Source: Nitrosopumilus sp. (lineage in GTDB: Archaea; Thermoproteota; Nitrososphaeria; Nitrososphaerales; Nitrosopumilaceae). Taken from it: 64,000 nt of DNA. Made by a program: the position numbers and the translations under genes. Shown one piece after another: positions 1 to 64,000 of the stretch (positions are counted from its first letter, which is position 1; each line of letters starts with the position of its first letter). Location of the stretch: contig OZ241981.1 of the NCBI GenBank assembly GCA_965204345.1, positions 1,952,001-2,016,000 of the forward strand, in the 5' to 3' direction. A model generated the notes under the pieces. It was given only the letters and a program-made list of their open reading frames with translations. It ran no database searches and was not told the DNA's origin.

Positions 1-234
1 TATGATATCTGCACTAGATAATTTTGATTTATCTTCTAGTTTTTTGTTATCATTCTCAATTGATTCTTTGTTATCACGAATCTTTGTGTCAATGTACTTA
101 TATTGAGAGACATAGTCTGTCATGTCTGGTTCTTTCTTTGCTTCTGCAACTCCCATACCGCTAAATGGCAATATCATTGCGGCAATCAAGGATGCAAACA
201 GTATTGTTTTTGTTTTATTTGTTATGTTTTTCAT
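1..234 (-). CDS. Secreted hypothetical protein, N-terminal part (continues off the left edge)
   Basis: Not in ORF track. Hand translation from ATG at 234 gives MKNITNKTKTILFASLIAAMILPFSGMGVAEAKKEPD..., open to position 1, with a typical Nitrosopumilus signal peptide. Confidence 0.75.
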   Translation of the reverse strand, partial: MKNITNKTKTILFASLIAAMILPFSGMGVAEAKKEPDMTDYVSQYKYIDTKIRDNKESIENDNKKLEDKSKLSSADII

Positions 235-420
235 GTTATTACTAACCCCTATGTGCTTTCGTTATTTAAGCAGTTATATTGAGTTACGGCATGCTTCTTT
301 TTCAGCCAATTTATGGTGCATGCCAATTTTTTTATTATCAATAAACATTATTTCTGCAGTTTCAAGCCCTTTAAGAAATTCCTGATGTTGGCAATCAGTA
401 ACGTAAGTGCAAAGAATGTA

Positions 421-565
421 ATGATAAATTTGGCCTATAGCGAGAAAGATGTTGTCTAAACAGGTCAAAAAAATATCAAAGATGAATTAGATAATTTAAG
501 AAAATCATCTCTGAGAATTTATCGTTAAATTTCAGTAATTAATTCATCAGAATTTGTCAAACCCG
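421..565 (+). mobile_element. Degenerate copy of ~160-bp MITE-like dispersed repeat
   Basis: tagataatttaagaaaatcatctc...ttaaatttcagt...catcagaatttgtcaaacccg aligns with 12278-12355; the left end is decayed. Confidence 0.7.
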
Positions 566-673
566 GATTGAACTGTCCTATGAAATGTCTAGAGTTTGTA
601 ACAGTGTAGGATAGAAAGATCAGTTAACTTTTTGTATCAAATTACCTAAAATCAAAATAATAGTCGATGAATA

Positions 674-1897
674 ATGAGTAAGAGTTTTGATACTTTTGTA
701 CATAATATAAAAAAAACATTAGAATTTTGTGAATTACGGGATTTTGAATCTATGACAGGTCATCAAAATGATGATGAATGGAAATCATTTTCCTCACATC
801 GCTATGCGGATAAAATAAATTATGATAATAGGTTTGTTATTACAAGACAAGCTAATCCTTATTATTTCAAATGTTTGGATTATTTAATAGGGCAACTAGA
901 CAAACCGTTTTCTGAAACATTTTACAACAAATTATTTCATGAATTTCTAGAGGAACAAAAAAGGAATAATTTTCAACTGACTGATTCTTGTAAAAAATTC
1001 ATAGACAAAATACATAGTATTAGAGAACCAGAATACAAATTTTTAATTCCCATAAGTCGCTCTCAACATTGGAAAAATTTGAATTTTGGAAAAATAAAAA
1101 TTGTTTTGCTTACTGAAGAAGTTTTAAAAGAAGAATTTAATCCATCTGATTCTCGCATTGCTAATTGTGAGGATCTCATAAAAACTAATGGCACTAATAT
1201 TTTCTCAATTGTAACAGTAAATGCCGTAGATGAAACTACTGCAAAAGAGATAGCCGAAGGGATGACTGAACGATATATTTACTCCAGAAAACTCTTAGAT
1301 CCTTTTACATTTATGCGATTAAGGAAAAATGATTTGCACCTAATTAATGAATCAATTCTAATGAGAAAAGATGATATGTTCTCTTGTGATCACTCTAATC
1401 ATGATATTCCGATAGGAAAGTCTCAATCTAAGCAATATTATGAAAAGTTAAAACCATATGAGGAAAAATTAAACAAATTCCTTTTTAATCCTACAACAGA
1501 CTTGCATAAAAAAATTTTAGATGCATTATACTGGTTTGGAGAAGTTGATCATTACAAAGACAGCAATATTAGAAAATTTTTGTCAAGAATTAATGGAATG
1601 GAAATAATTCTATTGAATAATTATACATGTCGTAAAAAATTTAAAAAGTTTGGCATTAATGCATCTTTATTTTTATACAAGGATGATACGCATGGGGTAT
1701 TTTATGAAAAGAATTATCTTAAAAGAAGCACCATAACTCATAAAACATTAGAATCCGTATCTGATCAAGAAGTATTAGATCAGATGTATGATCTAGGTGA
1801 GATTCTTTTAGCACTAATTGATCTTTCTACCAAATATTCCGATTTAGAGGGACTTTTAAAACAAGAATTTAACATAATTAATACAAATACGCCTTAG
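674..1897 (+). CDS. ApeA-like HEPN-domain protein (putative RNase/defence)
   Basis: C-terminal ALYWF...FL..INGMEIIL...YLKRSTITH matches the HEPN E...RxxxxH pattern; very AT-rich gene. Confidence 0.6.
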   Translation: MSKSFDTFVHNIKKTLEFCELRDFESMTGHQNDDEWKSFSSHRYADKINYDNRFVITRQANPYYFKCLDYLIGQLDKPFSETFYNKLFHEFLEEQKRNNFQLTDSCKKFIDKIHSIREPEYKFLIPISRSQHWKNLNFGKIKIVLLTEEVLKEEFNPSDSRIANCEDLIKTNGTNIFSIVTVNAVDETTAKEIAEGMTERYIYSRKLLDPFTFMRLRKNDLHLINESILMRKDDMFSCDHSNHDIPIGKSQSKQYYEKLKPYEEKLNKFLFNPTTDLHKKILDALYWFGEVDHYKDSNIRKFLSRINGMEIILLNNYTCRKKFKKFGINASLFLYKDDTHGVFYEKNYLKRSTITHKTLESVSDQEVLDQMYDLGEILLALIDLSTKYSDLEGLLKQEFNIINTNTP

Positions 1898-2078
1898 GCA
1901 AGGAATGCCACACACTAACTACAAGCAATCTGCCATACATCTGCCATCCTGATATCATTAGATCATCTGGTAACATCTTTGGTCATCTCTGGTCACTGCA
2001 AACACATCGTATTTCTGGACCATGTTTAACATGGCGGTAAAAATCCTAGTAAAGCATACAAGCTAACAGGCATGTTTT

Positions 2079-2222
2079 ACATACTTTACATAACCAAGTT
2101 TAACATACTTTACAAACCAAGTATTGCAATTTACAAATTATTTACTTAACATATGTGCCTAGCGGTATCGAAAAACCTGACCATTAGTGTACAACACTAG
2201 TGTACAACACTAGTAACAACAC
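2079..2222. repeat. Cluster of short direct repeats
   Basis: acatactttaca(t)aaccaagt at 2079 and 2103; tagtgtacaacac x2 plus one imperfect copy at 2185-2222. Confidence 0.8.
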
Positions 2223-2767
2223 TAATGTGCCACACAGAGTTAAATACGAAAAACCCATAGGTATGAAAATATTACGGATGCCATAAATGTTAAAATCGTG
2301 CCTAAAAAACGTGGACTAAGGTTAGATGCTGGCTTGTTATAGTCATCTATACTAAGATGATTTCTTATTATAGAAAACAGGGATATTCTATAACACGGTC
2401 CCATAACACGATTTCATGATATAATTATAAACAAAATTTCACACCTTGCCCATGATCCATGACGGGAGTTAGTATTACGCAGAGGGCAAGGTGCACACGT
2501 CGCAGTTTATAATAGGCATGGCTATTATTTATACCTCATTTATGCAATTGCCAGAATCTTTCATAAAAAATACACCCAAATTATTCTATAAAAAAGTGAT
2601 ACCAGTTCTGAAATTTCAGATATGCTTGTTTAGATACTGTAACATCATACAGGTGCATTTATCTTTGTAGCACAAACACTGTGAACAACACTTGAGACTG
2701 CAAGCTCACAGTGTTTGTAGCACAAACTATGTGACCAGTGTAAAAAATTTAACAGTAAGGAGATGAT

Positions 2768-2929
2768 ATGGAAACTATGAGAGTTGGAATTGGCGTGGAA
2801 CAGAAAAGTGTTTGTTCTGAATGTGGACATTCACTTACAAACCACATAATCACAGCAGACAGAAACTCACAAATTGTTAACGGAAAATGCAAGTCATGTC
2901 AATGTGATGGAACACTATCCATTGACTAG
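2768..2929 (+). CDS. Small zinc-binding protein (53 aa)
   Basis: Hand translation: METMRVGIGVEQKSVCSECGHSLTNHIITADRNSQIVNGKCKSCQCDGTLSID, with CxxCxH...H...CxxCxC. Confidence 0.55.
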   Translation: METMRVGIGVEQKSVCSECGHSLTNHIITADRNSQIVNGKCKSCQCDGTLSID

Positions 2930-3028
2930 TGTACAAAGTCTAGGCGTAAAATTAATGCTTTTATAAAATAAAATAAAGCAAAACATATAATCAAATGACA
3001 CTTTTAGTCAACAAAGTTAGGAATCAAG

Positions 3029-6000
3029 ATGAATAGTACTATAATTCTAGTGTTTTCTGTATTTCTTTTTGCAGGAGTCCTAGTTCCAGCACATGCACAA
3101 ATTTCTGAAAATGTGGTAATTAATGAAATAGATATCAATCCTCCCGGAGATGATTCTGCAGCTGTCTCTGAATGGATTGAACTATACAACCCGACTGATT
3201 CTGACGTTGACATTGGCGGGTGGGAAATTGCATCAACAACTGCCTTGAAAAAAACAATGACCATATCTTCAGACACTGTCATTGAACCTGGCCAATTTTT
3301 GACATATTCCTATCAAAGTCTTTGGTTTGCTGATACAAATGAATCTGTTGAACTCAGAGACGATGCCGGGGTTGTAATTGACAGCACTCCTTCGTTATCT
3401 GATACTAAAAATGATTTTACCTCTTGGCAAAGGCTCTATGATGGATATGATTCTGACAGTTCTGATGATTGGAAGTTTGTCGTATCTACAGCTGGCTCTT
3501 CAAACGGAAAACTAGTTGAAACGCAATCTTCTGAGGAATTATCTGTGACTGTTTTGGAACATGTCTCGTATATTTTTGGAGACGTTGCAGTAATTGAAGG
3601 AAGTGTTTCTAAAGAGGTTTTTGTCCTAAAGCCCTTTTTCAAGTCTGAACAAATTACTGTTACCATCACCGGTCCTGATTTTCATAAAATCATCACCTTG
3701 TATCCTGATCTTAATTTGAATTACAAAACTACTCTTAGCTTACATCAGGTATTGGGAATTAATGAGGGCACCTACAACGTATCTGTAGACTATGCCGGCG
3801 CAACTGCTGATACTAGTTTTTCAGTAGGTCATGAAATAATCAAAGAGGAAATTCAAAAAGAGGGCGACATTGGCATTCGTACCGATAAATCTCAATATCT
3901 TCCAGGCGAGACGGTCTCTATTGCTGGATTTGCAACTGATATTGTTCCTTTTCAGGGAATGAAATTTACTGTAACTGATGCCTTGGGCATTGTAGTTGAC
4001 AATGGAATTCTGTTTCCAACTGATGGTGAATTCCTGACTAGTGTTTTTCTGACCACAGTAGACCCCATTTATGGCGTTTATGACGTCTCTGCTGAATATT
4101 CTGACAAAACCATCTCTACCTCTTTTGAGGTTGTTGAGGATTTTAAAGAAAATACTGCAATATCTCTTTGGTCTGACAAGGTTGCATATCAAACAGGCGA
4201 TACAGTTACTCTTACTGGCAGGATAAATCAAGTTTGGATCAGTACATTGGATCTGCAAATTGTACAAACAAAGCAAAGTTCTATCAATACCCCTGGTAGC
4301 TATTCTGGGTTCAAAATTTTAGATAGTTTGAGAATATTGGGCGATGGCTCTTTTACATACTCGTTTGAAATTCCTGAGAATCCTTTAAGACAGGGTGATT
4401 ACAAGATTGATGTTTCCAAGGATATTGGAACTGCCTCTCTTCTTATTCACGTCGTAGATGATCCTGAAAATTTTGTCGTTTCATCTGATCGTTTAACTGT
4501 TGAAACTGATGCGCCTGTCTATGAACTTGGAGAATCTATGTCTCTTAGCGGTTTTGTTAAAAATCTCCTAACTAGTTCAAGCTATACTACCGGTTCTGTA
4601 GTTGATATCTCTGTTACTGATGAAAACGGGGATCCCATTGAAATTCTTACTCAATCTAATGTAGGCCAAAGCCCATCATTAACGTCTTATGATTTTACTG
4701 CAATTCCTGATACCTCTGGCAAATATTCAACCCAAATTGACATTGTCCCAAATTTTTTCAAAGTTGGAACTTATGTTATAACTGCACAATATAACACAGA
4801 TGTTGCAACTACCACTTTTTCTGTTGTTGATCCGTTGGATTTGAATAATAACAGATTGAGTGTTTCTATTGATAAAGACATCTATGGATTGGGAGAAGTT
4901 GTTCATTTGGATGGAATTGTTCCTCCACTAAGTGATCCATCCGTAGTCATCTCTGTCATCCGACCTGATGGAACTAGAACCGACTCTGGCGCTATACCTG
5001 AAAACCAGAGATTCTCTTTTAACTGGACTGTTCCTGCATACGAAAAACCCCCAATTTTAAAAGATGATGATGGTCGTAATGTTAGAATCTCTAATTATGG
5101 TGTCTACAAAATTACGATAGCAACTGTATCTCAAAGTACGAATCTTTTCTTTAAAGTTTCTGAGGATCCTGCTAATGACTCTTTATCCACTATTCCTCTG
5201 TTTGTTAGCACTGAAAAATCATTGTACAAGGCTGGCGAAAGATTGAAAGTTCTTGGAAATGTCATTCAACGTAGTCCGGGTAACGAAGGATTAGCTGTTA
5301 AAGAACGAGTACAACTACGAGTCATAGATGGGACATTCCCATTTGAGAAAATCCATGAGGCAAATGTTTATCCCACTCAGGGGGGAGAATTTTCAAGTTT
5401 GTTTGAATTACCTCCTACCATATTTAGTGAAGGTGAATACATAGTTCGTGCAAATTATAACAATGCTCAAACTGATACAAGATTCAGCGTAGCCAATGAT
5501 TTTGTCGTTGGAACAAACATTGATTTATCATTATTGTTGAATCTTGATAAACCACAATATCATCCTGGCGATGTTGTAGTTGTGTCTGGAAAACCTTCAA
5601 AGCTGATTTATCTTGAAAAATTTCAAGTATCCACCATCAAAAAATCTGATGCTGAAATAAATTGTGGCACTTTTATCTGTGGAACCAATACTGGTCCTGT
5701 TACCGAGATTAAACCCACACCTTCAGGTTCATTTGTACATGAATTTATGATTCCAAATGATGTCTCATCTATTGGTTCATATGAAACAACAGTAGATGCT
5801 GGTTTTGAAATCCGTTCCATTACATTTGATGTGATTGCAAAGCCCTCTTCAACATTGGATACTGTGATTGTAAAAGAAAATAGGATTTCTGAATCTGTCA
5901 TTTCTATTCCTACCGGGGAAAAAGCCGACGATGATGGTGTTTCTATTGCTCCTAGAGTGCTTACTGGTTCCTTGATTACTCCTTCTAGGGGAGAAGAATC

Positions 6001-6295
6001 AAATGTCAACCTTAAAGTATCCTCTGAAAACGGAACCTGCATTGTTGGCCCTGATGCTGACTGTCTGGTACAAGAATCTACTAGAAAACCAGGCCAAATT
6101 TATGATGTTGTTACTGTGGATGGATTAGATTACAATGTTAGGTACAGCGGCCCTGACGTACGCCTTGAAAAATTCAGTATTTTGCCTGAATCCCCTGATG
6201 AATTCCTGCCTGACACTAATTGGAGTGTTAAAGTAGTAAAAGACGAACAAATTTCACGATTTTATTACAAAATAACCTACAAAACTTTGGAATAG
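3029..6295 (+). CDS. Secreted lamin-tail-domain protein with repeated Ig-like/MG2-type modules
   Basis: Signal peptide; VVINEI..NP.G.D...EWIELYNP lamin tail motif; repeated 'TDKxxYxxGE.V.I.G' beta modules. Confidence 0.8.
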   Translation: MNSTIILVFSVFLFAGVLVPAHAQISENVVINEIDINPPGDDSAAVSEWIELYNPTDSDVDIGGWEIASTTALKKTMTISSDTVIEPGQFLTYSYQSLWFADTNESVELRDDAGVVIDSTPSLSDTKNDFTSWQRLYDGYDSDSSDDWKFVVSTAGSSNGKLVETQSSEELSVTVLEHVSYIFGDVAVIEGSVSKEVFVLKPFFKSEQITVTITGPDFHKIITLYPDLNLNYKTTLSLHQVLGINEGTYNVSVDYAGATADTSFSVGHEIIKEEIQKEGDIGIRTDKSQYLPGETVSIAGFATDIVPFQGMKFTVTDALGIVVDNGILFPTDGEFLTSVFLTTVDPIYGVYDVSAEYSDKTISTSFEVVEDFKENTAISLWSDKVAYQTGDTVTLTGRINQVWISTLDLQIVQTKQSSINTPGSYSGFKILDSLRILGDGSFTYSFEIPENPLRQGDYKIDVSKDIGTASLLIHVVDDPENFVVSSDRLTVETDAPVYELGESMSLSGFVKNLLTSSSYTTGSVVDISVTDENGDPIEILTQSNVGQSPSLTSYDFTAIPDTSGKYSTQIDIVPNFFKVGTYVITAQYNTDVATTTFSVVDPLDLNNNRLSVSIDKDIYGLGEVVHLDGIVPPLSDPSVVISVIRPDGTRTDSGAIPENQRFSFNWTVPAYEKPPILKDDDGRNVRISNYGVYKITIATVSQSTNLFFKVSEDPANDSLSTIPLFVSTEKSLYKAGERLKVLGNVIQRSPGNEGLAVKERVQLRVIDGTFPFEKIHEANVYPTQGGEFSSLFELPPTIFSEGEYIVRANYNNAQTDTRFSVANDFVVGTNIDLSLLLNLDKPQYHPGDVVVVSGKPSKLIYLEKFQVSTIKKSDAEINCGTFICGTNTGPVTEIKPTPSGSFVHEFMIPNDVSSIGSYETTVDAGFEIRSITFDVIAKPSSTLDTVIVKENRISESVISIPTGEKADDDGVSIAPRVLTGSLITPSRGEESNVNLKVSSENGTCIVGPDADCLVQESTRKPGQIYDVVTVDGLDYNVRYSGPDVRLEKFSILPESPDEFLPDTNWSVKVVKDEQISRFYYKITYKTLE

Positions 6296-6327
6296 CTTTT
6301 AAAATGATTTTATAATTTTTAATTAAA

Positions 6328-6819
6328 ATGAAATTACAGGTTTTGATGCTTTATCAAGATGATCCCAAAAAGTGTACAGCGGCAAAAATGGTAAAGTTTG
6401 GTCTTGTACAAAACATCAAGAAAATCGGAACCAAGGGATTGGTGTTGGATCCTTTCTCTGAAAAAACACTATTGCCTAGAGATAAGTCCACAATTCGCTC
6501 TATTATTGGAATTGATTGTTCGTGGAATCTTGCAAATCAGGCCTTTTCTGCAAAATTTGCCGGCATCAAAAGAAAATTGCCTCCCTTACTAGCTGGCAAC
6601 CCTGTAAATTATTCAAAACTAAACAAACTAACTACGGCTGAGGCAATATCTGCATCCCTGTTTGTTTTGGGATTTGAGGACCAAGCTATGAAGCTACTTG
6701 ACAAATTCAAATGGGGCCACACGTTTTATGAACTCAATCAAAATCTTCTAAAAGAATACTCTAAACTTGAAAATGAAAGCCAGATTGAACTAATTCTCAA
6801 GGATTATGGGTTGGGCTGA
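6328..6819 (+). CDS. tsr3: 16S rRNA aminocarboxypropyltransferase Tsr3 (DUF367)
   Basis: DDPKKCTA, IDCSW and RKLPPLLAGNPVNY motifs. Confidence 0.9.
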   Translation: MKLQVLMLYQDDPKKCTAAKMVKFGLVQNIKKIGTKGLVLDPFSEKTLLPRDKSTIRSIIGIDCSWNLANQAFSAKFAGIKRKLPPLLAGNPVNYSKLNKLTTAEAISASLFVLGFEDQAMKLLDKFKWGHTFYELNQNLLKEYSKLENESQIELILKDYGLG

Positions 6820-9290
6820 TTTCTCTTTTTCAGATATGCCGGCATTATACGTGCTGCTGCCGCTGCCACCCCCACTATTACTGCTGGAATGATCCAAATC
6901 CAATATTCTGGTTCATTTTCTGCAAATTCCATATTTTCGTATGTACCTGTGGGCATTTCCATCCTGTCTGCCGTTACCATAAAGCTTGATTCATAAAAAT
7001 CAGGTTTTGATACTTTTTCTGAAATTGCAAATATTTTGAGATTGTTTGCACCTATTCCTAACTCCCTTGTTTGCTCAGCAGGTATGTTAATCATGACATG
7101 ATCCTCTTTTACTTTAATCGTCTCTGATGATACCTTCTCTCCCTGGTTGTTTGTCAAAAAATACAGTATTGAATCTGAATTTTCAGCTTCAACTGTTATT
7201 ACAAGTTCCTTGTTTTGCTCTGCTGCATTTTTCATCTCTATGTTTTTTATTAACGGAAATTTGGGTTCTTCAAATTTTCCCCAACTGCCTTTTTTGAATG
7301 GATACGAGTCATCACCGTATGCTTTTGCCTTGATTGTTCTTGACTCTGGGGCATATGATTCTAAATAATATGGCCCATTACTTATCACCGCATGTTTTTT
7401 CTCCTCAATCCATTTTATTGACGAGTCATACCTTTTTTGATAATAGCTTGCGTCCTGACTGCCTTCTTTTAATGGCTCTGGTATGTAGTTTGTTTTTCTG
7501 AATTCCTGCAGATATTCTTTGATAATGTTTGCATCATTTGGAATTATCAGTGATAGCCAGCTGACATTTTTACTTGTGGCCCCTGACCTTGAAAATGATA
7601 CTTTGCCATCCATTACTGCTTTTTCCATGGCTGCCGTGATTTCCCATGGCATAGGGCTCCATATTGATGCCCACTCTGCTATCTCTCCCTCATCAAAGTG
7701 CCAATAATTTACATAGACTTCAATTGTTTCTTCGTCAATTTGGTTAACTCCTTTGATTGTCTGTATGCTTTGGGCTGCTCTGGGGGTGAATTCAGTATCA
7801 AACGTCTTGTCGTTTTCATCAACTTGGGTTCCCCACTCCATTGTAAAATAAAGTGAATGCAAAATATCATCCATATTCATTTTCTCTCCATTGTGCCAAT
7901 TGCTAAGTTTAAAATCAAATGTGACCTTGCTTGTTGCAACTGCATCCTTCTTTACTTTTTCCCATTTTTGCAATGCCGGATTCCATATTTTTGATTCTTG
8001 GTCTATTGGCACGCTTCCACTTGGCCCTTTGGTATCAACTTTCCATGTTGCCCTAACTGGAAATGTTTCTCCGGTAAACGGATGCTTAAATGTCGCAGGA
8101 TCTGAAATTATTCCCCAAATGTGCCTGCTATAGCTATCTGATAATCCCATTACTGGATTCCATGCCCCCTGATAGATCTGTTTGACTCCTATTGCAAATT
8201 CATCATGGTCCCCCTTTGCATTAATTGGCGTGAATCTGCTTGGAATCCCTGCCCCAAAATCATTTACTACTCCTGAAATATCCTCATTTACTATGTATTG
8301 ATCAACTCTGCTTGCCAAAAAAATTCTCACTGATTCATTTATTCCTTCCATGACTGCATCTTGAATTAACCCTGCCCTCTGCTGTTCTGTTTGAAAATCC
8401 CCCGTGTATATTTTCTGGGTTAACTCGTCTAATTTTTCATTTTGATAGTTCCAATATGACGGATCATTGAATCCTGGCATGTTTGAGAACCATGGCGAAT
8501 ACATGTGTCCTAATCCCGTTGAGTCATATTTTACAAATGCAGAACGATTCCATCCCTCTGTGTATAAACTCCATTTTAAATCTGAAGGATTTGAGCCGTA
8601 TACTACCACAAATGCCTTGTTTAGATCTCCGAATTCCTTTTTAACTGTAAATCCGATTTTCTCTAATTCGCCTGATAAAATCTCCCCGATGGACTTTCTT
8701 ACCGGATCATCACTTCTGATAAATATTGTAATTTCTATTGGCTTTCCATCCATTGCCCACTTGCTGTTTGTTTTTCTTGCCCCCTCTTCTTTTAGCTTCT
8801 CTGAGATGATTTTTTCTGCTAGTGTGGGATTGTATCTGAAATCAAATGTCTCTAACTGCTCAATTACTGTTAGATATTCTGGATCTGTTGACCCATAATA
8901 TGAAATGCTTGGAGACCCATAGCCTCCCATCAACTCATTTACAATTAGTTTTCTGTCTACCAAATAGTTTAACGCAAATCTGATGTCTCTGTTTGAAAAC
9001 GGATTGTATTCCTTGGCTTTTGCAGGATTTAGTAAAATACTGTAATATCCACCCGTGGAATCAAATACCTGCAATCCTTTTTCTGCATGGTTGTTTTCTA
9101 GTCTATCTGGCGAGATTGTAAAATAGTACGTGTCCAAATTGCCGTTTCTAACTTCCTCAAGCGCGGTATTTTCATCTAGATACTGTATGAATTTCACTGA
9201 ATCAAAATATGTGTTTTTTTCTGCAAATGATTCGTTTTGTGTTATTGCTATTATTGAAACAGCTAGTATTGCAACTAGCATTTTTTTCAT
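6804..9290 (-). CDS. Peptide/nickel ABC transporter substrate-binding protein (family 5), C-terminally anchored
   Basis: PFSNRDIRFALNYLVDR, WHNGEKMNMDDI and SNGPYYLESY motifs; C-terminal TM. Confidence 0.85.
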   Translation of the reverse strand: MKKMLVAILAVSIIAITQNESFAEKNTYFDSVKFIQYLDENTALEEVRNGNLDTYYFTISPDRLENNHAEKGLQVFDSTGGYYSILLNPAKAKEYNPFSNRDIRFALNYLVDRKLIVNELMGGYGSPSISYYGSTDPEYLTVIEQLETFDFRYNPTLAEKIISEKLKEEGARKTNSKWAMDGKPIEITIFIRSDDPVRKSIGEILSGELEKIGFTVKKEFGDLNKAFVVVYGSNPSDLKWSLYTEGWNRSAFVKYDSTGLGHMYSPWFSNMPGFNDPSYWNYQNEKLDELTQKIYTGDFQTEQQRAGLIQDAVMEGINESVRIFLASRVDQYIVNEDISGVVNDFGAGIPSRFTPINAKGDHDEFAIGVKQIYQGAWNPVMGLSDSYSRHIWGIISDPATFKHPFTGETFPVRATWKVDTKGPSGSVPIDQESKIWNPALQKWEKVKKDAVATSKVTFDFKLSNWHNGEKMNMDDILHSLYFTMEWGTQVDENDKTFDTEFTPRAAQSIQTIKGVNQIDEETIEVYVNYWHFDEGEIAEWASIWSPMPWEITAAMEKAVMDGKVSFSRSGATSKNVSWLSLIIPNDANIIKEYLQEFRKTNYIPEPLKEGSQDASYYQKRYDSSIKWIEEKKHAVISNGPYYLESYAPESRTIKAKAYGDDSYPFKKGSWGKFEEPKFPLIKNIEMKNAAEQNKELVITVEAENSDSILYFLTNNQGEKVSSETIKVKEDHVMINIPAEQTRELGIGANNLKIFAISEKVSKPDFYESSFMVTADRMEMPTGTYENMEFAENEPEYWIWIIPAVIVGVAAAAARIMPAYLKKRNQPNP

Positions 9291-9370
9291 AACCTTGTTT
9301 GCTAGGACATATAATAAAACCTATATCGTAATAACCTGCTCTTTTATCTCCCAAAACCTATATTTCTAAC

Positions 9371-10015
9371 ATGACTGAAAAATCACGATTGAAAATTCAT
9401 CCAAAAATGATTACTGGACTGCAAGGAATCATTGTAGGTGGCGTCTCCATGCAGGATTTTTGTGCTGTCACCAAAATAAATCCTCAAGATTCCAAGATTA
9501 TTTTAGAAGAATTTATCAGAAACGATATTGGAACAAAAAAAGACGATTTCTATTACTTTGAGGACGGAGATAAACTAAAGATTGCCGTTCTTTTACTTGA
9601 AAACGGACTTGCTTTGGACGAAATTTCAGTTGCCCTTGGTTGGAGGGATTTTGAAGGCCTGACTGCTGAAATCTTGCTTTCAAAAAATTTTGCTGTAATC
9701 AAAAACATGATGCTAACCAAACCCCGTATGGAAATTGATGTCGTTGGTATTAGGCTGGGCATTGCCATGCTGATAGACTGCAAGCATTGGAAACGCTATG
9801 GTGCTTCTGCACTAAATACTGCAGTACAAAAACAAATCAAGCGTACTAAACGGTATGTTGAAAAAACCCCTGGGGCCATTGCAGTACCTGTCATTGTTAC
9901 GCTGTATCAGGATAAAATCAATTTCATAGAAAACGTTCCTATTGTGCCTATTTTTCAATTTTCTTCATTTGTGGATGAATTTTATGGCAATATTGATCAA
10001 ATGAACACTATATGA
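9371..10015 (+). CDS. PD-(D/E)xK restriction endonuclease-like (Mrr-like) protein
   Basis: WRDFEGL...EIDVVG...IDCKHW motif. Confidence 0.75.
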   Translation: MTEKSRLKIHPKMITGLQGIIVGGVSMQDFCAVTKINPQDSKIILEEFIRNDIGTKKDDFYYFEDGDKLKIAVLLLENGLALDEISVALGWRDFEGLTAEILLSKNFAVIKNMMLTKPRMEIDVVGIRLGIAMLIDCKHWKRYGASALNTAVQKQIKRTKRYVEKTPGAIAVPVIVTLYQDKINFIENVPIVPIFQFSSFVDEFYGNIDQMNTI

Positions 10016-11756
10016 AAAGACTGGTTATGAATAATAAAACGCCCCCAATGACAAATCCCTTGGTGATCTTTAGCGAATTATCCAGTGCTTTAGAATAGTC
10101 TTTGTAGATGTTTTGACCCATGACTTTGACCTTTGTTTCATTTTCTAAAATCTCAAATTTCGCAGGCGCCGTATTGACTTCGGCTGTTTTTGCAATTTTG
10201 AAGAACCATTTTGAGAGCTTATCTGCGCTTGTAATTAGCCCTAATTGATAGTACCCATTTCTGTTTCTTGCTTTAACCGGAGCATAATGCGTGTCTGATG
10301 TACATATCTCAAGCAGATTGTAATCCCTCTTTGCAAAAATATCTATGATTTTTTCTCTTACTCCATTTTCCATATTGTTTGCATCTGCCCATCCTAGAAA
10401 ATATTTTTTGCTATTAATTTTTAGACACGTGATTCCCAATCCTCCCATTCCCAAATCCTCTGCCCAAACATCCATGTCGTCTGTATTTGCATATCCAAAT
10501 TCTATTGGAAAATTATTTTTTGTAATCAATGTATCCAGACATGATTTTGCAGCCTTTAGCATATCTTCCCCGTCTTCCTTTGATATTTCCTCCCCCATTG
10601 CATTGTGACAGTCAACTGCCAGTATTCTTGTATAGTTTCTGTTCTTAGAATACTGTTCAATCTCTGTCTTCATATAAGTTGGAATATCCTCCATTCCGTG
10701 TGGCGACAGTGATAAAAACAGCAATGGGTTGTTCCCAAAACGAATCCCCGTGACTCTTGCTTTGTTTATTTGAACCGTAACCGGCTCTGAGCACTGCATT
10801 CCTTCCTCCTTGACTGTACTGTTTTCCATATTTTTCAAGTAATTTTCAACTTCATTTCTTGATGGAAGGTTTAGCGCATGGTCTGAAATGCTATGCATTA
10901 CCATTGCAGATGATGACAGGTTTTTGTAAATTAGGTATGGTATGTTGCTGCCCCCTACCGGGTGGTATGGACCTGGATGTATCTCTGGCAGCACCATTCT
11001 GAATTCTTTGTCTCCTGCATGATCTGAGAATTTTATTTGAGACGTAGTAACTTTGGTTTCTGAGGATTGCTTTTCCATCAGCTCTTCGGCATCTGCAAAA
11101 TCGTTTCCCTGTGATGCAAGATATGCTTGAATGGTCTTGTGAGTACTTTCCATCTCCGGCCTGCCTGCCCTGTCTGTCATTATTGACCATATGTTTGCAA
11201 TTATCAAAAATACAATGCCGTATGCTAATCCTACTGGTTCATTTAGTATTTCAAACCATATGCTTTGTGGGATTAACACTGCAAACATTGCCAACGGCTG
11301 AATAAATGCAATTGCCCAAGCTTTTTTGAGGCTAATCCCCAATGTTGTTGTGTATATTCCAATTCTAAAACTTGCAAAAAGCATCATTCCAAAAACTATG
11401 AAAAATAGTTGTACCTCCTTGGATAAAACCAGACTTGCAAGCAGTCCCATCAGAATTGTTACTACCCATAGCATGCTACCAAAAAATGACGAATGCAGTG
11501 ATTTTGAATATTCCTTCTTCTTTGTAAATTTTGTATCCAATACCTGTGTTAGTGCCAAAACCCCTAGGACTATTGGTAATCTGTACCATACTTCATCTGT
11601 ATATGTTTCTCCAAGATATCCAAAATATGTTGCAAGTGTAATTACTGCTCCTACTCCTAGTGAGGCTGCTAATGAAAAATAATGTGACCCTGGGTTGATC
11701 AGCGTAAGTGAAAATCTATTGTGTATGTTTGAAACATCGTCTGGATCTTTTTCCAT
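10008..11756 (-). CDS. DUF2070 family membrane protein
   Basis: N-terminal TMs, then HPGP, VDCHN, DANN and TSDTH motifs; adjacent to Sec61beta. Confidence 0.8.
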   Translation of the reverse strand: MEKDPDDVSNIHNRFSLTLINPGSHYFSLAASLGVGAVITLATYFGYLGETYTDEVWYRLPIVLGVLALTQVLDTKFTKKKEYSKSLHSSFFGSMLWVVTILMGLLASLVLSKEVQLFFIVFGMMLFASFRIGIYTTTLGISLKKAWAIAFIQPLAMFAVLIPQSIWFEILNEPVGLAYGIVFLIIANIWSIMTDRAGRPEMESTHKTIQAYLASQGNDFADAEELMEKQSSETKVTTSQIKFSDHAGDKEFRMVLPEIHPGPYHPVGGSNIPYLIYKNLSSSAMVMHSISDHALNLPSRNEVENYLKNMENSTVKEEGMQCSEPVTVQINKARVTGIRFGNNPLLFLSLSPHGMEDIPTYMKTEIEQYSKNRNYTRILAVDCHNAMGEEISKEDGEDMLKAAKSCLDTLITKNNFPIEFGYANTDDMDVWAEDLGMGGLGITCLKINSKKYFLGWADANNMENGVREKIIDIFAKRDYNLLEICTSDTHYAPVKARNRNGYYQLGLITSADKLSKWFFKIAKTAEVNTAPAKFEILENETKVKVMGQNIYKDYSKALDNSLKITKGFVIGGVLLFITSLFI

Positions 11757-11763
11757 TGTTTCT

Positions 11764-11928
11764 TCACGGAGCTAAAAATGCATCAATTATCCATGAAATT
11801 ACGATTAAACTAATTGGAATGGATACTACGATTTTTGGGTCGATCTTGAATCCTTTTGTCTCATCTTCAAAGAATCGCATGAGACCCCCACTTGATGCTG
11901 GAAGTGGTGCTGATTTCTTATCTGCCAT
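11764..11928 (-). CDS. secG: Preprotein translocase subunit Sec61beta (SecG)
   Basis: Not in ORF track. Hand translation: MADKKSAPLPASSGGLMRFFEDETKGFKIDPKIVVSIPISLIVISWIIDAFLAP. Confidence 0.9.
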   Translation of the reverse strand: MADKKSAPLPASSGGLMRFFEDETKGFKIDPKIVVSIPISLIVISWIIDAFLAP

Positions 11929-12196
11929 TACAATTCGTCGTTGCGGATTTTAACATAAAAACTTTATTCTGTGTCCAAAATATGACCCTAAACCCAGATT
12001 TTATCAGAATCGTGGTGGGATTCAGGTGATCACAAGTCAGTCTATGACAGGAACTGACAACTCAAATTTTTCCCTTACTGAGCATCTGGCCCAATTCTGT
12101 TTATTCTGATATTTGAACCGATTCGGTAGATGGGGTGTGTGTGTGTGTAGATACAGTCCTTCAAAGATAATACTGATATGCGAGACGATCTGTGGG

Positions 12197-12355
12197 CGGT
12201 TCTGGTAAATTTTGGCGCTTCATGCCACAAATCACAGATTTGGAAAGTCTGAACTGCACTGGGATTTTTTGATGACTAGATAGTTTAAGAAAATCATCTC
12301 TTGGCAATTTACTGTTAAATTTCAGTGAACAGATCATCAGAATTTATCAGAACCG
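12197..12355 (+). mobile_element. Full-length MITE-like repeat with 18-bp imperfect terminal inverted repeats
   Basis: Left end cggttctggtaaattttg vs reverse complement of right end cggttctgataaattctg (16/18); related copies at 421, 13210, 19775 and 21405. Confidence 0.75.
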
Positions 12356-12527
12356 AACCACGTATGCGTATGTCAGTGATCCGACTGTGACAAAAAGCAT
12401 GTCTGTGCCAGTCACTGCAGCCCTTTTGACAAATTGTTGTTTTGACATGGACTCGTGCGAGTTTCGGAAAATTATTCCTCATCAGCGTGCCTTTCTAGTT
12501 GAGTTATATTGGTAGAATGATGTGATG

Positions 12528-12598
12528 TAGTGAGGGCTAAGGGTATACTGTCATCATATTGATGTTCAGAATGAGTGGATCTTACATGGCCCTCACTA
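12528..12598 (-). ncRNA. Putative box C/D-like guide RNA unit 1 (degenerate C box)
   Basis: Minus strand: TAGTGAGGGC-C-ATGTAAGA-TCCACTCATT-CTGA-ACATCAAT-ATGATGA-CAGTATACC-CTTA-GCCCTCACTA. Confidence 0.4.
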
Positions 12599-12706
12599 TC
12601 CAGTATCTGGCTGTCTTGAAAAATTGCGCATGGTCTGAGTTTCAGGAATCAACCCTGTATTCCCAGATGCCTTCTAGTTGAGTTATATTGGTAGAATGAT
12701 GTGATG

Positions 12707-12777
12707 TAGTGAGGGCTAAGGGTATACTGTCATCATATTGATGTTCAGATCAACGCCGACTCATCATGCCCTCACTA
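12707..12777 (-). ncRNA. Putative box C/D-like guide RNA unit 2
   Basis: Minus strand: TAGTGAGGGC-ATGATGA-GTCGGCGTTGAT-CTGA-ACATCAAT-ATGATGA-CAGTATACC-CTTA-GCCCTCACTA. Perfect C, D' and C' boxes, variant D box, 10-bp terminal stem. Confidence 0.55.
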
Positions 12778-12967
12778 TCCTATATTCTAATTCCGAATCT
12801 CTTGGAAGGTGCAAAGTATTGGATTTTGAAAAAGGCTGTTGCAGAAAATGGTTTTGGGTTTTGGAGATTTGATTTTCAAAGACTTGGTTTTGTTTTTTTG
12901 ATTTTGTTTTTTGGTTTTTGAAGATTTAATTTTTGGAAATTGCACAATTTTGATGTCATGTAATTAC

Positions 12968-13209
12968 GCGATAGTTGAAATGGATGTCGTGTGATTGTGT
13001 GATATTTTGGATGATTTTTGTGTAAATTGCCTGCTTTGTGTTTGGAACTAAAGTTAGGGATTTTTCCTTATCTGTGCTAAAAGTTGTGTTTTTTGGGTTT
13101 GTTTAATATCTGATACAACTTTTGTACCAAGGGCGTTTTGTTAACCCCCTTTTTGCAGTGGTTTTTTGATACCATTAGACTGCGATAGTTGCAATGGATA
13201 TCGCGTAAT
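12968..13209. repeat. Pair of 28-bp imperfect hairpin repeats (12968-12995, 13182-13209)
   Basis: gcgatagttgaaatggatgtcgtgtgat vs gcgatagttgcaatggatatcgcgtaat (4 mismatches). Confidence 0.75.
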
Positions 13210-13362
13210 GGTTCAGGCAAATTCTGATGAACTGATCACTGGAATTTAACAGTAAATCGCATAGATGATTTTCTTAAACTATCCAGTCATCAAAAAATCC
13301 CAAAAAAGTGCGGTTCAGAGATTGCACTGATTTACGGCACAGGCCACCAATTTACCATAGCC
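13210..13362 (-). mobile_element. MITE-like repeat copy in inverted orientation
   Basis: Reverse complement contains gggattttttgatgactggatagtttaagaaaatcatct...catcagaatttgcctgaacc, matching 12197-12355. Confidence 0.8.
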
Positions 13363-13443
13363 ATCACTAGATTAAAAGCCAGGTTTGATATATTATGCCC
13401 AAAATTATGAATCTGGGGTTAAATCTCAGATGGAGAACAAATC

Positions 13444-13773
13444 TTATTGTTTGTCTTGAATTTTACCCATTGTTTCTAGTATGGCGTTGATGGTTTTTAG
13501 AATTTCTTGTTGTCTGTCATGATTAGTCTCATGTTCTAATTCTTTTGACAAGCTCTCTATCTTTTTTTCCAGGCTCTCTTTTATGGGATTTTTACTCTCA
13601 CTTGTCGATTCTTTGGGAATATCTTTTTTCTCAGGTGTCCGTCCACAACTGATGCACAATGCCTGGCCCTTGCTTATGACCCTGACTCCCTTGCAGTATG
13701 GGCATGGTTCACTGAGTAATGTTGCCCCCTTTAGCAGCATATCTGCTGCTTTCTTTGTCAGATCCTCTGCCAT
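13444..13773 (-). CDS. UPF0148 / SSSCA1 (autoantigen p27) family zinc-ribbon protein
   Basis: ADMLLKGATLLSEPCPYC...CISC. Confidence 0.85.
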   Translation of the reverse strand: MAEDLTKKAADMLLKGATLLSEPCPYCKGVRVISKGQALCISCGRTPEKKDIPKESTSESKNPIKESLEKKIESLSKELEHETNHDRQQEILKTINAILETMGKIQDKQ

Positions 13774-13877
13774 TCTTTTTATCTAATTTTCTATCTAAAA
13801 AACACACTTGTTTTTCATTTTTTGCTAATATTCAAACAAGGCTTAATAGTGTGGATGATTGAATTGATCTTGAACGA

Positions 13878-14186
13878 ATGGCGATAATTTGTAATACTTG
13901 TGGTCTTCCAGAAGATTTGTGTGCTTGTGGTGAGCTTGCCAAAGATAGCATTAAAATCATTATCAGATTGGAAACTAGGCGATTTAAGAAAAAAGGCACC
14001 ATGATTGAAGGATTAGATCCTAAATTAAATAATTTAGAGACTGTTGCAAAAGAACTCAAAAACAAGTATGCCTGTGGCGGTACTGCCAAAGAGGGCTATA
14101 TCTTTTTACAAGGTGATCATAGAGATACCATCAAAGACACCTTGATTAACTTGGGCTTTGCTGAGGATACTATAGAATTACACTAA
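13878..14186 (+). CDS. Translation initiation factor aIF1 (SUI1)
   Basis: CNTCGLPEDLCAC, LKNKYACGGT and LQGDHR motifs. Confidence 0.95.
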   Translation: MAIICNTCGLPEDLCACGELAKDSIKIIIRLETRRFKKKGTMIEGLDPKLNNLETVAKELKNKYACGGTAKEGYIFLQGDHRDTIKDTLINLGFAEDTIELH

Positions 14187-14192
14187 AACGAA

Positions 14193-15170
14193 TTGCAAAA
14201 TTCAATTAAGATATTACAATTCCTTGGAATTCCTTTCACTGCCTTACTTTCTGTAATTTTTGGTTTACTTCTTGTATCTTTCCCAATAGGCATCTATGTT
14301 GTTTTTGAGACTGATATTGGGGATGACATTAATTACGAATACCCTGTAACTCACCTTGATTTTTTTAGTGACACTGATCTTTACCAGTCCCCTGTTGATG
14401 TTAGTATTGGTGATGTCTTTGTTGTTTTGTGGGCTTTCTATCTTGTTTTGTTTGTGATTGCAATTTTTGGACCAAAACATAGTTTCTTAAAAACCATCTC
14501 TCCGATAATCTCTTTTGGCAAATATGATACACGTGTTAATTATTTAGTCGGGGTAACAAAATGGTTTTCAATCCTAATTCTGATTTCTGCGCTAATTAAT
14601 TATGTTCAGGAAGGATTTGGCGTTTCCATAGTTGCTCCCGTTGTGGAAAATGACCTGATTCAATTCTTCTATGTAAGTCTTGCACCTCTGATTGAGGAAT
14701 TTACGTTTCGCTTTGTCTTAATTGGAATCCCCCTGTTTGCTTTGTATTCCCAAAAATCCTCCATAACCTATTTTCTGAGATGTCTGTGGAATCCTGCAGT
14801 CTTGGGAATTCTTGATGAAAAAAAGGCAATTGTCTTAGTTCTAACTGTGGGCCTTCTTTTTGGATTTGCCCACGTTGCCTTTGGTGAATCCTGGAGCGGT
14901 GGAAAGATTACACAGGCTGCTGCCAGTGGAATTATTTTGGGATGGGTCTATCTAAAATATGGCTTTATTGCATCTTTGCTGATTCATTGGGCTACTAACT
15001 ACTTTGTATTCTCTTATGCCAATTTCATCTCTCAGTTAAATTCCATTTCTATTGAGGATGCATTCTCACACTCTTTGATGTCCTCATTGGAAATCCTGTT
15101 TTTATTGTCTGGGGTTTTATCAATTTCCGTCTTGATAATTCATAGATTTTCCTCTACAAAGGAAGCCTGA
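14193..15170 (+). CDS. CPBP (CAAX/Abi) intramembrane metalloprotease
   Basis: APLIEEFTFR, FGFAH and IHWATN motifs. Confidence 0.85.
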   Translation: MQNSIKILQFLGIPFTALLSVIFGLLLVSFPIGIYVVFETDIGDDINYEYPVTHLDFFSDTDLYQSPVDVSIGDVFVVLWAFYLVLFVIAIFGPKHSFLKTISPIISFGKYDTRVNYLVGVTKWFSILILISALINYVQEGFGVSIVAPVVENDLIQFFYVSLAPLIEEFTFRFVLIGIPLFALYSQKSSITYFLRCLWNPAVLGILDEKKAIVLVLTVGLLFGFAHVAFGESWSGGKITQAAASGIILGWVYLKYGFIASLLIHWATNYFVFSYANFISQLNSISIEDAFSHSLMSSLEILFLLSGVLSISVLIIHRFSSTKEA

Positions 15171-15171
15171 T

Positions 15172-16080
15172 TTAGAGCTTTAGTGCTGCCTTTAATCCCT
15201 TGTATCTGTTTCTAATTGTAACCTCTGTCACTCCTGCTGCTTCTGCGACATCTCTTTGAGTTTTATTCTCGCCATTTGTCACACATGCTACATAAAGTGC
15301 AGCGGCAGCCAATCCCATGGGATCTTTGCCTGCTGAAATTTTTTGCTCTTCGGCTGTTTGTAAAATTTTCGTTGCTTTTCTTTTCGTTTTTTCAGAGAGG
15401 CTTGCCTTACTTGCAATTCTGGAAATACATTTTACAGGATCTACTACTGGCATCTTTAAATTTAGTTCTCTTAACAATAAACGGTAACACCTTGCAATGT
15501 CCTTTCGTTTTATGTTGCTTGCTTGCCCTATGTCCTTTAACGTTCTTGGAGTTTCAGTGTCTCTACATGCGGCATACAATGCAGACGCTATTAATGCCGA
15601 AATTGAACGCCCCCTGACCAATCCCTTCTCTAGTGCTTTTCTGTAAATATAAGCTGCTTTTTCAATAACTGAATCCCTTACTGCAAGCTTGTCTTTTAAC
15701 CTGTCTAGCTCACTGAATGCCTGTCTGAAATTTCTATCTACTGGCTCGTGAACCTGGCTTCTGCTATCCCAGGTTCTCAATCTTTCAATGGTGCTTTTCA
15801 TTGCAGCTGTAAGTGGTTTTCCTGTTGCATCCCTATTTTGCGGGTTGATTACTGTGGCCAATCCCATATCGTGCATGGCAAGTGAAGTTGGAACTCCTGC
15901 CCTGCTTTTGTTTTCACCCTCGTTTGAAAATGATCTCCATTCCGGACCTGATTCCTCAACTTTATCTGTAATCACAAAACCACATTTGCTACAAAAGTTC
16001 TCCCCCGTATTGGCATCTGTTACTAGTGTCCCCTTTCCACATCTTGGACATTTGTCTTTTGAATTGCTTGTTTTAACCAT
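15172..16080 (-). CDS. tfb: Transcription initiation factor IIB
   Basis: Zn ribbon CPRC/CSKCG, GPEWRSF, two cyclin repeats, GKDPMGLAAAALY; ATG start chosen at 16080. Confidence 0.97.
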   Translation of the reverse strand: MVKTSNSKDKCPRCGKGTLVTDANTGENFCSKCGFVITDKVEESGPEWRSFSNEGENKSRAGVPTSLAMHDMGLATVINPQNRDATGKPLTAAMKSTIERLRTWDSRSQVHEPVDRNFRQAFSELDRLKDKLAVRDSVIEKAAYIYRKALEKGLVRGRSISALIASALYAACRDTETPRTLKDIGQASNIKRKDIARCYRLLLRELNLKMPVVDPVKCISRIASKASLSEKTKRKATKILQTAEEQKISAGKDPMGLAAAALYVACVTNGENKTQRDVAEAAGVTEVTIRNRYKGLKAALKL

Positions 16081-16192
16081 TTTTTCTCTCAAAACCCTTT
16101 ATGATGATATTTAAGATTTTCTAAATAATAATATATAAGTTTATTGGTGATCCCTGCCTAAAATTATGATTCCTTTGCGTTTTTAATCGATG

Positions 16193-16825
16193 CTACTCTA
16201 GTATCTCTTTGATCTTTTTTACAATTCCTGGTTTTTCATTTTGCTCTAATAGAAATTTTAAATCCTCAGTATTATCTACATCCCACATTATTCTTTTTAT
16301 AAAAACCATCGCAACATTTAGTGTGTGTTCTTTAGCTGTGTTCATGTGGATTTTGTAGCTGTCCTCATCATAATGTGTCTCCATCAAGTCTACTGGCATT
16401 CTGGCTAGTGCATTAGTTCCATCAAACCTTCTAGATGGCACAATGATTGCAAAATTTGGATGAGTTTTATAATTTAGCATAAAATCAATATCCTGTGTTT
16501 TGATAAACGGTATGTCCTGTGGAAATATGATTGATGCATGAAAATCATTTTCTAAAAGGTACTTGTCTGCCAATGCCACTGCACCATTTACACTCTCTTC
16601 TTTTTCGTCAATGATTGTAACTGTCTTGTATTTTTTTCCAATTTCAATTGCCTCTTCCTCCTTTGTTACCATGATTATTTTTTCAATTTGAGGCGATATT
16701 GATAATATGTGAAGAATTTCTTCTAACATGACCTTGCACAAGTTCTCTATTTGCTGTGGAGATAAATCTAAACGGGTTTTTGCCTTAGAGAAAGTCTTTA
16801 CGGGGACTATTGCTGCAATTTTCAA
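16193..16825 (-). CDS. cofC: 2-phospho-L-lactate/PEP guanylyltransferase CofC
   Basis: AIVPVK...AKTRL, DGTNAL and DVDN motifs; adjacent to cofD. Confidence 0.9.
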   Translation of the reverse strand: MKIAAIVPVKTFSKAKTRLDLSPQQIENLCKVMLEEILHILSISPQIEKIIMVTKEEEAIEIGKKYKTVTIIDEKEESVNGAVALADKYLLENDFHASIIFPQDIPFIKTQDIDFMLNYKTHPNFAIIVPSRRFDGTNALARMPVDLMETHYDEDSYKIHMNTAKEHTLNVAMVFIKRIMWDVDNTEDLKFLLEQNEKPGIVKKIKEILE

Positions 16826-16826
16826 A

Positions 16827-17747
16827 TTATACGTGTACTTGTTTTAGAATGAAATTTGCTAATGCGTCCTCTGATAATTTATTTTTCATGGTGATTTTTG
16901 TCTCAAACACATTCATATCCAAACTATGAATTTTTTTGGTCAGCGTCTTATCTTTGGTATCCACAATGATGTTGGCACATACATCTGAATACATTTTTGC
17001 TAGTCCGTAGGCATTTGATTCTATTCCTGCTGCTTGCATGTATTTTGCGGCAGGTCCGCTAATTGCATTATCCCCTATTAGCGGACTAATTGCTACTACC
17101 TTCTTTTTCATTTTTGATAATTCTTTCCTAATTCCTTTAATCTGAAGCATCGGGCCTATTGACGTTAATGGATTGCCTGGTGCTAAAATCACCATATCTG
17201 AATCATGAATTGCATTTACAGCTTCTGGATTTGGACGCGCCTTGTCTGCTCCGATATATTGTATTCCCTCGACTGGATCCTTTCCTCTGTGTTTGACCCA
17301 ATATTCTTGCAAATGTAATTCTCCTTTATCTGTGGTTATTCTTGTTTCAATACTGTTGTCTGTAACTGGAATGATATTGGCACTAACTGCAAACTTTTCA
17401 CACATCCATTTTGTTATGTCACTGAGGTTCTTTCCGTTTTTTAGCATGTTGGTCCTAATCAAATGTGTTGCAGCGTCTCTGTCTCCGACTCTGAACCATG
17501 TCTCTTCTCCGAAAACTTCCATTTGACGTAAAAAGTTGAATGTATCTTTTTTCATTCCCCATCCTCTTTCTTGATCAAGTAAATCTGCCAATCCATAAAT
17601 TATGGTATCAATATCTGGACACACATATAGTCCGTAAAGCCAATAATTGTCTCCTACATTGCTAATTACATTAACTTTGGATTCTTGTGACACTAGTCCT
17701 CTGACTAGTTTTACTGAACCTGTTCCTCCTGCTAATACTGTAATCAT
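16827..17747 (-). CDS. cofD: 2-phospho-L-lactate transferase CofD
   Basis: LAGGTG, CPDIDT, GDRDAATH and LQEYWV motifs. Confidence 0.95.
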   Translation of the reverse strand: MITVLAGGTGSVKLVRGLVSQESKVNVISNVGDNYWLYGLYVCPDIDTIIYGLADLLDQERGWGMKKDTFNFLRQMEVFGEETWFRVGDRDAATHLIRTNMLKNGKNLSDITKWMCEKFAVSANIIPVTDNSIETRITTDKGELHLQEYWVKHRGKDPVEGIQYIGADKARPNPEAVNAIHDSDMVILAPGNPLTSIGPMLQIKGIRKELSKMKKKVVAISPLIGDNAISGPAAKYMQAAGIESNAYGLAKMYSDVCANIIVDTKDKTLTKKIHSLDMNVFETKITMKNKLSEDALANFILKQVHV

Positions 17748-17862
17748 ACCATATACCTCTAAAACTGAAAATACTAATTCTGTTACTCCATATTACTTTT
17801 TCAAAACCTCTCGATCTTAGCATTTAGGATAAGTTTATTACCGTATTTCATGGATTTTACTC

Positions 17863-19227
17863 GTGTCTAGGGCTGTAATTATGACTGTTTTACTTGCAAC
17901 TCTTATCGTTGTTAGCACTAGTGCTCCTGCTTGGGCTGCCCAATTAGATGCAACAATTAATCCTAATAATGAATTATCTCCATTTAAGATGACTTATCAA
18001 AAAACCGTCTTTATTGAATATCCAAATGGCGGTAATCTCTTTGATGATCTTCAAGGTAAAGAATGGAGAGTATCTGGTACTGCTGATTCTACCAATCCTG
18101 GTGTTCAAAGTCTTATAGAAGAACTAAATCGTGGAATTGTAAATGATGGCAGTCAAGCACAAATTACTGACTTGGATGTGTCTTATGATTTTAAGCTTAA
18201 AGCAAGAAACATTAACACTTCTATTGATTATAATGTTGTTTTAGAAGGATCTCTAAGTGATTATGTAATCACTCAGGATTCTCAAAGAACTTTGGTTGAC
18301 TTGGGATGGAGGGGTCTCTCAACCGATAATGAGATTGTGATAGATGATGTCGAAATTAACATTCCAATTAATATATTACGGGACCAAGAGCCTGAAGTTT
18401 ATGCTTATTTTGTAGGTACAGAAGCAGAAGACGTACTTGGAAGACATCTCATTGATGCTGATTTTATTTTAGAGCAACCACTGACCAATTGGCATTTTTT
18501 GTTTGATCCAACTGGAATCAGTGTGGATGCTGGAACTTATGGTTTAGATGACGAAATAGCTGGATTTGTTCTATCTGAGTGGACCATGGGTGAGAGTAGT
18601 ATTAGAGAACAACGTCAAGTTCCAAAAGTCTTTGAAGCTGAAATTGTTTCTGATCAAACCTACACTGTAACAAGTATTCAATCATCTGACTCTGCAACCT
18701 TGACTGCTGTTGGATTTGGTGCTTTAGATATGTTAGATGGAATTGAAATTATTGGTATAACCCCGACTCCTCCTGAGGATTTTATGACTACTTCAACTGG
18801 TGATTTCCCTGTACTGATTATTTATGGAATGGCTGGAATTGCAGCTGTTGCAGGTATCGCATTTTTCTTCATTAGCAGCAGATCACTCAAAAATACCTCT
18901 CAGGGACAACAAGGAATTGATCCTACTAGACTTGTAGGCTATGAAACTAGCGATTCATCTGGAGGCTATAAAACCAACAGAGGTGAGGCCCAATTAAAAA
19001 ATGATTCTGACTATCAACAAACACGAAGTCATTATGATACGACGCAAAGTCCACCACCACCGCCACAAACAACTCCTTCTGATAGGGAAGACGCAGCATG
19101 TGGGTGTGCGGCTTCTGCTGAAATGGGCTCTGAATGTGATTGTGCTATGCAAGGTGCATGTCTTTGTGATGGAACTTGCCAATGCAATGCGGATATCTGT
19201 AAAGAACAAGTTTCTTCAATGAGATAA
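17863..19227 (+). CDS. Hypothetical single-pass membrane protein with Cys-rich C-terminal tail
   Basis: Signal peptide, TM near aa 315-340, tail CGC...CDC...CLC..CQC...C. Confidence 0.75.
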   Translation: MSRAVIMTVLLATLIVVSTSAPAWAAQLDATINPNNELSPFKMTYQKTVFIEYPNGGNLFDDLQGKEWRVSGTADSTNPGVQSLIEELNRGIVNDGSQAQITDLDVSYDFKLKARNINTSIDYNVVLEGSLSDYVITQDSQRTLVDLGWRGLSTDNEIVIDDVEINIPINILRDQEPEVYAYFVGTEAEDVLGRHLIDADFILEQPLTNWHFLFDPTGISVDAGTYGLDDEIAGFVLSEWTMGESSIREQRQVPKVFEAEIVSDQTYTVTSIQSSDSATLTAVGFGALDMLDGIEIIGITPTPPEDFMTTSTGDFPVLIIYGMAGIAAVAGIAFFFISSRSLKNTSQGQQGIDPTRLVGYETSDSSGGYKTNRGEAQLKNDSDYQQTRSHYDTTQSPPPPPQTTPSDREDAACGCAASAEMGSECDCAMQGACLCDGTCQCNADICKEQVSSMR

Positions 19228-19400
19228 TCTTACACTTTTTATTCGTATTTTCACATTTCCACAAATGAAAACCTTCTGTTTCGTTTGATTTTTTTGTAAA
19301 TTTTACAATTTACGATAAACAAGCTTTAGACGACCAATGAGAACGCATTCATACAAAAGATCTAACAAAAGAAATTTGAGTATGGAATCTTTGCCAAGAA

Positions 19401-19474
19401 TGGTCATGACCTCATGGGAATCAAACCCGTACCCAAGGAGTATCAAGCCTCATGTGACCATTACACAAGGACTT
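19401..19474 (-). pseudogene. Degenerate tRNA-like relic
   Basis: Minus strand has D-arm-like GTGTAATGGTCAC and T-arm-like GGGTTTGATTCCC at tRNA spacing, ending ACCA; acceptor and anticodon stems pair poorly. Confidence 0.35.
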
Positions 19475-19774
19475 ACAAGGTTTTTTAATTGGATAGTGTC
19501 ATAATGATATTAAAAGTCTTGACCCTAAGACATGCTAATTACATTAGCCTGGTTTTCCTTTCTGCCAAGGCCCACAGCTCTTCAAGTGAAAAGAAAACAA
19601 AATTTTATCAAAACAAATGACTGCTTGCTTCTCAAACAATCTTGGCAGATGTTGTGTTTTCCAATATCAAATAATCATCAACATTCTCTGACTGTCTGAA
19701 ATTATTTCCGGTTTTACTGCATTGAGTCATTCCGTTATGCCGGCAGACCTTTGTTTTCAATACATGAAAAGGAA

Positions 19775-19819
19775 TTCTGGTAAATTCCGATGATCAATTC
19801 GTCAAAATTTACCAAATCC
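19775..19819 (+). mobile_element. 3' fragment of the MITE-like repeat
   Basis: taaattccgatgatcaattcgtcaaaatttaccaaatcc aligns with the repeat right end taaattccagtgatcagttcatcagaatttgcctgaacc. Confidence 0.6.
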
Positions 19820-19890
19820 ATGCGAAATCTTGATATTTCCAGCAAGTCATCTGTTAGTCATTTTTAATAACAAGGCAATCCACACTATGT

Positions 19891-21387
19891 ATGGCTGGAA
19901 TTGTAATGTCAGGATTTTTGGTTTTGGGCACCGTGATGATGATAGTGATGGTGCCAGCATATGCTGCATCCACTGACTCACCATTGGAACAGTATCAGTC
20001 AGGCATACCAATAGGCATGATTCAGTGTAATGACGGCAAGCTTTTGATGATGACTTCTGCAGGCAAGCCCGTTTGCGTAACTAGTGATTCTGCTCTGCGA
20101 TTAGCATATAGGGACTATGCCACGGTATACCAGCCAGATATATCTCAAAAAGCCAACGCCAAAAGCGTAACAGGGTCAAACAACAATGACGAGGACACCT
20201 CGGCAGATGATGATGCCGTTACTATGGATGATGGTATCACCACAAAGATGCAGCCATCTAATTATACCCGTATTGCAGCTACGAACAATCAGTTTGCAAT
20301 TGATTTTTACAGACAGATATCAGACACTCCTGAAAATATATTCTTTTCACCTGTCAGCATGTATCTAGCATTTTCAATACTGTATGAGGGTGCCGGAGAA
20401 AACACTGCGCAAGAAATGCAGGATGTCTTTGGATTTGAACCAGACAAAGATGCACGCCACAACTCTACATCACATTTTATATCCTCAATAAACCAAGATG
20501 ATCCATACATAGAACTGAATACGGCAAACGCACTTTGGATTGTAGACTGGTTTGAACCATATGATTCCTATACCTCTGTGGCACGAGAGACATATCTTTC
20601 CACCGCAGAAAAGGTAAACTTTTTGGATGCAGATGACGGTGTAAAAAGGATAAACCAGTGGGCCTCTGATAACACAAACGGCAAGATTGAAAAAGTAATT
20701 GCTCCGGCGGATGTAAACGAATTGACTGCAATGGTAATCAACAATGCCATATACTTTAAGGGCACATGGAAAACACAGTTCCCAGAGGAGGACACCGCAG
20801 AGTCCGCCTTTTGGAAGAATAGCGAGGATTCTGTAGATGTAGATTTTATGACGGTGCTAGGCAGATTCGACTTTGGATTATTAGATAATGCTAGGATGCT
20901 AAAAATGCCATACGATGGCGACAGGCTATCGATGTTGGTAATCCTGCCAGACGATACAGACGGCCTAAAACATCTGGAGGATTCCATATCACATGAACAG
21001 ATTAGACAATGGACACAGAACTTGTATAATCAACGAGAAGTTCTAGTATCAATTCCAAAGTTCCAAATAGCTGAAAAATATATTCTTAACGAACCGCTGA
21101 TGAATCTTGGAATGCCAGATGTGTTTAGTCCAGACAATGCTAATCTTGGAGGAATTGCAGATATTTCTTCAGGTAACAACCTATACGTAACTGCTGCAAT
21201 TCAGGACACGTTTATAGACGTAAATGAAGAAGGGACAGAAGCGGCTGCTGTAACAACTATCATTTCTGCGCGAGAAAGCCTACCACCTCCACCTCCACAA
21301 TTCATTGCAGATCATCCGTTTTTGTTTATAATTCAGGATGATGAGAGCGGTACGATTCTGTTTATGGGAAAGATATCTGATCCGTAA
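19891..21387 (+). CDS. Secreted serpin (serine protease inhibitor) with N-terminal thaumarchaeal Cys-containing domain
   Basis: NIFFSPVS, NAIYFKGTW, hinge EEGTEAAA and FIADHPFLF motifs; signal peptide; SPLEQ...IQC...PVCV N-domain. Confidence 0.95.
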   Translation: MAGIVMSGFLVLGTVMMIVMVPAYAASTDSPLEQYQSGIPIGMIQCNDGKLLMMTSAGKPVCVTSDSALRLAYRDYATVYQPDISQKANAKSVTGSNNNDEDTSADDDAVTMDDGITTKMQPSNYTRIAATNNQFAIDFYRQISDTPENIFFSPVSMYLAFSILYEGAGENTAQEMQDVFGFEPDKDARHNSTSHFISSINQDDPYIELNTANALWIVDWFEPYDSYTSVARETYLSTAEKVNFLDADDGVKRINQWASDNTNGKIEKVIAPADVNELTAMVINNAIYFKGTWKTQFPEEDTAESAFWKNSEDSVDVDFMTVLGRFDFGLLDNARMLKMPYDGDRLSMLVILPDDTDGLKHLEDSISHEQIRQWTQNLYNQREVLVSIPKFQIAEKYILNEPLMNLGMPDVFSPDNANLGGIADISSGNNLYVTAAIQDTFIDVNEEGTEAAAVTTIISARESLPPPPPQFIADHPFLFIIQDDESGTILFMGKISDP

Positions 21388-21404
21388 ACTATAGTTGTGC
21401 ACTA

Positions 21405-21550
21405 CGGTTCTGGTACATTCTGGCGTTCCATGCCATAAATTCACAGATTTAGCTGTCTCTGAAAATACTTTGGGAATTTTTTTCTGAGTATTACCTCTTG
21501 GTAATTTTTAAGAGAATCATCTTTTGGCAATTTGCTGCTAAATTCCGATG
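21405..21550 (+). mobile_element. 5' part of the MITE-like repeat (lacks right TIR)
   Basis: cggttctggtacattctggcgttccatgccataaattcacagattt...ttaagagaatcatcttttggcaattt aligns with 12197-12325. Confidence 0.75.
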
Positions 21551-22097
21551 CTTTTCAAGAATTGTTATAAAGTTTCAGAAAAAGGTTTCAAATAACTTTC
21601 AATTTTTACTCTGATATTTTTTTTCTTTGATTTATGATTGTCATTGCATGTCCTTGCAAATGACCCTTGTCTAGCAGATATTTTTTGTGTTGTGAATACT
21701 GAATTCTTTTCCACCACAGCTGTACTTCATATTTTTTTATTAACGTCCTGTATCAATTCATGCTTGATTTTTAAAATTTGGAATGTGTGCTGGGAGTAAC
21801 CCTCCTTCTGTTTTCACGATATTTCGCTTTGCAGCCTACCTGAACCTAGTACAGGATCTTAAAGTTCTGTTTGGCTTTGCTCCATGTGGGTCGTCTGTTT
21901 CATTCCTTTTATGGAAACCTCAGGTTTTGCCATCACCGTGCGCCATATTGGATTCTTTTCTGTTCCGTTGCCAATCATCTCTGATTATCTATCTCCAGAT
22001 CACATTTCCTGTATGGAGGGAGGAGTTTCCTCTGCCGTAGCAGTGTGTCGTGCTCCAGCTCACATAATTCCTATTTCTTAATTGGATTTGAGTATTA

Positions 22098-22724
22098 CTA
22101 TGCAGGTCTTGTACCTATTATAAACAAAGTTCCAAATTCTCGTTTCCATTTTTTCTTATTTTTTAAATCTTTGATTTGTTTGGTTTTTACTTTAAATCCC
22201 GCATTCTTGAAAAATTCCATCCATTCTTTTTTTGAATGCAAGTGCATTTGTATCTTCATAATTTTTGCCCATCTAGATGTTGCTTTATTGTCTTTGTAAA
22301 AATCAGTACCACAAAAAAACTGCCCTCCATGCTTTGTCAATTTGTATATCTTATCTAATGCAACCTCTATAGAATCTGCATAATAAAGTGATTCCATTGA
22401 AAAGATAAAATCAAACTTTCTTTTACCGTCTAGTGATTCGATATCTGTATGTATGAATTCCTCTTTTTTACTTTCTACCCTTTTTTCTGATTCTTTTATC
22501 ATGTTTTTACTTTTGTCTATGCCTGTAGCTTTTTTACAATTTTCTTCTTTTGAAATTTTTCTTATGACCCATCCATTTCCACATCCTATGTCTAAGAATG
22601 TAAATTTCTTCTCAAATGATATTGTCTTTAAAAATTTTAAAACATTCTTCCCGTGCTCTATCTCCATTGATTCTGCCTTTCCGTTTTTAGCCCACCTGTC
22701 AAAAGTTTCCCTGACTTTGTCCAT
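22098..22724 (-). CDS. Class I SAM-dependent methyltransferase
   Basis: FLDIGCGNG and FDFIFSMESLYY motifs. Confidence 0.9.
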   Translation of the reverse strand: MDKVRETFDRWAKNGKAESMEIEHGKNVLKFLKTISFEKKFTFLDIGCGNGWVIRKISKEENCKKATGIDKSKNMIKESEKRVESKKEEFIHTDIESLDGKRKFDFIFSMESLYYADSIEVALDKIYKLTKHGGQFFCGTDFYKDNKATSRWAKIMKIQMHLHSKKEWMEFFKNAGFKVKTKQIKDLKNKKKWKREFGTLFIIGTRPA

Positions 22725-22846
22725 TTACCTTGATTAATTCATTCTCAATATAATCTTCATCTTGCTGGTCATTGCTATGGATGAATTGCTGTGTTTCTTA
22801 TGTGCAATTTTGATGAATTATCTTCAAATAAGACTGCCTGATGATA

Positions 22847-22948
22847 CTAGTATTGCCTTTTGGGCAGTTACTATCTGGAATGGTGCATCTCATGAGAACA
22901 TCTAGCATCCTGCAATGAATGCTAGTATTGCCTTTTGGGCAGTTACTA
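22847..22948. repeat. Two identical 27-bp palindromic repeats separated by 48 bp
   Basis: ctagtattgccttttgggcagttacta at 22847 and 22922. Confidence 0.9.
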
Positions 22949-23029
22949 GGCCTGATTTGGTCCAATCTGACTATTATACATATCATAGCTGCTCAAGTTT
23001 TAAGTAATATGAGCCTCGATTTGATTCTT

Positions 23030-25987
23030 ATGAGGAAAATTCCAATAGTTTTGAGTATCTTTGTGCTACTTTTAATGCCTGTTTATGCCTCTGCTCAAAC
23101 CCCAGCTGGAATTACTATTCTTGAAAATTTTGGTGACTATAGCAATGGAGAACCGTTGTTTGTTTATGGTCAAATTGCCAATCCTGTAGATGATTCCTTT
23201 TTGATCATGCAAATTTTTAATCCTAATGAGGATCTGTGCCAAATTCAACAGCTGATACCATTAGAAAATGGCGTCTTTATCACTGATGTAATTCCCCTAA
23301 AGGGTAGGATATGTGGAACTCCTGGAGAATATGAAATAAAATTATTTTATGGTGACATGTCCAAGTCTACGACATTTAATGTTTCATCTGATTCTTTTAT
23401 AGAACCAGACACTGAACAAAAAATACTCTTGGCTCAGAATTTAATTTCTGAACAAACAGCTATCATTGAGCAAATATCTGACATTTCTTTATCTTCATCA
23501 AATCCGGTTGCAAGTGATTTAGACACTTTAGAATCTGATTATGTATCTTTGTGGGGTGAGTTTTTTGTAGATGATTTAATTTTTGAAATCGATCCTTTGA
23601 TCAGACCTGCCATAGAATCATCTTTAGATTCTGTAGAGAAAATGTTAGATGACGGTGAGATTTCTTTTGAGATTGCGCAATCCATTGATAATGTGTTATT
23701 TGCATCTGTTTTTTACTATGAAATTGGCGATAAAGCCAAAGCAATTGACCTGTTAGCTGATGCTTTTGTAGACATAAGAAATGCCAATCCAGAAAAAACA
23801 GCCACCCAAAGGATTCCTACTTTTGATGAATTAGAAGCAACGCTGCTAAATCTAATGACAAAATCTGACACCGTACTGAGCAAATCAGTTAAAAATGAAA
23901 TTGGCTTTATTTTTGCTAGAGGTACTGCTCCTGTCTATACATATGAACTTGCTGAGCTTATTGATATTTTAACTAAATCTCGTTATCTTGACGTTGTATC
24001 TAGAAAGCAAAGTGATCTTTACAACTTGGTTCAACGTGATTGGGAATCTCTAAAACTTTCTTTAATTGGCAAGGACTCCATTGAAGAGTTAATTCTCTCC
24101 ATTGAGCGTGTCTCTAAACTGCATCAGGCTGCAATTCTTTTACGTGAACTTGATAGCGTTGATAGGTTCATTTCTTCAGATTCTGAGGAAAACAGTGATC
24201 TTGCTAATCTCATTATGAATGATTGGGATGACCTAGAACGTGATTTATCTTTGGCATCTAACGTAGATGATATCCTCGAATCTGAATCAAAAATCAATCA
24301 AATGGCACAAGTTATTGATATTTCATCTAGAATTCACAAAAGTGTTGAAATTTCACAAAGCAACGGTGTTGACCCCAAGCTTGCAAGTAGTTGGAGTCTG
24401 CTTTTAGAACAAGTTGAAAATGCTAATTCTGTAGATGATGTTTTACAAATTGTGTCTGAATTTAATCAATCCATGACTGAACTTAGAGAAAAACGAAATC
24501 CATTGACTGTATTAAAACTCCAATATGACAGCATGAAAGAAACTGCAAAACTTCAGGCTGATTATGAAAATTTGGTTTTAATTGATAATGCACTACAGAT
24601 TCTAAAGACTGCTAAAGAAATGGAATCTGGCAATCCTTCCATAACTAGGATTGATCGAATTGAGGTTTTGCTAACTTGGGTTAGTGAAAAGGCCCCCTTG
24701 ATAAAAAGTGATTTAGACGCATATAATAAAGACACATACAAAGTCCGGGCAAGTGATATTTTACAGCGTGCAAAATCCCTTGAAAATTTAGCTGAACTAA
24801 GTTTAACAAAGAACAAGTTCCTGCCAAAATATGTTGAATTTGCTGAAACGTTCAATGAAAAAATTGACAATGCTAGGGATCTTGTAATTAAAAACCAGCT
24901 TAATGAAGCTGATAAACTAGTTGATGCCTTATTTGACGAATGGACTATGGTTTCAAAAGCATATACTGATGATCCATTCGGTTCTAATACCGGATATAAC
25001 CTAGATGAAATCAAGCGAATTGAATTTTATGAAAAATTAGATGGCTTTTCAAACATGGTATCTACTTTCCACAATGCCGATTTTTCTGAATATGTCGATG
25101 AATATGAACAGAAAATGAGTGACGCTAATGATTTGATCGAGATTGCCAATTTTGTGGATGCTGAATCAAAAATTTTAGAAATTGGCTCGTATCTTAGTGA
25201 ACATTTGGTATTAAATGATGAAAATATCATGTTTGACATTTCATTTGATACTGAAAAAGATATCTGGATAATCTCTGGCGCTACTGACAAATCTACTTTT
25301 GATAGACGTGAAAATCTGTATGTAACAGTATACAACATGGATGGTACCACTCATAGCAGTCTTGAATTTACTGATACCAAGCAAGGAAACTTTTTGACCC
25401 AATGGGTTGCCCCTACTGATTCTGGATTGTACGTTGTAATGCTACAGTACAAAGATTCACAGGCTACACAAATTGTAAATGTTGAAGAAAAATTTGACTA
25501 TGAATATACTGCATCTGATTTAGACATGGTTGATTTGGCACGCGAATTTGGTGAATTAGAATCATTTGCTGAAAATTTCGGCGGTAATTCCTTTTATGAT
25601 AATCCACGATTTTCTTCTGTGATTAATGAAATCAAACTTGCATTTGGTAACAAAGATGAGAAACGCATAGATGATAACCTGGAAGAACTAAAAACGTTAA
25701 TTGAGCGCTATCTGCCTGTTCGTTCTCGTTCTGCTGTAGTTGAGGTTGCCTATGACAATGATAAATTAGTTGTATCCGGCGCAGTCGAAAAAGCTGTGAC
25801 GTTTAGGGAAGATTTGTTTGTTGATGTATATGATCAAAGAGGTGAATTGGTTGAGGCGATTGCTCTTAAGGACAATCCATCTGGTCTATTTACTGAAGTT
25901 GTTCCACGCTCACTTGATTCAGGCATTTATGTTGCACAATTACAATATCATGACATGTTGGTAACTGATTTCTTTAATGTAAACTAG
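23030..25987 (+). CDS. Large secreted hypothetical protein (helical core, terminal beta modules)
   Basis: ORF track start at 22919 lies within the repeat; MRKIPIVLSIFVLLL signal peptide at 23030, with TATA-like ttttaag about 30 nt upstream, is more likely. Confidence 0.8.
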   Translation: MRKIPIVLSIFVLLLMPVYASAQTPAGITILENFGDYSNGEPLFVYGQIANPVDDSFLIMQIFNPNEDLCQIQQLIPLENGVFITDVIPLKGRICGTPGEYEIKLFYGDMSKSTTFNVSSDSFIEPDTEQKILLAQNLISEQTAIIEQISDISLSSSNPVASDLDTLESDYVSLWGEFFVDDLIFEIDPLIRPAIESSLDSVEKMLDDGEISFEIAQSIDNVLFASVFYYEIGDKAKAIDLLADAFVDIRNANPEKTATQRIPTFDELEATLLNLMTKSDTVLSKSVKNEIGFIFARGTAPVYTYELAELIDILTKSRYLDVVSRKQSDLYNLVQRDWESLKLSLIGKDSIEELILSIERVSKLHQAAILLRELDSVDRFISSDSEENSDLANLIMNDWDDLERDLSLASNVDDILESESKINQMAQVIDISSRIHKSVEISQSNGVDPKLASSWSLLLEQVENANSVDDVLQIVSEFNQSMTELREKRNPLTVLKLQYDSMKETAKLQADYENLVLIDNALQILKTAKEMESGNPSITRIDRIEVLLTWVSEKAPLIKSDLDAYNKDTYKVRASDILQRAKSLENLAELSLTKNKFLPKYVEFAETFNEKIDNARDLVIKNQLNEADKLVDALFDEWTMVSKAYTDDPFGSNTGYNLDEIKRIEFYEKLDGFSNMVSTFHNADFSEYVDEYEQKMSDANDLIEIANFVDAESKILEIGSYLSEHLVLNDENIMFDISFDTEKDIWIISGATDKSTFDRRENLYVTVYNMDGTTHSSLEFTDTKQGNFLTQWVAPTDSGLYVVMLQYKDSQATQIVNVEEKFDYEYTASDLDMVDLAREFGELESFAENFGGNSFYDNPRFSSVINEIKLAFGNKDEKRIDDNLEELKTLIERYLPVRSRSAVVEVAYDNDKLVVSGAVEKAVTFREDLFVDVYDQRGELVEAIALKDNPSGLFTEVVPRSLDSGIYVAQLQYHDMLVTDFFNVN

Positions 25988-27205
25988 TCAGTTTTTTCTT
26001 TTCACCAAACTGAATAATTGCCTTACTGCAAGTTTGGGGTGATGGGCAGCTAGTTTGATCATATTTGATATTCCAAAATCTGCCTTAATGAAATCGATAA
26101 ACTCCTCGGACTTTAACTCCCTAATGATATCAAGTTCTTTATCCCATTGTACATCTGTCAGTCCCATCCATCTGTCTTGTACCTTGCTTGCAGAGTTTAT
26201 TTTTGATTCAATCTCTTTTCTCCAATTTTCTTCATATGAGTAAAGGGCTTCCTTGTCAGTTTTCCCTTTTTTTATTGCATCTGATGCCACCTTGCCTGCT
26301 ACCCTGCCAAATTTTATTGCGTATCTGATTCCTTCTAGCACCAATGGGTTTGCTTGTCCGGCCGAATCTCCGACTAGCATCAAATTATTGAAAACCGTCT
26401 GTCTTGATAGCCCATCATTTGGAATTAGTCCATAATGAAACTCAACTTTTGTTATCCTGCCCAATTTTTTGATAGGCCCTGTCTGTTTTTCCATTAGTTC
26501 GTCTAGTCTTTCTCTGGGGTCTACATCTGACTCTGGCTTTCCTACTCCCACTCCGATTCTTACCGTATCCTTGCCTAGTGGAAAGATCCACGCATAGCCT
26601 GCCGGAGAATATTCTTGCCCTACCATCAACCACCACGTATCTGAATCTACATTTTCTGCTTTAGCTTCATATTCTGCACCAGCTCCAAATCTTTCCCATT
26701 GTCTTACAAATCCCATTGCCTTACAAACCGTTGATGCAAATCCGGTTGCATCAATTACAACTTTGGAATGAAATGTTATTTTTTCCCTCCCCGCTCCTGT
26801 GCCCGTAACTCCAACTATGTCTTCCTTTTCATTCTTTATGACATTGCTGATGTTTGTCTTAACAAAAATATCTGCTCCTGCATTTTTGGCTTGATCTGCT
26901 AGCCATCTATATGTTTTTCTTACATCCAATACTGCGGCCCGCGAAATTGGGTCACTTATTGTTACCTCATTATTTGGCGAACAAAATGAAAAATTCTTGA
27001 TTGGATTAAAGCAATCATCTGGAATTCCAAAGTCTTTGATATTTTGAATCCATGTCACTCCGCTTGTTCTTACTGTCTCTGCTATGGTGCTTTCTTTTTC
27101 CAATAATGCAACCTTGACTCCGTTTTTTGCAGCCGCATATGCTGCTGATGACCCTGCCGGACCTCCCCCGACAATTACTAAATCATAATGATACTCTTCA
27201 TCCAT
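25988..27205 (-). CDS. Geranylgeranyl reductase family FAD-dependent oxidoreductase
   Basis: IVGGGPAGS, PAGYAWIFP and VGDSAG...EGI motifs. Confidence 0.9.
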   Translation of the reverse strand: MDEEYHYDLVIVGGGPAGSSAAYAAAKNGVKVALLEKESTIAETVRTSGVTWIQNIKDFGIPDDCFNPIKNFSFCSPNNEVTISDPISRAAVLDVRKTYRWLADQAKNAGADIFVKTNISNVIKNEKEDIVGVTGTGAGREKITFHSKVVIDATGFASTVCKAMGFVRQWERFGAGAEYEAKAENVDSDTWWLMVGQEYSPAGYAWIFPLGKDTVRIGVGVGKPESDVDPRERLDELMEKQTGPIKKLGRITKVEFHYGLIPNDGLSRQTVFNNLMLVGDSAGQANPLVLEGIRYAIKFGRVAGKVASDAIKKGKTDKEALYSYEENWRKEIESKINSASKVQDRWMGLTDVQWDKELDIIRELKSEEFIDFIKADFGISNMIKLAAHHPKLAVRQLFSLVKRKN

Positions 27206-27256
27206 TCTGTCTAACCTATAATGACCCGTGATATAATTTTGAGGTCTGATTGACTT

Positions 27257-27466
27257 TTATTTTTTTAATACTGGGGTTCCGGTAGCATCGTTTTCCCTTT
27301 CTGCATCAAATGTTTCCATATGTGCCGGATCCCTGTGCATGAAACTGTGTGTTTCTCCTTCTGTTTTTCTACAGAATTTTGAGTGAATGGTCTCCTCAAC
27401 CTTTAGGGTTGTTTCATTTTCATGAAATAGTCGTTTTCCACAGTCAGGACACACAAATTCAGGCAT
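27257..27466 (-). CDS. Small zinc-finger protein
   Basis: MPEFVCPDCG...HSKFC. Confidence 0.65.
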   Translation of the reverse strand: MPEFVCPDCGKRLFHENETTLKVEETIHSKFCRKTEGETHSFMHRDPAHMETFDAERENDATGTPVLKK

Positions 27467-27558
27467 AAATTTGGTCTGTATCAAATCTATTTAGATGTTT
27501 CATGCTTGGCCCCTGTCATGGGGATAAACTTTAGATGTCAATCCCGTTATTGTAAAAT

Positions 27559-27675
27559 ATGGACGAATCTGAATTCATTCCTTTTATTATGTGGTCCGCA
27601 GTTACCGGGATTATAATGGCAGTTACTGGGCTTAGCTACAGGGTTTATTTGAAGAAAAATAATTCCTACTCTTGA
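27559..27675 (+). CDS. Small membrane peptide (38 aa)
   Basis: Hand translation: MDESEFIPFIMWSAVTGIIMAVTGLSYRVYLKKNNSYS; one TM plus basic tail. Confidence 0.5.
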   Translation: MDESEFIPFIMWSAVTGIIMAVTGLSYRVYLKKNNSYS

Positions 27676-28156
27676 TTTAAATATCTTCTAATCAGGCATG
27701 GAATTTAATTTTGTTGTATTGTGCCATGTCTTTATTTTGTCTTTTTCTGACTCTCTTTTTTTGGGAATTGTTCTCTTTGACTTCCTATGTTCATATATTA
27801 TGTGACAATTGTAAATTCTTTTGCTGTCAATTAAGTTACAAATATTATGATATGAGATCTCTTAAATCCTTGATGCCTCTTGATAGTCCTTGAACTGTTT
27901 GATAATTTTTGGAGAAACTACAAATCTCCAAAGTTTCTGGATTGGCAAAATCAACTATTAATTGAACGCGGCTTTTTGATAATGGCAGTTATGAATTAAC
28001 TCTTGAGATCAACAAAATTAAAAAATACCAATCTTTGCCTGATGGTGCGGATATTAGCATTGACAACAAGTTACTGTAAACGTGCAATTTGCTGAAAAAT
28101 ATCATTTCACAGGGTTCTATGCTGGAAACTGCTTATGCTCAAAGATTCTTTGGATA

Positions 28157-28918
28157 TTATCCTTCAGAAGCCGTTTTTCCACCGTCTACGTTCAAAATGA
28201 CTCCGGTAACCCAGCTTGCCTCCTCTGATGCTAGATATAATGCGGCATTTGCAACATCTATTGGTTCTCCGACCCGTGCAAGTGGTAATCTTTCTTCTAG
28301 TACCTTGCGTGCTTGAGAATCATCCAGGTATGGCTTTATCATCCCTGAGTTAATTATTCCAGGGTTTACACAGTTGCATCTGATATTTCTTCTTGCATAC
28401 TCGACTGCAATTGATTTTGTGAACATTGCTATTGCAGCTTTGGTTGATGAATATACTGCTAGGTGCACTCTTGGTATTGCTCTTTCACTTGAGGTGGAAC
28501 CTATGTTTACTATCGACCCGTTTTTCACTTCTGACATTTTTGATAAAACATATCTTGTCATGTGAAATACCCCTGTTAGATTCACATCAATTAATTTTTT
28601 GATTTCCGTGTCTTGCATATTGTGAAAGTGTATTGGATCATTTATCGTTCCCGCGTTGTTTACCAGTATGTCTATTTTCCCATATGTGTCCATAATCTGA
28701 TTTACGGACTGTGATACTTGAGACTCGTCAGTTAAATCGCATGATATTGACGCAGTTGATTCTTCGTTTCCTATCTCTTTTCTAGCTGCCTCTAGCTGTT
28801 CTAGATTTCTTGCAATTAGGATTACCTTGGCTCCCTCGTCTGAAAATCTCTTTGCAATTCCCTTTCCAATGTCGCTTGATGCCCCGGTAACAATGGCAAC
28901 TTTTTCACTTAATCGCAT
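28157..28918 (-). CDS. SDR family oxidoreductase
   Basis: [12 protein letters not shown] and YSSTK motifs. Confidence 0.92.
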
Positions 28919-28983
28919 ACTGTTGTATAGTGCTCATAACTTATAGAATTTATGCTGAATTTTATTCGTGAATTTAAAATATT

Positions 28984-29856
28984 TTACTGATTAATTTTTT
29001 TGATATATTCTATGATTCCTGTATAATCTATCTCTCCAAATCCTTCTTTGACTGCATCTGAGTACACTTCTTCTGCCTTTGCAATCATTGGCAGCTTGAT
29101 GCCTAATTCGTTTGCAGTGTTTGTCATGGTGGCTATGTCTTTTTTTAAATTTGCAAGCGTAAATGTTGGATCGTATCTGCCCTCAATCATTTTGTATGCC
29201 TTTTTTTCACTCATGCCTGTTCTGAAATATGTCGAGTTTAGAATTTCAAGAAATATTTTTGGATTTACATCTGCTTTTTTTACCAGGGTGATGCCTTCAG
29301 ATAGTGCCAATGCTAACATGGTGATTTGTAGATTCATGGCCAGTTTCACACAATGGGCAACTCCGTTCTCTCCCAAGTAAAACACCTTGTTTGCAATTGT
29401 ATCCAGGACTTTTTGACATTCCTGAAAACTCTTTTCGTTTCCTGATACCATCATTACTAAATCTCCTGAGATGGCAACGTTTGGCCCTCCCATTACCGGA
29501 ATGTCCAGCTTAGTTATGCCGTATTCTTTAAATTTTTTTGAAATATCTTTTGACTCTGTAGGATTTATTGTACTCATGTCTGCAACAATCAAATTCTTGT
29601 GTCTTCCCTCTATGATTCCATCTTTTTCAAAGGAAATCTGTTTTACTGCATCTGAATCCTTTACTACTATTATTGCCAGGTCTGAATTCTCTGCTACTTC
29701 TTTAGGCGATGCTGCAATCTTTGCTCCTTTGTTTTTTAATTCTAGCGTTTTTTCCTTTGTCCTGTTGTATGCTGTAACTTCAAAACCCGAATCCAGCAAA
29801 TGTGCTGCTACTGCATTGCCTAGCATCCCTAATCCTATTATGCCTATTTTCTTCAT
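28984..29856 (-). CDS. NAD(P)-dependent beta-hydroxyacid dehydrogenase (3-hydroxyisobutyrate DH family)
   Basis: IGIIGLGMLG, DMSTI, DIPVMGG and KLAMN motifs. Confidence 0.9.
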   Translation of the reverse strand: MKKIGIIGLGMLGNAVAAHLLDSGFEVTAYNRTKEKTLELKNKGAKIAASPKEVAENSDLAIIVVKDSDAVKQISFEKDGIIEGRHKNLIVADMSTINPTESKDISKKFKEYGITKLDIPVMGGPNVAISGDLVMMVSGNEKSFQECQKVLDTIANKVFYLGENGVAHCVKLAMNLQITMLALALSEGITLVKKADVNPKIFLEILNSTYFRTGMSEKKAYKMIEGRYDPTFTLANLKKDIATMTNTANELGIKLPMIAKAEEVYSDAVKEGFGEIDYTGIIEYIKKINQ

Positions 29857-29868
29857 TGCGTGTCTTCC

Positions 29869-30279
29869 CTAGTGTCTTTCTTCATTTTGAACTTCCCACT
29901 GGCTATTTCCAAATCTTGAGGCGACAAATTCTAACTGACCTATTGTTTTGTCCCCCTTCTTAACTTTGGCATAATCTAATCTCTTCATTTTGAATATCTT
30001 CTCCTTTGGCTTGTATCCGCCCTCTATTACTTTGATTTTGAATCTCTTACTTGCCTTGATAATCATTTTTCTTGCACCCTGAACATTGCCAATCCATGAA
30101 AACATTTCAAATTCCCCAAAGTTCTCAGTAGATACGTTATAGCCGTATAATCTAGCCTCAAGCTTGATTGAATGTGTCCTTGCCTGCTCGTTTAACCATG
30201 CAATGACTTTTTCACCGTGTCCCTTCTCGACTCCAAATGTCTCTGAATCCCCCATAATTACATCTGAGATACTAATCAA
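29869..30279 (-). CDS. Hypothetical protein
   Basis: Clean ORF co-oriented with neighbours; true start possibly MGDSETF. Confidence 0.7.
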   Translation of the reverse strand: MISISDVIMGDSETFGVEKGHGEKVIAWLNEQARTHSIKLEARLYGYNVSTENFGEFEMFSWIGNVQGARKMIIKASKRFKIKVIEGGYKPKEKIFKMKRLDYAKVKKGDKTIGQLEFVASRFGNSQWEVQNEERH

Positions 30280-30336
30280 TAATAATCATTTTCAAACTAT
30301 TGTTAAACTAAAATATTCATTAAATTATCATATTTT

Positions 30337-30717
30337 ATGCTCACAATTGATTGCAAGGATGTTGTTTCGATTAAAAATGATTTGCTTGTCTATGTTGCAG
30401 ATCAGGTCGCTGCCCTCCCGACCTTGAAACATGATCAGTTCACTCTGTCTTCTTTGGATGATGATGATGAAATAATTGACACTGTCAAAGTAATTTCTGC
30501 AATAAAAGAATATTTGAACTCTATAAATGAGGAAAAAAACTTTGCAATTACATCAAATAACGATCTCATCAACATTACTTCTATTTCTGGAAAGATAATT
30601 GAGACGCCTGCCAATGGCGATGAGCCAAAACATGAGCTGTTTTCATGCACTCATTGTGGTTTTGTAACCCAGTACCAAGCTGAGTTGACAGTCCACATGA
30701 GAATTCACTACATCTAG
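30337..30717 (+). CDS. C2H2 zinc-finger protein
   Basis: C-terminal CTHCGF...HMRIHY. Confidence 0.8.
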   Translation: MLTIDCKDVVSIKNDLLVYVADQVAALPTLKHDQFTLSSLDDDDEIIDTVKVISAIKEYLNSINEEKNFAITSNNDLINITSISGKIIETPANGDEPKHELFSCTHCGFVTQYQAELTVHMRIHYI

Positions 30718-31045
30718 TTTTTTAGGATTTCGTTGTCTTTTTAACTACCGACATTTCTGCTACTATTGCAAAATATGATGTGAAAATACATTTTGATATT
30801 CTGATACATTACTACTTGGCACTTTGTATGTTTTGAAATTTGTCCTAATTCCTTACTGCTTGCCTGATTTCCAAAAATATCCCTGATGATTATTTTACAT
30901 TGGTTTTGTTTTATTGCATGTCTTTTACTATACTATAAAATTCCAAATGCTGCCACAAAAAAGCCTGTCATACATTCATCGGCCATCTTCCTCATATCCT
31001 GATTTTCAGCAGGATCTTTATAAGCACTAATTCCCCAAATATCGT

Positions 31046-31234
31046 GTGAAAAGACCTTTTAAAAATAATACGATTAGGGTATATTGTGAAAAATGTGATC
31101 TAATTTTTGAATCTCGGGAAAAATTTGACAGGCATCTTGACTCTCATTCTTCTAATGTGGCATGTGAGGTATGTCCCATTGATACGATAATTTCCAAATT
31201 TGCCAATATTTTAAAAAAAGCCTTCTTCCCGTAA
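31046..31234 (+). CDS. Small C2H2 zinc-finger protein
   Basis: CEKC..F...HLDSH...CEVCPID. Confidence 0.7.
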   Translation: MKRPFKNNTIRVYCEKCDLIFESREKFDRHLDSHSSNVACEVCPIDTIISKFANILKKAFFP

Positions 31235-31276
31235 TTTGGAATAAGTTTTTTTAACCGATTATTTCTGATTCTAATT

Positions 31277-31942
31277 ATGAATAAAAAAGGCCTAGTTGTA
31301 GGTGCCGTAATTATTGCAGCTATAGTTGGAATTGCAGCATCGGCGTCTTTGTCCTCATCATCTGAAACTGCTAATCTTGCCATGGGTAGGGAGCACGGAA
31401 CTATCTCTACTGCCATGGGCTCTCCCATCTTGGGTGATCCAGATGCACCGATTACTATTGTAGAATTTGGTGATTATCAGTGCCATCAATGTTACAATTG
31501 GTTTCATAACACCAAGCCTGCAATAATGCGTGAGTATATTGAAACTGGAAAAGCAAATCTGGTCTTTGTTGACTTGGCATTTTTGGGACGTGATTCTCCA
31601 AAAGCTGCTCAGGCAACTTATTGTGCTGAGGACCAGCAAATGTATTGGCAATATCACGAGATGCTCTACAATTCCCAAGAACCTACAATCGATGGCGGAT
31701 GGGCAAACTCAGAGCGACTAAAGGCATTTGCATTTGCCTTGGGACTCGATATGGGCTTGTTTGAGAGCTGCCTTGATTCTAATAAATATTCAAAGCGTGT
31801 TCAGTATAATTCACAGCAGGCAAGAGATCATGATGTAAGAGGAACTCCTGGATTTTTTGTTGTAGGTCCTGATGGACAAGAACAGCTCGGAGGCGCACAA
31901 CCATTTTCAGTATTCAAACAAGTACTGGATGCAATGGTCTAA
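31277..31942 (+). CDS. DsbA-family thiol-disulfide oxidoreductase
   Basis: GDPDAPITIVEFGDYQCHQC, GTPGF and GAQP motifs. Confidence 0.92.
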   Translation: MNKKGLVVGAVIIAAIVGIAASASLSSSSETANLAMGREHGTISTAMGSPILGDPDAPITIVEFGDYQCHQCYNWFHNTKPAIMREYIETGKANLVFVDLAFLGRDSPKAAQATYCAEDQQMYWQYHEMLYNSQEPTIDGGWANSERLKAFAFALGLDMGLFESCLDSNKYSKRVQYNSQQARDHDVRGTPGFFVVGPDGQEQLGGAQPFSVFKQVLDAMV

Positions 31943-32427
31943 TGATACCTGCAACTAAACTGGTATTTTCAAACCCAAAATATTTTCTTTTATCTTTTGC
32001 CATTTTCACTTCCATGTCTGTTGGCCTGTTGATTTTATCAGAGTATATTTTCTTGGAACCTTATGTTGTTAGCCATCTTCCATCTGGCACAGAATTTGGA
32101 TTTGCACTGATAATAGTAATTTCGGTGTTATCTGCACTGGTCCTGCCTATGAATATCTTTAGAATAAACATCTTGAAAAAATCTAAACAAAAAATGGGCG
32201 GTGGCATGTTTGGCTCTATAATTGGCGCAGCAGCTGGTGCATGCAGCTGTGGGCCGGTTGGATTTGCCGTAATCTCCACTTTTGGTTCAGTAGGTGCCAC
32301 TGCAACTGCATTTCTAACCAATTATGAAATGCCGATTCGAATAATTGCAATCGGAATTCTGGTTATTACCTATTTTACCACTGTAAAATCACTAAAAACT
32401 GAATGCAAGTTTGATCCGTCTTCTTAA
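31942..32427 (+). CDS. Membrane protein with CxC motif, coupled to DsbA
   Basis: About 4 TMs, GACSCG; start overlaps the DsbA stop. Confidence 0.8.
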   Translation: MIPATKLVFSNPKYFLLSFAIFTSMSVGLLILSEYIFLEPYVVSHLPSGTEFGFALIIVISVLSALVLPMNIFRINILKKSKQKMGGGMFGSIIGAAAGACSCGPVGFAVISTFGSVGATATAFLTNYEMPIRIIAIGILVITYFTTVKSLKTECKFDPSS

Positions 32428-33108
32428 TGAGCTAGAAATTACCCATTAGGCAAACTTTTGGATATTGTTGATACCTTTTAGTACATTTGAAATTATACTC
32501 TTTTATGCGTAAAGTAGATCAAATTTCAGAAGATGATGCATGGGATAATTTTATTTCGATGATTAGCAATGACAAGACACAAAATATCCCTGCTGTTTCG
32601 TAACTGGGATATCTTTTTTAGGATTTTTTTTTCGCTCAGAATTAACCGCATCTATTCCATTTAGAGTGTTCAAATAGTCAGCATAAATCCCCATGGTCTT
32701 CAAAAGAGTGTTGTGAAACTTTTCAATAAACTAAATTTAAAAATTGAGAAAGTGGTAGACATTCGTAATAAGATGGATGCAGAATTGAAAATGTTTTAAA
32801 AAATACAGATAAACAAATTTTAAAAATCTAATATTTGTGCCTTTATTATCTGAAGGTTCTTCTTCAGAAGTTAATTCTACAACAGTTTCAGATGCTTCTT
32901 CTTCATCATCATCATACGTAATTTCTATATTTGATTGCTCTTGAACATGTTTTACTAAAAACAAATGTGGCCTCTAACCAAAGCCAAGAAAACTAGTTCA
33001 TTTTTCCTTGTTCTTTAATTCAAAAGTGAACTTTGGTATCAATTATGCACTAAATAGGCAAATTTTTACAACCTTGGAATGTATCTTCTAGTCTTTTGAA
33101 CTGTTACC

Positions 33109-33186
33109 ATGACATTCATTTATGTTCCAATTAGGCCTAGTAGGAGAGATCCTGAAGCTGACGAAATAGAAGATGCTGAAGATTAA
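33109..33186 (+). CDS. Micropeptide A (25 aa, PIRPSRRD-acidic)
   Basis: MTFIYVPIRPSRRDPEADEIEDAED; paralogue at 35406. Confidence 0.65.
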   Translation: MTFIYVPIRPSRRDPEADEIEDAED

Positions 33187-33276
33187 GGCATCTCCTCCAA
33201 ATTTCCATTCTGGTCTGGCATATTTTCAAAACCATCAAGGTTGTGATATTTATTTGCCTTTTTCAAATTCAACGCA

Positions 33277-34215
33277 ATGCAGAATTGGAGTCTGATCTTT
33301 GGGATTATCATAGCTTCCAGTCCGATTCTTTTTGCAATGGCTGCGTTTCCTGATTCCATAGCCTGGAGCTGGAATGAAGGAAGGGGCGGTTATTTCTTTG
33401 CCCTTATCTTTGTTGTAGCTGAGTTAATTGGATTAAAAATTGTAATCTCAAGAAAAAAACTGCTATCTGTAATCCCTATAGCCCTTGTAGTTGTTGGCTA
33501 TCTTGTTTCCCTAGAGTATGGTCTGCGAGAATACATTATTGCTTCTGCAGAATCCTTTGACGTTCAGCTAATTGACTCTTGGACCTGGATGTGGGACTTT
33601 GTTGTTATGGCAATCTTTGTAGTTGTTGCCTTGAGTATCTTTTTTGGAAGGCGTTGGATTCGAATTGCCCCTGCGGGACCTATATTTCTGACCGGTACTG
33701 CAATAATTCTCTCACTTGATGCATTTTTCCCATATGACACGCTTGGTCCCTTACAATATGTCGTCCCATACTTTGTCCAAGCAAATGTTTGGATAATCAC
33801 TGCACTTGATCTTGGAACCGCAATTGCCCGTGATAATGTGATGTTCTTGCGTGGTGATCATGGCTCGATGGCGCTTCAGGTATTTTGGCCATCAGCCGGC
33901 GTTCACAGCATAGTCATCTTTTCACTGGTAATTGGTGCCTTTATGTTAAAACTCAATATCCCAAGACATCGAAAATCCATCTATTTTGTTTTGGGAATCA
34001 TCGGGACCATAATTGTCAACCTGATTCGAATATTCTCTCTGTCTTGGTATGCTCTCAAGGTTACCACTGATCCTGTTGCTTGGGAGGAATATCACAAAAT
34101 TGCAGGCGAAATCATGTTCTTGCCTTGGCTATTTGCCTTTATTCTGGTTGTAATTTTGATAGAATCCAGGCGACTCAAAAAATCTGAAAAACAACCCTCT
34201 AAAAGTATGACGTAA
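33277..34215 (+). CDS. artG: Thaumarchaeosortase (exosortase/archaeosortase family)
   Basis: Multi-TM; V.W.SAG, NLIRI and YH positions equivalent to the exosortase Cys/Arg/His triad. Confidence 0.75.
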   Translation: MQNWSLIFGIIIASSPILFAMAAFPDSIAWSWNEGRGGYFFALIFVVAELIGLKIVISRKKLLSVIPIALVVVGYLVSLEYGLREYIIASAESFDVQLIDSWTWMWDFVVMAIFVVVALSIFFGRRWIRIAPAGPIFLTGTAIILSLDAFFPYDTLGPLQYVVPYFVQANVWIITALDLGTAIARDNVMFLRGDHGSMALQVFWPSAGVHSIVIFSLVIGAFMLKLNIPRHRKSIYFVLGIIGTIIVNLIRIFSLSWYALKVTTDPVAWEEYHKIAGEIMFLPWLFAFILVVILIESRRLKKSEKQPSKSMT

Positions 34216-35299
34216 TATCGCTCTGTCCCTGAATCCCTGTTAGTTCTGCAACCCTTACGCCCAGTCTTCTAATTGTCATGGCCTGATCTTCTAATGCCTC
34301 CTTTAGCAGCTGTTCTGCTGTTTTTTCCAACTCCTCTATGCTTGCTGTGGGACTGCGCAACATTCTTGATTTTGATTTGTTTGATAAATCAGACTGTACA
34401 AAATGTATTCCTACTGATTTGAACATTTGATTGTTTTTTTTCACAACCTCATGCACTTGTTGACATAATACTTTGATATTTTCTGATAAGAACTGATGAT
34501 CTTTTGAATCCTTTTTTAGCGTTGTAATTTTACTGTACTGTATTCTTGCCTCTCTCTCTTTAACCGGCTCTCTGTCTATCCCTCTTGCTGCGTTGTAGAT
34601 GTATGCCCCTGTTTTTCTACCAAACACATTATTCAGGGTAAAAATATCAATCTTTTTTAAATCTTGTATGGTTTCCAAACTCATCCCTGAAAGTTTTTCC
34701 TCTATTTTCTTACCGATACCAGGTATTGCTCTGATTTTTAATGAGTCTAAAAATACCTCAACTTTTTCTGGCGATACTGCTGTTAACCCATCTGGCTTTT
34801 GATAGTCTGATGCAATTTTTGAGATTAATTTGTTTGGTGAAATTCCTATTGAGCAGCTAAGTCTTATCCTGTCTCTTATGGAGTTTTTTATCTGCTGTGC
34901 TAAGTGATTTGCTTTTTCATAACTCCCTTCTGTTCTTTTGGTTACATCCAAGTATGCCTCATCCCTTCCAACATATTCAAAAATATCTGCGCTGTCTTTC
35001 ATAATCTCCATTGCCTTTTCAGACATGTCTGAATAGAAATCAAAATCCACTGACAGAAACACTGCATCCTTTCTTTCCCCTAGTCTTTTTTTTGCAAAAA
35101 CTATCGGAATTCCTGATTTTACCCCGTATTTTCTGGCTGTATAGTTTGCTGTTGCAATTGCACCGCTATCCCCGCCCCTGTCTGAAAAAACACAAACACA
35201 TACCGGCTTTGATTTTAACTCCGGGGCTCTTACTTCTTCACATTGGGCATAAAAATAGTCAAAATCTATGTGGAAAACTATTCTTGTTTCCAATACCAT
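34199..35299 (-). CDS. dinB: Y-family DNA polymerase IV (DinB/Dpo4)
   Basis: HIDFDYFYAQ, ANYTARKYG, DEAYLD and KPDG motifs. Confidence 0.95.
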   Translation of the reverse strand: MVLETRIVFHIDFDYFYAQCEEVRAPELKSKPVCVCVFSDRGGDSGAIATANYTARKYGVKSGIPIVFAKKRLGERKDAVFLSVDFDFYSDMSEKAMEIMKDSADIFEYVGRDEAYLDVTKRTEGSYEKANHLAQQIKNSIRDRIRLSCSIGISPNKLISKIASDYQKPDGLTAVSPEKVEVFLDSLKIRAIPGIGKKIEEKLSGMSLETIQDLKKIDIFTLNNVFGRKTGAYIYNAARGIDREPVKEREARIQYSKITTLKKDSKDHQFLSENIKVLCQQVHEVVKKNNQMFKSVGIHFVQSDLSNKSKSRMLRSPTASIEELEKTAEQLLKEALEDQAMTIRRLGVRVAELTGIQGQSDITSYF

Positions 35300-35405
35300 G
35301 CTGATTCTTTTTGATTATTATTATATTGTGTCCCTTTTAACCTCTCTTTTTTAAAAAGTACGATTTCTACGTCTCTATTAAATACAAATTTGTACAATCT
35401 CTCAT

Positions 35406-35471
35406 ATGACAGTAATGTACATACCGATTCGGCCCTCTAGAAGAGACGACGACGACGAATCCGAAGACTGA
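35406..35471 (+). CDS. Micropeptide B (21 aa, PIRPSRRD-acidic)
   Basis: MTVMYIPIRPSRRDDDDESED; TATA-like tattaaata about 25 nt upstream (leaderless). Confidence 0.65.
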   Translation: MTVMYIPIRPSRRDDDDESED

Positions 35472-35481
35472 TCTCCGGGTT

Positions 35482-35934
35482 TTATCTTGGCGGTTCCTTT
35501 TTGATTCTGTAGATGTTTTTCTTTGATATCACAATGACCTCATTATCCTGTGTCGTTCCTTCACAATCTATTGAGATTTTTCCATACGTATCATCAATAT
35601 CCTCTTTTTGCGACAGTGTAAATTTTAGTTTCAATACCTGATCTGTGTACAGTGGCTTGAGAAACCTGGTGTTTCTGTTCTCCCATTTTGCATCTCCGTC
35701 TGTACCTAGAAAAACTATATGATTCCCATAAACTTGATTCAATCTTGTAAATTCCCCCTCCATTCTTGAAAGAATTGCCCTTCCTGATACTAGATGCCTG
35801 CTATCGTTTTTTCTGTCTTCTAAAAAAGCATTTTTGACTCTTGAAAATTTTAGATACTCTTCAAGCTCTTTATCTGATATGCTGCATGTGGAATAAAATG
35901 ATTCTCCTACCTGAAATTCTGAAAATTTTTTCAT
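35482..35934 (-). CDS. Hot-dog fold (MaoC-like) protein
   Basis: FQVGES...RFLKPLY pattern. Confidence 0.6.
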   Translation of the reverse strand: MKKFSEFQVGESFYSTCSISDKELEEYLKFSRVKNAFLEDRKNDSRHLVSGRAILSRMEGEFTRLNQVYGNHIVFLGTDGDAKWENRNTRFLKPLYTDQVLKLKFTLSQKEDIDDTYGKISIDCEGTTQDNEVIVISKKNIYRIKKEPPR

Positions 35935-35936
35935 TG

Positions 35937-37703
35937 TTACCTTGACTCATCAACACAGAAAATTACTTCTGATGATGAATTGGAACTATCTGTAACTAGG
36001 AAATTAAACGCCTCTGCAATTTTTTGATTATCTGGCTCTGTTCCCGTAACTGAGCCTGGGAAAATTGTAAAGATTCTGATCTGTGATTTTAGGACATCGC
36101 TGAGTTCTTGATTAACTGTGGTTGTAAACGGCCTTAGTGCCCCCCTGAATACCTCTATCTGTGCCCTTTGTGTTCCTGTAACCTTTCTTCCCACCGGGAG
36201 GTCAGGGCCAATTATCATGATGGAACCTGTTGTGTCTTTGAAGAGCCTTGGATCTTTTCCTCCGCCTGGAACAAACTCTTCAAGCGCTCTTTGGGCAACA
36301 GTTGCAGGAGTTGAGATGAATTTTGCAACCAGTTCTTCCCATTCTGTCCTGTTTAACTCTGTCAATTTTTCAATTTTTGGCAATTTTCCTGTAACGTGAA
36401 TTACCCCTAGAATCTCCCCAATGTTGGTTTTGGCCGTGTTTAGCCATCTTTCAACTTGTTCTGGATTGGCAATGTCTACAACATGTGAGTGGAATTTTCC
36501 GCTAATTTGTTCTTGCAAGTTTGCAGGCGTTGTCTGTGAGATAAAACATGCGACTTTTCCTCCGTTCTTTTCAACATGCCCTGCCAAATACTCTACCCTA
36601 TCTGCATCTGTTTTGTCAGTCGCGTCAATTGTGAATACTATTGTCTTTCCACCAAAGTCTGGCTGATGTACTCCCGGGGCAGCAGTTCCAATGTGTGCCT
36701 TTACTGGATAAAATACTCTGTCCCCTGGAATGACTTTGCCGTTGATGATCTTTGCAATTTTATCATCACACAAATTAAGGACTGATTCTGCAACCTGTGC
36801 TTGTGATAAAAATTCCCGATTGGCAATCATGTGAGATGTGTTGTTTTGAACCTTTTCTGCAATTGTTTGAATCTTTGTCAATAGGCCAGTTAATGTCCCT
36901 GTAAGTTTGGCAACATCTTTTCCATTTGCCACTTTTTCTGCCACTTTAGCGATTCCTTCCTTATCGATCCCATCAGCTAAAATACATTCTAACAAGTCAT
37001 CTTTTACTTCCTCTACTTTTACTGGGGACAAATCCTCAAATCCGCTAACTCTCATAAACTCTGCTGCAGCTTTTGGATATACTGTCTTGTAAATCCTATC
37101 TGAATGGACCGGACCTGGATTTGTTGCAATTGATATGATTCCTCTCTCAGCTAGTTCCCATGACATGCATTCAGCCAGTCTGTTCTTTGCACCCTGTGAT
37201 GCCGTATACGGACTTCTGAACCTATACGGTCTCTGTTCTAATGGCCTTTCTTCAGTAAAGAACGTAGATATTGTGATTATTTTTCCTCCCTCCTTCATTA
37301 CTTTTAGTGCCTGAACCGAACCCCAGAATGTTCCAGTAAGATGAATTCCTACGGTGCTCTTAAATTCGTCAAGTGGGGAGTTTGCAAAGCAAGTTACAGG
37401 ACCGGAGACTCCTGCGTTGTTAATTATGTAATCCAATGTAATGTTTTGACTCTTCAATGTGTCAAACATGCTGTTGATTGCCCCCTCGTCTGCAACATCC
37501 ACTCCTGCAAAAATCCTCACCGTGGCATTTACTGATTGTGGGATCTTGCCTTTAAGCTCTTTTGCTGCTGCCTCTAATGGCTCTTTTCTTCTTCCAAGAA
37601 TGATTACGCTGGCGCCTTCTTCGATAAACTTGGTGGCAATGGCCTTGCCAATCCCTGTTCCGCTTCCTGTAATCAGAGCAATCTTGTTCTGGAATTTTGA
37701 CAT
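35937..37703 (-). CDS. Two-domain SDR oxidoreductase, malonyl-CoA reductase-like
   Basis: TGSGTGIG, NNAG, YRFRSPY (YxxRxxY) and PGPVHSDRI; second degenerate SDR domain. Confidence 0.75.
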   Translation of the reverse strand: MSKFQNKIALITGSGTGIGKAIATKFIEEGASVIILGRRKEPLEAAAKELKGKIPQSVNATVRIFAGVDVADEGAINSMFDTLKSQNITLDYIINNAGVSGPVTCFANSPLDEFKSTVGIHLTGTFWGSVQALKVMKEGGKIITISTFFTEERPLEQRPYRFRSPYTASQGAKNRLAECMSWELAERGIISIATNPGPVHSDRIYKTVYPKAAAEFMRVSGFEDLSPVKVEEVKDDLLECILADGIDKEGIAKVAEKVANGKDVAKLTGTLTGLLTKIQTIAEKVQNNTSHMIANREFLSQAQVAESVLNLCDDKIAKIINGKVIPGDRVFYPVKAHIGTAAPGVHQPDFGGKTIVFTIDATDKTDADRVEYLAGHVEKNGGKVACFISQTTPANLQEQISGKFHSHVVDIANPEQVERWLNTAKTNIGEILGVIHVTGKLPKIEKLTELNRTEWEELVAKFISTPATVAQRALEEFVPGGGKDPRLFKDTTGSIMIIGPDLPVGRKVTGTQRAQIEVFRGALRPFTTTVNQELSDVLKSQIRIFTIFPGSVTGTEPDNQKIAEAFNFLVTDSSNSSSEVIFCVDESR

Positions 37704-37802
37704 GAATAAAGTCTCCCTTCATCTGTGATATTTATTTGGATTGATCTCCGAGGCGATTCTTTTCTTGATATCTTTATTTGTGGGTATGATTGATGATTCT
37801 TA

Positions 37803-38039
37803 ATGCATGATACAGAATCAGACACATTTGTCTATCAATCATGGCCTGAAAAATTTGCCATAATGCTAAAAGAGATTGGTATAGATGCTGAATCCAAAGA
37901 AATTGGAACCGATGAAATTGAAAATGATGACTATTACAGTAGATATTTTGCTCAGACGCCCAGAATGGTGACTAACAAGGGATGTATTGACGTTAGGAAT
38001 TCAAATATTGACGCAGTACAAATTATTCAAAAGGGATAA
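37803..38039 (+). CDS. Hypothetical protein
   Basis: ORF in tandem with the next gene. Confidence 0.7.
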   Translation: MHDTESDTFVYQSWPEKFAIMLKEIGIDAESKEIGTDEIENDDYYSRYFAQTPRMVTNKGCIDVRNSNIDAVQIIQKG

Positions 38040-38041
38040 TC

Positions 38042-38419
38042 ATGCAAGATCCTAATCCGCTTCCATGGGGTGCACTAGATAGATTTCAGGCTCAGTTTAT
38101 CGTAAGAAAATCTGCTGGCTCTGCTTTTAACAATTATGTTGCAAAAACCAAACTTACCACCCGGGGTCATTTTGCCTCCAAATCAGTAGTTAAGGTAGAA
38201 TGGAATGGCTCTGGAAGCTTGGCCTCCATACTAAATGATGATGCTGAGTTAAACGGCTTGATTGCAAGGCAGTCCGTAAAGGATGCAACCATCTATGTCG
38301 AGCCCACAGAGGTAGCAGTCAGAATCAGAGGCAAATGGGATAATCACATTGCTTTTGGAATTACAAAGGAACTTTTTGAAATCTATGACAGAATAGCAGG
38401 TCACATTAAATCCGTTTAG
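38042..38419 (+). CDS. Hypothetical protein
   Basis: ORF 2 nt after the previous stop. Confidence 0.75.
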   Translation: MQDPNPLPWGALDRFQAQFIVRKSAGSAFNNYVAKTKLTTRGHFASKSVVKVEWNGSGSLASILNDDAELNGLIARQSVKDATIYVEPTEVAVRIRGKWDNHIAFGITKELFEIYDRIAGHIKSV

Positions 38420-38952
38420 GCCTTCCACCAATCCAAGGCCAAAAAATCCACCTTGTCTTTGCCTTTTGGAATTGCCAAAATGAACTGCTTTCTAACCGTG
38501 GTTGCAAGCCTGCCTGCAAGAACTATTCCCGTGGATGTGATTGACTCATTTCTTTTATACACCTGAATCAAGAACGGGGCATGATCTATGCCAGGACCTT
38601 TTTCATACACTGCAAAGTCACAGCCAAACTTTATCCCCGGATTTATGATGTATCCCTTGTCTCTGAAATTTTTATAGACTAGATATTTTTTATCAAATTC
38701 GTGAACCTCTTTTTTACAAATTGCAACTAATTTTTCTACAGTTATCCTTTTTTTGTATTGTATGACTGTTATTTTTTTATTCTCCAAAAGGTACAACCCT
38801 TCAATGAGATCTAAAATTAACGGCGCGTCTATTTCACTGATCTTTGGTTTTGGTATGCCTATTGGTTTTCCATAGTACCCCCTGCTGAAAAGCTTTTTTG
38901 AGTCTTCAATATCCCATACGATTATCCTGTTTTCAATTAATTCACTTTTCAT
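38416..38952 (-). CDS. endA: tRNA-intron endonuclease catalytic subunit
   Basis: LDLIEGLYL, GIKFGCDFAVY..GPG.DHA and RLATTVRK motifs. Confidence 0.93.
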   Translation of the reverse strand: MKSELIENRIIVWDIEDSKKLFSRGYYGKPIGIPKPKISEIDAPLILDLIEGLYLLENKKITVIQYKKRITVEKLVAICKKEVHEFDKKYLVYKNFRDKGYIINPGIKFGCDFAVYEKGPGIDHAPFLIQVYKRNESITSTGIVLAGRLATTVRKQFILAIPKGKDKVDFLALDWWKA

Positions 38953-39048
38953 TGTTTTTACAAGTCACTATCTGTATATGAATTCTCTAGTACTGCAGGA
39001 TTTTTTTTAAGCTAAAAATAAAGTAAAGTGGTGGGAATTTTAGTTTTA

Positions 39049-39702
39049 TTACAGGCTCAATGCCAATAATATGAAGGAATCCGATACTCTTTGGCATTTG
39101 TCTGCCATCTCCTCGATTCCCTCAATGACATCCTTGATCAACATCAACTCTTTTGTGTTTGTCACTTCTGTTAGAAGCTTCAATGTTGCCTGCCGGTATT
39201 TTATGTCAATTTCTCTTTCAATGGTCTGTGTTTCTTGGGCTAATTCAATGGCATTTGCTGTGTTTGTGTTCAGGCTGCGTATGATTTCATTTAGTTTGTA
39301 AACTTCGTCTACTACCAACTCTATGAGTACCGTAATGTCCTTGTCCAGTTTTGCACTTTTCAGTGTTGAAATTTTTACATTTGATAGCTTAAATGAAATA
39401 CCTGTGATGTAACCTGCAATTTCATCCATTGTATAAGCTGTGTTTAGAAGATTTTCCCTATTCATGATTAATCCTCCAACATCTGCAACTTCGCGTGTAA
39501 TCTTTCTTCTCAAGTTTTCAACTTCTTCCTCAATTGTTGAGATTTGCTCAAGCGTGTTTTTGATTCCTGGCTTGTCTTTTTTCATCATTAGTTCAGGCAG
39601 TGTTGCAAGTTCTCTGGATGCATTTAGAATCCTGTTGATTTCGTCTTGTAAAACTGCGATAGCCTTTCTTTTTGCTTGAACCTCAAGCTCTCCGCTATAC
39701 AT
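39049..39702 (-). CDS. DUF47 / PhoU-like phosphate transport regulator
   Basis: Two helical repeats, E...D..Y and IEEMADKC. Confidence 0.8.
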   Translation of the reverse strand: MYSGELEVQAKRKAIAVLQDEINRILNASRELATLPELMMKKDKPGIKNTLEQISTIEEEVENLRRKITREVADVGGLIMNRENLLNTAYTMDEIAGYITGISFKLSNVKISTLKSAKLDKDITVLIELVVDEVYKLNEIIRSLNTNTANAIELAQETQTIEREIDIKYRQATLKLLTEVTNTKELMLIKDVIEGIEEMADKCQRVSDSFILLALSL

Positions 39703-39769
39703 AACATAAATGCAAAAACTTTGAGGTAATTTAAATCCTCTACGGTTTTAGATATTTTTTGAGCACAAA

Positions 39770-41587
39770 TTACATCAAATTTTTGTCATGTGCCACTTTT
39801 TTTTGACCCTTGTACAACGTTATGACTTCCTCGTTTGTTGATGCGTCCTCTACTGCCTTTTCGATTCTGATCTTCCCTGTAAATTTTGGAAATCTCAGGG
39901 CCAATCCTGCATCTTTTCGAATTACATCCATGGCTGCCTTGTGAATTGGACTAAGTGTGATCTCTGATGCGACAACCTCAATGACTAGTTCCGGCTCAAA
40001 CCACACGTCTGCCTCCATCTCACTTGTGATGCGCGGGTTTTTTTTGATTGTTACCTTTGGATAAAGAATCTGATATAACTGATCCAGGGATTCGTCTGAA
40101 AAACCCGTTCCAACCTTACATATGCTTGTGAACGTATCATCATCTTCCTCATATGTTGCAAGCAGTAATGTCCCGTAACTTCCCGTCCTTCTGCCCTTGC
40201 CAAAAAATCCCCCTATCACTACCAGGTCTAGGCTATCTCCCAGCTCGTTTCTGTATTCTCTTTTTAGTTTCAACCAATGACTGCCCCTTGATCCTGCCTG
40301 ATACGGTTTGTCTAATCTCTTTAGCATCAATCCCTCGCTTCCCGCATTGATGCTGTTCTCCATAAAGTCTTCGACCTCGCTTTCATTTTTGACTATCTTC
40401 ATGGGGATGTATTTTGCAAACTCATCTTCCTTGACGTGCCTTTCTAATTTCTCTCTTCTTTCTTTGTAGCTTAGCTCTGCACAGCTTTTTCCATTACAGT
40501 ACAACACATCAAAAAAGTTCACCGTAATTGGATATTCTGCAACTGCCTTTTCTATCTTGTATTTCCTTCTCCTATGCATTAATTCCTGAAATGGCAAAAA
40601 TTCCCCAGTGTTTTCATTTATTGCAACTGCCTCAGCCTCTAAGATAATGCTGTCAGCCTGAATGTTTTTTGGTATCTTTTCTATTATGTCCGGATAGTAG
40701 CTTTCAATGTTTTCTAAGCTTCTAGAAAACAATGCCACTTTTTCCCCTTTTATGTGGAGTTGAATCCTTTCTCCGTCTAGCTTGTATTCTGCAGCAAACT
40801 CATTTCCAAATTTCTCAATTACCTCCTCTTCACTTTTTACCCTGTCTGCCAACATTGGTCTAATGGGATTAAACAAGATGATTTCAAATTTCTCAATTCC
40901 TTCCAATCCTTTTACGGCAATTGTTTCTGCAACTTTGCCCAAGTCACTAGATACATTGTATGCGTGCTGTAATTTTTTTCTATTGTCTTTAGTTCCTGAG
41001 AATGCCATGGCCAATGCGTCCATTACCGTATTTTCTGCAACCCCCAATCGCAGTGTTCCTAGCAGTAACTTTGTAACAAATTTTACCTCAGTTGGCCTGG
41101 TTTTATTCCACAAGCTGGAGATAAAATTAATCTTTTTGTCTTGAATGTTTTTTCCTGCTCCCTCTAGCTGAGAAATTGCCCATAACACCTCGTAAACTCT
41201 TTCAACTGTGTTGGCCTTGGTATCAAAGATTGCCTCATCGTATGTGTCTGAATCAATTCCAAAATCAAATAATCCCGTCTGTGTCTTTTTCTCTAGTGTG
41301 TTTGAAATTGCAGTACCTAGATCCCCTGTTTTGTTCAGAGTCTCTATGATGTCTCTTTCATTAATTCCCAATGATTTTTTTGCCGCCCTTAACACCAGTT
41401 TTTCTGAAACTCCCAGCTCAATTCCTTCAAAATCCGGTCTTAGTTTTCCTTGAATGAGGTAAATTATTTTAGAAATTACTTCATTTGGTGTCTTTTCAAA
41501 TAATTCCACTAAAAACTGTGTTAATTCCAATCTTTTTCTAGTCGATTCCATTTTGCTAAATGATTCAGCTAGTGTTGCAAACTCCAT
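39770..41587 (-). CDS. lig: ATP-dependent DNA ligase
   Basis: EYKLDGER, EGLMLK, WLKLK and LRFPKF motifs. Confidence 0.97.
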   Translation of the reverse strand: MEFATLAESFSKMESTRKRLELTQFLVELFEKTPNEVISKIIYLIQGKLRPDFEGIELGVSEKLVLRAAKKSLGINERDIIETLNKTGDLGTAISNTLEKKTQTGLFDFGIDSDTYDEAIFDTKANTVERVYEVLWAISQLEGAGKNIQDKKINFISSLWNKTRPTEVKFVTKLLLGTLRLGVAENTVMDALAMAFSGTKDNRKKLQHAYNVSSDLGKVAETIAVKGLEGIEKFEIILFNPIRPMLADRVKSEEEVIEKFGNEFAAEYKLDGERIQLHIKGEKVALFSRSLENIESYYPDIIEKIPKNIQADSIILEAEAVAINENTGEFLPFQELMHRRRKYKIEKAVAEYPITVNFFDVLYCNGKSCAELSYKERREKLERHVKEDEFAKYIPMKIVKNESEVEDFMENSINAGSEGLMLKRLDKPYQAGSRGSHWLKLKREYRNELGDSLDLVVIGGFFGKGRRTGSYGTLLLATYEEDDDTFTSICKVGTGFSDESLDQLYQILYPKVTIKKNPRITSEMEADVWFEPELVIEVVASEITLSPIHKAAMDVIRKDAGLALRFPKFTGKIRIEKAVEDASTNEEVITLYKGQKKVAHDKNLM

Positions 41588-41623
41588 TTTACTTCCATGT
41601 GTAATCCTGAATAAAGGTCTGAA

Positions 41624-42034
41624 TTAGATGTATCTGAAGATGGTTGGCTTGTCAGACTTTGGAAGATCTGAGACTAGCGCAAAATTGTAAAATGGATATG
41701 CGTCTTTGTACTGTTTCATAAAACTCCATGCCACATCATGCGTCTTGAACTCTGTCCTTAATCCGGCAATCTCGCTTTTTTGGCCAAATACGTCAAATGG
41801 AACTATGGAGTATTTTTTAGGCCGATTATGCGGCTTTGCTTTTAGAAACCATGCCAGAGCAAAAATAAACACTGCCCCCAAAATAACATATTCTCCTGCT
41901 ACCTTAAAGAATGTTAAAATGATGCTTGGGATGGTCTGTCCAAACAACACTGCCACAAAGCTTGAAAATGATATCACTGCAAGTGCTGTGAAAATATACG
42001 TCTTCCAATCAAATATCCTTTGAAAAGCATTCAT
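41624..42034 (-). CDS. Hypothetical membrane protein
   Basis: Two TMs plus soluble C-terminus. Confidence 0.75.
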   Translation of the reverse strand: MNAFQRIFDWKTYIFTALAVISFSSFVAVLFGQTIPSIILTFFKVAGEYVILGAVFIFALAWFLKAKPHNRPKKYSIVPFDVFGQKSEIAGLRTEFKTHDVAWSFMKQYKDAYPFYNFALVSDLPKSDKPTIFRYI

Positions 42035-42099
42035 TGTCTAGATTGACTAGGATGTTTTTTGATTTAACTATTTCCTATGATTTGCACGATCTGAAATTA

Positions 42100-43233
42100 C
42101 TAGTCCGGATCTTCGTAATTCTCTTTCTTCTTGCCGCTATCTGTTTCTTCCATTGGCCTCATCTTGCCTTCTAGAACATCCATTCTTGCCCTGTATCCTT
42201 CGGCGTATTCCAATTCTGATGGAACAAGTGTTGCCGGATGAATAAAGCCCTGACTTCTAATTGCCATAGCTTTCCTTGTTGCATTTTCTCTGATATAGTC
42301 CCAATCCGGAGTTGAAAAGCCATCAAACGGTCCTGTCAGTTTTCCATTATGCATGCTAAATACCAGTGCCTCAACAATTGGAATACAAAAATTGATTGTA
42401 GCTGCCGAATTTAGCTTTACTGGCATCAAGGGCATGTTGTGACTGCCTCTTGTGTTTCCTGCAACGTAATGGGGATTGTTAAATACACTTCCTACTTCCT
42501 CAGTTGCTGGAAAATTCTTTTGCGTTCTGACTACACAAATTGGATCATCCTTTCCGACATATGTTCCCGCAATATTGTGCAGTCTGTCAGTTGATGCATC
42601 CAAAATTGGCTCACCGTCTTTTGTATAGACTGAATCCACCACATATCTTCCCGGATACATTAGTGCTGCCTCGATAGTCGGCTTGTCTTCCCATAGATGT
42701 AACTCTGCAATCTGTGCTTTCTCTACATCCATAATGTGAATCTTTACTCCGGCTGCAAGACTCTTGTTTACAATCAGTCCTGTGTTGCTTAGCGCATCTA
42801 CAAACATTCTGTAAATTGGATAGTTGAATGCTCCCGGTTCTGTCTTGTCTGCTGCAAATACCGTGAATGCTTCGTTTGATCTTTCTTCGAATTCCATTTC
42901 TGCAACTCCCGGACCCATGCCTTTTACATTTCCTGAAAAAGAATCTTTTAGCAGATCTTGACCTGCCCCATAAAGGCCCTCTTCTTTTGCGACCTGAGTT
43001 CCTGCCATGAAAGCATCCCATGCCAGCTTGTGAATTTGCTGATTATCTACTCCGTGGGTATGTGTCATTACGATGTGGGTATCGTCTCCACAATAACCAA
43101 TGTAATAATCAATAAGCAAATCTGCTGAATTTTTGACGGTATTTCTAATTGCTTCTACTAGTCCGTCACTTGGTTTTGTATGTCCGCCAACCCCGCCGAC
43201 ATCTGCCTTGATAACTGAAACTGTAATCCTCAT
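42100..43233 (-). CDS. fbp: Fructose-1,6-bisphosphate aldolase/phosphatase
   Basis: KADVGG..GH, YGAGQDLLKDSFSGNVKGMGPG and YVGKDDP motifs. Confidence 0.97.
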   Translation of the reverse strand: MRITVSVIKADVGGVGGHTKPSDGLVEAIRNTVKNSADLLIDYYIGYCGDDTHIVMTHTHGVDNQQIHKLAWDAFMAGTQVAKEEGLYGAGQDLLKDSFSGNVKGMGPGVAEMEFEERSNEAFTVFAADKTEPGAFNYPIYRMFVDALSNTGLIVNKSLAAGVKIHIMDVEKAQIAELHLWEDKPTIEAALMYPGRYVVDSVYTKDGEPILDASTDRLHNIAGTYVGKDDPICVVRTQKNFPATEEVGSVFNNPHYVAGNTRGSHNMPLMPVKLNSAATINFCIPIVEALVFSMHNGKLTGPFDGFSTPDWDYIRENATRKAMAIRSQGFIHPATLVPSELEYAEGYRARMDVLEGKMRPMEETDSGKKKENYEDPD

Positions 43234-43363
43234 ATGATTGGTTTTTCTACCTTTGATTTATGTGCTTTTAGCAGAGTTTTATGATCTGTAATTTATTGAT
43301 CTTTTTTGGGTTTTTCTTCAAAAATTCATAACAGTAATAAATGCCCTCAGCAAGCCATCTCAT

Positions 43364-44662
43364 ATGGCAGATAAACCCCACTTGAACCTGATTGTTACAG
43401 GACATATTGATAATGGAAAATCAACTACTATGGGTCATTTTTTGATGGATCTTGGAGTTGTAGATGAGAGAACTATTGCAGCCCACGGTGCAGAATCCGA
43501 GAAAACCGGAAAAGGTGATACCTTCAAGTACGCCTGGGTCATGGATAACATTAAGGATGAAAGAGAGAGGGGCATTACTATAGATCTTGCCTTCCAAAAA
43601 TTTGAATCTCCAAAGTACTTTTTTACTCTGATTGACGCACCTGGTCACAGGGACTTTATTAAAAACATGATTACTGGTGCTTCTGAGGCAGATGCTGCCA
43701 TTTTAGTACTTTCAGCCAAAGAAAGTGAAACTGACACTGCAATTGCAGCAGGCGGGCAAGCAAGAGAACACGCATTCTTGCTAAAGACGCTTGGTGTAAG
43801 CCAAATCATCATTGCAATCAACAAGATGGATGCAGTTGAATACAAGGAAGACGCATTTAATGCCGCCAAAGAAAAGGGTGAAAAACTAGCAAAATCTGTT
43901 GGTTACAAATTAGATAATGTTCCAATCATTCCAGTCTCTGGATGGAAGGGAGATAATCTTGTTAAAAGATCTGAGAACATGGATTGGTACAAGGGTAAGA
44001 CACTGCTTGAAGCATTTGACGACTTTATAGTGGCAGAAAAGCCAGTTGGCAAGCCACTGCGTGTTCCGATCCAGGATGTCTACACCATCACCGGTGTTGG
44101 CACTGTACCTGTAGGCAGAGTTGAAACAGGAGTGATGAAGGCAGGTGACAAAATTATTGTAATGCCCTCAGGTGCTCCTGGTGAAATAAAGTCCATTGAA
44201 ACCCACCACACAGAGATGCCATCTGCAGAAGCAGGTGACAATATTGGTTTTAACTTGAGAGGTGTTGAAAAGAAAGATATCAAGAGAGGGGATGTTCTTG
44301 GTACTCCTGATGCTCCTCCAAATGTTGCAAAGGAATTCAAAGCCCAAATTATTGTGATTCACCACCCAACAGCAATTGCTCCCGGTTATACACCGGTAAT
44401 GCACGCACATACTACACAAGTTGCAGCAACTGTTACTGAATTCCTACAAAAAATCAATCCGGCAACTGGTGCCGTTGAAGAAGAAAACCCAAAGTTCCTT
44501 AAAGTTGGAGATTCTGCAATTGTCAAAGTTAGGCCTGTAAGACCAACTTGTATTGAAACCTTCCAAGACTTCCCTGAGATGGGTAGATTTGCCCTCAGAG
44601 ATATGGGTGCAACTATTGCAGCAGGCATTGTAAAGGAAATCACTGAAGAGTACAAACCATAG
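43364..44662 (+). CDS. tuf: Elongation factor 1-alpha
   Basis: GHIDNGKST, ERERGITID, DAPGHRDF and NKMD motifs. Confidence 0.99.
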   Translation: MADKPHLNLIVTGHIDNGKSTTMGHFLMDLGVVDERTIAAHGAESEKTGKGDTFKYAWVMDNIKDERERGITIDLAFQKFESPKYFFTLIDAPGHRDFIKNMITGASEADAAILVLSAKESETDTAIAAGGQAREHAFLLKTLGVSQIIIAINKMDAVEYKEDAFNAAKEKGEKLAKSVGYKLDNVPIIPVSGWKGDNLVKRSENMDWYKGKTLLEAFDDFIVAEKPVGKPLRVPIQDVYTITGVGTVPVGRVETGVMKAGDKIIVMPSGAPGEIKSIETHHTEMPSAEAGDNIGFNLRGVEKKDIKRGDVLGTPDAPPNVAKEFKAQIIVIHHPTAIAPGYTPVMHAHTTQVAATVTEFLQKINPATGAVEEENPKFLKVGDSAIVKVRPVRPTCIETFQDFPEMGRFALRDMGATIAAGIVKEITEEYKP

Positions 44663-44672
44663 GCGGATTTTT

Positions 44673-44981
44673 ATGACACAAACCGCCCGTGTTAAACTCA
44701 CTTCTACCAGCCTCCCAAAACTAGATGGCGTATGCGGGGAGATCATGGGAATCGGTAAAAAAACTGGCGTTAAAGTCAAGGGTCCAACTCCGCTTCCTGT
44801 AAAAAGGCTGCATGTTGCTACTAGAAAATCCCCATGCGGTAGCGGCACGGAAACCTATGAAAAATGGGAAATGAAAATGCATCGAAGAATTATCAATATT
44901 AACGCCGATGACAAAGCAATCAGACAACTAATGAGACTGAAAATCCCTGACGATGTCTACGTTGAGCTCTCACTAACCTGA
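44673..44981 (+). CDS. rpsJ: 30S ribosomal protein S10 (uS10)
   Basis: KGPTPLP and RKSPCG.G.ETYEKWEMKMHRR motifs. Confidence 0.98.
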   Translation: MTQTARVKLTSTSLPKLDGVCGEIMGIGKKTGVKVKGPTPLPVKRLHVATRKSPCGSGTETYEKWEMKMHRRIININADDKAIRQLMRLKIPDDVYVELSLT

Positions 44982-45021
44982 TCTGCTTAATCCTTAAATT
45001 ATAGAAATTTTGATGATAAGT

Positions 45022-45219
45022 ATGGTTGAAGACACTTTTGATGAGGTAGAAGAAGAATCCCAAGTTGAGACTTTTGAAGTAAACTATTCCTGCCTGAGGT
45101 GTGGTACCCTTGTTTCAAATACTGAATTATCAAGATTGCCTGAAATCAAATGCATTTGTGGATTCAGAGTTTTTACTAAAGCAAGGCCTCCTGTAGTAAA
45201 GACAGTAAAGGCAATTTAG
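45022..45219 (+). CDS. rpoP: RNA polymerase subunit Rpo12 (RpoP)
   Basis: YSCLRCG...IKCICGFRVFTKARP; ATG start chosen at 45022. Confidence 0.85.
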   Translation: MVEDTFDEVEEESQVETFEVNYSCLRCGTLVSNTELSRLPEIKCICGFRVFTKARPPVVKTVKAI

Positions 45220-45417
45220 TTATCTGTCCTTTTTGTAACTGTGCACCCTTTGCAAATGGGTTCTCATATCCTCCATGTTTGAAAAATATTTGTCACATTC
45301 TTTGCAATCATACTGTAAATCTTTTCCATGAACAATTTGCTTATGGTTCATCAATTCTTCCTCTCTTGAGAATTTTTTTTCACAGATTTCACATTTGATT
45401 CTTTTAAAAAATCCCAA
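45220..45417 (-). CDS. Tandem C2H2 zinc-finger protein
   Basis: Two CxxC-x12-HxxxxH motifs; likely TTG start giving MGFFKRIK. Confidence 0.8.
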   Translation of the reverse strand: MGFFKRIKCEICEKKFSREEELMNHKQIVHGKDLQYDCKECDKYFSNMEDMRTHLQRVHSYKKDR

Positions 45418-45419
45418 AC

Positions 45420-45830
45420 TTATCCAAACTCTGCCTTCTTTTCGTCCCAACACTTTCTACATAACTGTCCCTTTATCTTCCAATTTCCTTTCGGGTTGTA
45501 TCTGATTAATCCCATTTTGCCATTACATATGGAACAAAAATTTTTCCGTTTACTGTGCGATTCTTCCTTTTCATCAAAGCATTTTTTGCATAACAGTCCT
45601 TCCATGTCCCATTGCCATCTAGGTTCCCACAAATCCGTAATTTTTTGCGTGATCCCGCAGACAACACATGGCTGTCTGACTTTGCCTTCATAGTATTCCC
45701 TTGATTTTTCAAAATGACAGTCCCCGCAAAGAGATCCCTTGATATTCCATTCTCTCTTTGGTTTGTGCCTGTGAGTCAGTTCTTTGTTACATACTGCACA
45801 AAACGACGGTTTTCTGCTAAATAATCCCAT
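45420..45830 (-). CDS. Multi-CxxC zinc-binding protein (three repeats)
   Basis: Three C-x2-C...W...G.LC-x2-C repeats. Confidence 0.8.
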   Translation of the reverse strand: MGLFSRKPSFCAVCNKELTHRHKPKREWNIKGSLCGDCHFEKSREYYEGKVRQPCVVCGITQKITDLWEPRWQWDMEGLLCKKCFDEKEESHSKRKNFCSICNGKMGLIRYNPKGNWKIKGQLCRKCWDEKKAEFG

Positions 45831-45900
45831 TTTCTTAGATCCTCAAAATACGACATATTCTATAAATGTAAACAAAATAAAAATAACAAAAAAAAAATGA

Positions 45901-46023
45901 TTATTTATCTAAGATTTTTTCAAGGGCCTGACTGGCATTTAGCATACCGTTTCTCTTGGCAAACTCTTCGATCATTTTGTATTGTTTTTCAGTAAAACAT
46001 ACCGGCATTGAACGACTTTCCAT
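45901..46023 (-). CDS. Small ribbon-helix-helix-like protein (40 aa)
   Basis: Not in ORF track. Hand translation: MESRSMPVCFTEKQYKMIEEFAKRNGMLNASQALEKILDK. Confidence 0.6.
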   Translation of the reverse strand: MESRSMPVCFTEKQYKMIEEFAKRNGMLNASQALEKILDK

Positions 46024-46100
46024 GAACAATGTTTGATATTTTTACCTAATATCTTTTTCCCTTGGAAAGATATTTGAATTGTTTTTATTTTTCCTCTAGT

Positions 46101-46616
46101 ATGGGAAAGAAGCGACAAATTTTGGTCATTGGAAACAATACTAATGGGTGTACTCCAAAACACGAACAAATTGCATATGATGTGGGTGTAGAGATTGCAA
46201 AATCCGACTCTGTTTTGGTCAACGGGGGATTAGGTGGCGTAATGCATGCTGCATCTCATGGCGCACATGATGCAAATGGCCTAACTGTTGGAATAATTCC
46301 TCAGGATGACTCTTCTGCAGCCAATGAATTTTGTGACATTGTAGTTCCTACCGGCATGGGTCTTACTCGTGATTATCTCAATGCGTTAAGTGCTGATGGT
46401 GTTATCATCGTTGGCGGGGGGTCAGGCACTTTATCTGAAGCATGTGCATCATACATGTACAAAAAACCTATGGTTGCCGTCAGAAATCTTGGAAGTTCTG
46501 TGGATCCATACATAGATGGATTTATTGATCATCGAAAGAATGTCAAAATCGTTGGCGTTGATACTCCTCGGGAAGCAGTCAGGAAAATTTTAGAACTGAT
46601 TGCTCAAAAGCGATAG
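46101..46616 (+). CDS. LOG-family Rossmann protein (TIGR00725 type)
   Basis: GGLGGVM and GGGSGTLSE motifs; ATG start at 46101. Confidence 0.85.
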   Translation: MGKKRQILVIGNNTNGCTPKHEQIAYDVGVEIAKSDSVLVNGGLGGVMHAASHGAHDANGLTVGIIPQDDSSAANEFCDIVVPTGMGLTRDYLNALSADGVIIVGGGSGTLSEACASYMYKKPMVAVRNLGSSVDPYIDGFIDHRKNVKIVGVDTPREAVRKILELIAQKR

Positions 46617-46979
46617 TTAATTATTTTTTTGTTCATTTCTGTACAATTTGGCGTGACTGTCTCTATTGGATAGTTTTCTTGATTGACAATGTTTGCAATA
46701 ATGAAGGTTACTATAATTCCACGTACAGACAAAACAAATGACTTTTTTTCATTATCTGTTAAAACATGCAAAATTACGCCTTTATCGATACTAAATTTCC
46801 TAGATGATTTACTCATACTTGTATAGTTGGCCTATGTTTATTGATTGGCAATGTCCTCATATGGCTATTCAAATAGTTCACAAAGGATTTTTTTTAACGG
46901 TTATGGTTTCCAACACAACCATTTAACGTATAATTAAACTCCGTAAAAGCCTGCTGGCATGTCATTTTTTGTCAAATTG

Positions 46980-48119
46980 TTACTGCATAGATACTAGCAG
47001 CGGGTCTGGTTTGTAAAATTCGCCATGTTCCTCAGCAAGTCTGTTTAGCTCATCTACAATTTCTTTAATTCCTATCTCTTTTGCTGTCTCAAACAATGGC
47101 TTTTTTAACCCCAGTCCTAACTGTGCGGCTTTTTCAATTTCCTGTATGTCACTTACGCCGTTTGTGACAAGCCATGCTGCATTGTTAAGTACATTTGCAA
47201 CCATTTGAATTGGATTGCACTTTTCTGCCAATTCTTCTGAGAGTGCCACTCTTTCATATTTGTCATCTGAATATCTGTAATACCCTTCCCCTGACTTTTG
47301 TCCTAGCTTTTGCTCCTCAAACATCTTTTCTACTAGCTTGTGCGGATTGATTACCTTTTTGTCTCGCAAGTACATTTCTGTAGTGGCCTTGTGAATTACA
47401 TCCATTCCTGTAAAGTCTGCCAGCTCAAATATTCCCATTGGAAATCCTAACTTGAATTTCACCGCAGAATCAATCTCTTCAAGTGTTGCACCAGTTCTGT
47501 CTTTTACAAAACATGCTTCATGTACCATTGGTATGAATAATCGATTTATTATGAATCCTGGCACATCTTTTCTACACAACACTGTCTGCTTGTTCAGTGA
47601 TTTTACATATTCCTTGGTTATCTCTGTAATTTCCTGTGATGTTTTTTCACCTGGAATCACTTCTACTAGTTTCATTAGCTGTGGCGGATTGAAAAAATGA
47701 ATTCCTATGAATTTTTCAGGGCGTGATGTTGTATTTGCTATTTCAGTAATTGGGAGTGTGCTTGTATTTGATGCAAAAATTACTTTTGATGCGGCGACTT
47801 GATCCAATTCTGCATAGACTTTTTTCTTTAAATCCATTATTTCCGGAACAACCTCTATTACCATTTCTGCGTCTTTTACTGCCTCATTCAAGTCTACTAT
47901 TGGGGAGATTCTAGAATAAACTGAATCACCTTCTTCTTTTGTGATCCTTTGTTTTGTGACCAGTTTATCCAAACTCCATTTTATCTTCTCCATTGCCCTG
48001 TCTAAGAATTCTTGCTTGATATCTCGTAAAACCACATTGTATCCTGCGGTTGCAGAAACCTGTGCAATGCCATGGCCCATGACTCCTGAGCCTAAAACTG
48101 TGATGTTTTTTATTGCCAT
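46980..48119 (-). CDS. 3-hydroxyacyl-CoA (3-hydroxybutyryl-CoA) dehydrogenase
   Basis: LGSGVMGHGIA, SNTSTL, HFFNPP and PGFIINR motifs. Confidence 0.93.
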   Translation of the reverse strand: MAIKNITVLGSGVMGHGIAQVSATAGYNVVLRDIKQEFLDRAMEKIKWSLDKLVTKQRITKEEGDSVYSRISPIVDLNEAVKDAEMVIEVVPEIMDLKKKVYAELDQVAASKVIFASNTSTLPITEIANTTSRPEKFIGIHFFNPPQLMKLVEVIPGEKTSQEITEITKEYVKSLNKQTVLCRKDVPGFIINRLFIPMVHEACFVKDRTGATLEEIDSAVKFKLGFPMGIFELADFTGMDVIHKATTEMYLRDKKVINPHKLVEKMFEEQKLGQKSGEGYYRYSDDKYERVALSEELAEKCNPIQMVANVLNNAAWLVTNGVSDIQEIEKAAQLGLGLKKPLFETAKEIGIKEIVDELNRLAEEHGEFYKPDPLLVSMQ

Positions 48120-48173
48120 GACTACTCGAAAATCGAGTATCCTTTATAATGTATTTCAAAATTTTATAAGGTA

Positions 48174-48341
48174 ATGGGCCTGTTTAATCGAAAAAAGGAG
48201 GATCAAATCAAAACCAAGTGTGATACATGCGGTACAGAGTTGCATGATCCTGAGCGCTTGAAAAGACATATGAAAAAAGCACATGGCAACATACCTGCAA
48301 AAAAATTGGATCCAAATGCAGGTGATGGCGGAACTTGGTAA
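48174..48341 (+). CDS. Small C2H2 zinc-finger protein (55 aa)
   Basis: Not in ORF track. MGLFNRKKEDQIKTKCDTCGTELHDPERLKRHMKKAHG...; its stop overlaps the next ATG. Confidence 0.8.
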   Translation: MGLFNRKKEDQIKTKCDTCGTELHDPERLKRHMKKAHGNIPAKKLDPNAGDGGTW

Positions 48342-48619
48342 TGGAAATCAGTTCTAGTCAAAAAACCGCCTTGATATTTGTGGGTGCTTTTCTTACTGCT
48401 GGCATTGTTTTGTCCGTCCTGGTTTTCCCCTTTTGGAATCTTATTCGTGAGGATGTATATGAGGAAGTGGTTATTTTGACAAATGATAACGGTGTATGTT
48501 ATGTTGAAACATCTGATAATATTCCAAAAACCATCGAAGACTGCCCACTAAATCCTGGCGATAAAACCACCGTAAAATTTGGAGATGGACTTGCATGGGC
48601 AACTATTGTCAACCCCTAA
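48341..48619 (+). CDS. Small membrane-anchored hypothetical protein
   Basis: N-terminal TM; ATG at 48341. Confidence 0.75.
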   Translation: MEISSSQKTALIFVGAFLTAGIVLSVLVFPFWNLIREDVYEEVVILTNDNGVCYVETSDNIPKTIEDCPLNPGDKTTVKFGDGLAWATIVNP

Positions 48620-48656
48620 TCGATGATTTAATATCCTAAAATTTTAATGGTTAACT

Positions 48657-49064
48657 ATGAACTGTATTTTTTGCAAAATTGTCTCCGGTGATATACCTTC
48701 TAAATTTCTTAAGGAAACTCCCTACTCTGTATCTTTTTTAGACGCATTCCCTCTTGCAAAAGGCCACGTACTTGTTATTCCAAAAAAACATCATGAAAAA
48801 CTTCAAGATATGAGTCCTGATGAAAATACTGATTTGTTTTCTCTTACCCGTGAGATGATTTCCAAAGTTGATTCTCTTACTGGTTCAACCTTGCTTGCAA
48901 TTCATAATGGAAGGGAATCGGGTCAGGAGATACCTCACGTTCATGTGCACCTGGTGCCTAGAAGTAAGGATGATTCTGCCGGTGCAATTCACAGCATGTT
49001 TGACTCTACTTTGAGATTGTCTGATTCTGAAATGAACAAACTTTATGAGCAGCTTAAAAGCTAG
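48657..49064 (+). CDS. HIT family hydrolase
   Basis: CIFCKI and HVHVH motifs. Confidence 0.95.
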
Positions 49065-49777
49065 TATGGGAATAGTTTTTCCTTTGTGATTAAATTTTCT
49101 ACTTTAATTGCTTTTGTTGGACATGTTTTGGCGGCGTTCATGATTTTATTGACTCCTGCTCCTTTTTGATTAATTACTGATGATTTTGGATTTGATTGTT
49201 TGATCTTGTCTATCTCAAATACTTCTGGTGCAATAATTTCACAACTGCAACATCCGATGCATAAACTCTTGTCTACATCGACAAACAGGTCTGGCTGTTT
49301 CTTTGGTTCCTGTGCTTTTTCATATTCTCCATTTCTGCCATCTGCACGCACACGTGCGTTATAGTCCTCCCAAAATTTACGCTCATATTCTTTCCAAAAT
49401 TCAGGATCCCCTTCTTCAAATTCTCTTGTATATTTGCCCCAGTCTTGTTCTGGAATATTTCCCTCATCTGGAGCTCCCCACTGTGGTTTTCTTTTGAAAC
49501 CTGATTTTGTTTTGTCTTGATGTGTCCCTTGGTTAGGTGAGCTGTCTTTTTGGGCTTGGTTTTTTTTCAGATGGTTGTATGCCTCTGTAATTTTTTTAAA
49601 TTCTGCACCGTCCTCCTTTGTGTCTTGATTTTTATCTGGATGCAATTCCAATGCTAATTTCCTATAAGCTGATTTGATCTCTTCTTGTGATGCATTCGAT
49701 TCTACTCTTAGTATTCTTTGTGCCTGATACGTGTTCACTGTTGATGGTAACTTGTTATACGTTAAAAATAATTGCAT
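49061..49777 (-). CDS. DnaJ-ferredoxin fusion protein
   Basis: J-domain with HPD; C-terminal CIGCCSC...CP ferredoxin. Confidence 0.9.
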
Positions 49778-49798
49778 GTGGATTTTGATCTGATTTAT

Positions 49799-50161
49799 CT
49801 ATTCTAACGCTATTTCCTCGCTTAATTTCCATGCTGGCTCTACAATGCATAAAAACCTCAAATTTTGGGTTCCTGTATTTCTGATAAATTGCTTTGATTC
49901 TGGGGGAACATATGCAGAATCATCCTTTTCTAAATTGTATATCTTTCCTTCTACGTTTAATTCTCCTCTTCTCTCTAAGACATAATAAATCTCAGATGAC
50001 TTTAATTTGTGTAATTTTGATTTTTTATCTATCTCTAGTGTGAATTCCGCCAAACTGTACTTGATTCCATTTGATGTGTTATGTGGGTGAAAATACTGCT
50101 TTACTTTGGTCCCTTCGTTGCCTTGAATTGAATTTATTTGAGAATTTCTACGTAATGACAT
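49799..50161 (-). CDS. Cupin-domain protein
   Basis: SKLH...EIYYVL..G and YVPP..Q.I.N motifs. Confidence 0.85.
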   Translation of the reverse strand: MSLRRNSQINSIQGNEGTKVKQYFHPHNTSNGIKYSLAEFTLEIDKKSKLHKLKSSEIYYVLERRGELNVEGKIYNLEKDDSAYVPPESKQFIRNTGTQNLRFLCIVEPAWKLSEEIALE

Positions 50162-50165
50162 TTTA

Positions 50166-50621
50166 TTAAATTATTTTTGAAACTTTGGATTTAAAATCTG
50201 ACTCGTACCATGTTGTTTTATACGCTGATCTTTTTTGTGGCAAGATGTTAATTGCAATGTGTGAAAATTCTTTTTTCTTGTCTATTGATCCATGAGTGTG
50301 GAGTGTCTTTGTTGGAATGTGTACAATATCCCCCTCATTGAGACTAACTTTTTGTATTCTTTTAATCTTAAAATTATTTTTACCAGTACCATATTTTTTA
50401 AAAATTTCCAAACTCCCTTTTCCTTTTACTCCAATTAACACCTGGTTCCCATTGTGACTGTGTAGCTTTGTTCTTGATCCTTTCTCAAAATGAACATGGT
50501 AAATGTCTTGATCTTTTGATTTGATTTTTTCTGAAAGTATCTTCATCCATGTCTTATTTGTAAACCAGTTTGGATTCAGCTTTCGTCTGTCTCCGGTTCC
50601 TGAGATGTTTGTTTTTTTCAA
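50166..50621 (-). CDS. Cupin-domain protein
   Basis: LHSH..Q.L...G.G and GDIVHIP...HTHG motifs. Confidence 0.85.
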   Translation of the reverse strand: MKKTNISGTGDRRKLNPNWFTNKTWMKILSEKIKSKDQDIYHVHFEKGSRTKLHSHNGNQVLIGVKGKGSLEIFKKYGTGKNNFKIKRIQKVSLNEGDIVHIPTKTLHTHGSIDKKKEFSHIAINILPQKRSAYKTTWYESDFKSKVSKII

Positions 50622-50622
50622 A

Positions 50623-50985
50623 TTATATCCTACCCAAAATCTTCTTCTTTTTTGCCTGGAATTCCCTATCCGTAATTATCCCTGACTTTTTTAGTTTCCC
50701 AAGTTTTTCTAGTATTTCTAAATCCTCCTGTGTGTTTGATGATACTTTCTTTGCAGCTGCTATGCCTTTGTTTAATTTTTTTATTCCTTTTTCTTGCAAT
50801 ATTCTTTTTTCTTTTTCAGCCTGTTTACGAATATCTTTACTTGTTTTTAGTGCTTGTTTTGCAGTCATTGCTCCAAAATCCACTGCATCTTCTAGTACTG
50901 CATCAGCTTTCTTCACGCCTTCTTGCAATGCCTTGTCTGCTTTTTTGAGAAATTTGTCTATGTACCCTCTTTTTTTGTCTTCCAT
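50623..50985 (-). CDS. SHOCT-domain protein
   Basis: C-terminal LEKLGKLKKSGIITDREFQAKKKKIL. Confidence 0.85.
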   Translation of the reverse strand: MEDKKRGYIDKFLKKADKALQEGVKKADAVLEDAVDFGAMTAKQALKTSKDIRKQAEKEKRILQEKGIKKLNKGIAAAKKVSSNTQEDLEILEKLGKLKKSGIITDREFQAKKKKILGRI

Positions 50986-51066
50986 ACTAGTACAGTATTT
51001 TCAAATCTATTATTTCTTTCTTATGTAAATTGATTTAATAGATGGGTCGCTGTATTTTATATAGTC

Positions 51067-51774
51067 TTGGCAATCCCCCCTCATGGTGTAAAAATTGTTG
51101 TTTTGAGAAAAAATATCCAAGAAAATGATGCTATGGATATTGTTGAGCAAAAGAAAACAGCTCCTTTCAAGTCCCTATTATCTCGTCCAAAAAAAGAGAA
51201 TGTTCACATTCATTCTCTGAAGTTATATTATGAGTGTACATTGATGGTATCAGGAAAATATATTGCAGATTATTTTAGAAAGTCAACTCATACCATCTCT
51301 GTTGATTCTAATGTGCATGAAGTTGCCCTCGGCGATGGCTTGTTTCCCATTCGTTCTAAATCTGGAATTACCAAAGCATTTGCAGGTAAACGTGGTAAAA
51401 ATAAAATTGATTTAGACTTGGAAGAACATGTTTTTGTTGAAGAAGAAGAAGAATTAGCCTTTGATCACCATGGAAGAAATACCAAATTCACACTTAAAAC
51501 AAATTCCAAGACAGTTGAAAACTATCCTAAAAAATTACTAGAAAAAAATATTTCAAATGTTAAAAAATCTGAAATGACTCATGATGAGGCCATTGACAGG
51601 CTGCAATCTCACTTGAAAAAACCTCTTGAGACTGATGTTCGTCAACTGCATGAAGAATTTATTTTACATGCAATCACAGAGACATACATTCCAATTTTTG
51701 AGGCAAGGCTGATTGGTCCTAAAAAGAAAGTTGGGATTATTCGAATTGATGCTGTAAGAAAAAAGATTCTGTGA
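51067..51774 (+). CDS. Hypothetical protein
   Basis: 235-aa ORF ending IRIDAV..KIL. Confidence 0.75.
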   Translation: MAIPPHGVKIVVLRKNIQENDAMDIVEQKKTAPFKSLLSRPKKENVHIHSLKLYYECTLMVSGKYIADYFRKSTHTISVDSNVHEVALGDGLFPIRSKSGITKAFAGKRGKNKIDLDLEEHVFVEEEEELAFDHHGRNTKFTLKTNSKTVENYPKKLLEKNISNVKKSEMTHDEAIDRLQSHLKKPLETDVRQLHEEFILHAITETYIPIFEARLIGPKKKVGIIRIDAVRKKIL

Positions 51775-52303
51775 TTTTCTTGTATTGTGCCTAAAATTAT
51801 GTCCTTCAAAAATTAGACTATTTTTTTTGGTTTTAGTGGAGAATCTTGCCCTTTAATGGTATTGAATCAAAAATTTTGGAAGTGATTGGATGATTCCAAT
51901 TATGAACATTGGCGAATTCTTGATGGTTTGTATTTTTGCATTCATTGTGGATCTGATTTATAAGATATACTTTTGAAAAGTATCATACTATGTCCTCTTT
52001 AAATGATTTTTAAAGTGATTTGAATCACTACAAATCATAGCAAATAAAAAACAAAAAACAATTGTCAAACTATTTTGTTCTGATTGGCTTGTTTTTGGGC
52101 AGTATTGGCGTGATATCAGTTCACTCTGTCATAACACAATCAAACGAAGATGTATCCTGATCTTTATAAAAATCTATGAAGATCTTGAGGAACAACTGAT
52201 GCAATTCTACTCTCTTTTGAATTTAATGAGACGTGACTCTGATGACTTATGTAGATGATGAATAATCACTACTTTTTTTATTTATTTTATTTTTAATCAG
52301 TTT

Positions 52304-53125
52304 TTAGATTTTTATCAGTTTTCTGAATTCATCACTTGAGAGTAGTTTTGCAAACATTGGTTCTGCCTGTGCCCATTTTCTGATCATTTTAGGATTTTTT
52401 GATATTGATTGTTTTAACAATTTCAGTGCTTCTGGATGCCTTCCTAATGCCGCACTACTTCTTGATTTGGCGTAAATGACATTTACATTGTCCTTATGTT
52501 TTGATAATATTTGATCAAAAATCCCAATTGCCTTTTCATGTTTTTCTAGTTCTGCCAATTCAATTCCTTTATGAAACCATGCATCCATGTGACCGGGATG
52601 ATCTTTGTGTACTTTATCAAAACAATTTAATGATTCTTCATGTTTTTTTAATTTACCTAGAATAATTCCTTTGTAAAACAACGCATTTGGTTTTCTTGGT
52701 TCAATTGTAATTGCTTTTTCTAAAACTTTTATCGCTTCTTTGTGTTCTTGTAGTTTATCCAGTAACACACCCTTGTTAAAATATGATGCAGCATTTTTTG
52801 GATCTGCCTCAATTGCTTTATCATAACATTCTGCAGCAGCTTGAATATTGCCATTTTCTGCCATTGCAATTCCTTTATTATTCCATGCTTGAGAATCTTT
52901 TGGCTTTACCTCTAATAATATGTCAAAACAAGTGATTGCATCACTGTATTTTTTTATCTGATTTAATGCCAAACCTTTGTTGAATAACGCTCCTGTGTTC
53001 TTTGCATCTTGTTTTAGAACCTTGTTAAATGATGATATTGCTCCCTTTGGTTGGTTTTTTTCCATTAGTGACATTGCTTCATATATTAAATCATCTGGAT
53101 TTTTTTTGGAACTAAATAATCCCAT
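52304..53125 (-). CDS. Tetratricopeptide repeat protein
   Basis: Repeated AW.NKG..L...A...YDKAI..DP units. Confidence 0.93.
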   Translation of the reverse strand: MGLFSSKKNPDDLIYEAMSLMEKNQPKGAISSFNKVLKQDAKNTGALFNKGLALNQIKKYSDAITCFDILLEVKPKDSQAWNNKGIAMAENGNIQAAAECYDKAIEADPKNAASYFNKGVLLDKLQEHKEAIKVLEKAITIEPRKPNALFYKGIILGKLKKHEESLNCFDKVHKDHPGHMDAWFHKGIELAELEKHEKAIGIFDQILSKHKDNVNVIYAKSRSSAALGRHPEALKLLKQSISKNPKMIRKWAQAEPMFAKLLSSDEFRKLIKI

Positions 53126-53402
53126 AATTTCTTAATAATGGTATTGCTAATGAAAGTTTGGTTTAGTTTAATGATTTGAATTTTTTTATTGATTTTTTTG
53201 CCATATTTTCTTGTTGATCTACTGATGTATTTGTGGAATCTACTGTTACATATGCCTCTTTTTCATCTTTTTTCTTTTCCATATGTTGCATGGTTGTTAT
53301 TTTATAAAAATTTGAATTTTTTTAAAAAATACGATTAATTTGATTTAGGCATATTTTTACACATATCTGATTCTGAATCGATCTATTTTGTAGATAAAGT
53401 GC

Positions 53403-53621
53403 ATGTTCATAGATGGCATCAGGATTCTTTTATTTGAGAGTGTATTGATTTCATTATTAATTTTTGTCTGTTCGGAATTTATTTTATTATGTTATTTTGA
53501 AACCGTGTGGCAGGTTGTTGGATTGTTAATGGCACTGTTCATATCATCATCAATCTTGCAGGCAATATTTTTGCTCATCGTATATGTTATGATTTATAAA
53601 AAAACAAAAAAAGAGATCTGA
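53403..53621 (+). CDS. Small two-TM protein; only its 3' end is repeated in the array
   Basis: Hydrophobic 72-aa ORF spanning the array left boundary at 53539. Confidence 0.55.
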   Translation: MFIDGIRILLFESVLISLLIFVCSEFILLCYFETVWQVVGLLMALFISSSILQAIFLLIVYVMIYKKTKKEI

Positions 53622-53636
53622 TAGGGTGAGAGATAG

Positions 53637-54389
53637 ATGGCCTATACTAAAATAATGTCTTGTTTTGTGATGGTCTGGTTTGTTGTCGTTGTTATTAGCA
53701 TTATTGTTGTTCAACCCAGTTATGCGAATCTTCAAGATAATCTGATAGGAGGCAGTGATTTTGAAAAGTTAAAAATTCTTGAATATGACAAGAATCGCTT
53801 TGGCCTGTTTGGCTCTGATCAGTTAAAATGGATCATAAACTGGAATGGTGAGAGTTGGCAAGAGGAAACCCTGTTTGTTCAAGCAAGTAGCACTGCGTCC
53901 AAAATAACGTTTCTTGCCAGTGGAACTGACCGTCTTCATTTGGATGATATTGCACTGTCAAAAACATCGCTTGGGAAAAATTCAAACGAGTTTGCATTGG
54001 ATTTAATTCCTCAAAAAAGAGCTATTACAAACGAGCAAGATGCGCCGTTTCTGCTTGAGATAAACCCGATCTCTTTGGATTCCACCTCTGCTGCTGCCAC
54101 TCCCATGATACAACTAGACGTTGTTTATGATCAAAATGATTTCAAAGAAATATCCGTAAATCCCGACAGCGGGATTCCCCCATTCAAATCAGTCATTTTG
54201 GTCCATCCAGCACAAACTTCTGGAATAAAAAACTTCACCATACTTTCGCAGGATAGTCTTGATAATAATGTACAGGTTGTGGGAACCGTTGAAATACAAG
54301 AACCAAAAAACACATTTCTCTGGAATTTAATCATTGGCATACTGACAATTTTATTGGCATTGGGACTGTTCAAAGTAATCAAGAAATAA
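53637..54389 (+). CDS. Secreted, C-terminally anchored hypothetical protein, copy 1
   Basis: Signal peptide, beta-rich body, TM plus KVIKK. Confidence 0.8.
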   Translation: MAYTKIMSCFVMVWFVVVVISIIVVQPSYANLQDNLIGGSDFEKLKILEYDKNRFGLFGSDQLKWIINWNGESWQEETLFVQASSTASKITFLASGTDRLHLDDIALSKTSLGKNSNEFALDLIPQKRAITNEQDAPFLLEINPISLDSTSAAATPMIQLDVVYDQNDFKEISVNPDSGIPPFKSVILVHPAQTSGIKNFTILSQDSLDNNVQVVGTVEIQEPKNTFLWNLIIGILTILLALGLFKVIKK

Positions 54390-54422
54390 AAATTCTTCTG
54401 TATTGGCAGCGCGTACTGCTGT

Positions 54423-57041
54423 CTATGTTTTCACTTTGAATAAGGCAGCTTCACCTTCTCTAATGACTAATTGCAATTGAGGATTATCCTCAAAGAGGGC
54501 TATTCGTTCAGAAGTACTTATGTGAAGAGCTGGAAATACTGGTAGAAGCTGGTTCACATCCGATTGTTGTCTGTCTTGCGGATCACCGCCAGTAATTAAC
54601 ACATATTCAATACCATACTTGTCCAATATTTCCATCATTTTCATGTCTCCGGGATGGTGTAATACAAGGTTAGCCTCATATGCTCTCTCTTTTAGAAATG
54701 TATCATCTAACACAACACTACTGTGTATTCTTCTCCACATTTCTCTGTTATTAGTTATATCAAATATCTTTATTGATGAAAGCCACATTCCTTCACCAGT
54801 TCTATCCTCAAGGATGGTTGTATTTGAATCAAGATTGTCATTCATCCAACCCATCACTTTTAATTCATTGCTTGTAGGTAAATATCCTAGCAAATTATCT
54901 TTATACTCGTATGAAATATGAGTATCAAGACTTGGAGTTAGTGCAATAAAAACCAACGAGTAAATCGCTATGGACAAGACTGATTTTGAACGTAATGAAA
55001 TTTCGCGTTTGTTAAACCTAGTTGCAAGTTTATCAAAAATATCAACCCCTGCTAAAATTATTCCTATTTGAGAGATGATAGCTCCTAGTAAAACAAGTCT
55101 GTCAGGATACATAAACCAGAAAAGATTCTCGTAAATTACTTTATTTGATATTGTTCCAAACACTAGGGAAAACATTACAATCAAAAATAAACTAAACTCT
55201 CGATTGGATTTAAACAACCAAATTGCAGAAAGAACCCCCCCTAGTAATAAAATAAAATAAGGAAAATATATAGAATCCATGTTGTATATGTCTGCATCCT
55301 CTAATAATAGCCAAAAATAGTCGATAAGAATATTATTTATCTTCTGCAATTCATCTGCAAAATAAACCAGTGATGCGCCTGATGTTACTACCAAAATAAT
55401 TAACGCCAATCGTAAAATAAGCATATAGTTTTTTATCTTAAATTTCCCGACTCGCAGTCCATTTGTTTTGGAGTTTATGGGGGATTTTAAGAGTATTAAT
55501 TTAATAATTATAAACAAAACAAAGGGAACGATCATGATAGTATATGTGATAAATATTACAACTGACAATAGCGAATAAATAATAAAATTAGAATTATTTT
55601 TATTATTAATAACTATGCTGATAAAAAGCAAAAGTATGCAAGTAAATGTAGCAAATACAAAAGTTCCTGTAGATAATGGAGTAAGTAGTACATCATGAGA
55701 AATTACAAAATAACCTACTTCATTTCCTGGAATAAAAAACAATGCTCCAAATGCAATGCTTGCCAAGTAATACGATTTGGTTTTTTTGTATATTATTGAA
55801 AAACAGATGGGCGGCAAGAGTGCAACAATTGTTACTGTGACGGCATATTGGGATATTGGCAGCATGACGTTTGTAATCAAAGAAAAAAATGCAGTCAAAG
55901 CATGAAATCCCTGAGGATAAACTGTCATTCCATATGGCAAATCAAAAAATGGCCAATTATTGTTAAACACACTCGTATGATACATTATAAATTGCGAAGC
56001 GTGACCATGGTATTGCGAATCAAAAACAGGCGGCCAGTTCATATTTTCTGCAATTATAAAAAAGTGAGTCAGTGACAGAATTATGAGTATGCCTGCAATC
56101 AGATTTGGAAGAACTTTTTCATTTTTAATTTCAGACAGAATTTTAGCTCTGTCTCTGAAAATCAAGTAAGAGCCAACCATCATAAACGAAAAGAAGGCTG
56201 TCAGAACAGTAGTCTGTGTAAAGTGAAGCATTGCCAGAAAAATCGCCAAAAGAATCAGCAATACCAAGCCAAAGGCAGAGTACAGGGAAAAATTAATTAC
56301 AAATCCAAAATTCAGCTTGTATCGGATAATTTTTAATAGAAAATACCCCATAATAACTGAAGACGACAAATAAACAATCATGGATGTCAGTATCTCGTTT
56401 TTAAAATTCGACCTGTCTGAACCTATTTTGCTGTCAAATAATTCAGGCACTACCTCTGCATCTGTAATGAGCGTGGTCTGGGAATAAGAGTCCCCTCCGT
56501 TTACAAATGTAATTCTAAGAGACTTGACATTGCCAGGATCAAAGCCAGGTTTATTTTGAACGTAATTGGAGGGATCTACAATAACTTTTGCCCAAGTGCC
56601 ATCTTCTAAACCAAACCACTGTGGCAAATTCCAAAAAGGACGCTGTATATCATTTGCATCAACCATGATCAAAAATGCATTAGCCCTCCATGCTTCATGA
56701 GTACTTTTATTTATTCCAGCCACATTTTCAAGATTCATCCAAAATCGTAATCCTTGGCCCGTAGACAGATCCACAGGCTTGGAAAAACGGCACTCAAGAA
56801 CTGCTGTTTCTGTGGCATCACTGCTGGAAAAATAACTATAGGTAAAATCGCTATCATCATCATCATCATCACTATTCATATTCAGAGATTTGTCCAAAAA
56901 ACTAGACTCTGAATCCCACGTACAGTTATTCTCACTGTCAGACTCGAAAACATAAAAATCATGAAGATTTTCGGCAAATACAATTGATGGCAACGCACAT
57001 AATACCAACAAAACAAGTGCTATCCCACTAACAAGAAACAA
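54423..57041 (-). CDS. GT-C-fold (DUF6541/STT3-like) membrane protein with N-terminal CBM11/CIA30-like domain, copy 1 (allele A)
   Basis: Signal peptide; GLRFWM...WAKVIV...FDPGNVKSLRITF beta domain; first-loop D.QYH and YPQGFH; many TMs; C-terminal ELKVMGWM..N and LDKYGIEYVLI. Confidence 0.65.
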   Translation of the reverse strand: MFLVSGIALVLLVLCALPSIVFAENLHDFYVFESDSENNCTWDSESSFLDKSLNMNSDDDDDDSDFTYSYFSSSDATETAVLECRFSKPVDLSTGQGLRFWMNLENVAGINKSTHEAWRANAFLIMVDANDIQRPFWNLPQWFGLEDGTWAKVIVDPSNYVQNKPGFDPGNVKSLRITFVNGGDSYSQTTLITDAEVVPELFDSKIGSDRSNFKNEILTSMIVYLSSSVIMGYFLLKIIRYKLNFGFVINFSLYSAFGLVLLILLAIFLAMLHFTQTTVLTAFFSFMMVGSYLIFRDRAKILSEIKNEKVLPNLIAGILIILSLTHFFIIAENMNWPPVFDSQYHGHASQFIMYHTSVFNNNWPFFDLPYGMTVYPQGFHALTAFFSLITNVMLPISQYAVTVTIVALLPPICFSIIYKKTKSYYLASIAFGALFFIPGNEVGYFVISHDVLLTPLSTGTFVFATFTCILLLFISIVINNKNNSNFIIYSLLSVVIFITYTIMIVPFVLFIIIKLILLKSPINSKTNGLRVGKFKIKNYMLILRLALIILVVTSGASLVYFADELQKINNILIDYFWLLLEDADIYNMDSIYFPYFILLLGGVLSAIWLFKSNREFSLFLIVMFSLVFGTISNKVIYENLFWFMYPDRLVLLGAIISQIGIILAGVDIFDKLATRFNKREISLRSKSVLSIAIYSLVFIALTPSLDTHISYEYKDNLLGYLPTSNELKVMGWMNDNLDSNTTILEDRTGEGMWLSSIKIFDITNNREMWRRIHSSVVLDDTFLKERAYEANLVLHHPGDMKMMEILDKYGIEYVLITGGDPQDRQQSDVNQLLPVFPALHISTSERIALFEDNPQLQLVIREGEAALFKVKT

Positions 57042-57245
57042 CAGATTCTAAAATTTTCTTGTTTATTTATCTTTTCTTTATAAGATTAGGAATTTTGTTT
57101 TTTAATAAAAAATTACGTGGAAGATTTTTGATTGTCAATAGCATGGGTCATATCATCATCAATCTTGCAGGCAATATTTTTGCTCATCGTATATGTTATG
57201 ATTTATAAAAAAACAAAAAAAGAGATCTGATAGGGTGAGAGATAG

Positions 57246-57998
57246 ATGGCCTATACTAAAATAATGTCTTGTTTTGTGATGGTCTGGTTTGTTGTCGTTG
57301 TTATTAGCATTATTGTTGTTCAACCCAGTTATGCGAATCTTCAAGATAATCTGATAGGAGGCAGTGATTTTGAAAAGTTAAAAATTCTTGAATATGACAA
57401 GAATCGCTTTGGCCTGTTTGGCTCTGATCAGTTAAAATGGATCATAAACTGGAATGGTGAGAGTTGGCAAGAGGAAACCCTGTTTGTTCAAGCAAGTAGC
57501 ACTGCGTCCAAAATAACGTTTCTTGCCAGTGGAACTGACCGTCTTCATTTGGATGATATTGCACTGTCAAAAACATCGCTTGGGAAAAATTCAAACGAGT
57601 TTGCATTGGATTTAATTCCTCAAAAAAGAGCTATTACAAACGAGCAAGATGCGCCGTTTCTGCTTGAGATAAACCCGATCTCTTTGGATTCCACCTCTGC
57701 TGCTGCCACTCCCATGATACAACTAGACGTTGTTTATGAGCAAAATGATTTCAAAGAAATATCCGTAAATCCCGACAGCGGGATTCCCCCATTCAAATCA
57801 GTCATTTTGGTCCATCCAGCACAAACTTCTGGAATAAAAAACTTCACCATACTTTCGCAGGATAGTCTTGATAATAATGTACAGGTTGTGGGAACCGTTG
57901 AAATACAAGAACCAAAAAACACATTTCTCTGGAATTTAATCATTGGCATACTGACAATTTTATTGGCATTGGGACTGTTCAAAGTAATCAAGAAATAA
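57246..57998 (+). CDS. Secreted anchored hypothetical protein, copy 2
   Basis: Identical to copy 1 except VYDQ to VYEQ. Confidence 0.8.
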   Translation: MAYTKIMSCFVMVWFVVVVISIIVVQPSYANLQDNLIGGSDFEKLKILEYDKNRFGLFGSDQLKWIINWNGESWQEETLFVQASSTASKITFLASGTDRLHLDDIALSKTSLGKNSNEFALDLIPQKRAITNEQDAPFLLEINPISLDSTSAAATPMIQLDVVYEQNDFKEISVNPDSGIPPFKSVILVHPAQTSGIKNFTILSQDSLDNNVQVVGTVEIQEPKNTFLWNLIIGILTILLALGLFKVIKK

Positions 57999-58031
57999 AA
58001 ATTCTTCTGTATTGGCAGCGCGTACTGCTGT

Positions 58032-60650
58032 CTATGTTTTCACTTTGAATAAGGCAGCTTCACCTTCTCTAATGACTAATTGCAATTGAGGATTATCCTC
58101 AAAGAGGGCTATTCGTTCAGAAGTACTTATGTGAAGAGCTGGAAATACTGGTAGAAGATAGTACACACTAGAGGGGTGTCTGTCTTGCGTATAACCGCCA
58201 GTAATCAACACATATTCAATACCATACTTGTCCAATATTTCCATCATTTTCATGTCTCCGGGATGGTGTAATACAAGGTTAGCCTCATATGCTCTCTCTT
58301 TTAGAAATGTATCATCTAACACAACACTACTGTGTATTTTTCTCCACATTTCTCTGTTATTAGTTATATCAAATATCTTTATTGATGAAAGCCACATTCC
58401 TTCAGTAGTTCTATCCTGAAGGATGGTTGTATTTGAATCAAGATTGTCATTCATCCAACCCATCACTTTTAATTCATTGCTTGTAGGTAAATATCCTAGC
58501 AAACCATCGTCATACTCGTATGAAATATGAGTATCAAGACTTGGAATTAGTGCAATAAAAACCAACGAGCAAATCGCTATGGACAAGACTGATTTTGAAC
58601 GTAATGAAATTTCGCGTTTGTTAAACCTAGTTGCAAGTTTATCAAAAATATCAACCCCTGCTAAAATTATTCCTATTTGAGAGATGATAGCTCCTAGTAA
58701 AACAAGTCTGTCAGGATACATAAACCAGAAAAGATTTTCAAAAATTACTTTATTTGATATTGTTCCAAACACTAGGGAAAACATTACAATCAAAAATAAA
58801 CTAAACTCTCGATTGGATTTAAACAACCAAGTTGCAGAAAGAACCCCCCCTAGTAATAAAATAAAATAAGGAAAATATATAGAATCTATGTTGTATATGT
58901 CCATCTCTTCGAATAATAGCCAAAAATAGTCGATAGGAAGATTATGTTTCTTCTGCAATTCATCTGCAAAATAAACCAGTGATGCGCCTGATGTTACTAC
59001 CAAAATAATTAACGCCAATCGTAAAATAAGCATATAGTTTTTTATCTTAAATTTCCCGACTCGCAGTCCATTTGTTTTGGAGTTTATGGGGGATTTTAAG
59101 AGTATTAATTTAATAATTATAAACAAAACAAAGGGAACGATCATGATAGTATATGTGATAAATATTACAACTGACAATAGCGAATAAATAATAAAATTAG
59201 AATTATTTTTATTATTAATAACTATGCTGATAAAAAGCAAAAGTATGCAAGTAAATGTAGCAAATACAAAAGTTCCTGTAGAGAATATAGTAAGTAGTAC
59301 ATCATGAGAAATTACAAAATAACCTAATTCATTTCCTGGAATAAAAAACAATGCTCCAAATGCAATGCTTGCCAAGTAATACGATTTGGTTTTTTTGTAT
59401 ATTATTGAAAAACAGATGGGCGGCAAGAGTGCAACAATTGTTACTGTGACGGCATATTGGGATATTGGCAGCATGACGTTTGTAATCAAAGAAAAAAATG
59501 CAGTCAAAGCATGAAATCCCTGAGGATAAACTGTCATTCCATATGGCAAATCAAAAAATGGCCAATTATTGTTAAACACACTCGTATGATACATTATAAA
59601 TTGCGAAGCGTGACCATGGTATTGCGGATCAAAAACAGGCGGCCAGTTCATATTTTCTGCAATTATAAAAAAGTGAGTCAGTGACAGAATTATGAGTATG
59701 CCTGCAATCAGATTTGGAAGAACTTTTTCATTTTTAATTTCAGACAGAATTTTAGCTCTGTCTCTGAAAATCAAGTAAGAGCCAACCATCATAAACGAAA
59801 AGAAGGCTGTCAGAACAGTAGTCTGTGTAAAGTGAAGCATTGCCAGAAAAATCGCCAAAAGAATCAGCAATACCAAGCCAAAGGCAGAGTACAGGGAAAA
59901 ATTAATTACAAATCCAAAATTCAGCTTGTATCGGATAATTTTTAATAGAAAATACCCCATAATAACTGAAGACGACAAATAAACAATCATGGATGTCAGT
60001 ATCTCGTTTTTAAAATTCGACCTGTCTGAACCTATTTTGCTGTCAAATAATCCAGGCACTACCTCTGCATCTGTAATGAGCGTGGTCTGGGAATAAGAGT
60101 CCCCTCCGTTTACAAATGTAATTCTAAGAGACTTGACATTGCCAGGATCAAAGCCAGGTTTATTTTGAACGTAATTGGAGGGATCTACAATAACTTTTGC
60201 CCAAGTGCCATCTTCTAAACCAAACCACTGTGGCAAATTCCAAAAAGGACGCTGTATATCATTTGCATCAACCATGATCAAAAATGCATTAGCCCTCCAT
60301 GCTTCATGAGTACTTTTATTTATTCCAGCCACATTTTCAAGATTCATCCAAAATCGTAATCCTTGGCCCGTAGACAGATCCACAGGCTTGGAAAAACGGC
60401 ACTCAAGAACTGCTGTTTCTGTGGCATCACTGCTGGAAAAATAACTATAGGTAAAATCGCTATCATCATCATCATCATCACTATTCATATTCAGAGATTT
60501 GTCCAAAAAACTAGACTCTGAATCCCACGTACAGTTATTCTCACTGTCAGACTCGAAAACATAAAAATCATGAAGATTTTCGGCAAATACAATTGATGGC
60601 AACGCACATAATACCAACAAAACAAGTGCTATCCCACTAACAAGAAACAA
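58032..60650 (-). CDS. GT-C-like membrane protein, copy 2 (divergent allele B)
   Basis: Same length as copy 1, about 29 aa replacements by my count. Confidence 0.65.
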   Translation of the reverse strand: MFLVSGIALVLLVLCALPSIVFAENLHDFYVFESDSENNCTWDSESSFLDKSLNMNSDDDDDDSDFTYSYFSSSDATETAVLECRFSKPVDLSTGQGLRFWMNLENVAGINKSTHEAWRANAFLIMVDANDIQRPFWNLPQWFGLEDGTWAKVIVDPSNYVQNKPGFDPGNVKSLRITFVNGGDSYSQTTLITDAEVVPGLFDSKIGSDRSNFKNEILTSMIVYLSSSVIMGYFLLKIIRYKLNFGFVINFSLYSAFGLVLLILLAIFLAMLHFTQTTVLTAFFSFMMVGSYLIFRDRAKILSEIKNEKVLPNLIAGILIILSLTHFFIIAENMNWPPVFDPQYHGHASQFIMYHTSVFNNNWPFFDLPYGMTVYPQGFHALTAFFSLITNVMLPISQYAVTVTIVALLPPICFSIIYKKTKSYYLASIAFGALFFIPGNELGYFVISHDVLLTIFSTGTFVFATFTCILLLFISIVINNKNNSNFIIYSLLSVVIFITYTIMIVPFVLFIIIKLILLKSPINSKTNGLRVGKFKIKNYMLILRLALIILVVTSGASLVYFADELQKKHNLPIDYFWLLFEEMDIYNIDSIYFPYFILLLGGVLSATWLFKSNREFSLFLIVMFSLVFGTISNKVIFENLFWFMYPDRLVLLGAIISQIGIILAGVDIFDKLATRFNKREISLRSKSVLSIAICSLVFIALIPSLDTHISYEYDDGLLGYLPTSNELKVMGWMNDNLDSNTTILQDRTTEGMWLSSIKIFDITNNREMWRKIHSSVVLDDTFLKERAYEANLVLHHPGDMKMMEILDKYGIEYVLITGGYTQDRHPSSVYYLLPVFPALHISTSERIALFEDNPQLQLVIREGEAALFKVKT

Positions 60651-60854
60651 CAGATTCTAAAATTTTCTTGTTTATTTATCTTTTCTTTATAAGATTAGGA
60701 ATTTTGTTTTTTAATAAAAAATTACGTGGAAGATTTTTGATTGTCAATAGCATGGGTCATATCATCATCAATCTTGCAGGCAATATTTTTGCTCATCGTA
60801 TATGTTATGATTTATAAAAAAACAAAAAAAGAGATCTGATAGGGTGAGAGATAG

Positions 60855-61607
60855 ATGGCCTATACTAAAATAATGTCTTGTTTTGTGATGGTCTGGTTTG
60901 TTGTCGTTGTTATTAGCATTATTGTTGTTCAACCCAGTTATGCGAATCTTCAAGATAATCTGATAGGAGGCAGTGATTTTGAAAAGTTAAAAATTCTTGA
61001 ATATGACAAGAATCGCTTTGGCCTGTTTGGCTCTGATCAGTTAAAATGGATCATAAACTGGAATGGTGAGAGTTGGCAAGAGGAAACCCTGTTTGTTCAA
61101 GCAAGTAGCACTGCGTCCAAAATAACGTTTCTTGCCAGTGGAACTGACCGTCTTCATTTGGATGATATTGCACTGTCAAAAACATCGCTTGGGAAAAATT
61201 CAAACGAGTTTGCATTGGATTTAATTCCTCAAAAAAGAGCTATTACAAACGAGCAAGATGCGCCGTTTCTGCTTGAGATAAACCCGATCTCTTTGGATTC
61301 CACCTCTGCTGCTGCCACTCCCATGATACAACTAGACGTTGTTTATGATCAAAATGATTTCAAAGAAATATCCGTAAATCCCGACAGCGGGATTCCCCCA
61401 TTCAAATCAGTCATTTTGGTCCATCCAGCACAAACTTCTGGAATAAAAAACTTCACCATACTTTCGCAGGATAGTCTTGATAATAATGTACAGGTTGTGG
61501 GAACCGTTGAAATACAAGAACCAAAAAACACATTTCTCTGGAATTTAATCATTGGCATACTGACAATTTTATTGGCATTGGGACTGTTCAAAGTAATCAA
61601 GAAATAA
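60855..61607 (+). CDS. Secreted anchored hypothetical protein, copy 3
   Basis: Protein identical to copy 1. Confidence 0.8.
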   Translation: MAYTKIMSCFVMVWFVVVVISIIVVQPSYANLQDNLIGGSDFEKLKILEYDKNRFGLFGSDQLKWIINWNGESWQEETLFVQASSTASKITFLASGTDRLHLDDIALSKTSLGKNSNEFALDLIPQKRAITNEQDAPFLLEINPISLDSTSAAATPMIQLDVVYDQNDFKEISVNPDSGIPPFKSVILVHPAQTSGIKNFTILSQDSLDNNVQVVGTVEIQEPKNTFLWNLIIGILTILLALGLFKVIKK

Positions 61608-61640
61608 AAATTCTTCTGTATTGGCAGCGCGTACTGCTGT

Positions 61641-64000
61641 CTATGTTTTCACTTTGAATAAGGCAGCTTCACCTTCTCTAATGACTAATTGCAATTGAGG
61701 ATTATCCTCAAAGAGGGCTATTCGTTCAGAAGTACTTATGTGAAGAGCTGGAAATACTGGTAGAAGCTGGTTCACATCCGATTGTTGTCTGTCTTGCGGA
61801 TCACCGCCAGTAATTAACACATATTCAATACCATACTTGTCCAATATTTCCATCATTTTCATGTCTCCGGGATGGTGTAATACAAGGTTAGCCTCATATG
61901 CTCTCTCTTTTAGAAATGTATCATCTAACACAACACTACTGTGTATTCTTCTCCACATTTCTCTGTTATTAGTTATATCAAATATCTTTATTGATGAAAG
62001 CCACATTCCTTCACCAGTTCTATCCTCAAGGATGGTTGTATTTGAATCAAGATTGTCATTCATCCAACCCATCACTTTTAATTCATTGCTTGTAGGTAAA
62101 TATCCTAGCAAATTATCTTTATACTCGTATGAAATATGAGTATCAAGACTTGGAGTTAGTGCAATAAAAACCAACGAGTAAATCGCTATGGACAAGACTG
62201 ATTTTGAACGTAATGAAATTTCGCGTTTGTTAAACCTAGTTGCAAGTTTATCAAAAATATCAACCCCTGCTAAAATTATTCCTATTTGAGAGATGATAGC
62301 TCCTAGTAAAACAAGTCTGTCAGGATACATAAACCAGAAAAGATTCTCGTAAATTACTTTATTTGATATTGTTCCAAACACTAGGGAAAACATTACAATC
62401 AAAAATAAACTAAACTCTCGATTGGATTTAAACAACCAAATTGCAGAAAGAACCCCCCCTAGTAATAAAATAAAATAAGGAAAATATATAGAATCCATGT
62501 TGTATATGTCTGCATCCTCTAATAATAGCCAAAAATAGTCGATAAGAATATTATTTATCTTCTGCAATTCATCTGCAAAATAAACCAGTGATGCGCCTGA
62601 TGTTACTACCAAAATAATTAACGCCAATCGTAAAATAAGCATATAGTTTTTTATCTTAAATTTCCCGACTCGCAGTCCATTTGTTTTGGAGTTTATGGGG
62701 GATTTTAAGAGTATTAATTTAATAATTATAAACAAAACAAAGGGAACGATCATGATAGTATATGTGATAAATATTACAACTGACAATAGCGAATAAATAA
62801 TAAAATTAGAATTATTTTTATTATTAATAACTATGCTGATAAAAAGCAAAAGTATGCAAGTAAATGTAACAAATACAAAAGTTCCTGTAGATAATGGAGT
62901 AAGTAGTACATCATGAGAAATTACAAAATAACCTACTTCATTTCCTGGAATAAAAAACAATGCTCCAAATGCAATGCTTGCCAAGTAATACGATTTGGTT
63001 TTTTTGTATATTATTGAAAAACAGATGGGCGGCAAGAGTGCAACAATTGTTACTGTGACGGCATATTGGGATATTGGCAGCATGACGTTTGTAATCAAAG
63101 AAAAAAATGCAGTCAAAGCATGAAATCCCTGAGGATAAACTGTCATTCCATATGGCAAATCAAAAAATGGCCAATTATTGTTAAACACACTCGTATGATA
63201 CATTATAAATTGCGAAGCGTGACCATGGTATTGCGAATCAAAAACAGGCGGCCAGCTCATATTTTCTGCAATTATAAAAAAGTGAGTCAGTGACAGAATT
63301 ATGAGTATGCCTGCAATCAGATTTGGAAGAACTTTTTCATTTTTAATTTCAGACAGAATTTTAGCTCTGTCTCTGAAAATCAAGTAAGAGCCAACCATCA
63401 TAAACGAAAAGAAGGCTGTCAGAACAGTAGTCTGTGTAAAGTGAAGCATTGCCAGAAAAATCGCCAAAAGAATCAGCAATACCAAGCCAAAGGCAGAGTA
63501 CAGGGAAAAATTAATTACAAATCCAAAATTCAGCTTGTATCGGATAATTTTTAATAGAAAATACCCCATAATAACTGAAGACGACAAATAAACAATCATG
63601 GATGTCAGTATCTCGTTTTTAAAATTCGACCTGTCTGAACCTATTTTGCTGTCAAATAATTCAGGCACTACCTCTGCATCTGTAATGAGCGTGGTCTGGG
63701 AATAAGAGTCCCCTCCGTTTACAAATGTAATTCTAAGAGACTTGACATTGCCAGGATCAAAGCCAGGTTTATTTTGAACGTAATTGGAGGGATCTACAAT
63801 AACTTTTGCCCAAGTGCCATCTTCTAAACCAAACCACTGTGGCAAATTCCAAAAAAGACGCTGTATATCATTTGCATCAACCATGATCAAAAATGCATTA
63901 GCCCTCCATGCTTCAGGAGTACTTTTATTTATTCCAGCCACATTTTCAAGATTCATCCAAAATCGTAATCCTTGGCCCGTAGACAGATCCACAGGCTTGG
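61641..64000 (-). CDS. GT-C-like membrane protein, copy 3 (allele A', 5' end beyond window)
   Basis: Four aa differences from copy 1 in the visible part. Confidence 0.65.
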   Translation of the reverse strand, partial: KPVDLSTGQGLRFWMNLENVAGINKSTPEAWRANAFLIMVDANDIQRLFWNLPQWFGLEDGTWAKVIVDPSNYVQNKPGFDPGNVKSLRITFVNGGDSYSQTTLITDAEVVPELFDSKIGSDRSNFKNEILTSMIVYLSSSVIMGYFLLKIIRYKLNFGFVINFSLYSAFGLVLLILLAIFLAMLHFTQTTVLTAFFSFMMVGSYLIFRDRAKILSEIKNEKVLPNLIAGILIILSLTHFFIIAENMSWPPVFDSQYHGHASQFIMYHTSVFNNNWPFFDLPYGMTVYPQGFHALTAFFSLITNVMLPISQYAVTVTIVALLPPICFSIIYKKTKSYYLASIAFGALFFIPGNEVGYFVISHDVLLTPLSTGTFVFVTFTCILLLFISIVINNKNNSNFIIYSLLSVVIFITYTIMIVPFVLFIIIKLILLKSPINSKTNGLRVGKFKIKNYMLILRLALIILVVTSGASLVYFADELQKINNILIDYFWLLLEDADIYNMDSIYFPYFILLLGGVLSAIWLFKSNREFSLFLIVMFSLVFGTISNKVIYENLFWFMYPDRLVLLGAIISQIGIILAGVDIFDKLATRFNKREISLRSKSVLSIAIYSLVFIALTPSLDTHISYEYKDNLLGYLPTSNELKVMGWMNDNLDSNTTILEDRTGEGMWLSSIKIFDITNNREMWRRIHSSVVLDDTFLKERAYEANLVLHHPGDMKMMEILDKYGIEYVLITGGDPQDRQQSDVNQLLPVFPALHISTSERIALFEDNPQLQLVIREGEAALFKVKT

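Follow-up and report, generated by a model that had tools for sequence, protein, structure and literature searches.

A probable decaying duplicate of a box C/D sRNA, hammerhead and nuclease gene module in a Nitrosopumilus genome

The window analyzed here, a stretch of 64,000 nucleotides from a Nitrosopumilus sp. contig, carries on its minus strand two stem-closed units of 71 nt (A and B), followed by a type I hammerhead ribozyme motif and a short open reading frame ( Table 1 ). In both units the internal boxes D' (CUGA) and C' (UGAUGA) are intact, the distance from C to D' is 12 nt and the second spacer is short (9 nt). The C box, expected to read RUGAUGA, is AUGAUGA in unit A and has decayed to CAUGUAA in unit B, and the D box CUGA, which forms the terminal k-turn with box C, is absent from both, each having CUUA. 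A direct repeat of 78 nt with 100% identity (12493-12570 and 12672-12749) recurs at a spacing of 179 nt, and the sole difference between the units is a block of 18 nt at plus-strand positions 12571-12588 and 12750-12767. The first-pass annotation had described two minus-strand C/D-like units with a shared scaffold, a period of about 180 bp and different first guides, cautioning that the D box reads CTTA, that one C box is degenerate and that a TATA-like motif (TTATAT/AATATAA) lies in the conserved flank. All of this holds, with the difference between the guides confined to the 18-nt block. Model R1, built from the window units and four relatives, scores 92.1 bits for unit A and 82.0 bits for unit B on the minus strand, and 18.9 and 17.6 bits on the plus strand. 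The corresponding folds, closed by a 10-bp stem, have energies of -23.9 and -20.1 kcal/mol (z -3.3 and -3.1).

Table 1. Features of the locus and their positions in the window.
Feature	Position	Strand	Description
Dispersed, partly palindromic repeat copy	12198..12357	+	Adjoins the end of the duplicated segment; cuts the ORF short
Stub ORF	12347..12448	-	33 codons, MSKQQFVKRAAVTGTDMLFVTVGSLTYAYVVRF (stop); N-terminal membrane anchor, staphylococcal-nuclease homologue
Duplicated segment	12359..12973	-	79% identity to locus 2, C1:262652-263263 (blastn and alignment)
Type I hammerhead ribozyme motif	12441..12493	-	Directly 3' of the last unit; descriptor scan, model R2
AATATAA (TATA-like)	12504..12510	-	Conserved 3' flank of unit B
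Unit B	12528..12598	-	Scaffold as unit A; CATGTAA replaces the C box; guide 1 GATCCACTCATT
Unit B, guide	12528..12598	-	D' guide GAUCCACUCAUU, class GUUCCAUUCAUU with 2 changes; D box CUUA
Relic of second hammerhead and gene start	12628..12671	-	Between units A and B
AATATAA, second copy	12683-12689	-	After unit A
Unit A, sequence	12777..12707	-	TAGTGAGGGC-ATGATGA-GTCGGCGTTGAT-CTGA-ACATCAAT-ATGATGA-CAGTATACC-CTTA-GCCCTCACTA
Unit A, parts	12707..12777	-	C box AUGAUGA; D' guide GUCGGCGUUGAU; D' CUGA; C' UGAUGA; D mutated to CUUA
UCGCGUAAUUA motif	12961..12971	-	Upstream of unit A; seen by eye

With R1, four copies are found in this genome and matches in 16 of the 151 genomes of the genus, this one included, although the genomes compared are kin and counts across them are therefore not independent. 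In some relatives (G164, G135, G161, G141) 4 to about 14 units follow one another in tandem. An exact-pattern scan of the genomes of 185,579 species returned 13 stretches, of which by title 11 are Nitrosopumilus, one is Nitrosopumilaceae and one a 'Crenarchaeota archaeon'. Within the closing stem, 90.9% of the alignment cells are paired and six of the ten pairs are altered on both sides, a covariation score matched by 0 of 500 shuffles. Further scaffold units with other guides had been anticipated in related genomes, and a lack of other copies or of stem covariation had been named as what would speak against the feature; arrays with differing guides were recovered in relatives, and the closing stem covaries. 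Both lines of evidence argue that the two-unit feature is not due to chance. The units are members of a box C/D sRNA family of Nitrosopumilaceae in which the closing stem, GAGGGC/GCCCUC, is conserved.

The architecture proposed earlier, that of archaeal box C/D RNAs, is supported, and the units are homologous to canonical C/D sRNAs. With the archaeal box C/D sRNAs of RF00095 and the sR families the family shares the box order, guides of about 12 nt, predicted complementarity to rRNA and tRNA sites and a protein kit encoded elsewhere in the genome. It is distinguished by a closing stem of 8-10 bp with an almost invariant GAGGGC/GCCCUC core and by its tandem arrays (up to about 14 units), after which a hammerhead is often found. 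The window copies differ further in their broken D box and, in one of them, the missing C box. By E value, Rfam searches of window positions 11700-13500 and 12400-12530 give a weak match to sR49 (24.2 bits); weak matches to snoPyro_CD and sR3 were obtained as well, with every score below the gathering threshold. At that threshold, RNase P is the only Rfam report in the window. The literature searched, in part by title and abstract opening, contains no account of C/D sRNAs from ammonia-oxidising archaea. The family defined here is one of ammonia-oxidising archaea and comes with covariation, arrays and predicted targets.

Whole guides of 9-18 nt have no perfect match in rRNA or tRNA, and box-anchored scoring was used instead. 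Scored in this way against the rRNAs and tRNAs of this genome, 17 of 65 distinct guides reach at least 9, as compared with 14 of 195 shuffled ones. Recurring guide classes of the family match sites in LSU, SSU and tRNA, and the predicted targets cluster within 80 nt of LSU rRNA. The guides of a second, canonical pair in the same genome (locus 2, 1.7 Mb from the window) map to LSU 1999-2010, 2017-2027 and 2067-2078; one locus-2 guide also has a single exact 13-nt genomic match, at C1:979995, which is within chance for the guides tried. In the window, the D' guide of unit A forms 10 pairs with LSU 1999-2009 (7 Watson-Crick and 3 G.U) or 9 with SSU 904-912. That of unit B belongs to the conserved LSU-2071 class, and its duplex with LSU 2067-2078 is broken by 2 mismatches, one of them adjoining the target nucleotide. 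The D-side spacers of both units have a best rRNA or tRNA match of at most 7 bp. Ribosomal RNA, tRNA and viruses had all been proposed as places to look for targets: the family guides outdo their shuffles on the first two and the unit B duplex is interrupted, and for viruses the result concerns the scaffold pattern, which has 0 matches in the viral contigs scanned.

The genome encodes Nop5, fibrillarin and L7Ae (PF01798, 224.8 bits; PF01269, 295.2 bits; PF01248, 96 bits), with which the family sRNAs would work in trans on rRNA and tRNA. Because C/D sRNAs use this trans-encoded set, the lack of an adjacent effector, earlier remarked upon, is no anomaly. The same genes bear on a different reading, namely that the locus is a TIGR-Tas-like or IS110-bridge-like array of DNA-targeting guides whose effector is encoded elsewhere. 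With tigRNAs the locus has in common its tandem repetition and a layout with two guides, C-guide-D'-C'-guide-D (Faure et al. 2025, PMC12045711). However, the one Nop-domain ORF of the genome (C1:874689-875348, about 1.09 Mb from the window) lies beside fibrillarin and is a normal Nop5, the neighbours in the window (DUF2070, a p27 zinc ribbon, an Rce1-like protease and TFIIB) include no Tas, and no IS110 DEDD transposase is found in this 99.7%-complete genome (PF01548, 0 matches). According to PMC12045711, TIGR arrays have units of about 36 nt, which are either stem-loops or 8-12-nt repeats of two alternating kinds separated by 9-nt spacers, stand beside Tas and target both DNA strands; here units of 71 nt with a period of 179 nt carry 12-nt guides and k-turn motifs, and the guide classes, conserved across species, match rRNA or tRNA, the scaffold being found in 0 of the viral contigs scanned. 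The resemblance to TIGR-Tas and IS110 systems suggested by the first-pass annotation is rejected on these grounds, and a DNA-targeting array of this kind is hardly credible. The IS110 bridge RNA, tried as a candidate in its own right, likewise has no adjacent IS110-family DEDD recombinase. Clusters of C/D RNAs are described in archaea, plants, yeast and vertebrates according to PMC12045711.

Comparison with locus 2 places the two units within a larger duplication. The boxes of locus 2 are canonical, its paralogous segment is 615 bp long, and the window segment was evidently duplicated from, or together with, that locus. When the two 179-nt periods of the window are aligned with the two of locus 2, the stretch between units A and B is homologous to a hammerhead and the first codons of a gene, its core CUGAUGA and stem III being gone. 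The dispersed repeat that adjoins the end of the segment has an inverted copy at 13210-13324, and dozens of genomic sites match it. The window locus is best described as a truncated duplicate of a C/D-C/D-hammerhead-gene module rather than the working guide cassette that had been claimed. With both D boxes CUUA, one C box lost and one guide mismatched, the pair appears as a degenerate partial duplicate that has presumably lost its guide function. A k-turn is defined by sheared G.A pairs, whose G is lost in CUUA, and with the D boxes so mutated the terminal k-turn should not form; CUUA occurs in 0 of the 48 other distinct family members listed, CUGA being present in the locus-2 paralogues and most of the listed relatives.

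The identity of the remainder of both units, broken D box included, looks like a gene-conversion tract, by which their 3' two-thirds would have been homogenised. The claim of a reprogrammed guide is not supported, since both guide-1 sequences fall in guide classes that cross species; gene conversion together with unequal crossing-over, involving two distinct members of the family, accounts better for the swapped guide.

It could be argued instead that both units still function as guide RNAs despite their unusual D box, as half-mers that rely on the intact C'/D' k-loop and the long closing stem instead of the terminal k-turn, and that the altered guide of unit B may serve a new target. This is an unlikely reading. 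The intact internal boxes, the stable folding of the 10-bp stem and the 10 pairs that the unit A guide still forms with LSU, three wobbles included, speak in its favour, the last of these counting against a dead copy. Also, the copy bearing CUUA is present in metatranscriptome contigs from four runs of one study, where the matching stretch is 12544-12767 (12581-12806 for run X12) and each match departs from the window at 2 letters; these are strandless assembled contigs to which DNA carry-over may have contributed. The presence of the window RNA in these libraries sits uneasily with the dead-copy reading. Contig cover is absent from 12100-12354, 12408-12543 and 12892-13199, and the 78-nt repeat would break assemblies in any case. 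Against activity stand the loss of the G that defines the k-turn, the missing C box of unit B, the poor matches of the second spacers, the two mismatches in a guide of the LSU-2071 class and the restriction of CUUA to these two copies among the members listed, while the 100% identity over 78 nt speaks neither for nor against selection. Read as a degenerate duplicate, the two units alone would be ordinary spare, decaying copies of methylation guides and no new programmable system.

The hammerhead that follows unit B has a complete core, with CUGAUGA (12485-12479), stem II GGAA/UUCC, GAA (12465-12463), stem III ACUC/GAGU, A12462 paired with U12451 and C12450 at position 17 (A15.1-U16.1, H17); its stem I (GGCACG/CAUGUC) has one A.C mismatch. 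The cut is predicted after C12450, between 12450 and 12449. The motif scores 67.9 bits with model R2 and its minimum-energy fold is a three-way junction. Fold energies of the hammerheads are no better than those of shuffles (z +0.46 and -0.96), as is usual for motifs this short. In an alignment of 17 distinct sequences, 96.6% of the cells are paired and nine of the 14 pairs are altered on both sides, the covariation score being reached by 0 of 500 shuffles and slid controls pairing at no more than 40%. All three stems covary over three genera, with stem I open, and the motif is present in 7 of the 151 genomes of the genus and in two further genera. Self-cleavage is the predicted activity of the motif.

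Rfam Hammerhead_1 (RF00163) scores the L052 homologues at 35.4, 33.8 and 28.2 bits against a gathering score of 34, and reports nothing in the window at E values up to 10 (11700-13500 and 12400-12530). In the genome-wide search the two hammerheads are not listed, but only 150 of 213 candidates were scored, so that this absence is no evidence against them. The motif shares with type I hammerheads of RF00163 the full core (CUGANGA, GAAA, A15.1-U16.1, H17), three helices and the open stem I. It differs from them in being chromosomal in ammonia-oxidising archaea, mostly directly after a C/D sRNA gene, in having at positions 1.2-1.4 an AUG that is the start codon of the next gene and, in the window copy, in escaping Rfam. 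Close look-alikes number 31, in 29 viral contigs. No hammerhead ribozyme of Nitrosopumilus was found in the literature searched, and the arrangement was not seen in the titles and abstract openings of related papers. The class might already lie within the Dataset S1 alignments of PMC3088659.

The AUG of the stub ORF (12448-12446) occupies hammerhead positions 1.2-1.4, in stem I, and cleavage at the predicted site would leave a leader of 1 nt. Across the hammerheads the AUG comes 1 nt after the cut, with a few at 2 nt. The sequences used to build model R2 contain AUG, and its later matches are therefore biased towards AUG; with a descriptor free of that requirement, all 10 of 10 distinct hammerheads have NAUG after the cut. 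An ORF of at least 50 codons opens from this AUG in 15 of 22 cases, whereas the remaining ATGs in these loci reach that length in 21%. In viral hammerheads AUG-N-CAA follows the cut in 31, and at least 50 codons are opened in only 7 of the 31, indicating that the AUG is in part a feature of the hammerhead class and not a start codon alone. Six nuclease homologues align from residue 1, one having an ATG 37 nt beyond its hammerhead, and Pfam SNase matches four of the four full-length orthologues tested, three above the cut-off. The stubs of this genome have 33 codons in the window and 48 at locus 2, which means that both loci have lost the body of the nuclease; in the window it is the dispersed repeat that cuts the gene short.

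Over the whole genome, the distances at which TATA-like hexamers are most frequent are -31 to -27 relative to the ATG (176 of 954 upstream regions), which is a leaderless signature. The gene downstream of the hammerhead would be translated leaderless. Host promoters lie mostly at leaderless distance from the start codon.

Taken together, the window probably holds a decaying partial duplicate of a Nitrosopumilus module that comprises, on the minus strand, two box C/D sRNAs, a type I hammerhead and a membrane-anchored nuclease-like gene. In intact modules the hammerhead would cut one nucleotide before the AUG within its own stem I, separating the sRNA part from a leaderless mRNA, and it appears that this RNA trims the mRNA to begin at its start codon. 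In the polycistronic snoRNA clusters of plants and yeast, C/D guides stand head to tail and are released by protein nucleases. The present arrays resemble them in having head-to-tail units, probably on one precursor, but their 3' border, where the mRNA begins, is marked by a ribozyme.

Most genomic hammerheads have no known biological role, and only about three were known in archaea by 2011 (Perreault et al. 2011, PMC3088659). There, gene-flanking hammerheads are described in prophages, as is the HHphage of haloviruses HF1 and HF2, 13 nt before the start codon of a helicase, for which in HF2 a 5' end was mapped within 3 nt of the cut; those of phages that lie 5' of coding regions are proposed to process long transcripts into gene-length mRNAs (PMC3088659). 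The motif described here has in common with HHphage its place on the 5' side of a coding region. In contrast, its cut falls 1 nt (in a few cases 2) before an AUG within stem I, its upstream partner is a guide sRNA and its host is a cellular archaeon. That Nitrosopumilaceae domesticated a phage-type hammerhead to make mRNA 5' ends, one transcript yielding both C/D precursors and a leaderless mRNA, is a tentative proposal to which we give slightly less belief than disbelief. In three genera real genes have their start codon 1 nt beyond the predicted cut of such a hammerhead, which offers a concrete role that can be tested. If true, it would free a leaderless mRNA from the non-coding RNA upstream, and an organism reliant on leaderless messages could still place a gene behind another RNA.

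Transcription of the locus most likely proceeds along the minus strand. The opposite has been considered, with TTATATT, 25 nt before the stem, serving as promoter of an antisense hairpin RNA on the plus strand. The TATA-like motif is roughly symmetric, the plus-strand closing stem folds equally well (-23.6 kcal/mol) and the RNA contigs give no strand. Yet the C, D', C' and D boxes, the hammerhead core and the ORF are all on the minus strand, R1 strongly favours that strand, and the distance from motif to stem differs between species, leaving plus-strand transcription very improbable. On the minus strand, AATATAA also separates the hammerhead from the unit before it in G161, G164 and G135, and is missing from the L052, L066, L067 and L030 junctions; its distance to the hammerhead varies (11-60 nt) and is 19 nt in the window. 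As a promoter at leaderless spacing it would set the start site inside the ribozyme core, and that role is doubtful given its varying distance and the several junctions that do without it. Motifs like UCGCGUAAUUA also occur upstream of the G164 arrays and of a single unit in G007; the motif is a candidate promoter or operator.

Units A and B, the two stem-closed RNAs on the minus strand of the window, are both closed by a perfect 10-bp stem (UAGUGAGGGC/GCCCUCACUA) and share the inner order C-box position, 12-nt guide, CUGA, ACAUCAAU, AUGAUGA, CAGUAUACC and CUUA. Their sole difference is an 18-nt block, and a direct repeat of 78 nt with 100% identity (12493-12570 and 12672-12749) recurs at a spacing of 179 nt in a window of ~37% GC. 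Sequence and repeat analysis confirmed the description of the two units in the first-pass annotation, together with its caveats.

Features of the window locus (minus-strand features read from the higher coordinate)
Feature	Position	Strand	Description
Unit A	12777..12707	-	71 nt; sequence inspection
Unit B	12598..12528	-	71 nt; sequence inspection
Predicted hammerhead	12491..12444	-	GGCACG-CUGAUGA-GGAAUAAUUUUCC-GAA-ACUCGCACGAGU-C/CAUGUC (slash, predicted cut); directly 3' of unit B
Nuclease ORF stub	12448..12347	-	33 codons; ends where dispersed repeat begins
Dispersed repeat	12198-12357		partly palindromic; inverted copy at 13210-13324
Flanking genes			DUF2070, p27-type zinc ribbon, Rce1-like protease, TFIIB, solute-binding protein

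The genome assembly searched (2.12 Mb, 99.7% complete) contains a paralogous segment, locus 2 (C1:262652-263263), with 79% identity to window positions 12359-12973. Both its units have textbook boxes: u1 reads AUGAUGA, 13-nt guide, CUGA, linker, UGAUGA, 10-nt guide and CUGA, and u2 keeps this order with GUGA as D' and a second guide of 11 nt. A covariance model built on six units (R1) recovered four copies in the source genome and copies in 16/151 genomes of the genus, source genome included. Tandem arrays occur in several relatives, with seven and six units at a period of about 130 nt in G164, four units at 234 nt in both G161 and G141, and about 14 units at 215-300 nt in G135. The scaffold copies with differing guides that the first-pass annotation had proposed to look for thus exist, both in this genome and in related ones. 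When the exact scaffold pattern was scanned over 185,579 species (one genome each), 13 stretches were found, 11 from Nitrosopumilus, one from Nitrosopumilaceae and one 'Crenarchaeota archaeon' by title; the viral contigs scanned with the same pattern gave no match. Among 50 distinct units, 90.9% of closing-stem cells are paired. The inner part (GAGGGC/GCCCUC) hardly varies, and covariation is seen in the outer pairs, one position being U-A in 24 units and A-U in 23 with zero unpaired cells; both sides have changed in 6/10 pairs, and the covariation score was reached by 0/500 shuffles.

Guides were scored from the D/D' box against the rRNAs and tRNAs of the source genome, a comparison also suggested earlier, and 17/65 distinct guides reached the threshold of 9, against 14/195 shuffled guides. 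In the predicted duplexes, GUUCCAUUCAUU forms 11 Watson-Crick pairs with LSU 2068-2078 and GCCGCGUGCAAU 10 pairs with tRNA-Ala. Three well-matching locus-2 guides fall on LSU 1999-2010, 2017-2027 and 2067-2078, all within 80 nt, a stretch which we take to be helices 68-71 of domain IV. Guide classes are common to different species. The D' guide of unit A, of the ..GGCGUUGAU class, can still form 10 pairs with LSU 1999-2009 (G.U wobbles at three of them) or nine with SSU 904-912; the unit B guide is of the ..CCAUUCAUU class and carries two changes, one of them adjoining the predicted target nucleotide.

On the strength of the paralogues, the R1 copies, the stem covariation, the guide matches and the presence of L7Ae and of one Nop5 adjoining fibrillarin, we place the units with the archaeal box C/D methylation guides, within which they form a lineage-specific family. 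No Rfam model matches them at gathering score. The unit layout recalls tigRNAs, and a likeness to TIGR-Tas systems had been put forward; it did not hold up on the features that could be tested. TIGR-Tas identity fails on each of them (Tas gene, unit format, neighbours), as these are set out in the part of the published account available, and IS110 identity fails on its own, since the genome search gave no IS110 transposase. Profile searches found no Tas, IS110 or other effector at the window locus. Among known systems, archaeal C/D sRNAs and type I hammerheads come nearest.

Metatranscriptome contigs from four runs of one study match 12544-12767 (12581-12806 in run X12), with two differing letters per matching contig and one inserted letter more in that of X12; as assemblies they are devoid of strand, ends and level, and may include DNA carry-over. 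They cover the A-B spacer and the CUUA of unit A. Other short RNA-contig pieces continue into ..LAADIPG coding sequence, that is, the intact gene of a relative.

On the minus strand 3' of unit B, the sequence has every core element of a type I hammerhead, arranged in the topology of that class. A whole-genome descriptor scan gave three matches, including one at each of the two C/D loci, and five shuffled genomes gave 2, 1, 0, 0 and 0. In G161, G164 (both arrays), G135, G154 and contig L052 the motif again stands 3' of the final C/D unit, with differing stem sequences. R2, a covariance model of the motif that is biased towards AUG, detected it in 7/151 genomes of the genus and, in a draw of 151 genomes from 27 genera of the family, in three more genomes from two other genera. 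In an alignment of 17 distinct sequences, 96.6% of cells are paired, 9/14 pairs have changed on both sides, 0/500 shuffles score as high in covariation, and pairing in slid registers does not exceed 40%. Rfam Hammerhead_1 gave 35.4, 33.8 and 28.2 bits for three L052 copies (gathering score 34), and did not report the window copy in a search of the window region. A C/D unit is found within about 90 nt upstream in 12/18 listed instances and in 2/6 of those from other genera, and AATATAA is conserved between unit and hammerhead.

With a descriptor lacking any AUG requirement, N-AUG directly follows the predicted cut in 10/10 distinct hammerheads, the genomes behind this and the other hammerhead and AUG counts being kin of one another. 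In the 17-sequence alignment, the central three pairs of stem I (CAU/AUG) show little or no variation; among the six hammerheads of other genera, AUG occupies +2..+4 in three and +3..+5 in two, and one has GUG. This AUG opens at least 30 codons in 20/22 cases and at least 50 in 15/22, against 33% and 21% for other ATGs of the same loci. The product, of 221-234 residues in G159, G161, G164 (two), G154 and G193, combines a membrane anchor at the N terminus with a staphylococcal-nuclease domain (Pfam SNase matches 4/4 tested proteins, three above cut-off). Six homologues align from residue 1, including that of G158, whose ATG is displaced 37 nt beyond the hammerhead, which argues that the stem I AUG is the real start codon of the nuclease gene. 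Also, TATA-like hexamers in the source genome (C1) are most frequent between -31 and -27 relative to ATGs (176/954 upstream regions; about 10 per position elsewhere) and the Shine-Dalgarno-like peak at -12 to -9 is weak, which points to frequent leaderless mRNAs in this Nitrosopumilus.

Viral look-alikes, 31 hammerheads in 29 IMG/VR contigs (L082-L110; 30-49% GC), have a perfect 6-bp stem I and share N-AUG-N-CAA after the predicted cut, yet their AUG opens at least 50 codons in just 7/31. The AUG hence characterises this hammerhead class as such, and initiating a gene with it is an archaeal twist. In the accessible part of the hammerhead survey (PMC3088659), the arrangement is most nearly paralleled by hammerheads that lie beside prophage genes and by that of HF1/HF2, which precedes a start codon by 13 nt. 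The literature, as far as it was open to searching, gave no report of C/D sRNAs or hammerheads in Nitrosopumilus; the supplementary data of the survey may list the class.

The window pair appears in decay. Both units have CUUA where most relatives show CUGA; the missing G contributes to the sheared G.A pairing that defines the k-turn. Box C is also lost in unit B, and the order of guide classes is reversed with respect to locus 2 and G164. The difference between the units had been ascribed to a swapped guide, that is, spacer exchange. We read it instead as a probable outcome of gene conversion or unequal crossing-over involving two distinct members of the family, because the 78 identical nt span D', the mutated D box and the 3' flank, whereas u1 and u2 diverge along their whole length. 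Such an event would have left just the 5' 18 nt distinct. Alignment with locus 2 identifies the A-B spacer as a decayed copy of hammerhead and gene start, so that the 179-nt period corresponds to a duplicated module of sRNA, hammerhead and first codons. The locus-2 nuclease ORF meets a stop after 48 codons, and tblastn of the source genome with the nuclease found only a 33%-identical paralogue elsewhere. Judged by its flanking genes, the window locus is ordinary chromosome.

The dispersed repeat, of about 70-160 nt, has dozens of genome matches, with both strands matching at the same site, and further copies at 488-565 and 21405-21544; it looks MITE-like, and the C/D-hammerhead fossil lies between two of its copies in inverted orientation. 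The near-palindromic motif UCGCGUAAUUA(C), which may be a promoter or operator, precedes the first C/D unit in the source genome (window 12961-12971, minus strand); it is also upstream in G164 (L042, L043; two occurrences in one array) and ahead of the lone unit in G007 (L006). Between it and unit A, short CAAAAC-type repeats, A-rich on the minus strand, occupy 12857-12933 with a 28-29-nt periodicity; locus 2 lacks 23 nt there.

The G135 stretch L044 (G135:C2:113000-130000) holds three tandem copies of hammerhead plus 34-codon ORF (6125-6771, minus strand; period 297 nt). If these were cut in succession, RNAs of one unit's length would be released, bearing a 5'-OH and a cyclic phosphate at their ends and so possibly open to circularisation. 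A short way downstream of the C/D array and these repeats is a tandem array of eight tRNA genes (1383-4888, minus strand; period about 225 nt), whose anticodon arm carries a 23-nt insert and whose variable arm is long (Rfam tRNA, 41.8-44.9 bits). G159 has no C/D unit by R1 at E <=0.01; in its stretch L063 (1000-1500), the hammerhead and nuclease gene follow the 3' end of an ORF resembling, by eye, a DDE transposase core (..DNGSQYVSKKF..). The window also encodes an archaeal RNase P RNA (21785-22063, minus strand, 195.8 bits).

Follow-up and report, generated by a model that had tools for sequence, protein, structure and literature searches.

How does a single gene come to stand between two parts of a repeat that are in permuted order? 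In the window analysed here, a 64,000-nt stretch of DNA of the sponge-associated archaeon Nitrosopumilus sp. (its numbering is used throughout), a serpin gene for a secreted protease inhibitor has the 3' part of a dispersed repeat on its left and the 5' part on its right, and both parts carry the same 12-mer, TAAATTCCGATG. The original prediction, made from the sequence alone, took these flanks for attL and attR, left behind when a 1758-bp circle holding the serpin and one whole repeat integrated at a 12-bp core. Its descriptive side held up well. The two 12-mers, at 19781-19792 and 21539-21550 on the + strand, are identical at 12 of 12 positions and lie 1758 bp apart, and a profile model of the repeat assigned positions 121-164 to the left piece and 1-138 to the right piece, so that the repeat is indeed split, with the 12-mer in the overlap. 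For the origin of the arrangement we favour a different reading, to which we give a probability of about 0.7: the locus is a mosaic insertion-deletion of repeat-bounded blocks, 2.25 kb long (~19301-21550). The features on which the argument turns are listed below.

19229..19300, no strand: ancestral intergenic spacer 3' of a 454-aa gene; left-side alignability to same-genus relatives ends at 19300-19301 (blastn, local alignment)
19301..19770, no strand: lineage-specific filler, two pieces of which recur elsewhere in the genome; no tRNA, no Rfam family
19771..19819, + strand (orientation ambiguous): left repeat piece, a complete 49-bp palindromic mini-element (nhmmer model positions 121-164; hairpin) made of two arms of the terminal inverted repeat (TIR) type and a short loop, with the left 12-mer (19781-19792) inside
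19820..19890, + strand: leader and putative promoter region, common to 9/9 genes with the N-terminal block (N-block) from ~19850
19891..21387, + strand: serpin gene, 498 aa (Pfam PF00079)
21406..21551, + strand: right repeat piece, 5' TIR and body, breaking off within the terminal hairpin's loop (model positions 1-138), with the right 12-mer (21539-21550) inside
21551..21595, + strand: remnant of a conserved 47-codon ORF (last ~14 codons and stop), with the same neighbours in relatives
21785..22063, - strand: archaeal RNase P RNA gene, the conserved right neighbour (Rfam RF00373, 195.8 bits, E 9.6e-57)

We searched the interval 17000-23500 of the window in 40 relatives, 24 of them of the same genus. 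The two flanks, a CofD gene and the 454-aa gene on the left and the RNase P RNA and a methyltransferase gene on the right, were on one contig in 17 of the 24 same-genus genomes, where they lay 5-982 bp apart versus ~2250 bp here, and none of these had room for a serpin. In the remaining 7 the flanks were on different contigs (4), rearranged (2) or without a match (1). The view of the serpin as an insertion was thus borne out: the DNA is lineage-specific, and its right limit, by comparison with the relatives, coincides exactly with where the right 12-mer stops. In five genomes homology resumed at 21550-21552, right after that 12-mer, because this is where the remnant of a 47-codon ORF carried by the relatives begins. 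Across the eight loci that we read, this ORF was intact in five (MSERLTIMLNSDIAKKLRALQAKKIKESSSTVSFSRIVNEVLEKGLK in G012), frameshifted in one and absent from two, and 21551-21595 represents its decayed last 14 codons. We had guessed from its pattern that it encodes a ribbon-helix-helix protein; a Pfam search gave no match at E up to 1, and the guess was dropped.

On the left, homology to the relatives stopped at 19300-19301. The limits on the two sides therefore define the lineage-specific DNA as ~19301-21550, and not as beginning at 19781. About 170 bp of ancestral DNA has been replaced, comprising the promoter and first 32 codons of the 47-codon ORF; these ~170 nt were not detectable in 19302-19792, where 27-174 of 200 shuffles reached the observed alignment score. 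The empty site that had been predicted was absent from the relatives, in which the place of the right 12-mer abuts the 3' end of the ORF. The 12 nt found at that place (TCAACAGTTAGT and variants) shared 4/12 positions with the 12-mer at six relatives' loci, the sequence before ...TTTTCAAGAATTG being TCAAC(A/T)GTTAG(T/C) and similar. The relatives are only 75-82% identical, and none is therefore the immediate ancestor of the site.

The arrangement is not confined to one assembly. Public runs from four studies, some of them designated as sponge metagenome, contained the stretch, and contigs from the runs of three studies (X10, X2, X3) bridged the same arrangement. Those of X2 and X3 bridged 18000-19950, with 114 differences, and 21328/21368-23000, with 16 differences; they span both junctions, and other strains therefore share the arrangement.

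The left 480 bp of the lineage-specific DNA is unrelated to the serpin unit. A piece at 19307-19397 is similar to C1:187417 and C1:1883743, and a second, at 19407-19636, is similar to C1:566178-566396 (78%). The start of the latter (19407-19480) had the look of a T-arm by eye, and we considered it as a tRNA-like att remnant, a candidate that was rejected when ARAGORN detected no tRNA either in the window or at C1:566 kb, the locus homologous to this piece. Rfam likewise gave no hit, with E limits of 1 and 0.1. At the left boundary there is a possible TIR-like 16-mer (19305-19320), which fell under the nhmmer threshold and is in the wrong orientation for a composite element.

The pieces that flank the serpin belong to a family. 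When blasted (blastn) against the genome they returned dozens of copies, and within the window 19771-19820 and 21405-21440 resemble copies at 516, 12197-12355 and 13210-13361. An alignment of 19 full-length copies defined a dispersed repeat of ~164 bp with TIRs of 17 nt (GGTTCTGGTAAATTTTG ... CAAAATTTACCAGAACC), and an nhmmer profile built from these copies gave 93 hits in the 2.12-Mb genome at a threshold of E up to 0.01, almost all of them intergenic. The 3' third of the repeat is a hairpin, the inner arm of which (...CTGTTAAATTCCAGTG) is similar to the 5' TIR and has the 3' TIR as its pairing partner; the motif CTG-N-TAAATT-NN-(AG/GA)-TG is present in both hairpin arms and in the 5' TIR. 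A short form consisting of the 3' hairpin (model start 102-126) accounts for 29/93 hits, the left piece among them, either as the module alone or fused to other repeat bodies, while six long copies, including the right piece, break off within the hairpin loop (model end 134-146). Because of these 29 short-form hits and six loop-ending copies, both of the apparent break points at the serpin are recurrent forms of the family.

Small repeats of this general kind are known as MITEs and Correia-type elements, examples being the Correia elements of Neisseria and the archaeal MITEs of Sulfolobus. Like them, the family described here is short, non-coding and dispersed in many intergenic copies, has TIRs, includes internally deleted short variants and is found near promoters. 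In contrast to them, its 3' hairpin module is also met by itself or fused with the bodies of other repeats, its copies have no evident target-site duplication (inspection by eye of the sequence beside 22 full-length copies revealed no direct repeat), and the nine matches to an IS240-type DDE domain (DDE_Tnp_IS240) in the genome yielded no autonomous partner that shares its ends. None of these nine (0/9) is bracketed by a TIR pair within 2.5 kb on either side at <=4 mismatches in 17, and the sole intact TIR pair near them is a 158-bp copy of the repeat itself (C1:289405-289562). With neither target-site duplications nor an autonomous partner found, we use "MITE" as a label of form only. The repeat was found in 2 of the 81 genomes of the genus searched, namely G000 and, as one 39-nt match, G002; a full-text literature search found no paper on MITEs in Thaumarchaeota.

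The two pieces at the serpin differ in kind. By the profile, 19776-19819 corresponds to model positions 121-164 (E 2.9e-4) and 21406-21551 to positions 1-138 (E 7.6e-21), so that they overlap by 18 model positions. The left piece had been thought to begin at its 12-mer; instead, the hairpin 19771-19819 takes in the 10 preceding bases. Folded as DNA, this hairpin has an energy of -8.4 kcal/mol (z -2.65), and 2 of 200 shuffles fold as well; in its stem, GGA.TT.CTGGTAAATT pairs with AATTTACCA.AA.TCC. The 10 bases 5' of the left 12-mer (GGAATTCTGG) are TIR-like and are the stem partner of the 3' end of the piece. Since they pair in the complete hairpin, what had been supposed to be the host arm of attL belongs to the repeat element. 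In addition, 22/23 positions of AATTCTGGTAAATTCCGATGATC agree with the 3' ends of other copies in reverse complement, and 8 of the 11 repeat-borne versions of the 12-mer with one mismatch are reverse-complemented 3' arms; for these two reasons the orientation of the left piece is ambiguous.

No hairpin was predicted at the end of the right piece (z +1.37), and no repeat-like sequence was found beyond 21550. We considered whether the repeat continues to the right of 21550, as a decayed 3' TIR or as another copy in inverted orientation, and rejected both, since the sequence there has no repeat homologues and corresponds to the 3' end of the 47-codon ORF seen in relatives. The alternative offered with the original prediction, two independently truncated MITEs, came nearer the mark in that two repeat pieces are present, and failed in that the left one is a complete mini-element without truncation.

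Outside its two sites at the serpin the 12-mer has a single match in the window, at 12335 on the - strand and with one mismatch, where 0.48 matches at up to one mismatch are expected by chance. There are three exact occurrences in the 2.12-Mb genome, and the third (C1:1522966) is unrelated. The left 12-mer is of the terminal-arm type and lies in an arm of the complete mini-element, and the right one lies in the inner arm of a long copy. Because each sits in a motif-bearing hairpin arm of the repeat, the direct repeat is a family sequence that occurs twice, and not a duplicated crossover core. The corresponding 12 model positions are identical in 4.7% of random copy pairs (arithmetic from the alignment table, with 84 copies covering them). 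The variant ...CCGATG is carried in the + sense by the left and right pieces only, among the same 84 aligned copies, which hints at a specific kinship between them, by common descent or local conversion, over independence.

The gene between the pieces encodes an N-terminal hydrophobic export block (19891-20156), then an acidic linker and then the serpin domain, which occupies aa 131-498 and covers positions 2-370 of the 370 in the PF00079 profile (E 8.5e-117; 390.9 bits, the cut-off being 27). Read directly from the translation, a hydrophobic stretch of ~30 residues opens the protein and closes with AYA|AS, and the hinge reads ...EEGTEAAAV..., which we take to be of the inhibitory type. Four close copies of the serpin were found in the genome, namely the focal gene and those at C1:670975-673274, C1:345979-347178 and C1:1680980-1682526 (the last frameshifted), together with one distant copy (42%) and one 3' fragment (C1:125381-125830).

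Within the genome, homology to the locus is block-wise. The segment 19777-20156, which takes in the mini-element, leader and N-terminal block, is nearest to C1:125838-126218 (82.5%), while 20241-21448 is nearest to C1:672118-670910 (88.9%), the match to serpin #2 extending 43 nt into the right repeat copy. The serpin-domain block (20239-21398) is 87-89% identical to the three close paralogues. The N-terminal block, from ~19850, occurs in at least 8 other genes, several of which encode 2256-2687 aa, and it heads nine genes of different cargo (serpins, giant surface proteins and others). In all nine, TTTTTAATAA lies ~30 nt before the ATG within the conserved leader, and a repeat terminus stands at a fixed position upstream (9/9).

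The 3' ends tell a similar story. Each of the five close serpin 3' ends (5/5) is followed by a repeat piece that starts 10-25 nt past the stop and shares the gene's orientation; the part of the repeat that is present differs from one to the next (model positions 1-138, 4-68, 108-164, 107-163 and 112-164). The serpin paralogues are thus tightly tied to the repeat. The split flanks themselves had no counterpart among them: a 3' module on the left with a 5' part on the right was seen at 0 of the 5 other serpin loci. Serpins #3 and #4 also lie within lineage-specific patchwork insertions, of 2.9 and 2.7 kb, where G017 has gaps of 18 and 57 bp, and serpin #2 is within a 13.3-kb island that also holds eight same-orientation copies of the repeat with passenger genes between them. 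At C1:125.8 kb a serpin 3' end is followed by a mini-element and then by an N-block gene. This mini-element is the orthologue of the focal left piece, and is itself like that downstream of serpins #3 and #4.

The mosaic reading is built on the anatomy of the locus, the repeat family, the block homologies and the empty sites of the relatives, all of which we observed. By this reading, a lineage-specific mosaic would have replaced the ~170 bp of ancestral DNA in an insertion-deletion event and not by conservative insertion, and its blocks, which recur elsewhere in the genome, would be bounded by copies of the one ~164-bp TIR-bearing, MITE-like repeat. From left to right, these blocks would be 480 bp of other repeat debris; the 49-bp mini-element fused to the promoter and N-terminal export block; the serpin domain; and a repeat copy 3' of the serpin stop codon, as in every close paralogue. 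The mini-element would then have arrived with the promoter and export block, and the long copy with the serpin 3' end. The right break would lie in the hairpin loop of the long copy, exactly where the mosaic meets the ORF remnant, and we infer that the loop was the breakpoint. Recombination at or near repeat copies may have spread the blocks. Some observations sit less easily with the mosaic, among them the variant ...CCGATG that the two pieces share. The right breakpoint lies just past the stretch that overlaps the left piece, which would also be expected of a unit-length excerpt from a [serpin-repeat] form, tandem or circular, and the junction of serpin end, mini-element and N-block at C1:125.8 kb is of the kind expected in such a form. 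It is conceivable, at odds that we consider low, that the small hairpin repeat acts as a joint for gene-block recombination and that the permuted flanks and the C1:125.8-kb junction are relics of a head-to-tail or circular [repeat-serpin] intermediate.

A fuller version of that idea traces the permuted flanks to a [repeat-promoter-serpin] unit in head-to-tail form, whether tandem or circular, of which an excerpt slightly longer than one unit was inserted and later decayed. Recombination between direct repeat copies flanking a serpin would have produced the array, or a circle with one repeat, and illegitimate or repeat-mediated recombination would have inserted it, in a manner resembling an IS26-type translocatable unit driven in trans. 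The overlap of the pieces by 18 model positions, with a variant unique to them in the + sense, fits such a unit, as do the order of serpin 3' end, mini-element and N-block gene at C1:125.8 kb with its orthologous mini-element, the eight same-orientation copies with passenger genes in the serpin #2 island, and the nine DDE_Tnp_IS240 matches in the genome. The TIR, moreover, starts with GG and has G at position 7, the signature given for IS6/IS26 ends in the portion of PMC6807381 that deals with them. This version has, however, to account for the 480 bp of unrelated sequence that separates the left piece from the ancestral left flank and for the deletion of ~170 bp of target DNA, and the translocatable-unit reaction would leave two full copies and not a mini-element with a truncated copy. 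None of the IS240-type transposase matches is bracketed by the TIR, and the N-block and serpin block have different closest relatives. Nor was its joint found in contigs: joints from 21522 to 19802 occurred in X10, X2 and X3 and are sequence of the paralogous copy C1:143748-143907, and a single X3 joint, from 21522 to 19781 with 15 different letters in the gap, finds its simplest explanation in a further full-length copy of the family. More generally, the contigs of four runs, a form of data that drops rare forms, contained neither a circle joint nor an empty-site joint. We consider the insertion of such an over-unit excerpt unlikely.

Site-specific integration of a 1758-bp single-gene circle with one whole repeat (attP) at a 12-bp target core, giving attL at 19781 and attR at 21539, would explain both the exact direct repeat at the inner edges of complementary repeat parts and the coincidence of the right 12-mer with the right edge of the lineage-specific DNA. 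Conservative integration of this kind is nevertheless contradicted by the relatives' target sequence, in which the core is missing at all six loci (4/12 matches), by the nature of the left flank, which does not supply the missing half of the target ORF, and by the paralogues, with their 0/5 split flanks. The supposed host arm, GGAATTCTGG, is within a palindromic element; 19781-21550 holds one long ORF, the serpin, and no recombinase; and the five neighbouring ORFs scanned (including CofD, the methyltransferase and two without a family) contained no recombinase domain. We give this origin next to no credence. Mere coincidence, that is, two independent transpositions of the repeat beside a pre-existing serpin with the 12-mer shared by chance, fares little better in our judgement and is quite improbable. 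A family of 93 copies, nearly all intergenic, in which 4.7% of random pairs agree over the 12 positions, would make it feasible; against this, the left piece runs on without a break into promoter and N-block, all within a stretch homologous to C1:125838-126218, and the first 43 nt of the right copy lie within a stretch common to serpin #2. Being contiguous with homologous blocks, both pieces were therefore inherited with their blocks, with no insertion here, and no target-site duplications were seen.

Known systems offer partial likenesses. In IS26/IS6 translocatable units, one circle comprises one repeat and its cargo, as in the circle of the original prediction. The locus and its genome share with these units the GG...G7 ends, IS240-type DDE genes and direct-copy arrays with passenger genes between; they differ in that the repeat is without a transposase, the flanks are a mini-element and a truncated copy, and there is no 8-bp duplication. 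The family membership of the archaeal "IS6" elements is itself doubted in the part of PMC6807381 concerned with them. A short direct repeat edging a single-gene unit, and an imperfect palindrome beside the gene, recall elements bounded by attL and attR and the attC cassettes of integrons. Unlike the former, the present locus has a core that is absent from the relatives' target, no integrase seen in the neighbouring ORFs, and target DNA that was lost. Unlike attC cassettes, the repeat has an orientation uncoupled from that of neighbouring genes (16/13/10/7 over the four classes, for 46 long copies).

The locus thus combines two known kinds of thing, a MITE-like repeat family and the expansion of serpins in a symbiont. 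As matters stand it is an ordinary repeat-rich insertion, in which the direct repeat is appealing and looks coincidental, and the spread of serpins here takes the form of a lineage-specific patchwork with shared blocks bounded by one hairpin repeat, with no clean att-site cassette. Should the repeat prove to be a recombination joint, it would offer a concrete mechanism by which a symbiont multiplies and reshuffles secreted host-interaction genes. Were the head-to-tail or circular intermediate true, this would be a repeat-driven, translocatable-unit-like expansion of host-interaction genes in archaea.

Serpin expansion in sponge thaumarchaea has already been published, and counts as a hallmark of the ammonia-oxidising archaea that are symbionts of sponges. 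According to the serpin passages of PMC6790972 and PMC7848895, thaumarchaeal sponge symbionts have 15, 5, 5, 1 and 1 serpin copies with export signals and their free-living relatives almost none; those passages describe neither flanking repeats nor the mode of spread, whereas each close copy here is bounded by one and the same repeat family. As in the published symbionts, several copies with export signals are present. The serpin passage of PMC6790972 also names tRNA genes as insertion sites, and in the present genome serpin #4 lies directly after a tRNA-Ser gene.

We observed that nine genes of the source genome begin with one conserved leader and N-terminal export/anchor block, found at window 19850-20156 in the focal serpin gene and at 8 other loci. 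The export/anchor block itself spans ~90 aa and includes a conserved Cys pair, while the C-terminal parts of the nine genes are unrelated and proteins of 2256-2687 aa are among the products. Upstream of each gene, at the same position every time, lies a terminus of the ~164-bp MITE-like repeat. At contig positions (C1) 125381-127500, a serpin 3' fragment is followed by a hairpin mini-element, the short form of this repeat, and then by a gene of 538 aa, free of Pfam domains, whose start is the shared N-terminal block. We regard this arrangement as a relic resembling a tandem junction.

Serpin #2 lies in a lineage-specific island of 13.3 kb (C1:669411-682756), the flanks of which are only ~200 bp apart in the same-genus relatives G012, G014 and G017. 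Besides serpin #2, the island encodes protease-like ORFs and one ORF resembling an AAA ATPase, and each of these genes is on the - strand. Eight repeat copies, all in the same orientation (+), lie between the genes, and at each end a repeat copy is located 100-160 nt inward. The island looks like an IS26-style passenger array.

Serpin #4, a frameshifted gene, is held in a 2.7-kb patchwork insertion (C1:1680103-1682828) that directly follows a tRNA-Ser(GGA) gene and carries several other repeat families (3-6 copies, 90-96% identity).

Left of the focal serpin, a 230-nt sequence (window 19407-19636) has a second copy at C1:566178-566396 with 78% identity. It contains a T-arm-like stem-loop (GGGAATCAAACCC), but a tRNA identity was rejected, as neither ARAGORN nor Rfam called a tRNA.

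Two inverted copies of the ~164-bp repeat family, at window 12197-12355 (+) and 13210-13361 (-), enclose ~855 bp with no long ORF. Within this stretch, a 78-nt sequence recurs without mismatch as a direct repeat (12493-12570 and 12672-12749), and the inverted repeat GTGAGGGC...GCCCTCAC follows each of its copies. The region 12197-13361 possibly represents either a composite element or two paired small RNA genes. At least 3 tandem units of 3609 bp with 98% identity occupy window 53518-64000, reaching the window's end, and probably represent a giant repetitive gene.

Follow-up and report, generated by a model that had tools for sequence, protein, structure and literature searches.

A probable bank of intact, recombining alleles of a predicted GT-C glycosyltransferase gene in a Nitrosopumilus genome

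As assembled, the genome of Nitrosopumilus sp. (GCA_965204345.1), an archaeon that carries amoA, contains 11 intact copies of an 872-codon gene of the DUF6541 family, which encode 10 distinct proteins; eight of them (A1-A8) form an array and three (B1-B3) lie in a second glycan island about 0.6 Mb from it. The copies are mosaics of one another, and their differences fall mostly in outward-facing loops that surround the predicted active site, which suggests a shuffled repertoire that varies cell-surface sugars. We think it rather probable that an acquired glycan-decorating transferase is kept here as an expandable, gene-converting allele bank.

In the 64,000-nucleotide stretch of contig OZ241981.1 that was analysed ("the window"), self-identity at an offset of 3609 is 0.94-1.00 in 200-nt bins from position 53601 onward, compared with a background of about 0.2-0.35 before 53601 and at offsets 3608 and 3610; the exact unit repeat starts at 53539, and by BLAST the repeat reaches back to 53507. 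Each unit carries a 250-aa ORF on the forward strand and the 872-aa ORF on the reverse strand, which in unit 1 (53539..57147) are found at 53637..54389 and 54423..57041 (copy A1), respectively. A head-to-head spacer (57042..57245) that contains the tandem joint 57147/57148 is followed by the 250-aa gene of unit 2 (57246..57998, forward) and copy A2 (58032..60650, reverse; 29 amino-acid differences from A1), and then by the 250-aa gene of unit 3 (60855..61607, forward) and copy A3 (61641..64000, reverse; truncated here where the window stops but whole in the genome, with 4 amino-acid differences from A1). At least three head-to-tail 3609-bp units are thus present, as an earlier note on this DNA had described, but the window holds only three of the eight array copies; beyond it the array inverts and continues with five more (A4-A8) on the opposite strand, so that the observation as a whole stands and is larger than was noted. 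All 11 copies are full length and stop-free, with amino-acid identities of about 93-100%; A6 and A7 are identical, and A1/A3 and A2/A5 are each only 4 changes apart. Three different upstream contexts occur among the copies, and the same island also has other 3.6-kb and inverted duplications.

The left boundary of the array (53441..53636, forward) is the decayed 3' end of a flippase-like gene, as found by comparing the sequences to the left of A1 and B1. At B1 a flippase-like gene (28.7 bits against Pfam Polysacc_synt, cut-off 28.2) precedes the 250-aa gene, and contigs from the B1 side align to 53441-53586 with 14 differences. The island's conserved left neighbour is a TPR gene (52304..53125, reverse) that adjoins a hemL-like gene in congeners. 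The 250-aa gene is nearly invariant, as had been noted, with a single varying codon over 8 copies (D/E165; E in unit 2 and D in unit 3); it is absent at B2 and B3, and only a 3' fragment is present at A8. Its product has hydrophobic segments at both termini, lacks a 106-aa internal segment of its only outside homolog, belongs to no Pfam family, has only Atlas matches below 0.8 and gave a poor structure prediction (pLDDT 41); the gene is probably a passenger. Glycan-island neighbours include flippase-like, GT4, GT2, sulfotransferase, GDP-mannose dehydratase, epimerase and heptose-type genes, and the two outside homologs inspected are set among ORFs that, judged by their N-terminal sequences, are glycosyltransferase- and epimerase-like.

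The A1 protein consists of a signal/anchor, a CBM11/30-like domain (residues ~35-205), a multi-pass core (211-709) and a soluble C-terminal domain (710-872), and a simple scan finds 11-12 hydrophobic segments. It matches Pfam DUF6541 (PF20176) at 57.4 bits (cut-off 29) over model positions 32-645 of 646, and its nearest Atlas clusters (score 0.96) have DUF6541 in 56% of their members; NCBIfam assigned no name, and searching the PDB by sequence brought up no genuine match. The structure model (pLDDT 85.5, pTM 0.87) is most similar to STT3/PglB (Z 19.1, rmsd 6.6, 477 aligned), ArnT (Z 14.4), ALG12, AftA and DPY19. The N-terminal domain matches CBM30 (Z 12.6, rmsd 2.9, 147 aligned) and CBM11, and residues 720-871 match the AglB-S2 C-terminal domain 3vu0 (Z 10.2, rmsd 3.3, 125 aligned), an STT3-type domain that is also found by profile (P 95%, E 4e-8). 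The protein is therefore predicted to have a GT-C fold like that of STT3/PglB with an N-terminal CBM-like domain, and the folds proposed in the earlier note agree with this. It resembles STT3/PglB/AglB (GT66), AftA, ArnT, DPY19 and ALG12 in its multi-pass core, soluble C-terminal domain, first-loop Asp and conserved Arg, but identity to solved GT-C structures is only about 10-12% (rmsd 5-7 Å). D341, which lies in the first outer loop and is the putative catalytic acid, is invariant in a 14-row alignment, in the ungapped rows of an 83-row alignment and in all 11 copies, and R648 is conserved in 98% of homolog rows, which is compatible with a polyprenyl-phosphate-linked sugar donor. These two and H345, D450, E581 and D746 are candidate catalytic residues invariant in every copy; in a comparison with the second catalytic acid of the long outer loop and the DxD metal and DK/MXXI motifs of GT66 enzymes, D450 and E581 fall in alignment columns of low confidence. 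The protein is not an AglB, because WWD(YG) is absent and the AglB-aligned position reads EDRTG, QDRTT and similar; a canonical aglB with WWDYG sits elsewhere in the genome. Two studied ammonia-oxidizing archaea have a single aglB each, according to the accessible part of the source (PMC12153357).

Copies A1 and A2 differ by 43 nucleotides, which produce exactly the 29 or so amino-acid changes first estimated, 4 purely synonymous codons (about three had been spotted) and 9 multi-base codons, among them all five previously listed (AAA>GAC, AAT>GGT, CAA>CCC, GAT>AGT and CAG>TAT); A3 differs from A1 by H115P, P135L, N335S and A464V with no synonymous change, just as had been read. Across the 11 copies, 53 of 280 outward codons vary compared with 27 of 592 others (P 5e-11), and of the 19 sites at which three or more residues occur, 18 face outward; the topology was read from the secondary structure of the model, and the regions were delimited once the variation had been seen. 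The variable residues show large changes in charge and size. The CBM-like domain varies at 7 of 173 codons and family-conserved positions at 5 of 76, and codons 1-334 have no synonymous-only change. The variable segments (A1 coordinates, all reverse strand) are codons 335-342 (56016..56039), where variable residues lie beside family-invariant D341; codons 442-459 (55665..55718), a loop that surrounds invariant D450 and family-conserved G459; codons 566-588 (55278..55346), a hypervariable outer helix/loop with 8 haplotypes in 11 copies; codons 745-749 (54795..54809; EDRTG, QDRTT, EDRTS and others), with 5 haplotypes; and codons 820-831 (54549..54584), a hypervariable loop with 7 haplotypes over codons 815-831 in the 11 copies.

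At least 21 recombination events have occurred among the copies, and incompatible site pairs rise with distance (30 of 370 within 30 nt and 773 of 3081 beyond 300 nt), so the earlier suggestion that the copies recombine is borne out. Direct-repeat units, mosaic alleles and a homogenised backbone, the hallmarks of tandem amplification with gene conversion, are all present. A diversity-generating retroelement was rejected: the 99.7% complete genome has no PF00078 reverse transcriptase match, the consensus base at variable sites has no adenine bias (A 40, G 33, T 32, C 30), and outside the copies the hot segments have only 16-17-nt matches, which is chance level. Silent-cassette antigenic variation of the pilS or vlsE type uses truncated silent donors and a single expressed locus; here every copy is full length and no separate donor was found outside them. 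A poly-Asp codon run is 6 codons long in all 11 copies and was rejected as a phase switch, and a sigma-70 scan is uninformative for an archaeon.

Is the array present in other samples? In four sequencing runs from four studies, labelled sponge metagenome and with samples dated 2010 to 2024, unit depth is raised in every run to about 3-9 times that of the flank, which is below the 11 assembled copies, and the joint from 57147 to 53539 is found in three at 2.3-5.2 times flank depth and is not listed for the fourth. No contig spans the array, and no RNA run is among the runs that contain the stretch. All 29 in-gene variants listed for the four runs are alleles of the assembly's copies, and the same alleles recur across the 2010 to 2024 samples.

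These observations could be explained as follows. A GT-C glycosyltransferase with a CBM-like domain would have been acquired laterally, and it would move a sugar, outside the membrane, from a lipid carrier to an acceptor on the cell surface, most probably an S-layer coat or capsule glycan that the neighbouring glycan islands make. The gene may have been copied from the flippase-linked locus B1, the presumed source of the array, together with the passenger gene, then amplified as a 3609-bp accordion and retained as a bank of intact, presumably active alleles. Unequal crossing-over and gene conversion would homogenise the backbone and shuffle the divergent loop alleles, which selection, balancing and to a modest degree positive, would keep; if the loop alleles alter specificity, a cell would hold several specificities and its surface decoration would be changeable, with viruses or host recognition as the probable selective agent. 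More tentatively, this may be an archaeal counterpart of MHC-like variation that acts on an enzyme: the copy-number accordion and gene conversion would continually reassemble active-site loop alleles, and pressure from viruses or host lectins would lead symbiont cells or lineages in the sponge to wear glycan coats that differ from one another. Which alleles are expressed may depend on the differing upstream sequences (array spacer, inversion centre, IS end), and an in-frame CRISPR-like insertion would be a further variant. We regard this extended scheme as possible, and as less probable than the allele bank itself.

The pN/pS ratio over the copies is 1.3-1.5, and background values are 0.16 (37 alternative-contig gene pairs) and 0.32 (34 other paralog pairs; Fisher P 2e-13 or less for copies versus background), but does this excess reflect diversifying selection, as the earlier note held? 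The copies do vary in amino acids far more than the rest of the genome; the selection is modest, because synonymous changes pile into the same loops. Inside the outward loops pN/pS is 1.0-1.2, 0-fold and 4-fold sites are alike (P 0.35), and synonymous changes are themselves concentrated at the hot loops (P 1e-4), therefore local mutability or block import also fits. In all four model settings with synonymous rate variation, hot-class omega is 1.9-2.1 (P 0.002-0.011) and the hot-class synonymous rate is 70-100 times that of the backbone. The A1-A2 NG86 dN/dS is 1.78 (P = 0.11), none of the 55 pairwise dN/dS tests reaches P < 0.05, and biallelic single-base codons comprise 44 nonsynonymous and 9 synonymous (P 0.20). 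M2a versus M1a site models gave an LRT of 267 (163 with multi-hit codons) and an omega of about 30, which was set aside because such models absorb rate variation. The ratio near 1 inside the loops, the high hot-class synonymous rate, the identical or nearly identical copies and the other duplications in the island would also be expected if amplification simply supplied more enzyme under relaxed constraint, with divergent blocks imported from other strains and alleles that are nearly equivalent in function. We consider this unlikely: relaxation predicts stops, frameshifts and gene-wide variation, whereas all copies are intact and the six candidate catalytic residues invariant; imports from diverged strains should resemble the background pN/pS; omega above 1 persists under rate variation, multi-hit codons and segment trees; and identical alleles recur over the sampling years.

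Somewhat more doubtful is that the acceptor is protein, with each copy glycosylating different sequences on the genome's many variable giant surface proteins. In Trypanosoma brucei the tandem GT-C paralogs TbSTT3A/B/C differ in acceptor specificity, which is set near the active site, and recombination forms chimeric genes seen in lectin-resistant lines (PMC5724017, PMC4351956, in the parts accessible). The top structural matches here are likewise STT3/PglB, and the hot loops align with AglB elements that bind acceptor peptide (PMC7226087, as far as that source was accessible): codons 745-749 with WWDYG, codons 566-588 with the long loop bearing SVSE, and codons 820-831 beside the GGDESKK (DK-adjacent) stretch, all in low-confidence columns, so that a likeness to substrate-binding elements of oligosaccharyltransferases has low to moderate support. 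On the other hand, the TbSTT3 locus as described there has three genes and a pseudogene that encode true eukaryotic N-oligosaccharyltransferases, whereas the archaeal array has 11 copies, an added CBM-like domain, no WWD motif and a seemingly variable copy number; a separate canonical aglB exists, and the CBM-like domain and the polysaccharide-type neighbours favour a glycan acceptor. The array mechanism would be the same as in the glycan-decorating bank, and the substrate alone would differ.

The variation is outward-facing and multi-allelic with large charge and size changes, as expected if the protein itself were the target, its outer loops serving viruses as a receptor or being bound by an inhibitor of viral or host origin, and diversified to escape binding. 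This exposed-receptor option of the earlier note is less favoured because the outward CBM-like domain is so little varied and the hot loops seem to align with substrate-binding elements; moreover, the variation flanks conserved catalytic candidates and the transferase would lie beneath the S-layer, and we judge it very unlikely. Least credible is that the assembler strung together alleles that different strains carry of a gene present only once or twice. Some small contigs of the assembly are indeed alternative haplotypes of the array's contig, that contig ends inside the array's island, depth elsewhere is below 11 and one run lacks a listed joint. However, the joint and raised depth recur in runs from studies of which at most one can be the assembly's source, and so contradict such concatenation as the origin of the tandem copies; the two genes on either side of the island adjoin each other in 11 of 17 loci of congeners, and the end of the contig joins its own start across the island. 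An artefact could still have raised the number of copies or mixed up their order.

Orthologs were found in none of 150 congeners and, by single-protein search, in none of 60 relatives; PF20176 also scores in 52 of the 250 family genomes searched with it, but these proteins were rejected as orthologs, as each of the 24 loci checked encodes an AglB with WWDYG. An ortholog search of 400 family genomes gave one weak 716-aa match, and one of 400 phylum genomes gave three genomes with one match each (two candidates scored per genome). Locus searches of genome contigs (with P0005) and metagenome contigs (with the window protein) and a plasmid search found nothing, and the literature covered, with subscription journals mostly outside it, describes no such array in archaea and gave no matches to DUF6541. 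PF20176 does score above cut-off in a Corynebacterium glutamicum control genome, and we take Rv3779 to be a DUF6541 member. Rv3779/Cgp_0658 is an arabinogalactan galactosaminyl-transferase that decorates surface polysaccharide from a polyprenyl-phosphate sugar, and cgp_0658 is among the genes most enriched for phage Cog resistance (PMC3485146, bioRxiv 10.1101/2022.05.16.492151). It is likened here by description: a membrane transferase with the proposed role of surface polysaccharide decoration, but, in the accessible parts of those sources, a single gene with an actinobacterial substrate and without an array or allele shuffling. The Salmonella gtrABC O-antigen glucosylation operons, of which a genome has 1-4, similarly decorate surface glycans, were gained by lateral transfer and owe their diversity to recombination and the shuffling of genes (PMC3688519, accessible part); they are dispersed, deeply diverged and subject to methylation-dependent phase variation, whereas the archaeal array is a near-identical tandem bank. 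Loss of rhamnose synthesis has been proposed for sponge thaumarchaea in the accessible part of PMC7848895.

Surface glycans are a prime suspect in how animal hosts recognise archaeal symbionts and how the symbionts evade viruses. The locus offers a testable handle on this, since it supplies ten naturally occurring forms of a single enzyme whose differences lie chiefly in the loops that surround its conserved catalytic core, and it places DUF6541, by prediction, in the GT-C fold. If the alleles differ in product, an archaeon would be seen to vary its glycans by shuffling a gene array, and the specificity determinants of an uncharacterised GT-C family would be mapped.

A 3609-bp tandem repeat fills the last 10.5 kb of the window, and each unit carries a 250-aa ORF on the plus strand and an 872-aa ORF on the minus strand, arranged tail to tail (the small and large genes, respectively). 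The earlier note had described the large gene as strongly diversified between the first two units and the small gene as nearly invariant, and both descriptions hold: copies 1 and 2 of the large gene differ at 43 nt, with 29 residue changes, 4 codons with synonymous changes only and nine multi-base codons; the four changes it had reported between copies 3 and 1 were recovered as H115P, P135L, N335S and A464V; and the small gene has a single variable codon over 8 copies. The window also contains dispersed short repeats of 70-140 bp (488-565, 12197-12749, 13210-13319 and 21405-21544; 73-99% identity, some inverted) that are possibly MITE-like.

In the assembly (2.12 Mb, 9 contigs, 99.7% complete, with archaeal amoA), where the window spans C1:1,952,001-2,016,000, the large gene is present in 11 full-length copies and the small gene in 8. 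Array copies A1-A3 lie inside the window, A4-A8 lie on the opposite strand beyond an inversion centre of ~550 bp, and B1-B3 form a second locus at 1.398-1.440 Mb of the main contig, C1. The latter have IS-like elements and glycan-related genes around them (flippase-like, GT4, GT2, sulfotransferase, GDP-mannose dehydratase, epimerases, heptose-type kinase/isomerase/phosphatase and a CBM11 repeat protein). At B1 the flippase-like gene still precedes the small gene, and the left edge of the array is the decayed 3' end of a B1-type flippase-like gene, so to judge from sequence B1 would be the source locus of the array. Genes of the B island are repeated at the end of C1, which joins C1's own start, and the chromosome is probably circular. 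Since, in addition, the TPR gene to the left of the array and a hemL-like gene at C1:1,924 are adjacent in 11 of 17 congener loci, the array lies in an island of ~35 kb that is inserted at a conserved junction.

The B island has rearrangements of its own. Another tandem duplication (C1:1,406,292-1,414,371; 3598-bp period, 100% identical) contains GHMP kinase, SIS isomerase and HAD phosphatase genes of a heptose-type pathway and an IS fragment. Two near-perfect inverted duplications (C1:1,400,142-1,403,760 and 1,417,229-1,427,490) are present as well: one is an IS-like pair that lies between B1 and B2, the other a 4.2-kb block with GDP-mannose dehydratase and a 719-aa multi-pass protein that has no convincing Pfam family. 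The minus strand of C1:1,427,180-1,432,249 encodes a protein of 1689 aa that has tandem repeats of 495 bp and matches to CBM11, and at C1:~1,405,900-1,406,400 a long trinucleotide run in an IS remnant, far shorter in two neighbouring duplicates, reads as poly-His/Thr/Trp. Three copies of a 326-aa epimerase gene (C1:1,435,946; 1,441,237; 2,037,499) differ by 4-5 nonsynonymous changes and 1 synonymous, a ratio unlike that of the genome background, in counts too small to test.

Are the copies and their alleles also present in other samples? Among the matches listed, 13 of 18 sequencing runs contain no less than half the words of the stretch; these come from four studies, and their habitat label, where given, is sponge metagenome; one of these studies may be the assembly's own source. 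Four of the 13 runs, one per study (X1, X2, X3 and X10), were compared, all of them as contigs, whose depth is not a copy number. The large-gene backbone is at ~4.3x (X10), 7.5x (X1), 6x (X2) and 7-9x (X3) the depth of the TPR flank, and at 3.4x, 4x, 4.4-5.2x and 5-7x, respectively, that of the B1-side flank. The joint at which one unit runs into the next (57147 to 53539) occurs in three of the four runs at 2.3-5.2x flank depth and is absent among the matches listed for X3; an excised circle would give the same joint. Among the 40 differences listed, of 77, from these runs, 29 fall in the large gene, and all 29 are alleles of the assembly's copies. In X1 an A2/A4-type allele (codons 455-456) and a B1/B3-type loop (820-831) are each at full depth, unphased, a pairing found in none of the 11 assembly copies. 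The raised depth, the joint and the shared alleles thus demonstrate that the tandem multi-copy arrangement and its alleles are real; eleven, which exceeds the average depth ratios in the four runs, is the assembly's count, and the order is likewise the assembly's. Seven of the eight small contigs (C2, C3, C5-C9) represent alternative haplotypes of regions in C1, at 90-99.8% identity, which indicates strain variation within the source sample.

The 872-aa protein matches Pfam DUF6541 (57.4 bits) and has 93 distant homologs outside this genome at 22-39% identity. Its structure, modelled from an 83-row alignment (pLDDT 85.5, pTM 0.87), ranks STT3, PglB, AftA, DPY19, AglB, ArnT and ALG12 at the top by Foldseek and VIA-align (best match Z 19.1, rmsd 6.6, 477 aligned), and residues 35-203 resemble CBM30/CBM11 (Z 12.6, rmsd 2.9). 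A comparison of profiles against AglB from this genome plus 24 relatives gave P 95% and E 4e-8 and, in mostly low-confidence columns, aligned residues 745-749 with WWDYG, 563-590 with the loop that carries SVSE and 820-835 with the vicinity of GGDESKK, elements that are described as binding acceptor and metal in solved OSTs (PMC7226087). Because the protein does not have WWD and a canonical aglB is encoded separately, it is not an AglB, and it is predicted to work like a GT-C transferase. DUF6541 also cross-matches AglB in this archaeal family (WWDYG is present in 24 of 24 loci checked), which is independent support for the GT-C relation and a caution for annotation. No ortholog was found in 150 congeners, and a phylum-wide search of 400 genomes found a single match in each of 3 (best 2 candidates scored per genome); in the two of these that were inspected, neighbouring ORFs resemble glycosyltransferases and epimerases. 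Most of the Atlas neighbours are archaeal clusters, with Bathyarchaeota commonest among the few with a record. From this patchy distribution we infer lateral acquisition of the large gene.

The small gene is read as a passenger, since it is missing or partial beside 3 of the 11 large-gene copies, towards which it is oriented, and all its array copies lack a 106-aa internal segment of the one homolog found outside this genome (354 aa, 81% identity).

Across the copies 80 of 872 codons are residue-variable: 53 of 280 in the outward loops and C-terminal domain versus 27 of 592 elsewhere (P 5e-11), the outward regions having been drawn from the model's secondary structure after the variation had been seen. 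Of the 19 sites at which at least three residues occur, 18 are outward, and the CBM-like domain varies at 7 of 173 codons. All copies share D341, H345, D450, E581, R648 and D746, and of the 76 positions conserved in the family 5 vary; D647V, beside conserved R648, occurs in B3 only, at an Asp that the family does not conserve. The grouping of copies changes from loop to loop, site incompatibility grows with distance, and at least 21 recombination events are needed to explain the copies. Searches for a reverse transcriptase, an adenine bias and donor sequences outside the copies found none. The copies have three upstream contexts, which may bear on expression, namely the array spacer (7 copies), the inversion-centre type (A4, B3) and an IS end (B1, B2); none of the listed runs that contain the stretch is an RNA run. 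A4 and B1 (C1:2,017,390-2,017,470 and 1,400,090-1,400,170) share an in-frame 72-bp insertion (+24 residues), located after the CBM-like domain and before the first core helix. It consists of a 36-nt duplication (2-3 mismatches) and 36 new nt, for which the genome offers no other source and which are present also in X1. In geometry it agrees with the CRISPR array of this genome, whose period is 68-72 nt.

Several results speak for selection. Over the whole gene pN/pS is 1.53 (P 0.024), or 1.30 (P 0.12) when the most synonymous paths are taken, whereas other gene pairs of the assembly have 0.16 and 0.32 (P 2e-13 or less). Variable sites are more frequent among 0-fold (88/1669) than 4-fold (9/327) positions (P 0.03), and outside the loops there are 28 nonsynonymous versus 2 synonymous changes (P 0.016). 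With a free synonymous rate and the 10 distinct copies (A7, identical to A6, was left out), a two-class codon model gave omega 1.9-2.1 for ~10% of codons (P 0.002-0.011), a range that spans fits on a single tree and on eight segment trees, with multi-hit changes allowed or not. Omega values of ~30 from plain site models were rejected as inflated. Other results speak against selection: pairwise dN/dS was significant in 0 of 55 pairs, and single-base biallelic codons gave P 0.20. Within the loops pN/pS is 1.0-1.2, and synonymous changes cluster there too, as local hypermutability, which may contribute, would have it. The large gene combines a homogenised backbone and loop blocks that are old, dense and multi-allelic, a pattern which balancing selection together with gene conversion produces.

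Neither gene amplification with conversion nor a repertoire of glycosyltransferases is a new kind of system; this case stands out because its copies are nearly identical and actively mosaic and are supported by four studies. Precedents come from several organisms. Rv3779/Cgp_0658 presumably belongs to DUF6541. That protein decorates arabinogalactan and cgp_0658 is among the top hits for phage Cog resistance (PMC3485146, bioRxiv 10.1101/2022.05.16.492151), Salmonella carries 1-4 recombining gtr operons (PMC3688519), and aglB is single in each of two cultured AOA (PMC12153357). The T. brucei STT3 paralogs are described as tandem, with specificity differing near the active site, and as forming chimeras in lectin-resistant lines (PMC5724017, PMC4351956). 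No archaeal case of such an array was found in the literature searched, whose coverage mostly excluded subscription journals. The enzyme would most likely transfer a sugar from a lipid carrier onto a surface glycan while its CBM-like domain holds the acceptor; copy number would change by unequal exchange, conversion would shuffle the loop alleles, and the alleles would be kept through selection by viruses or host recognition.
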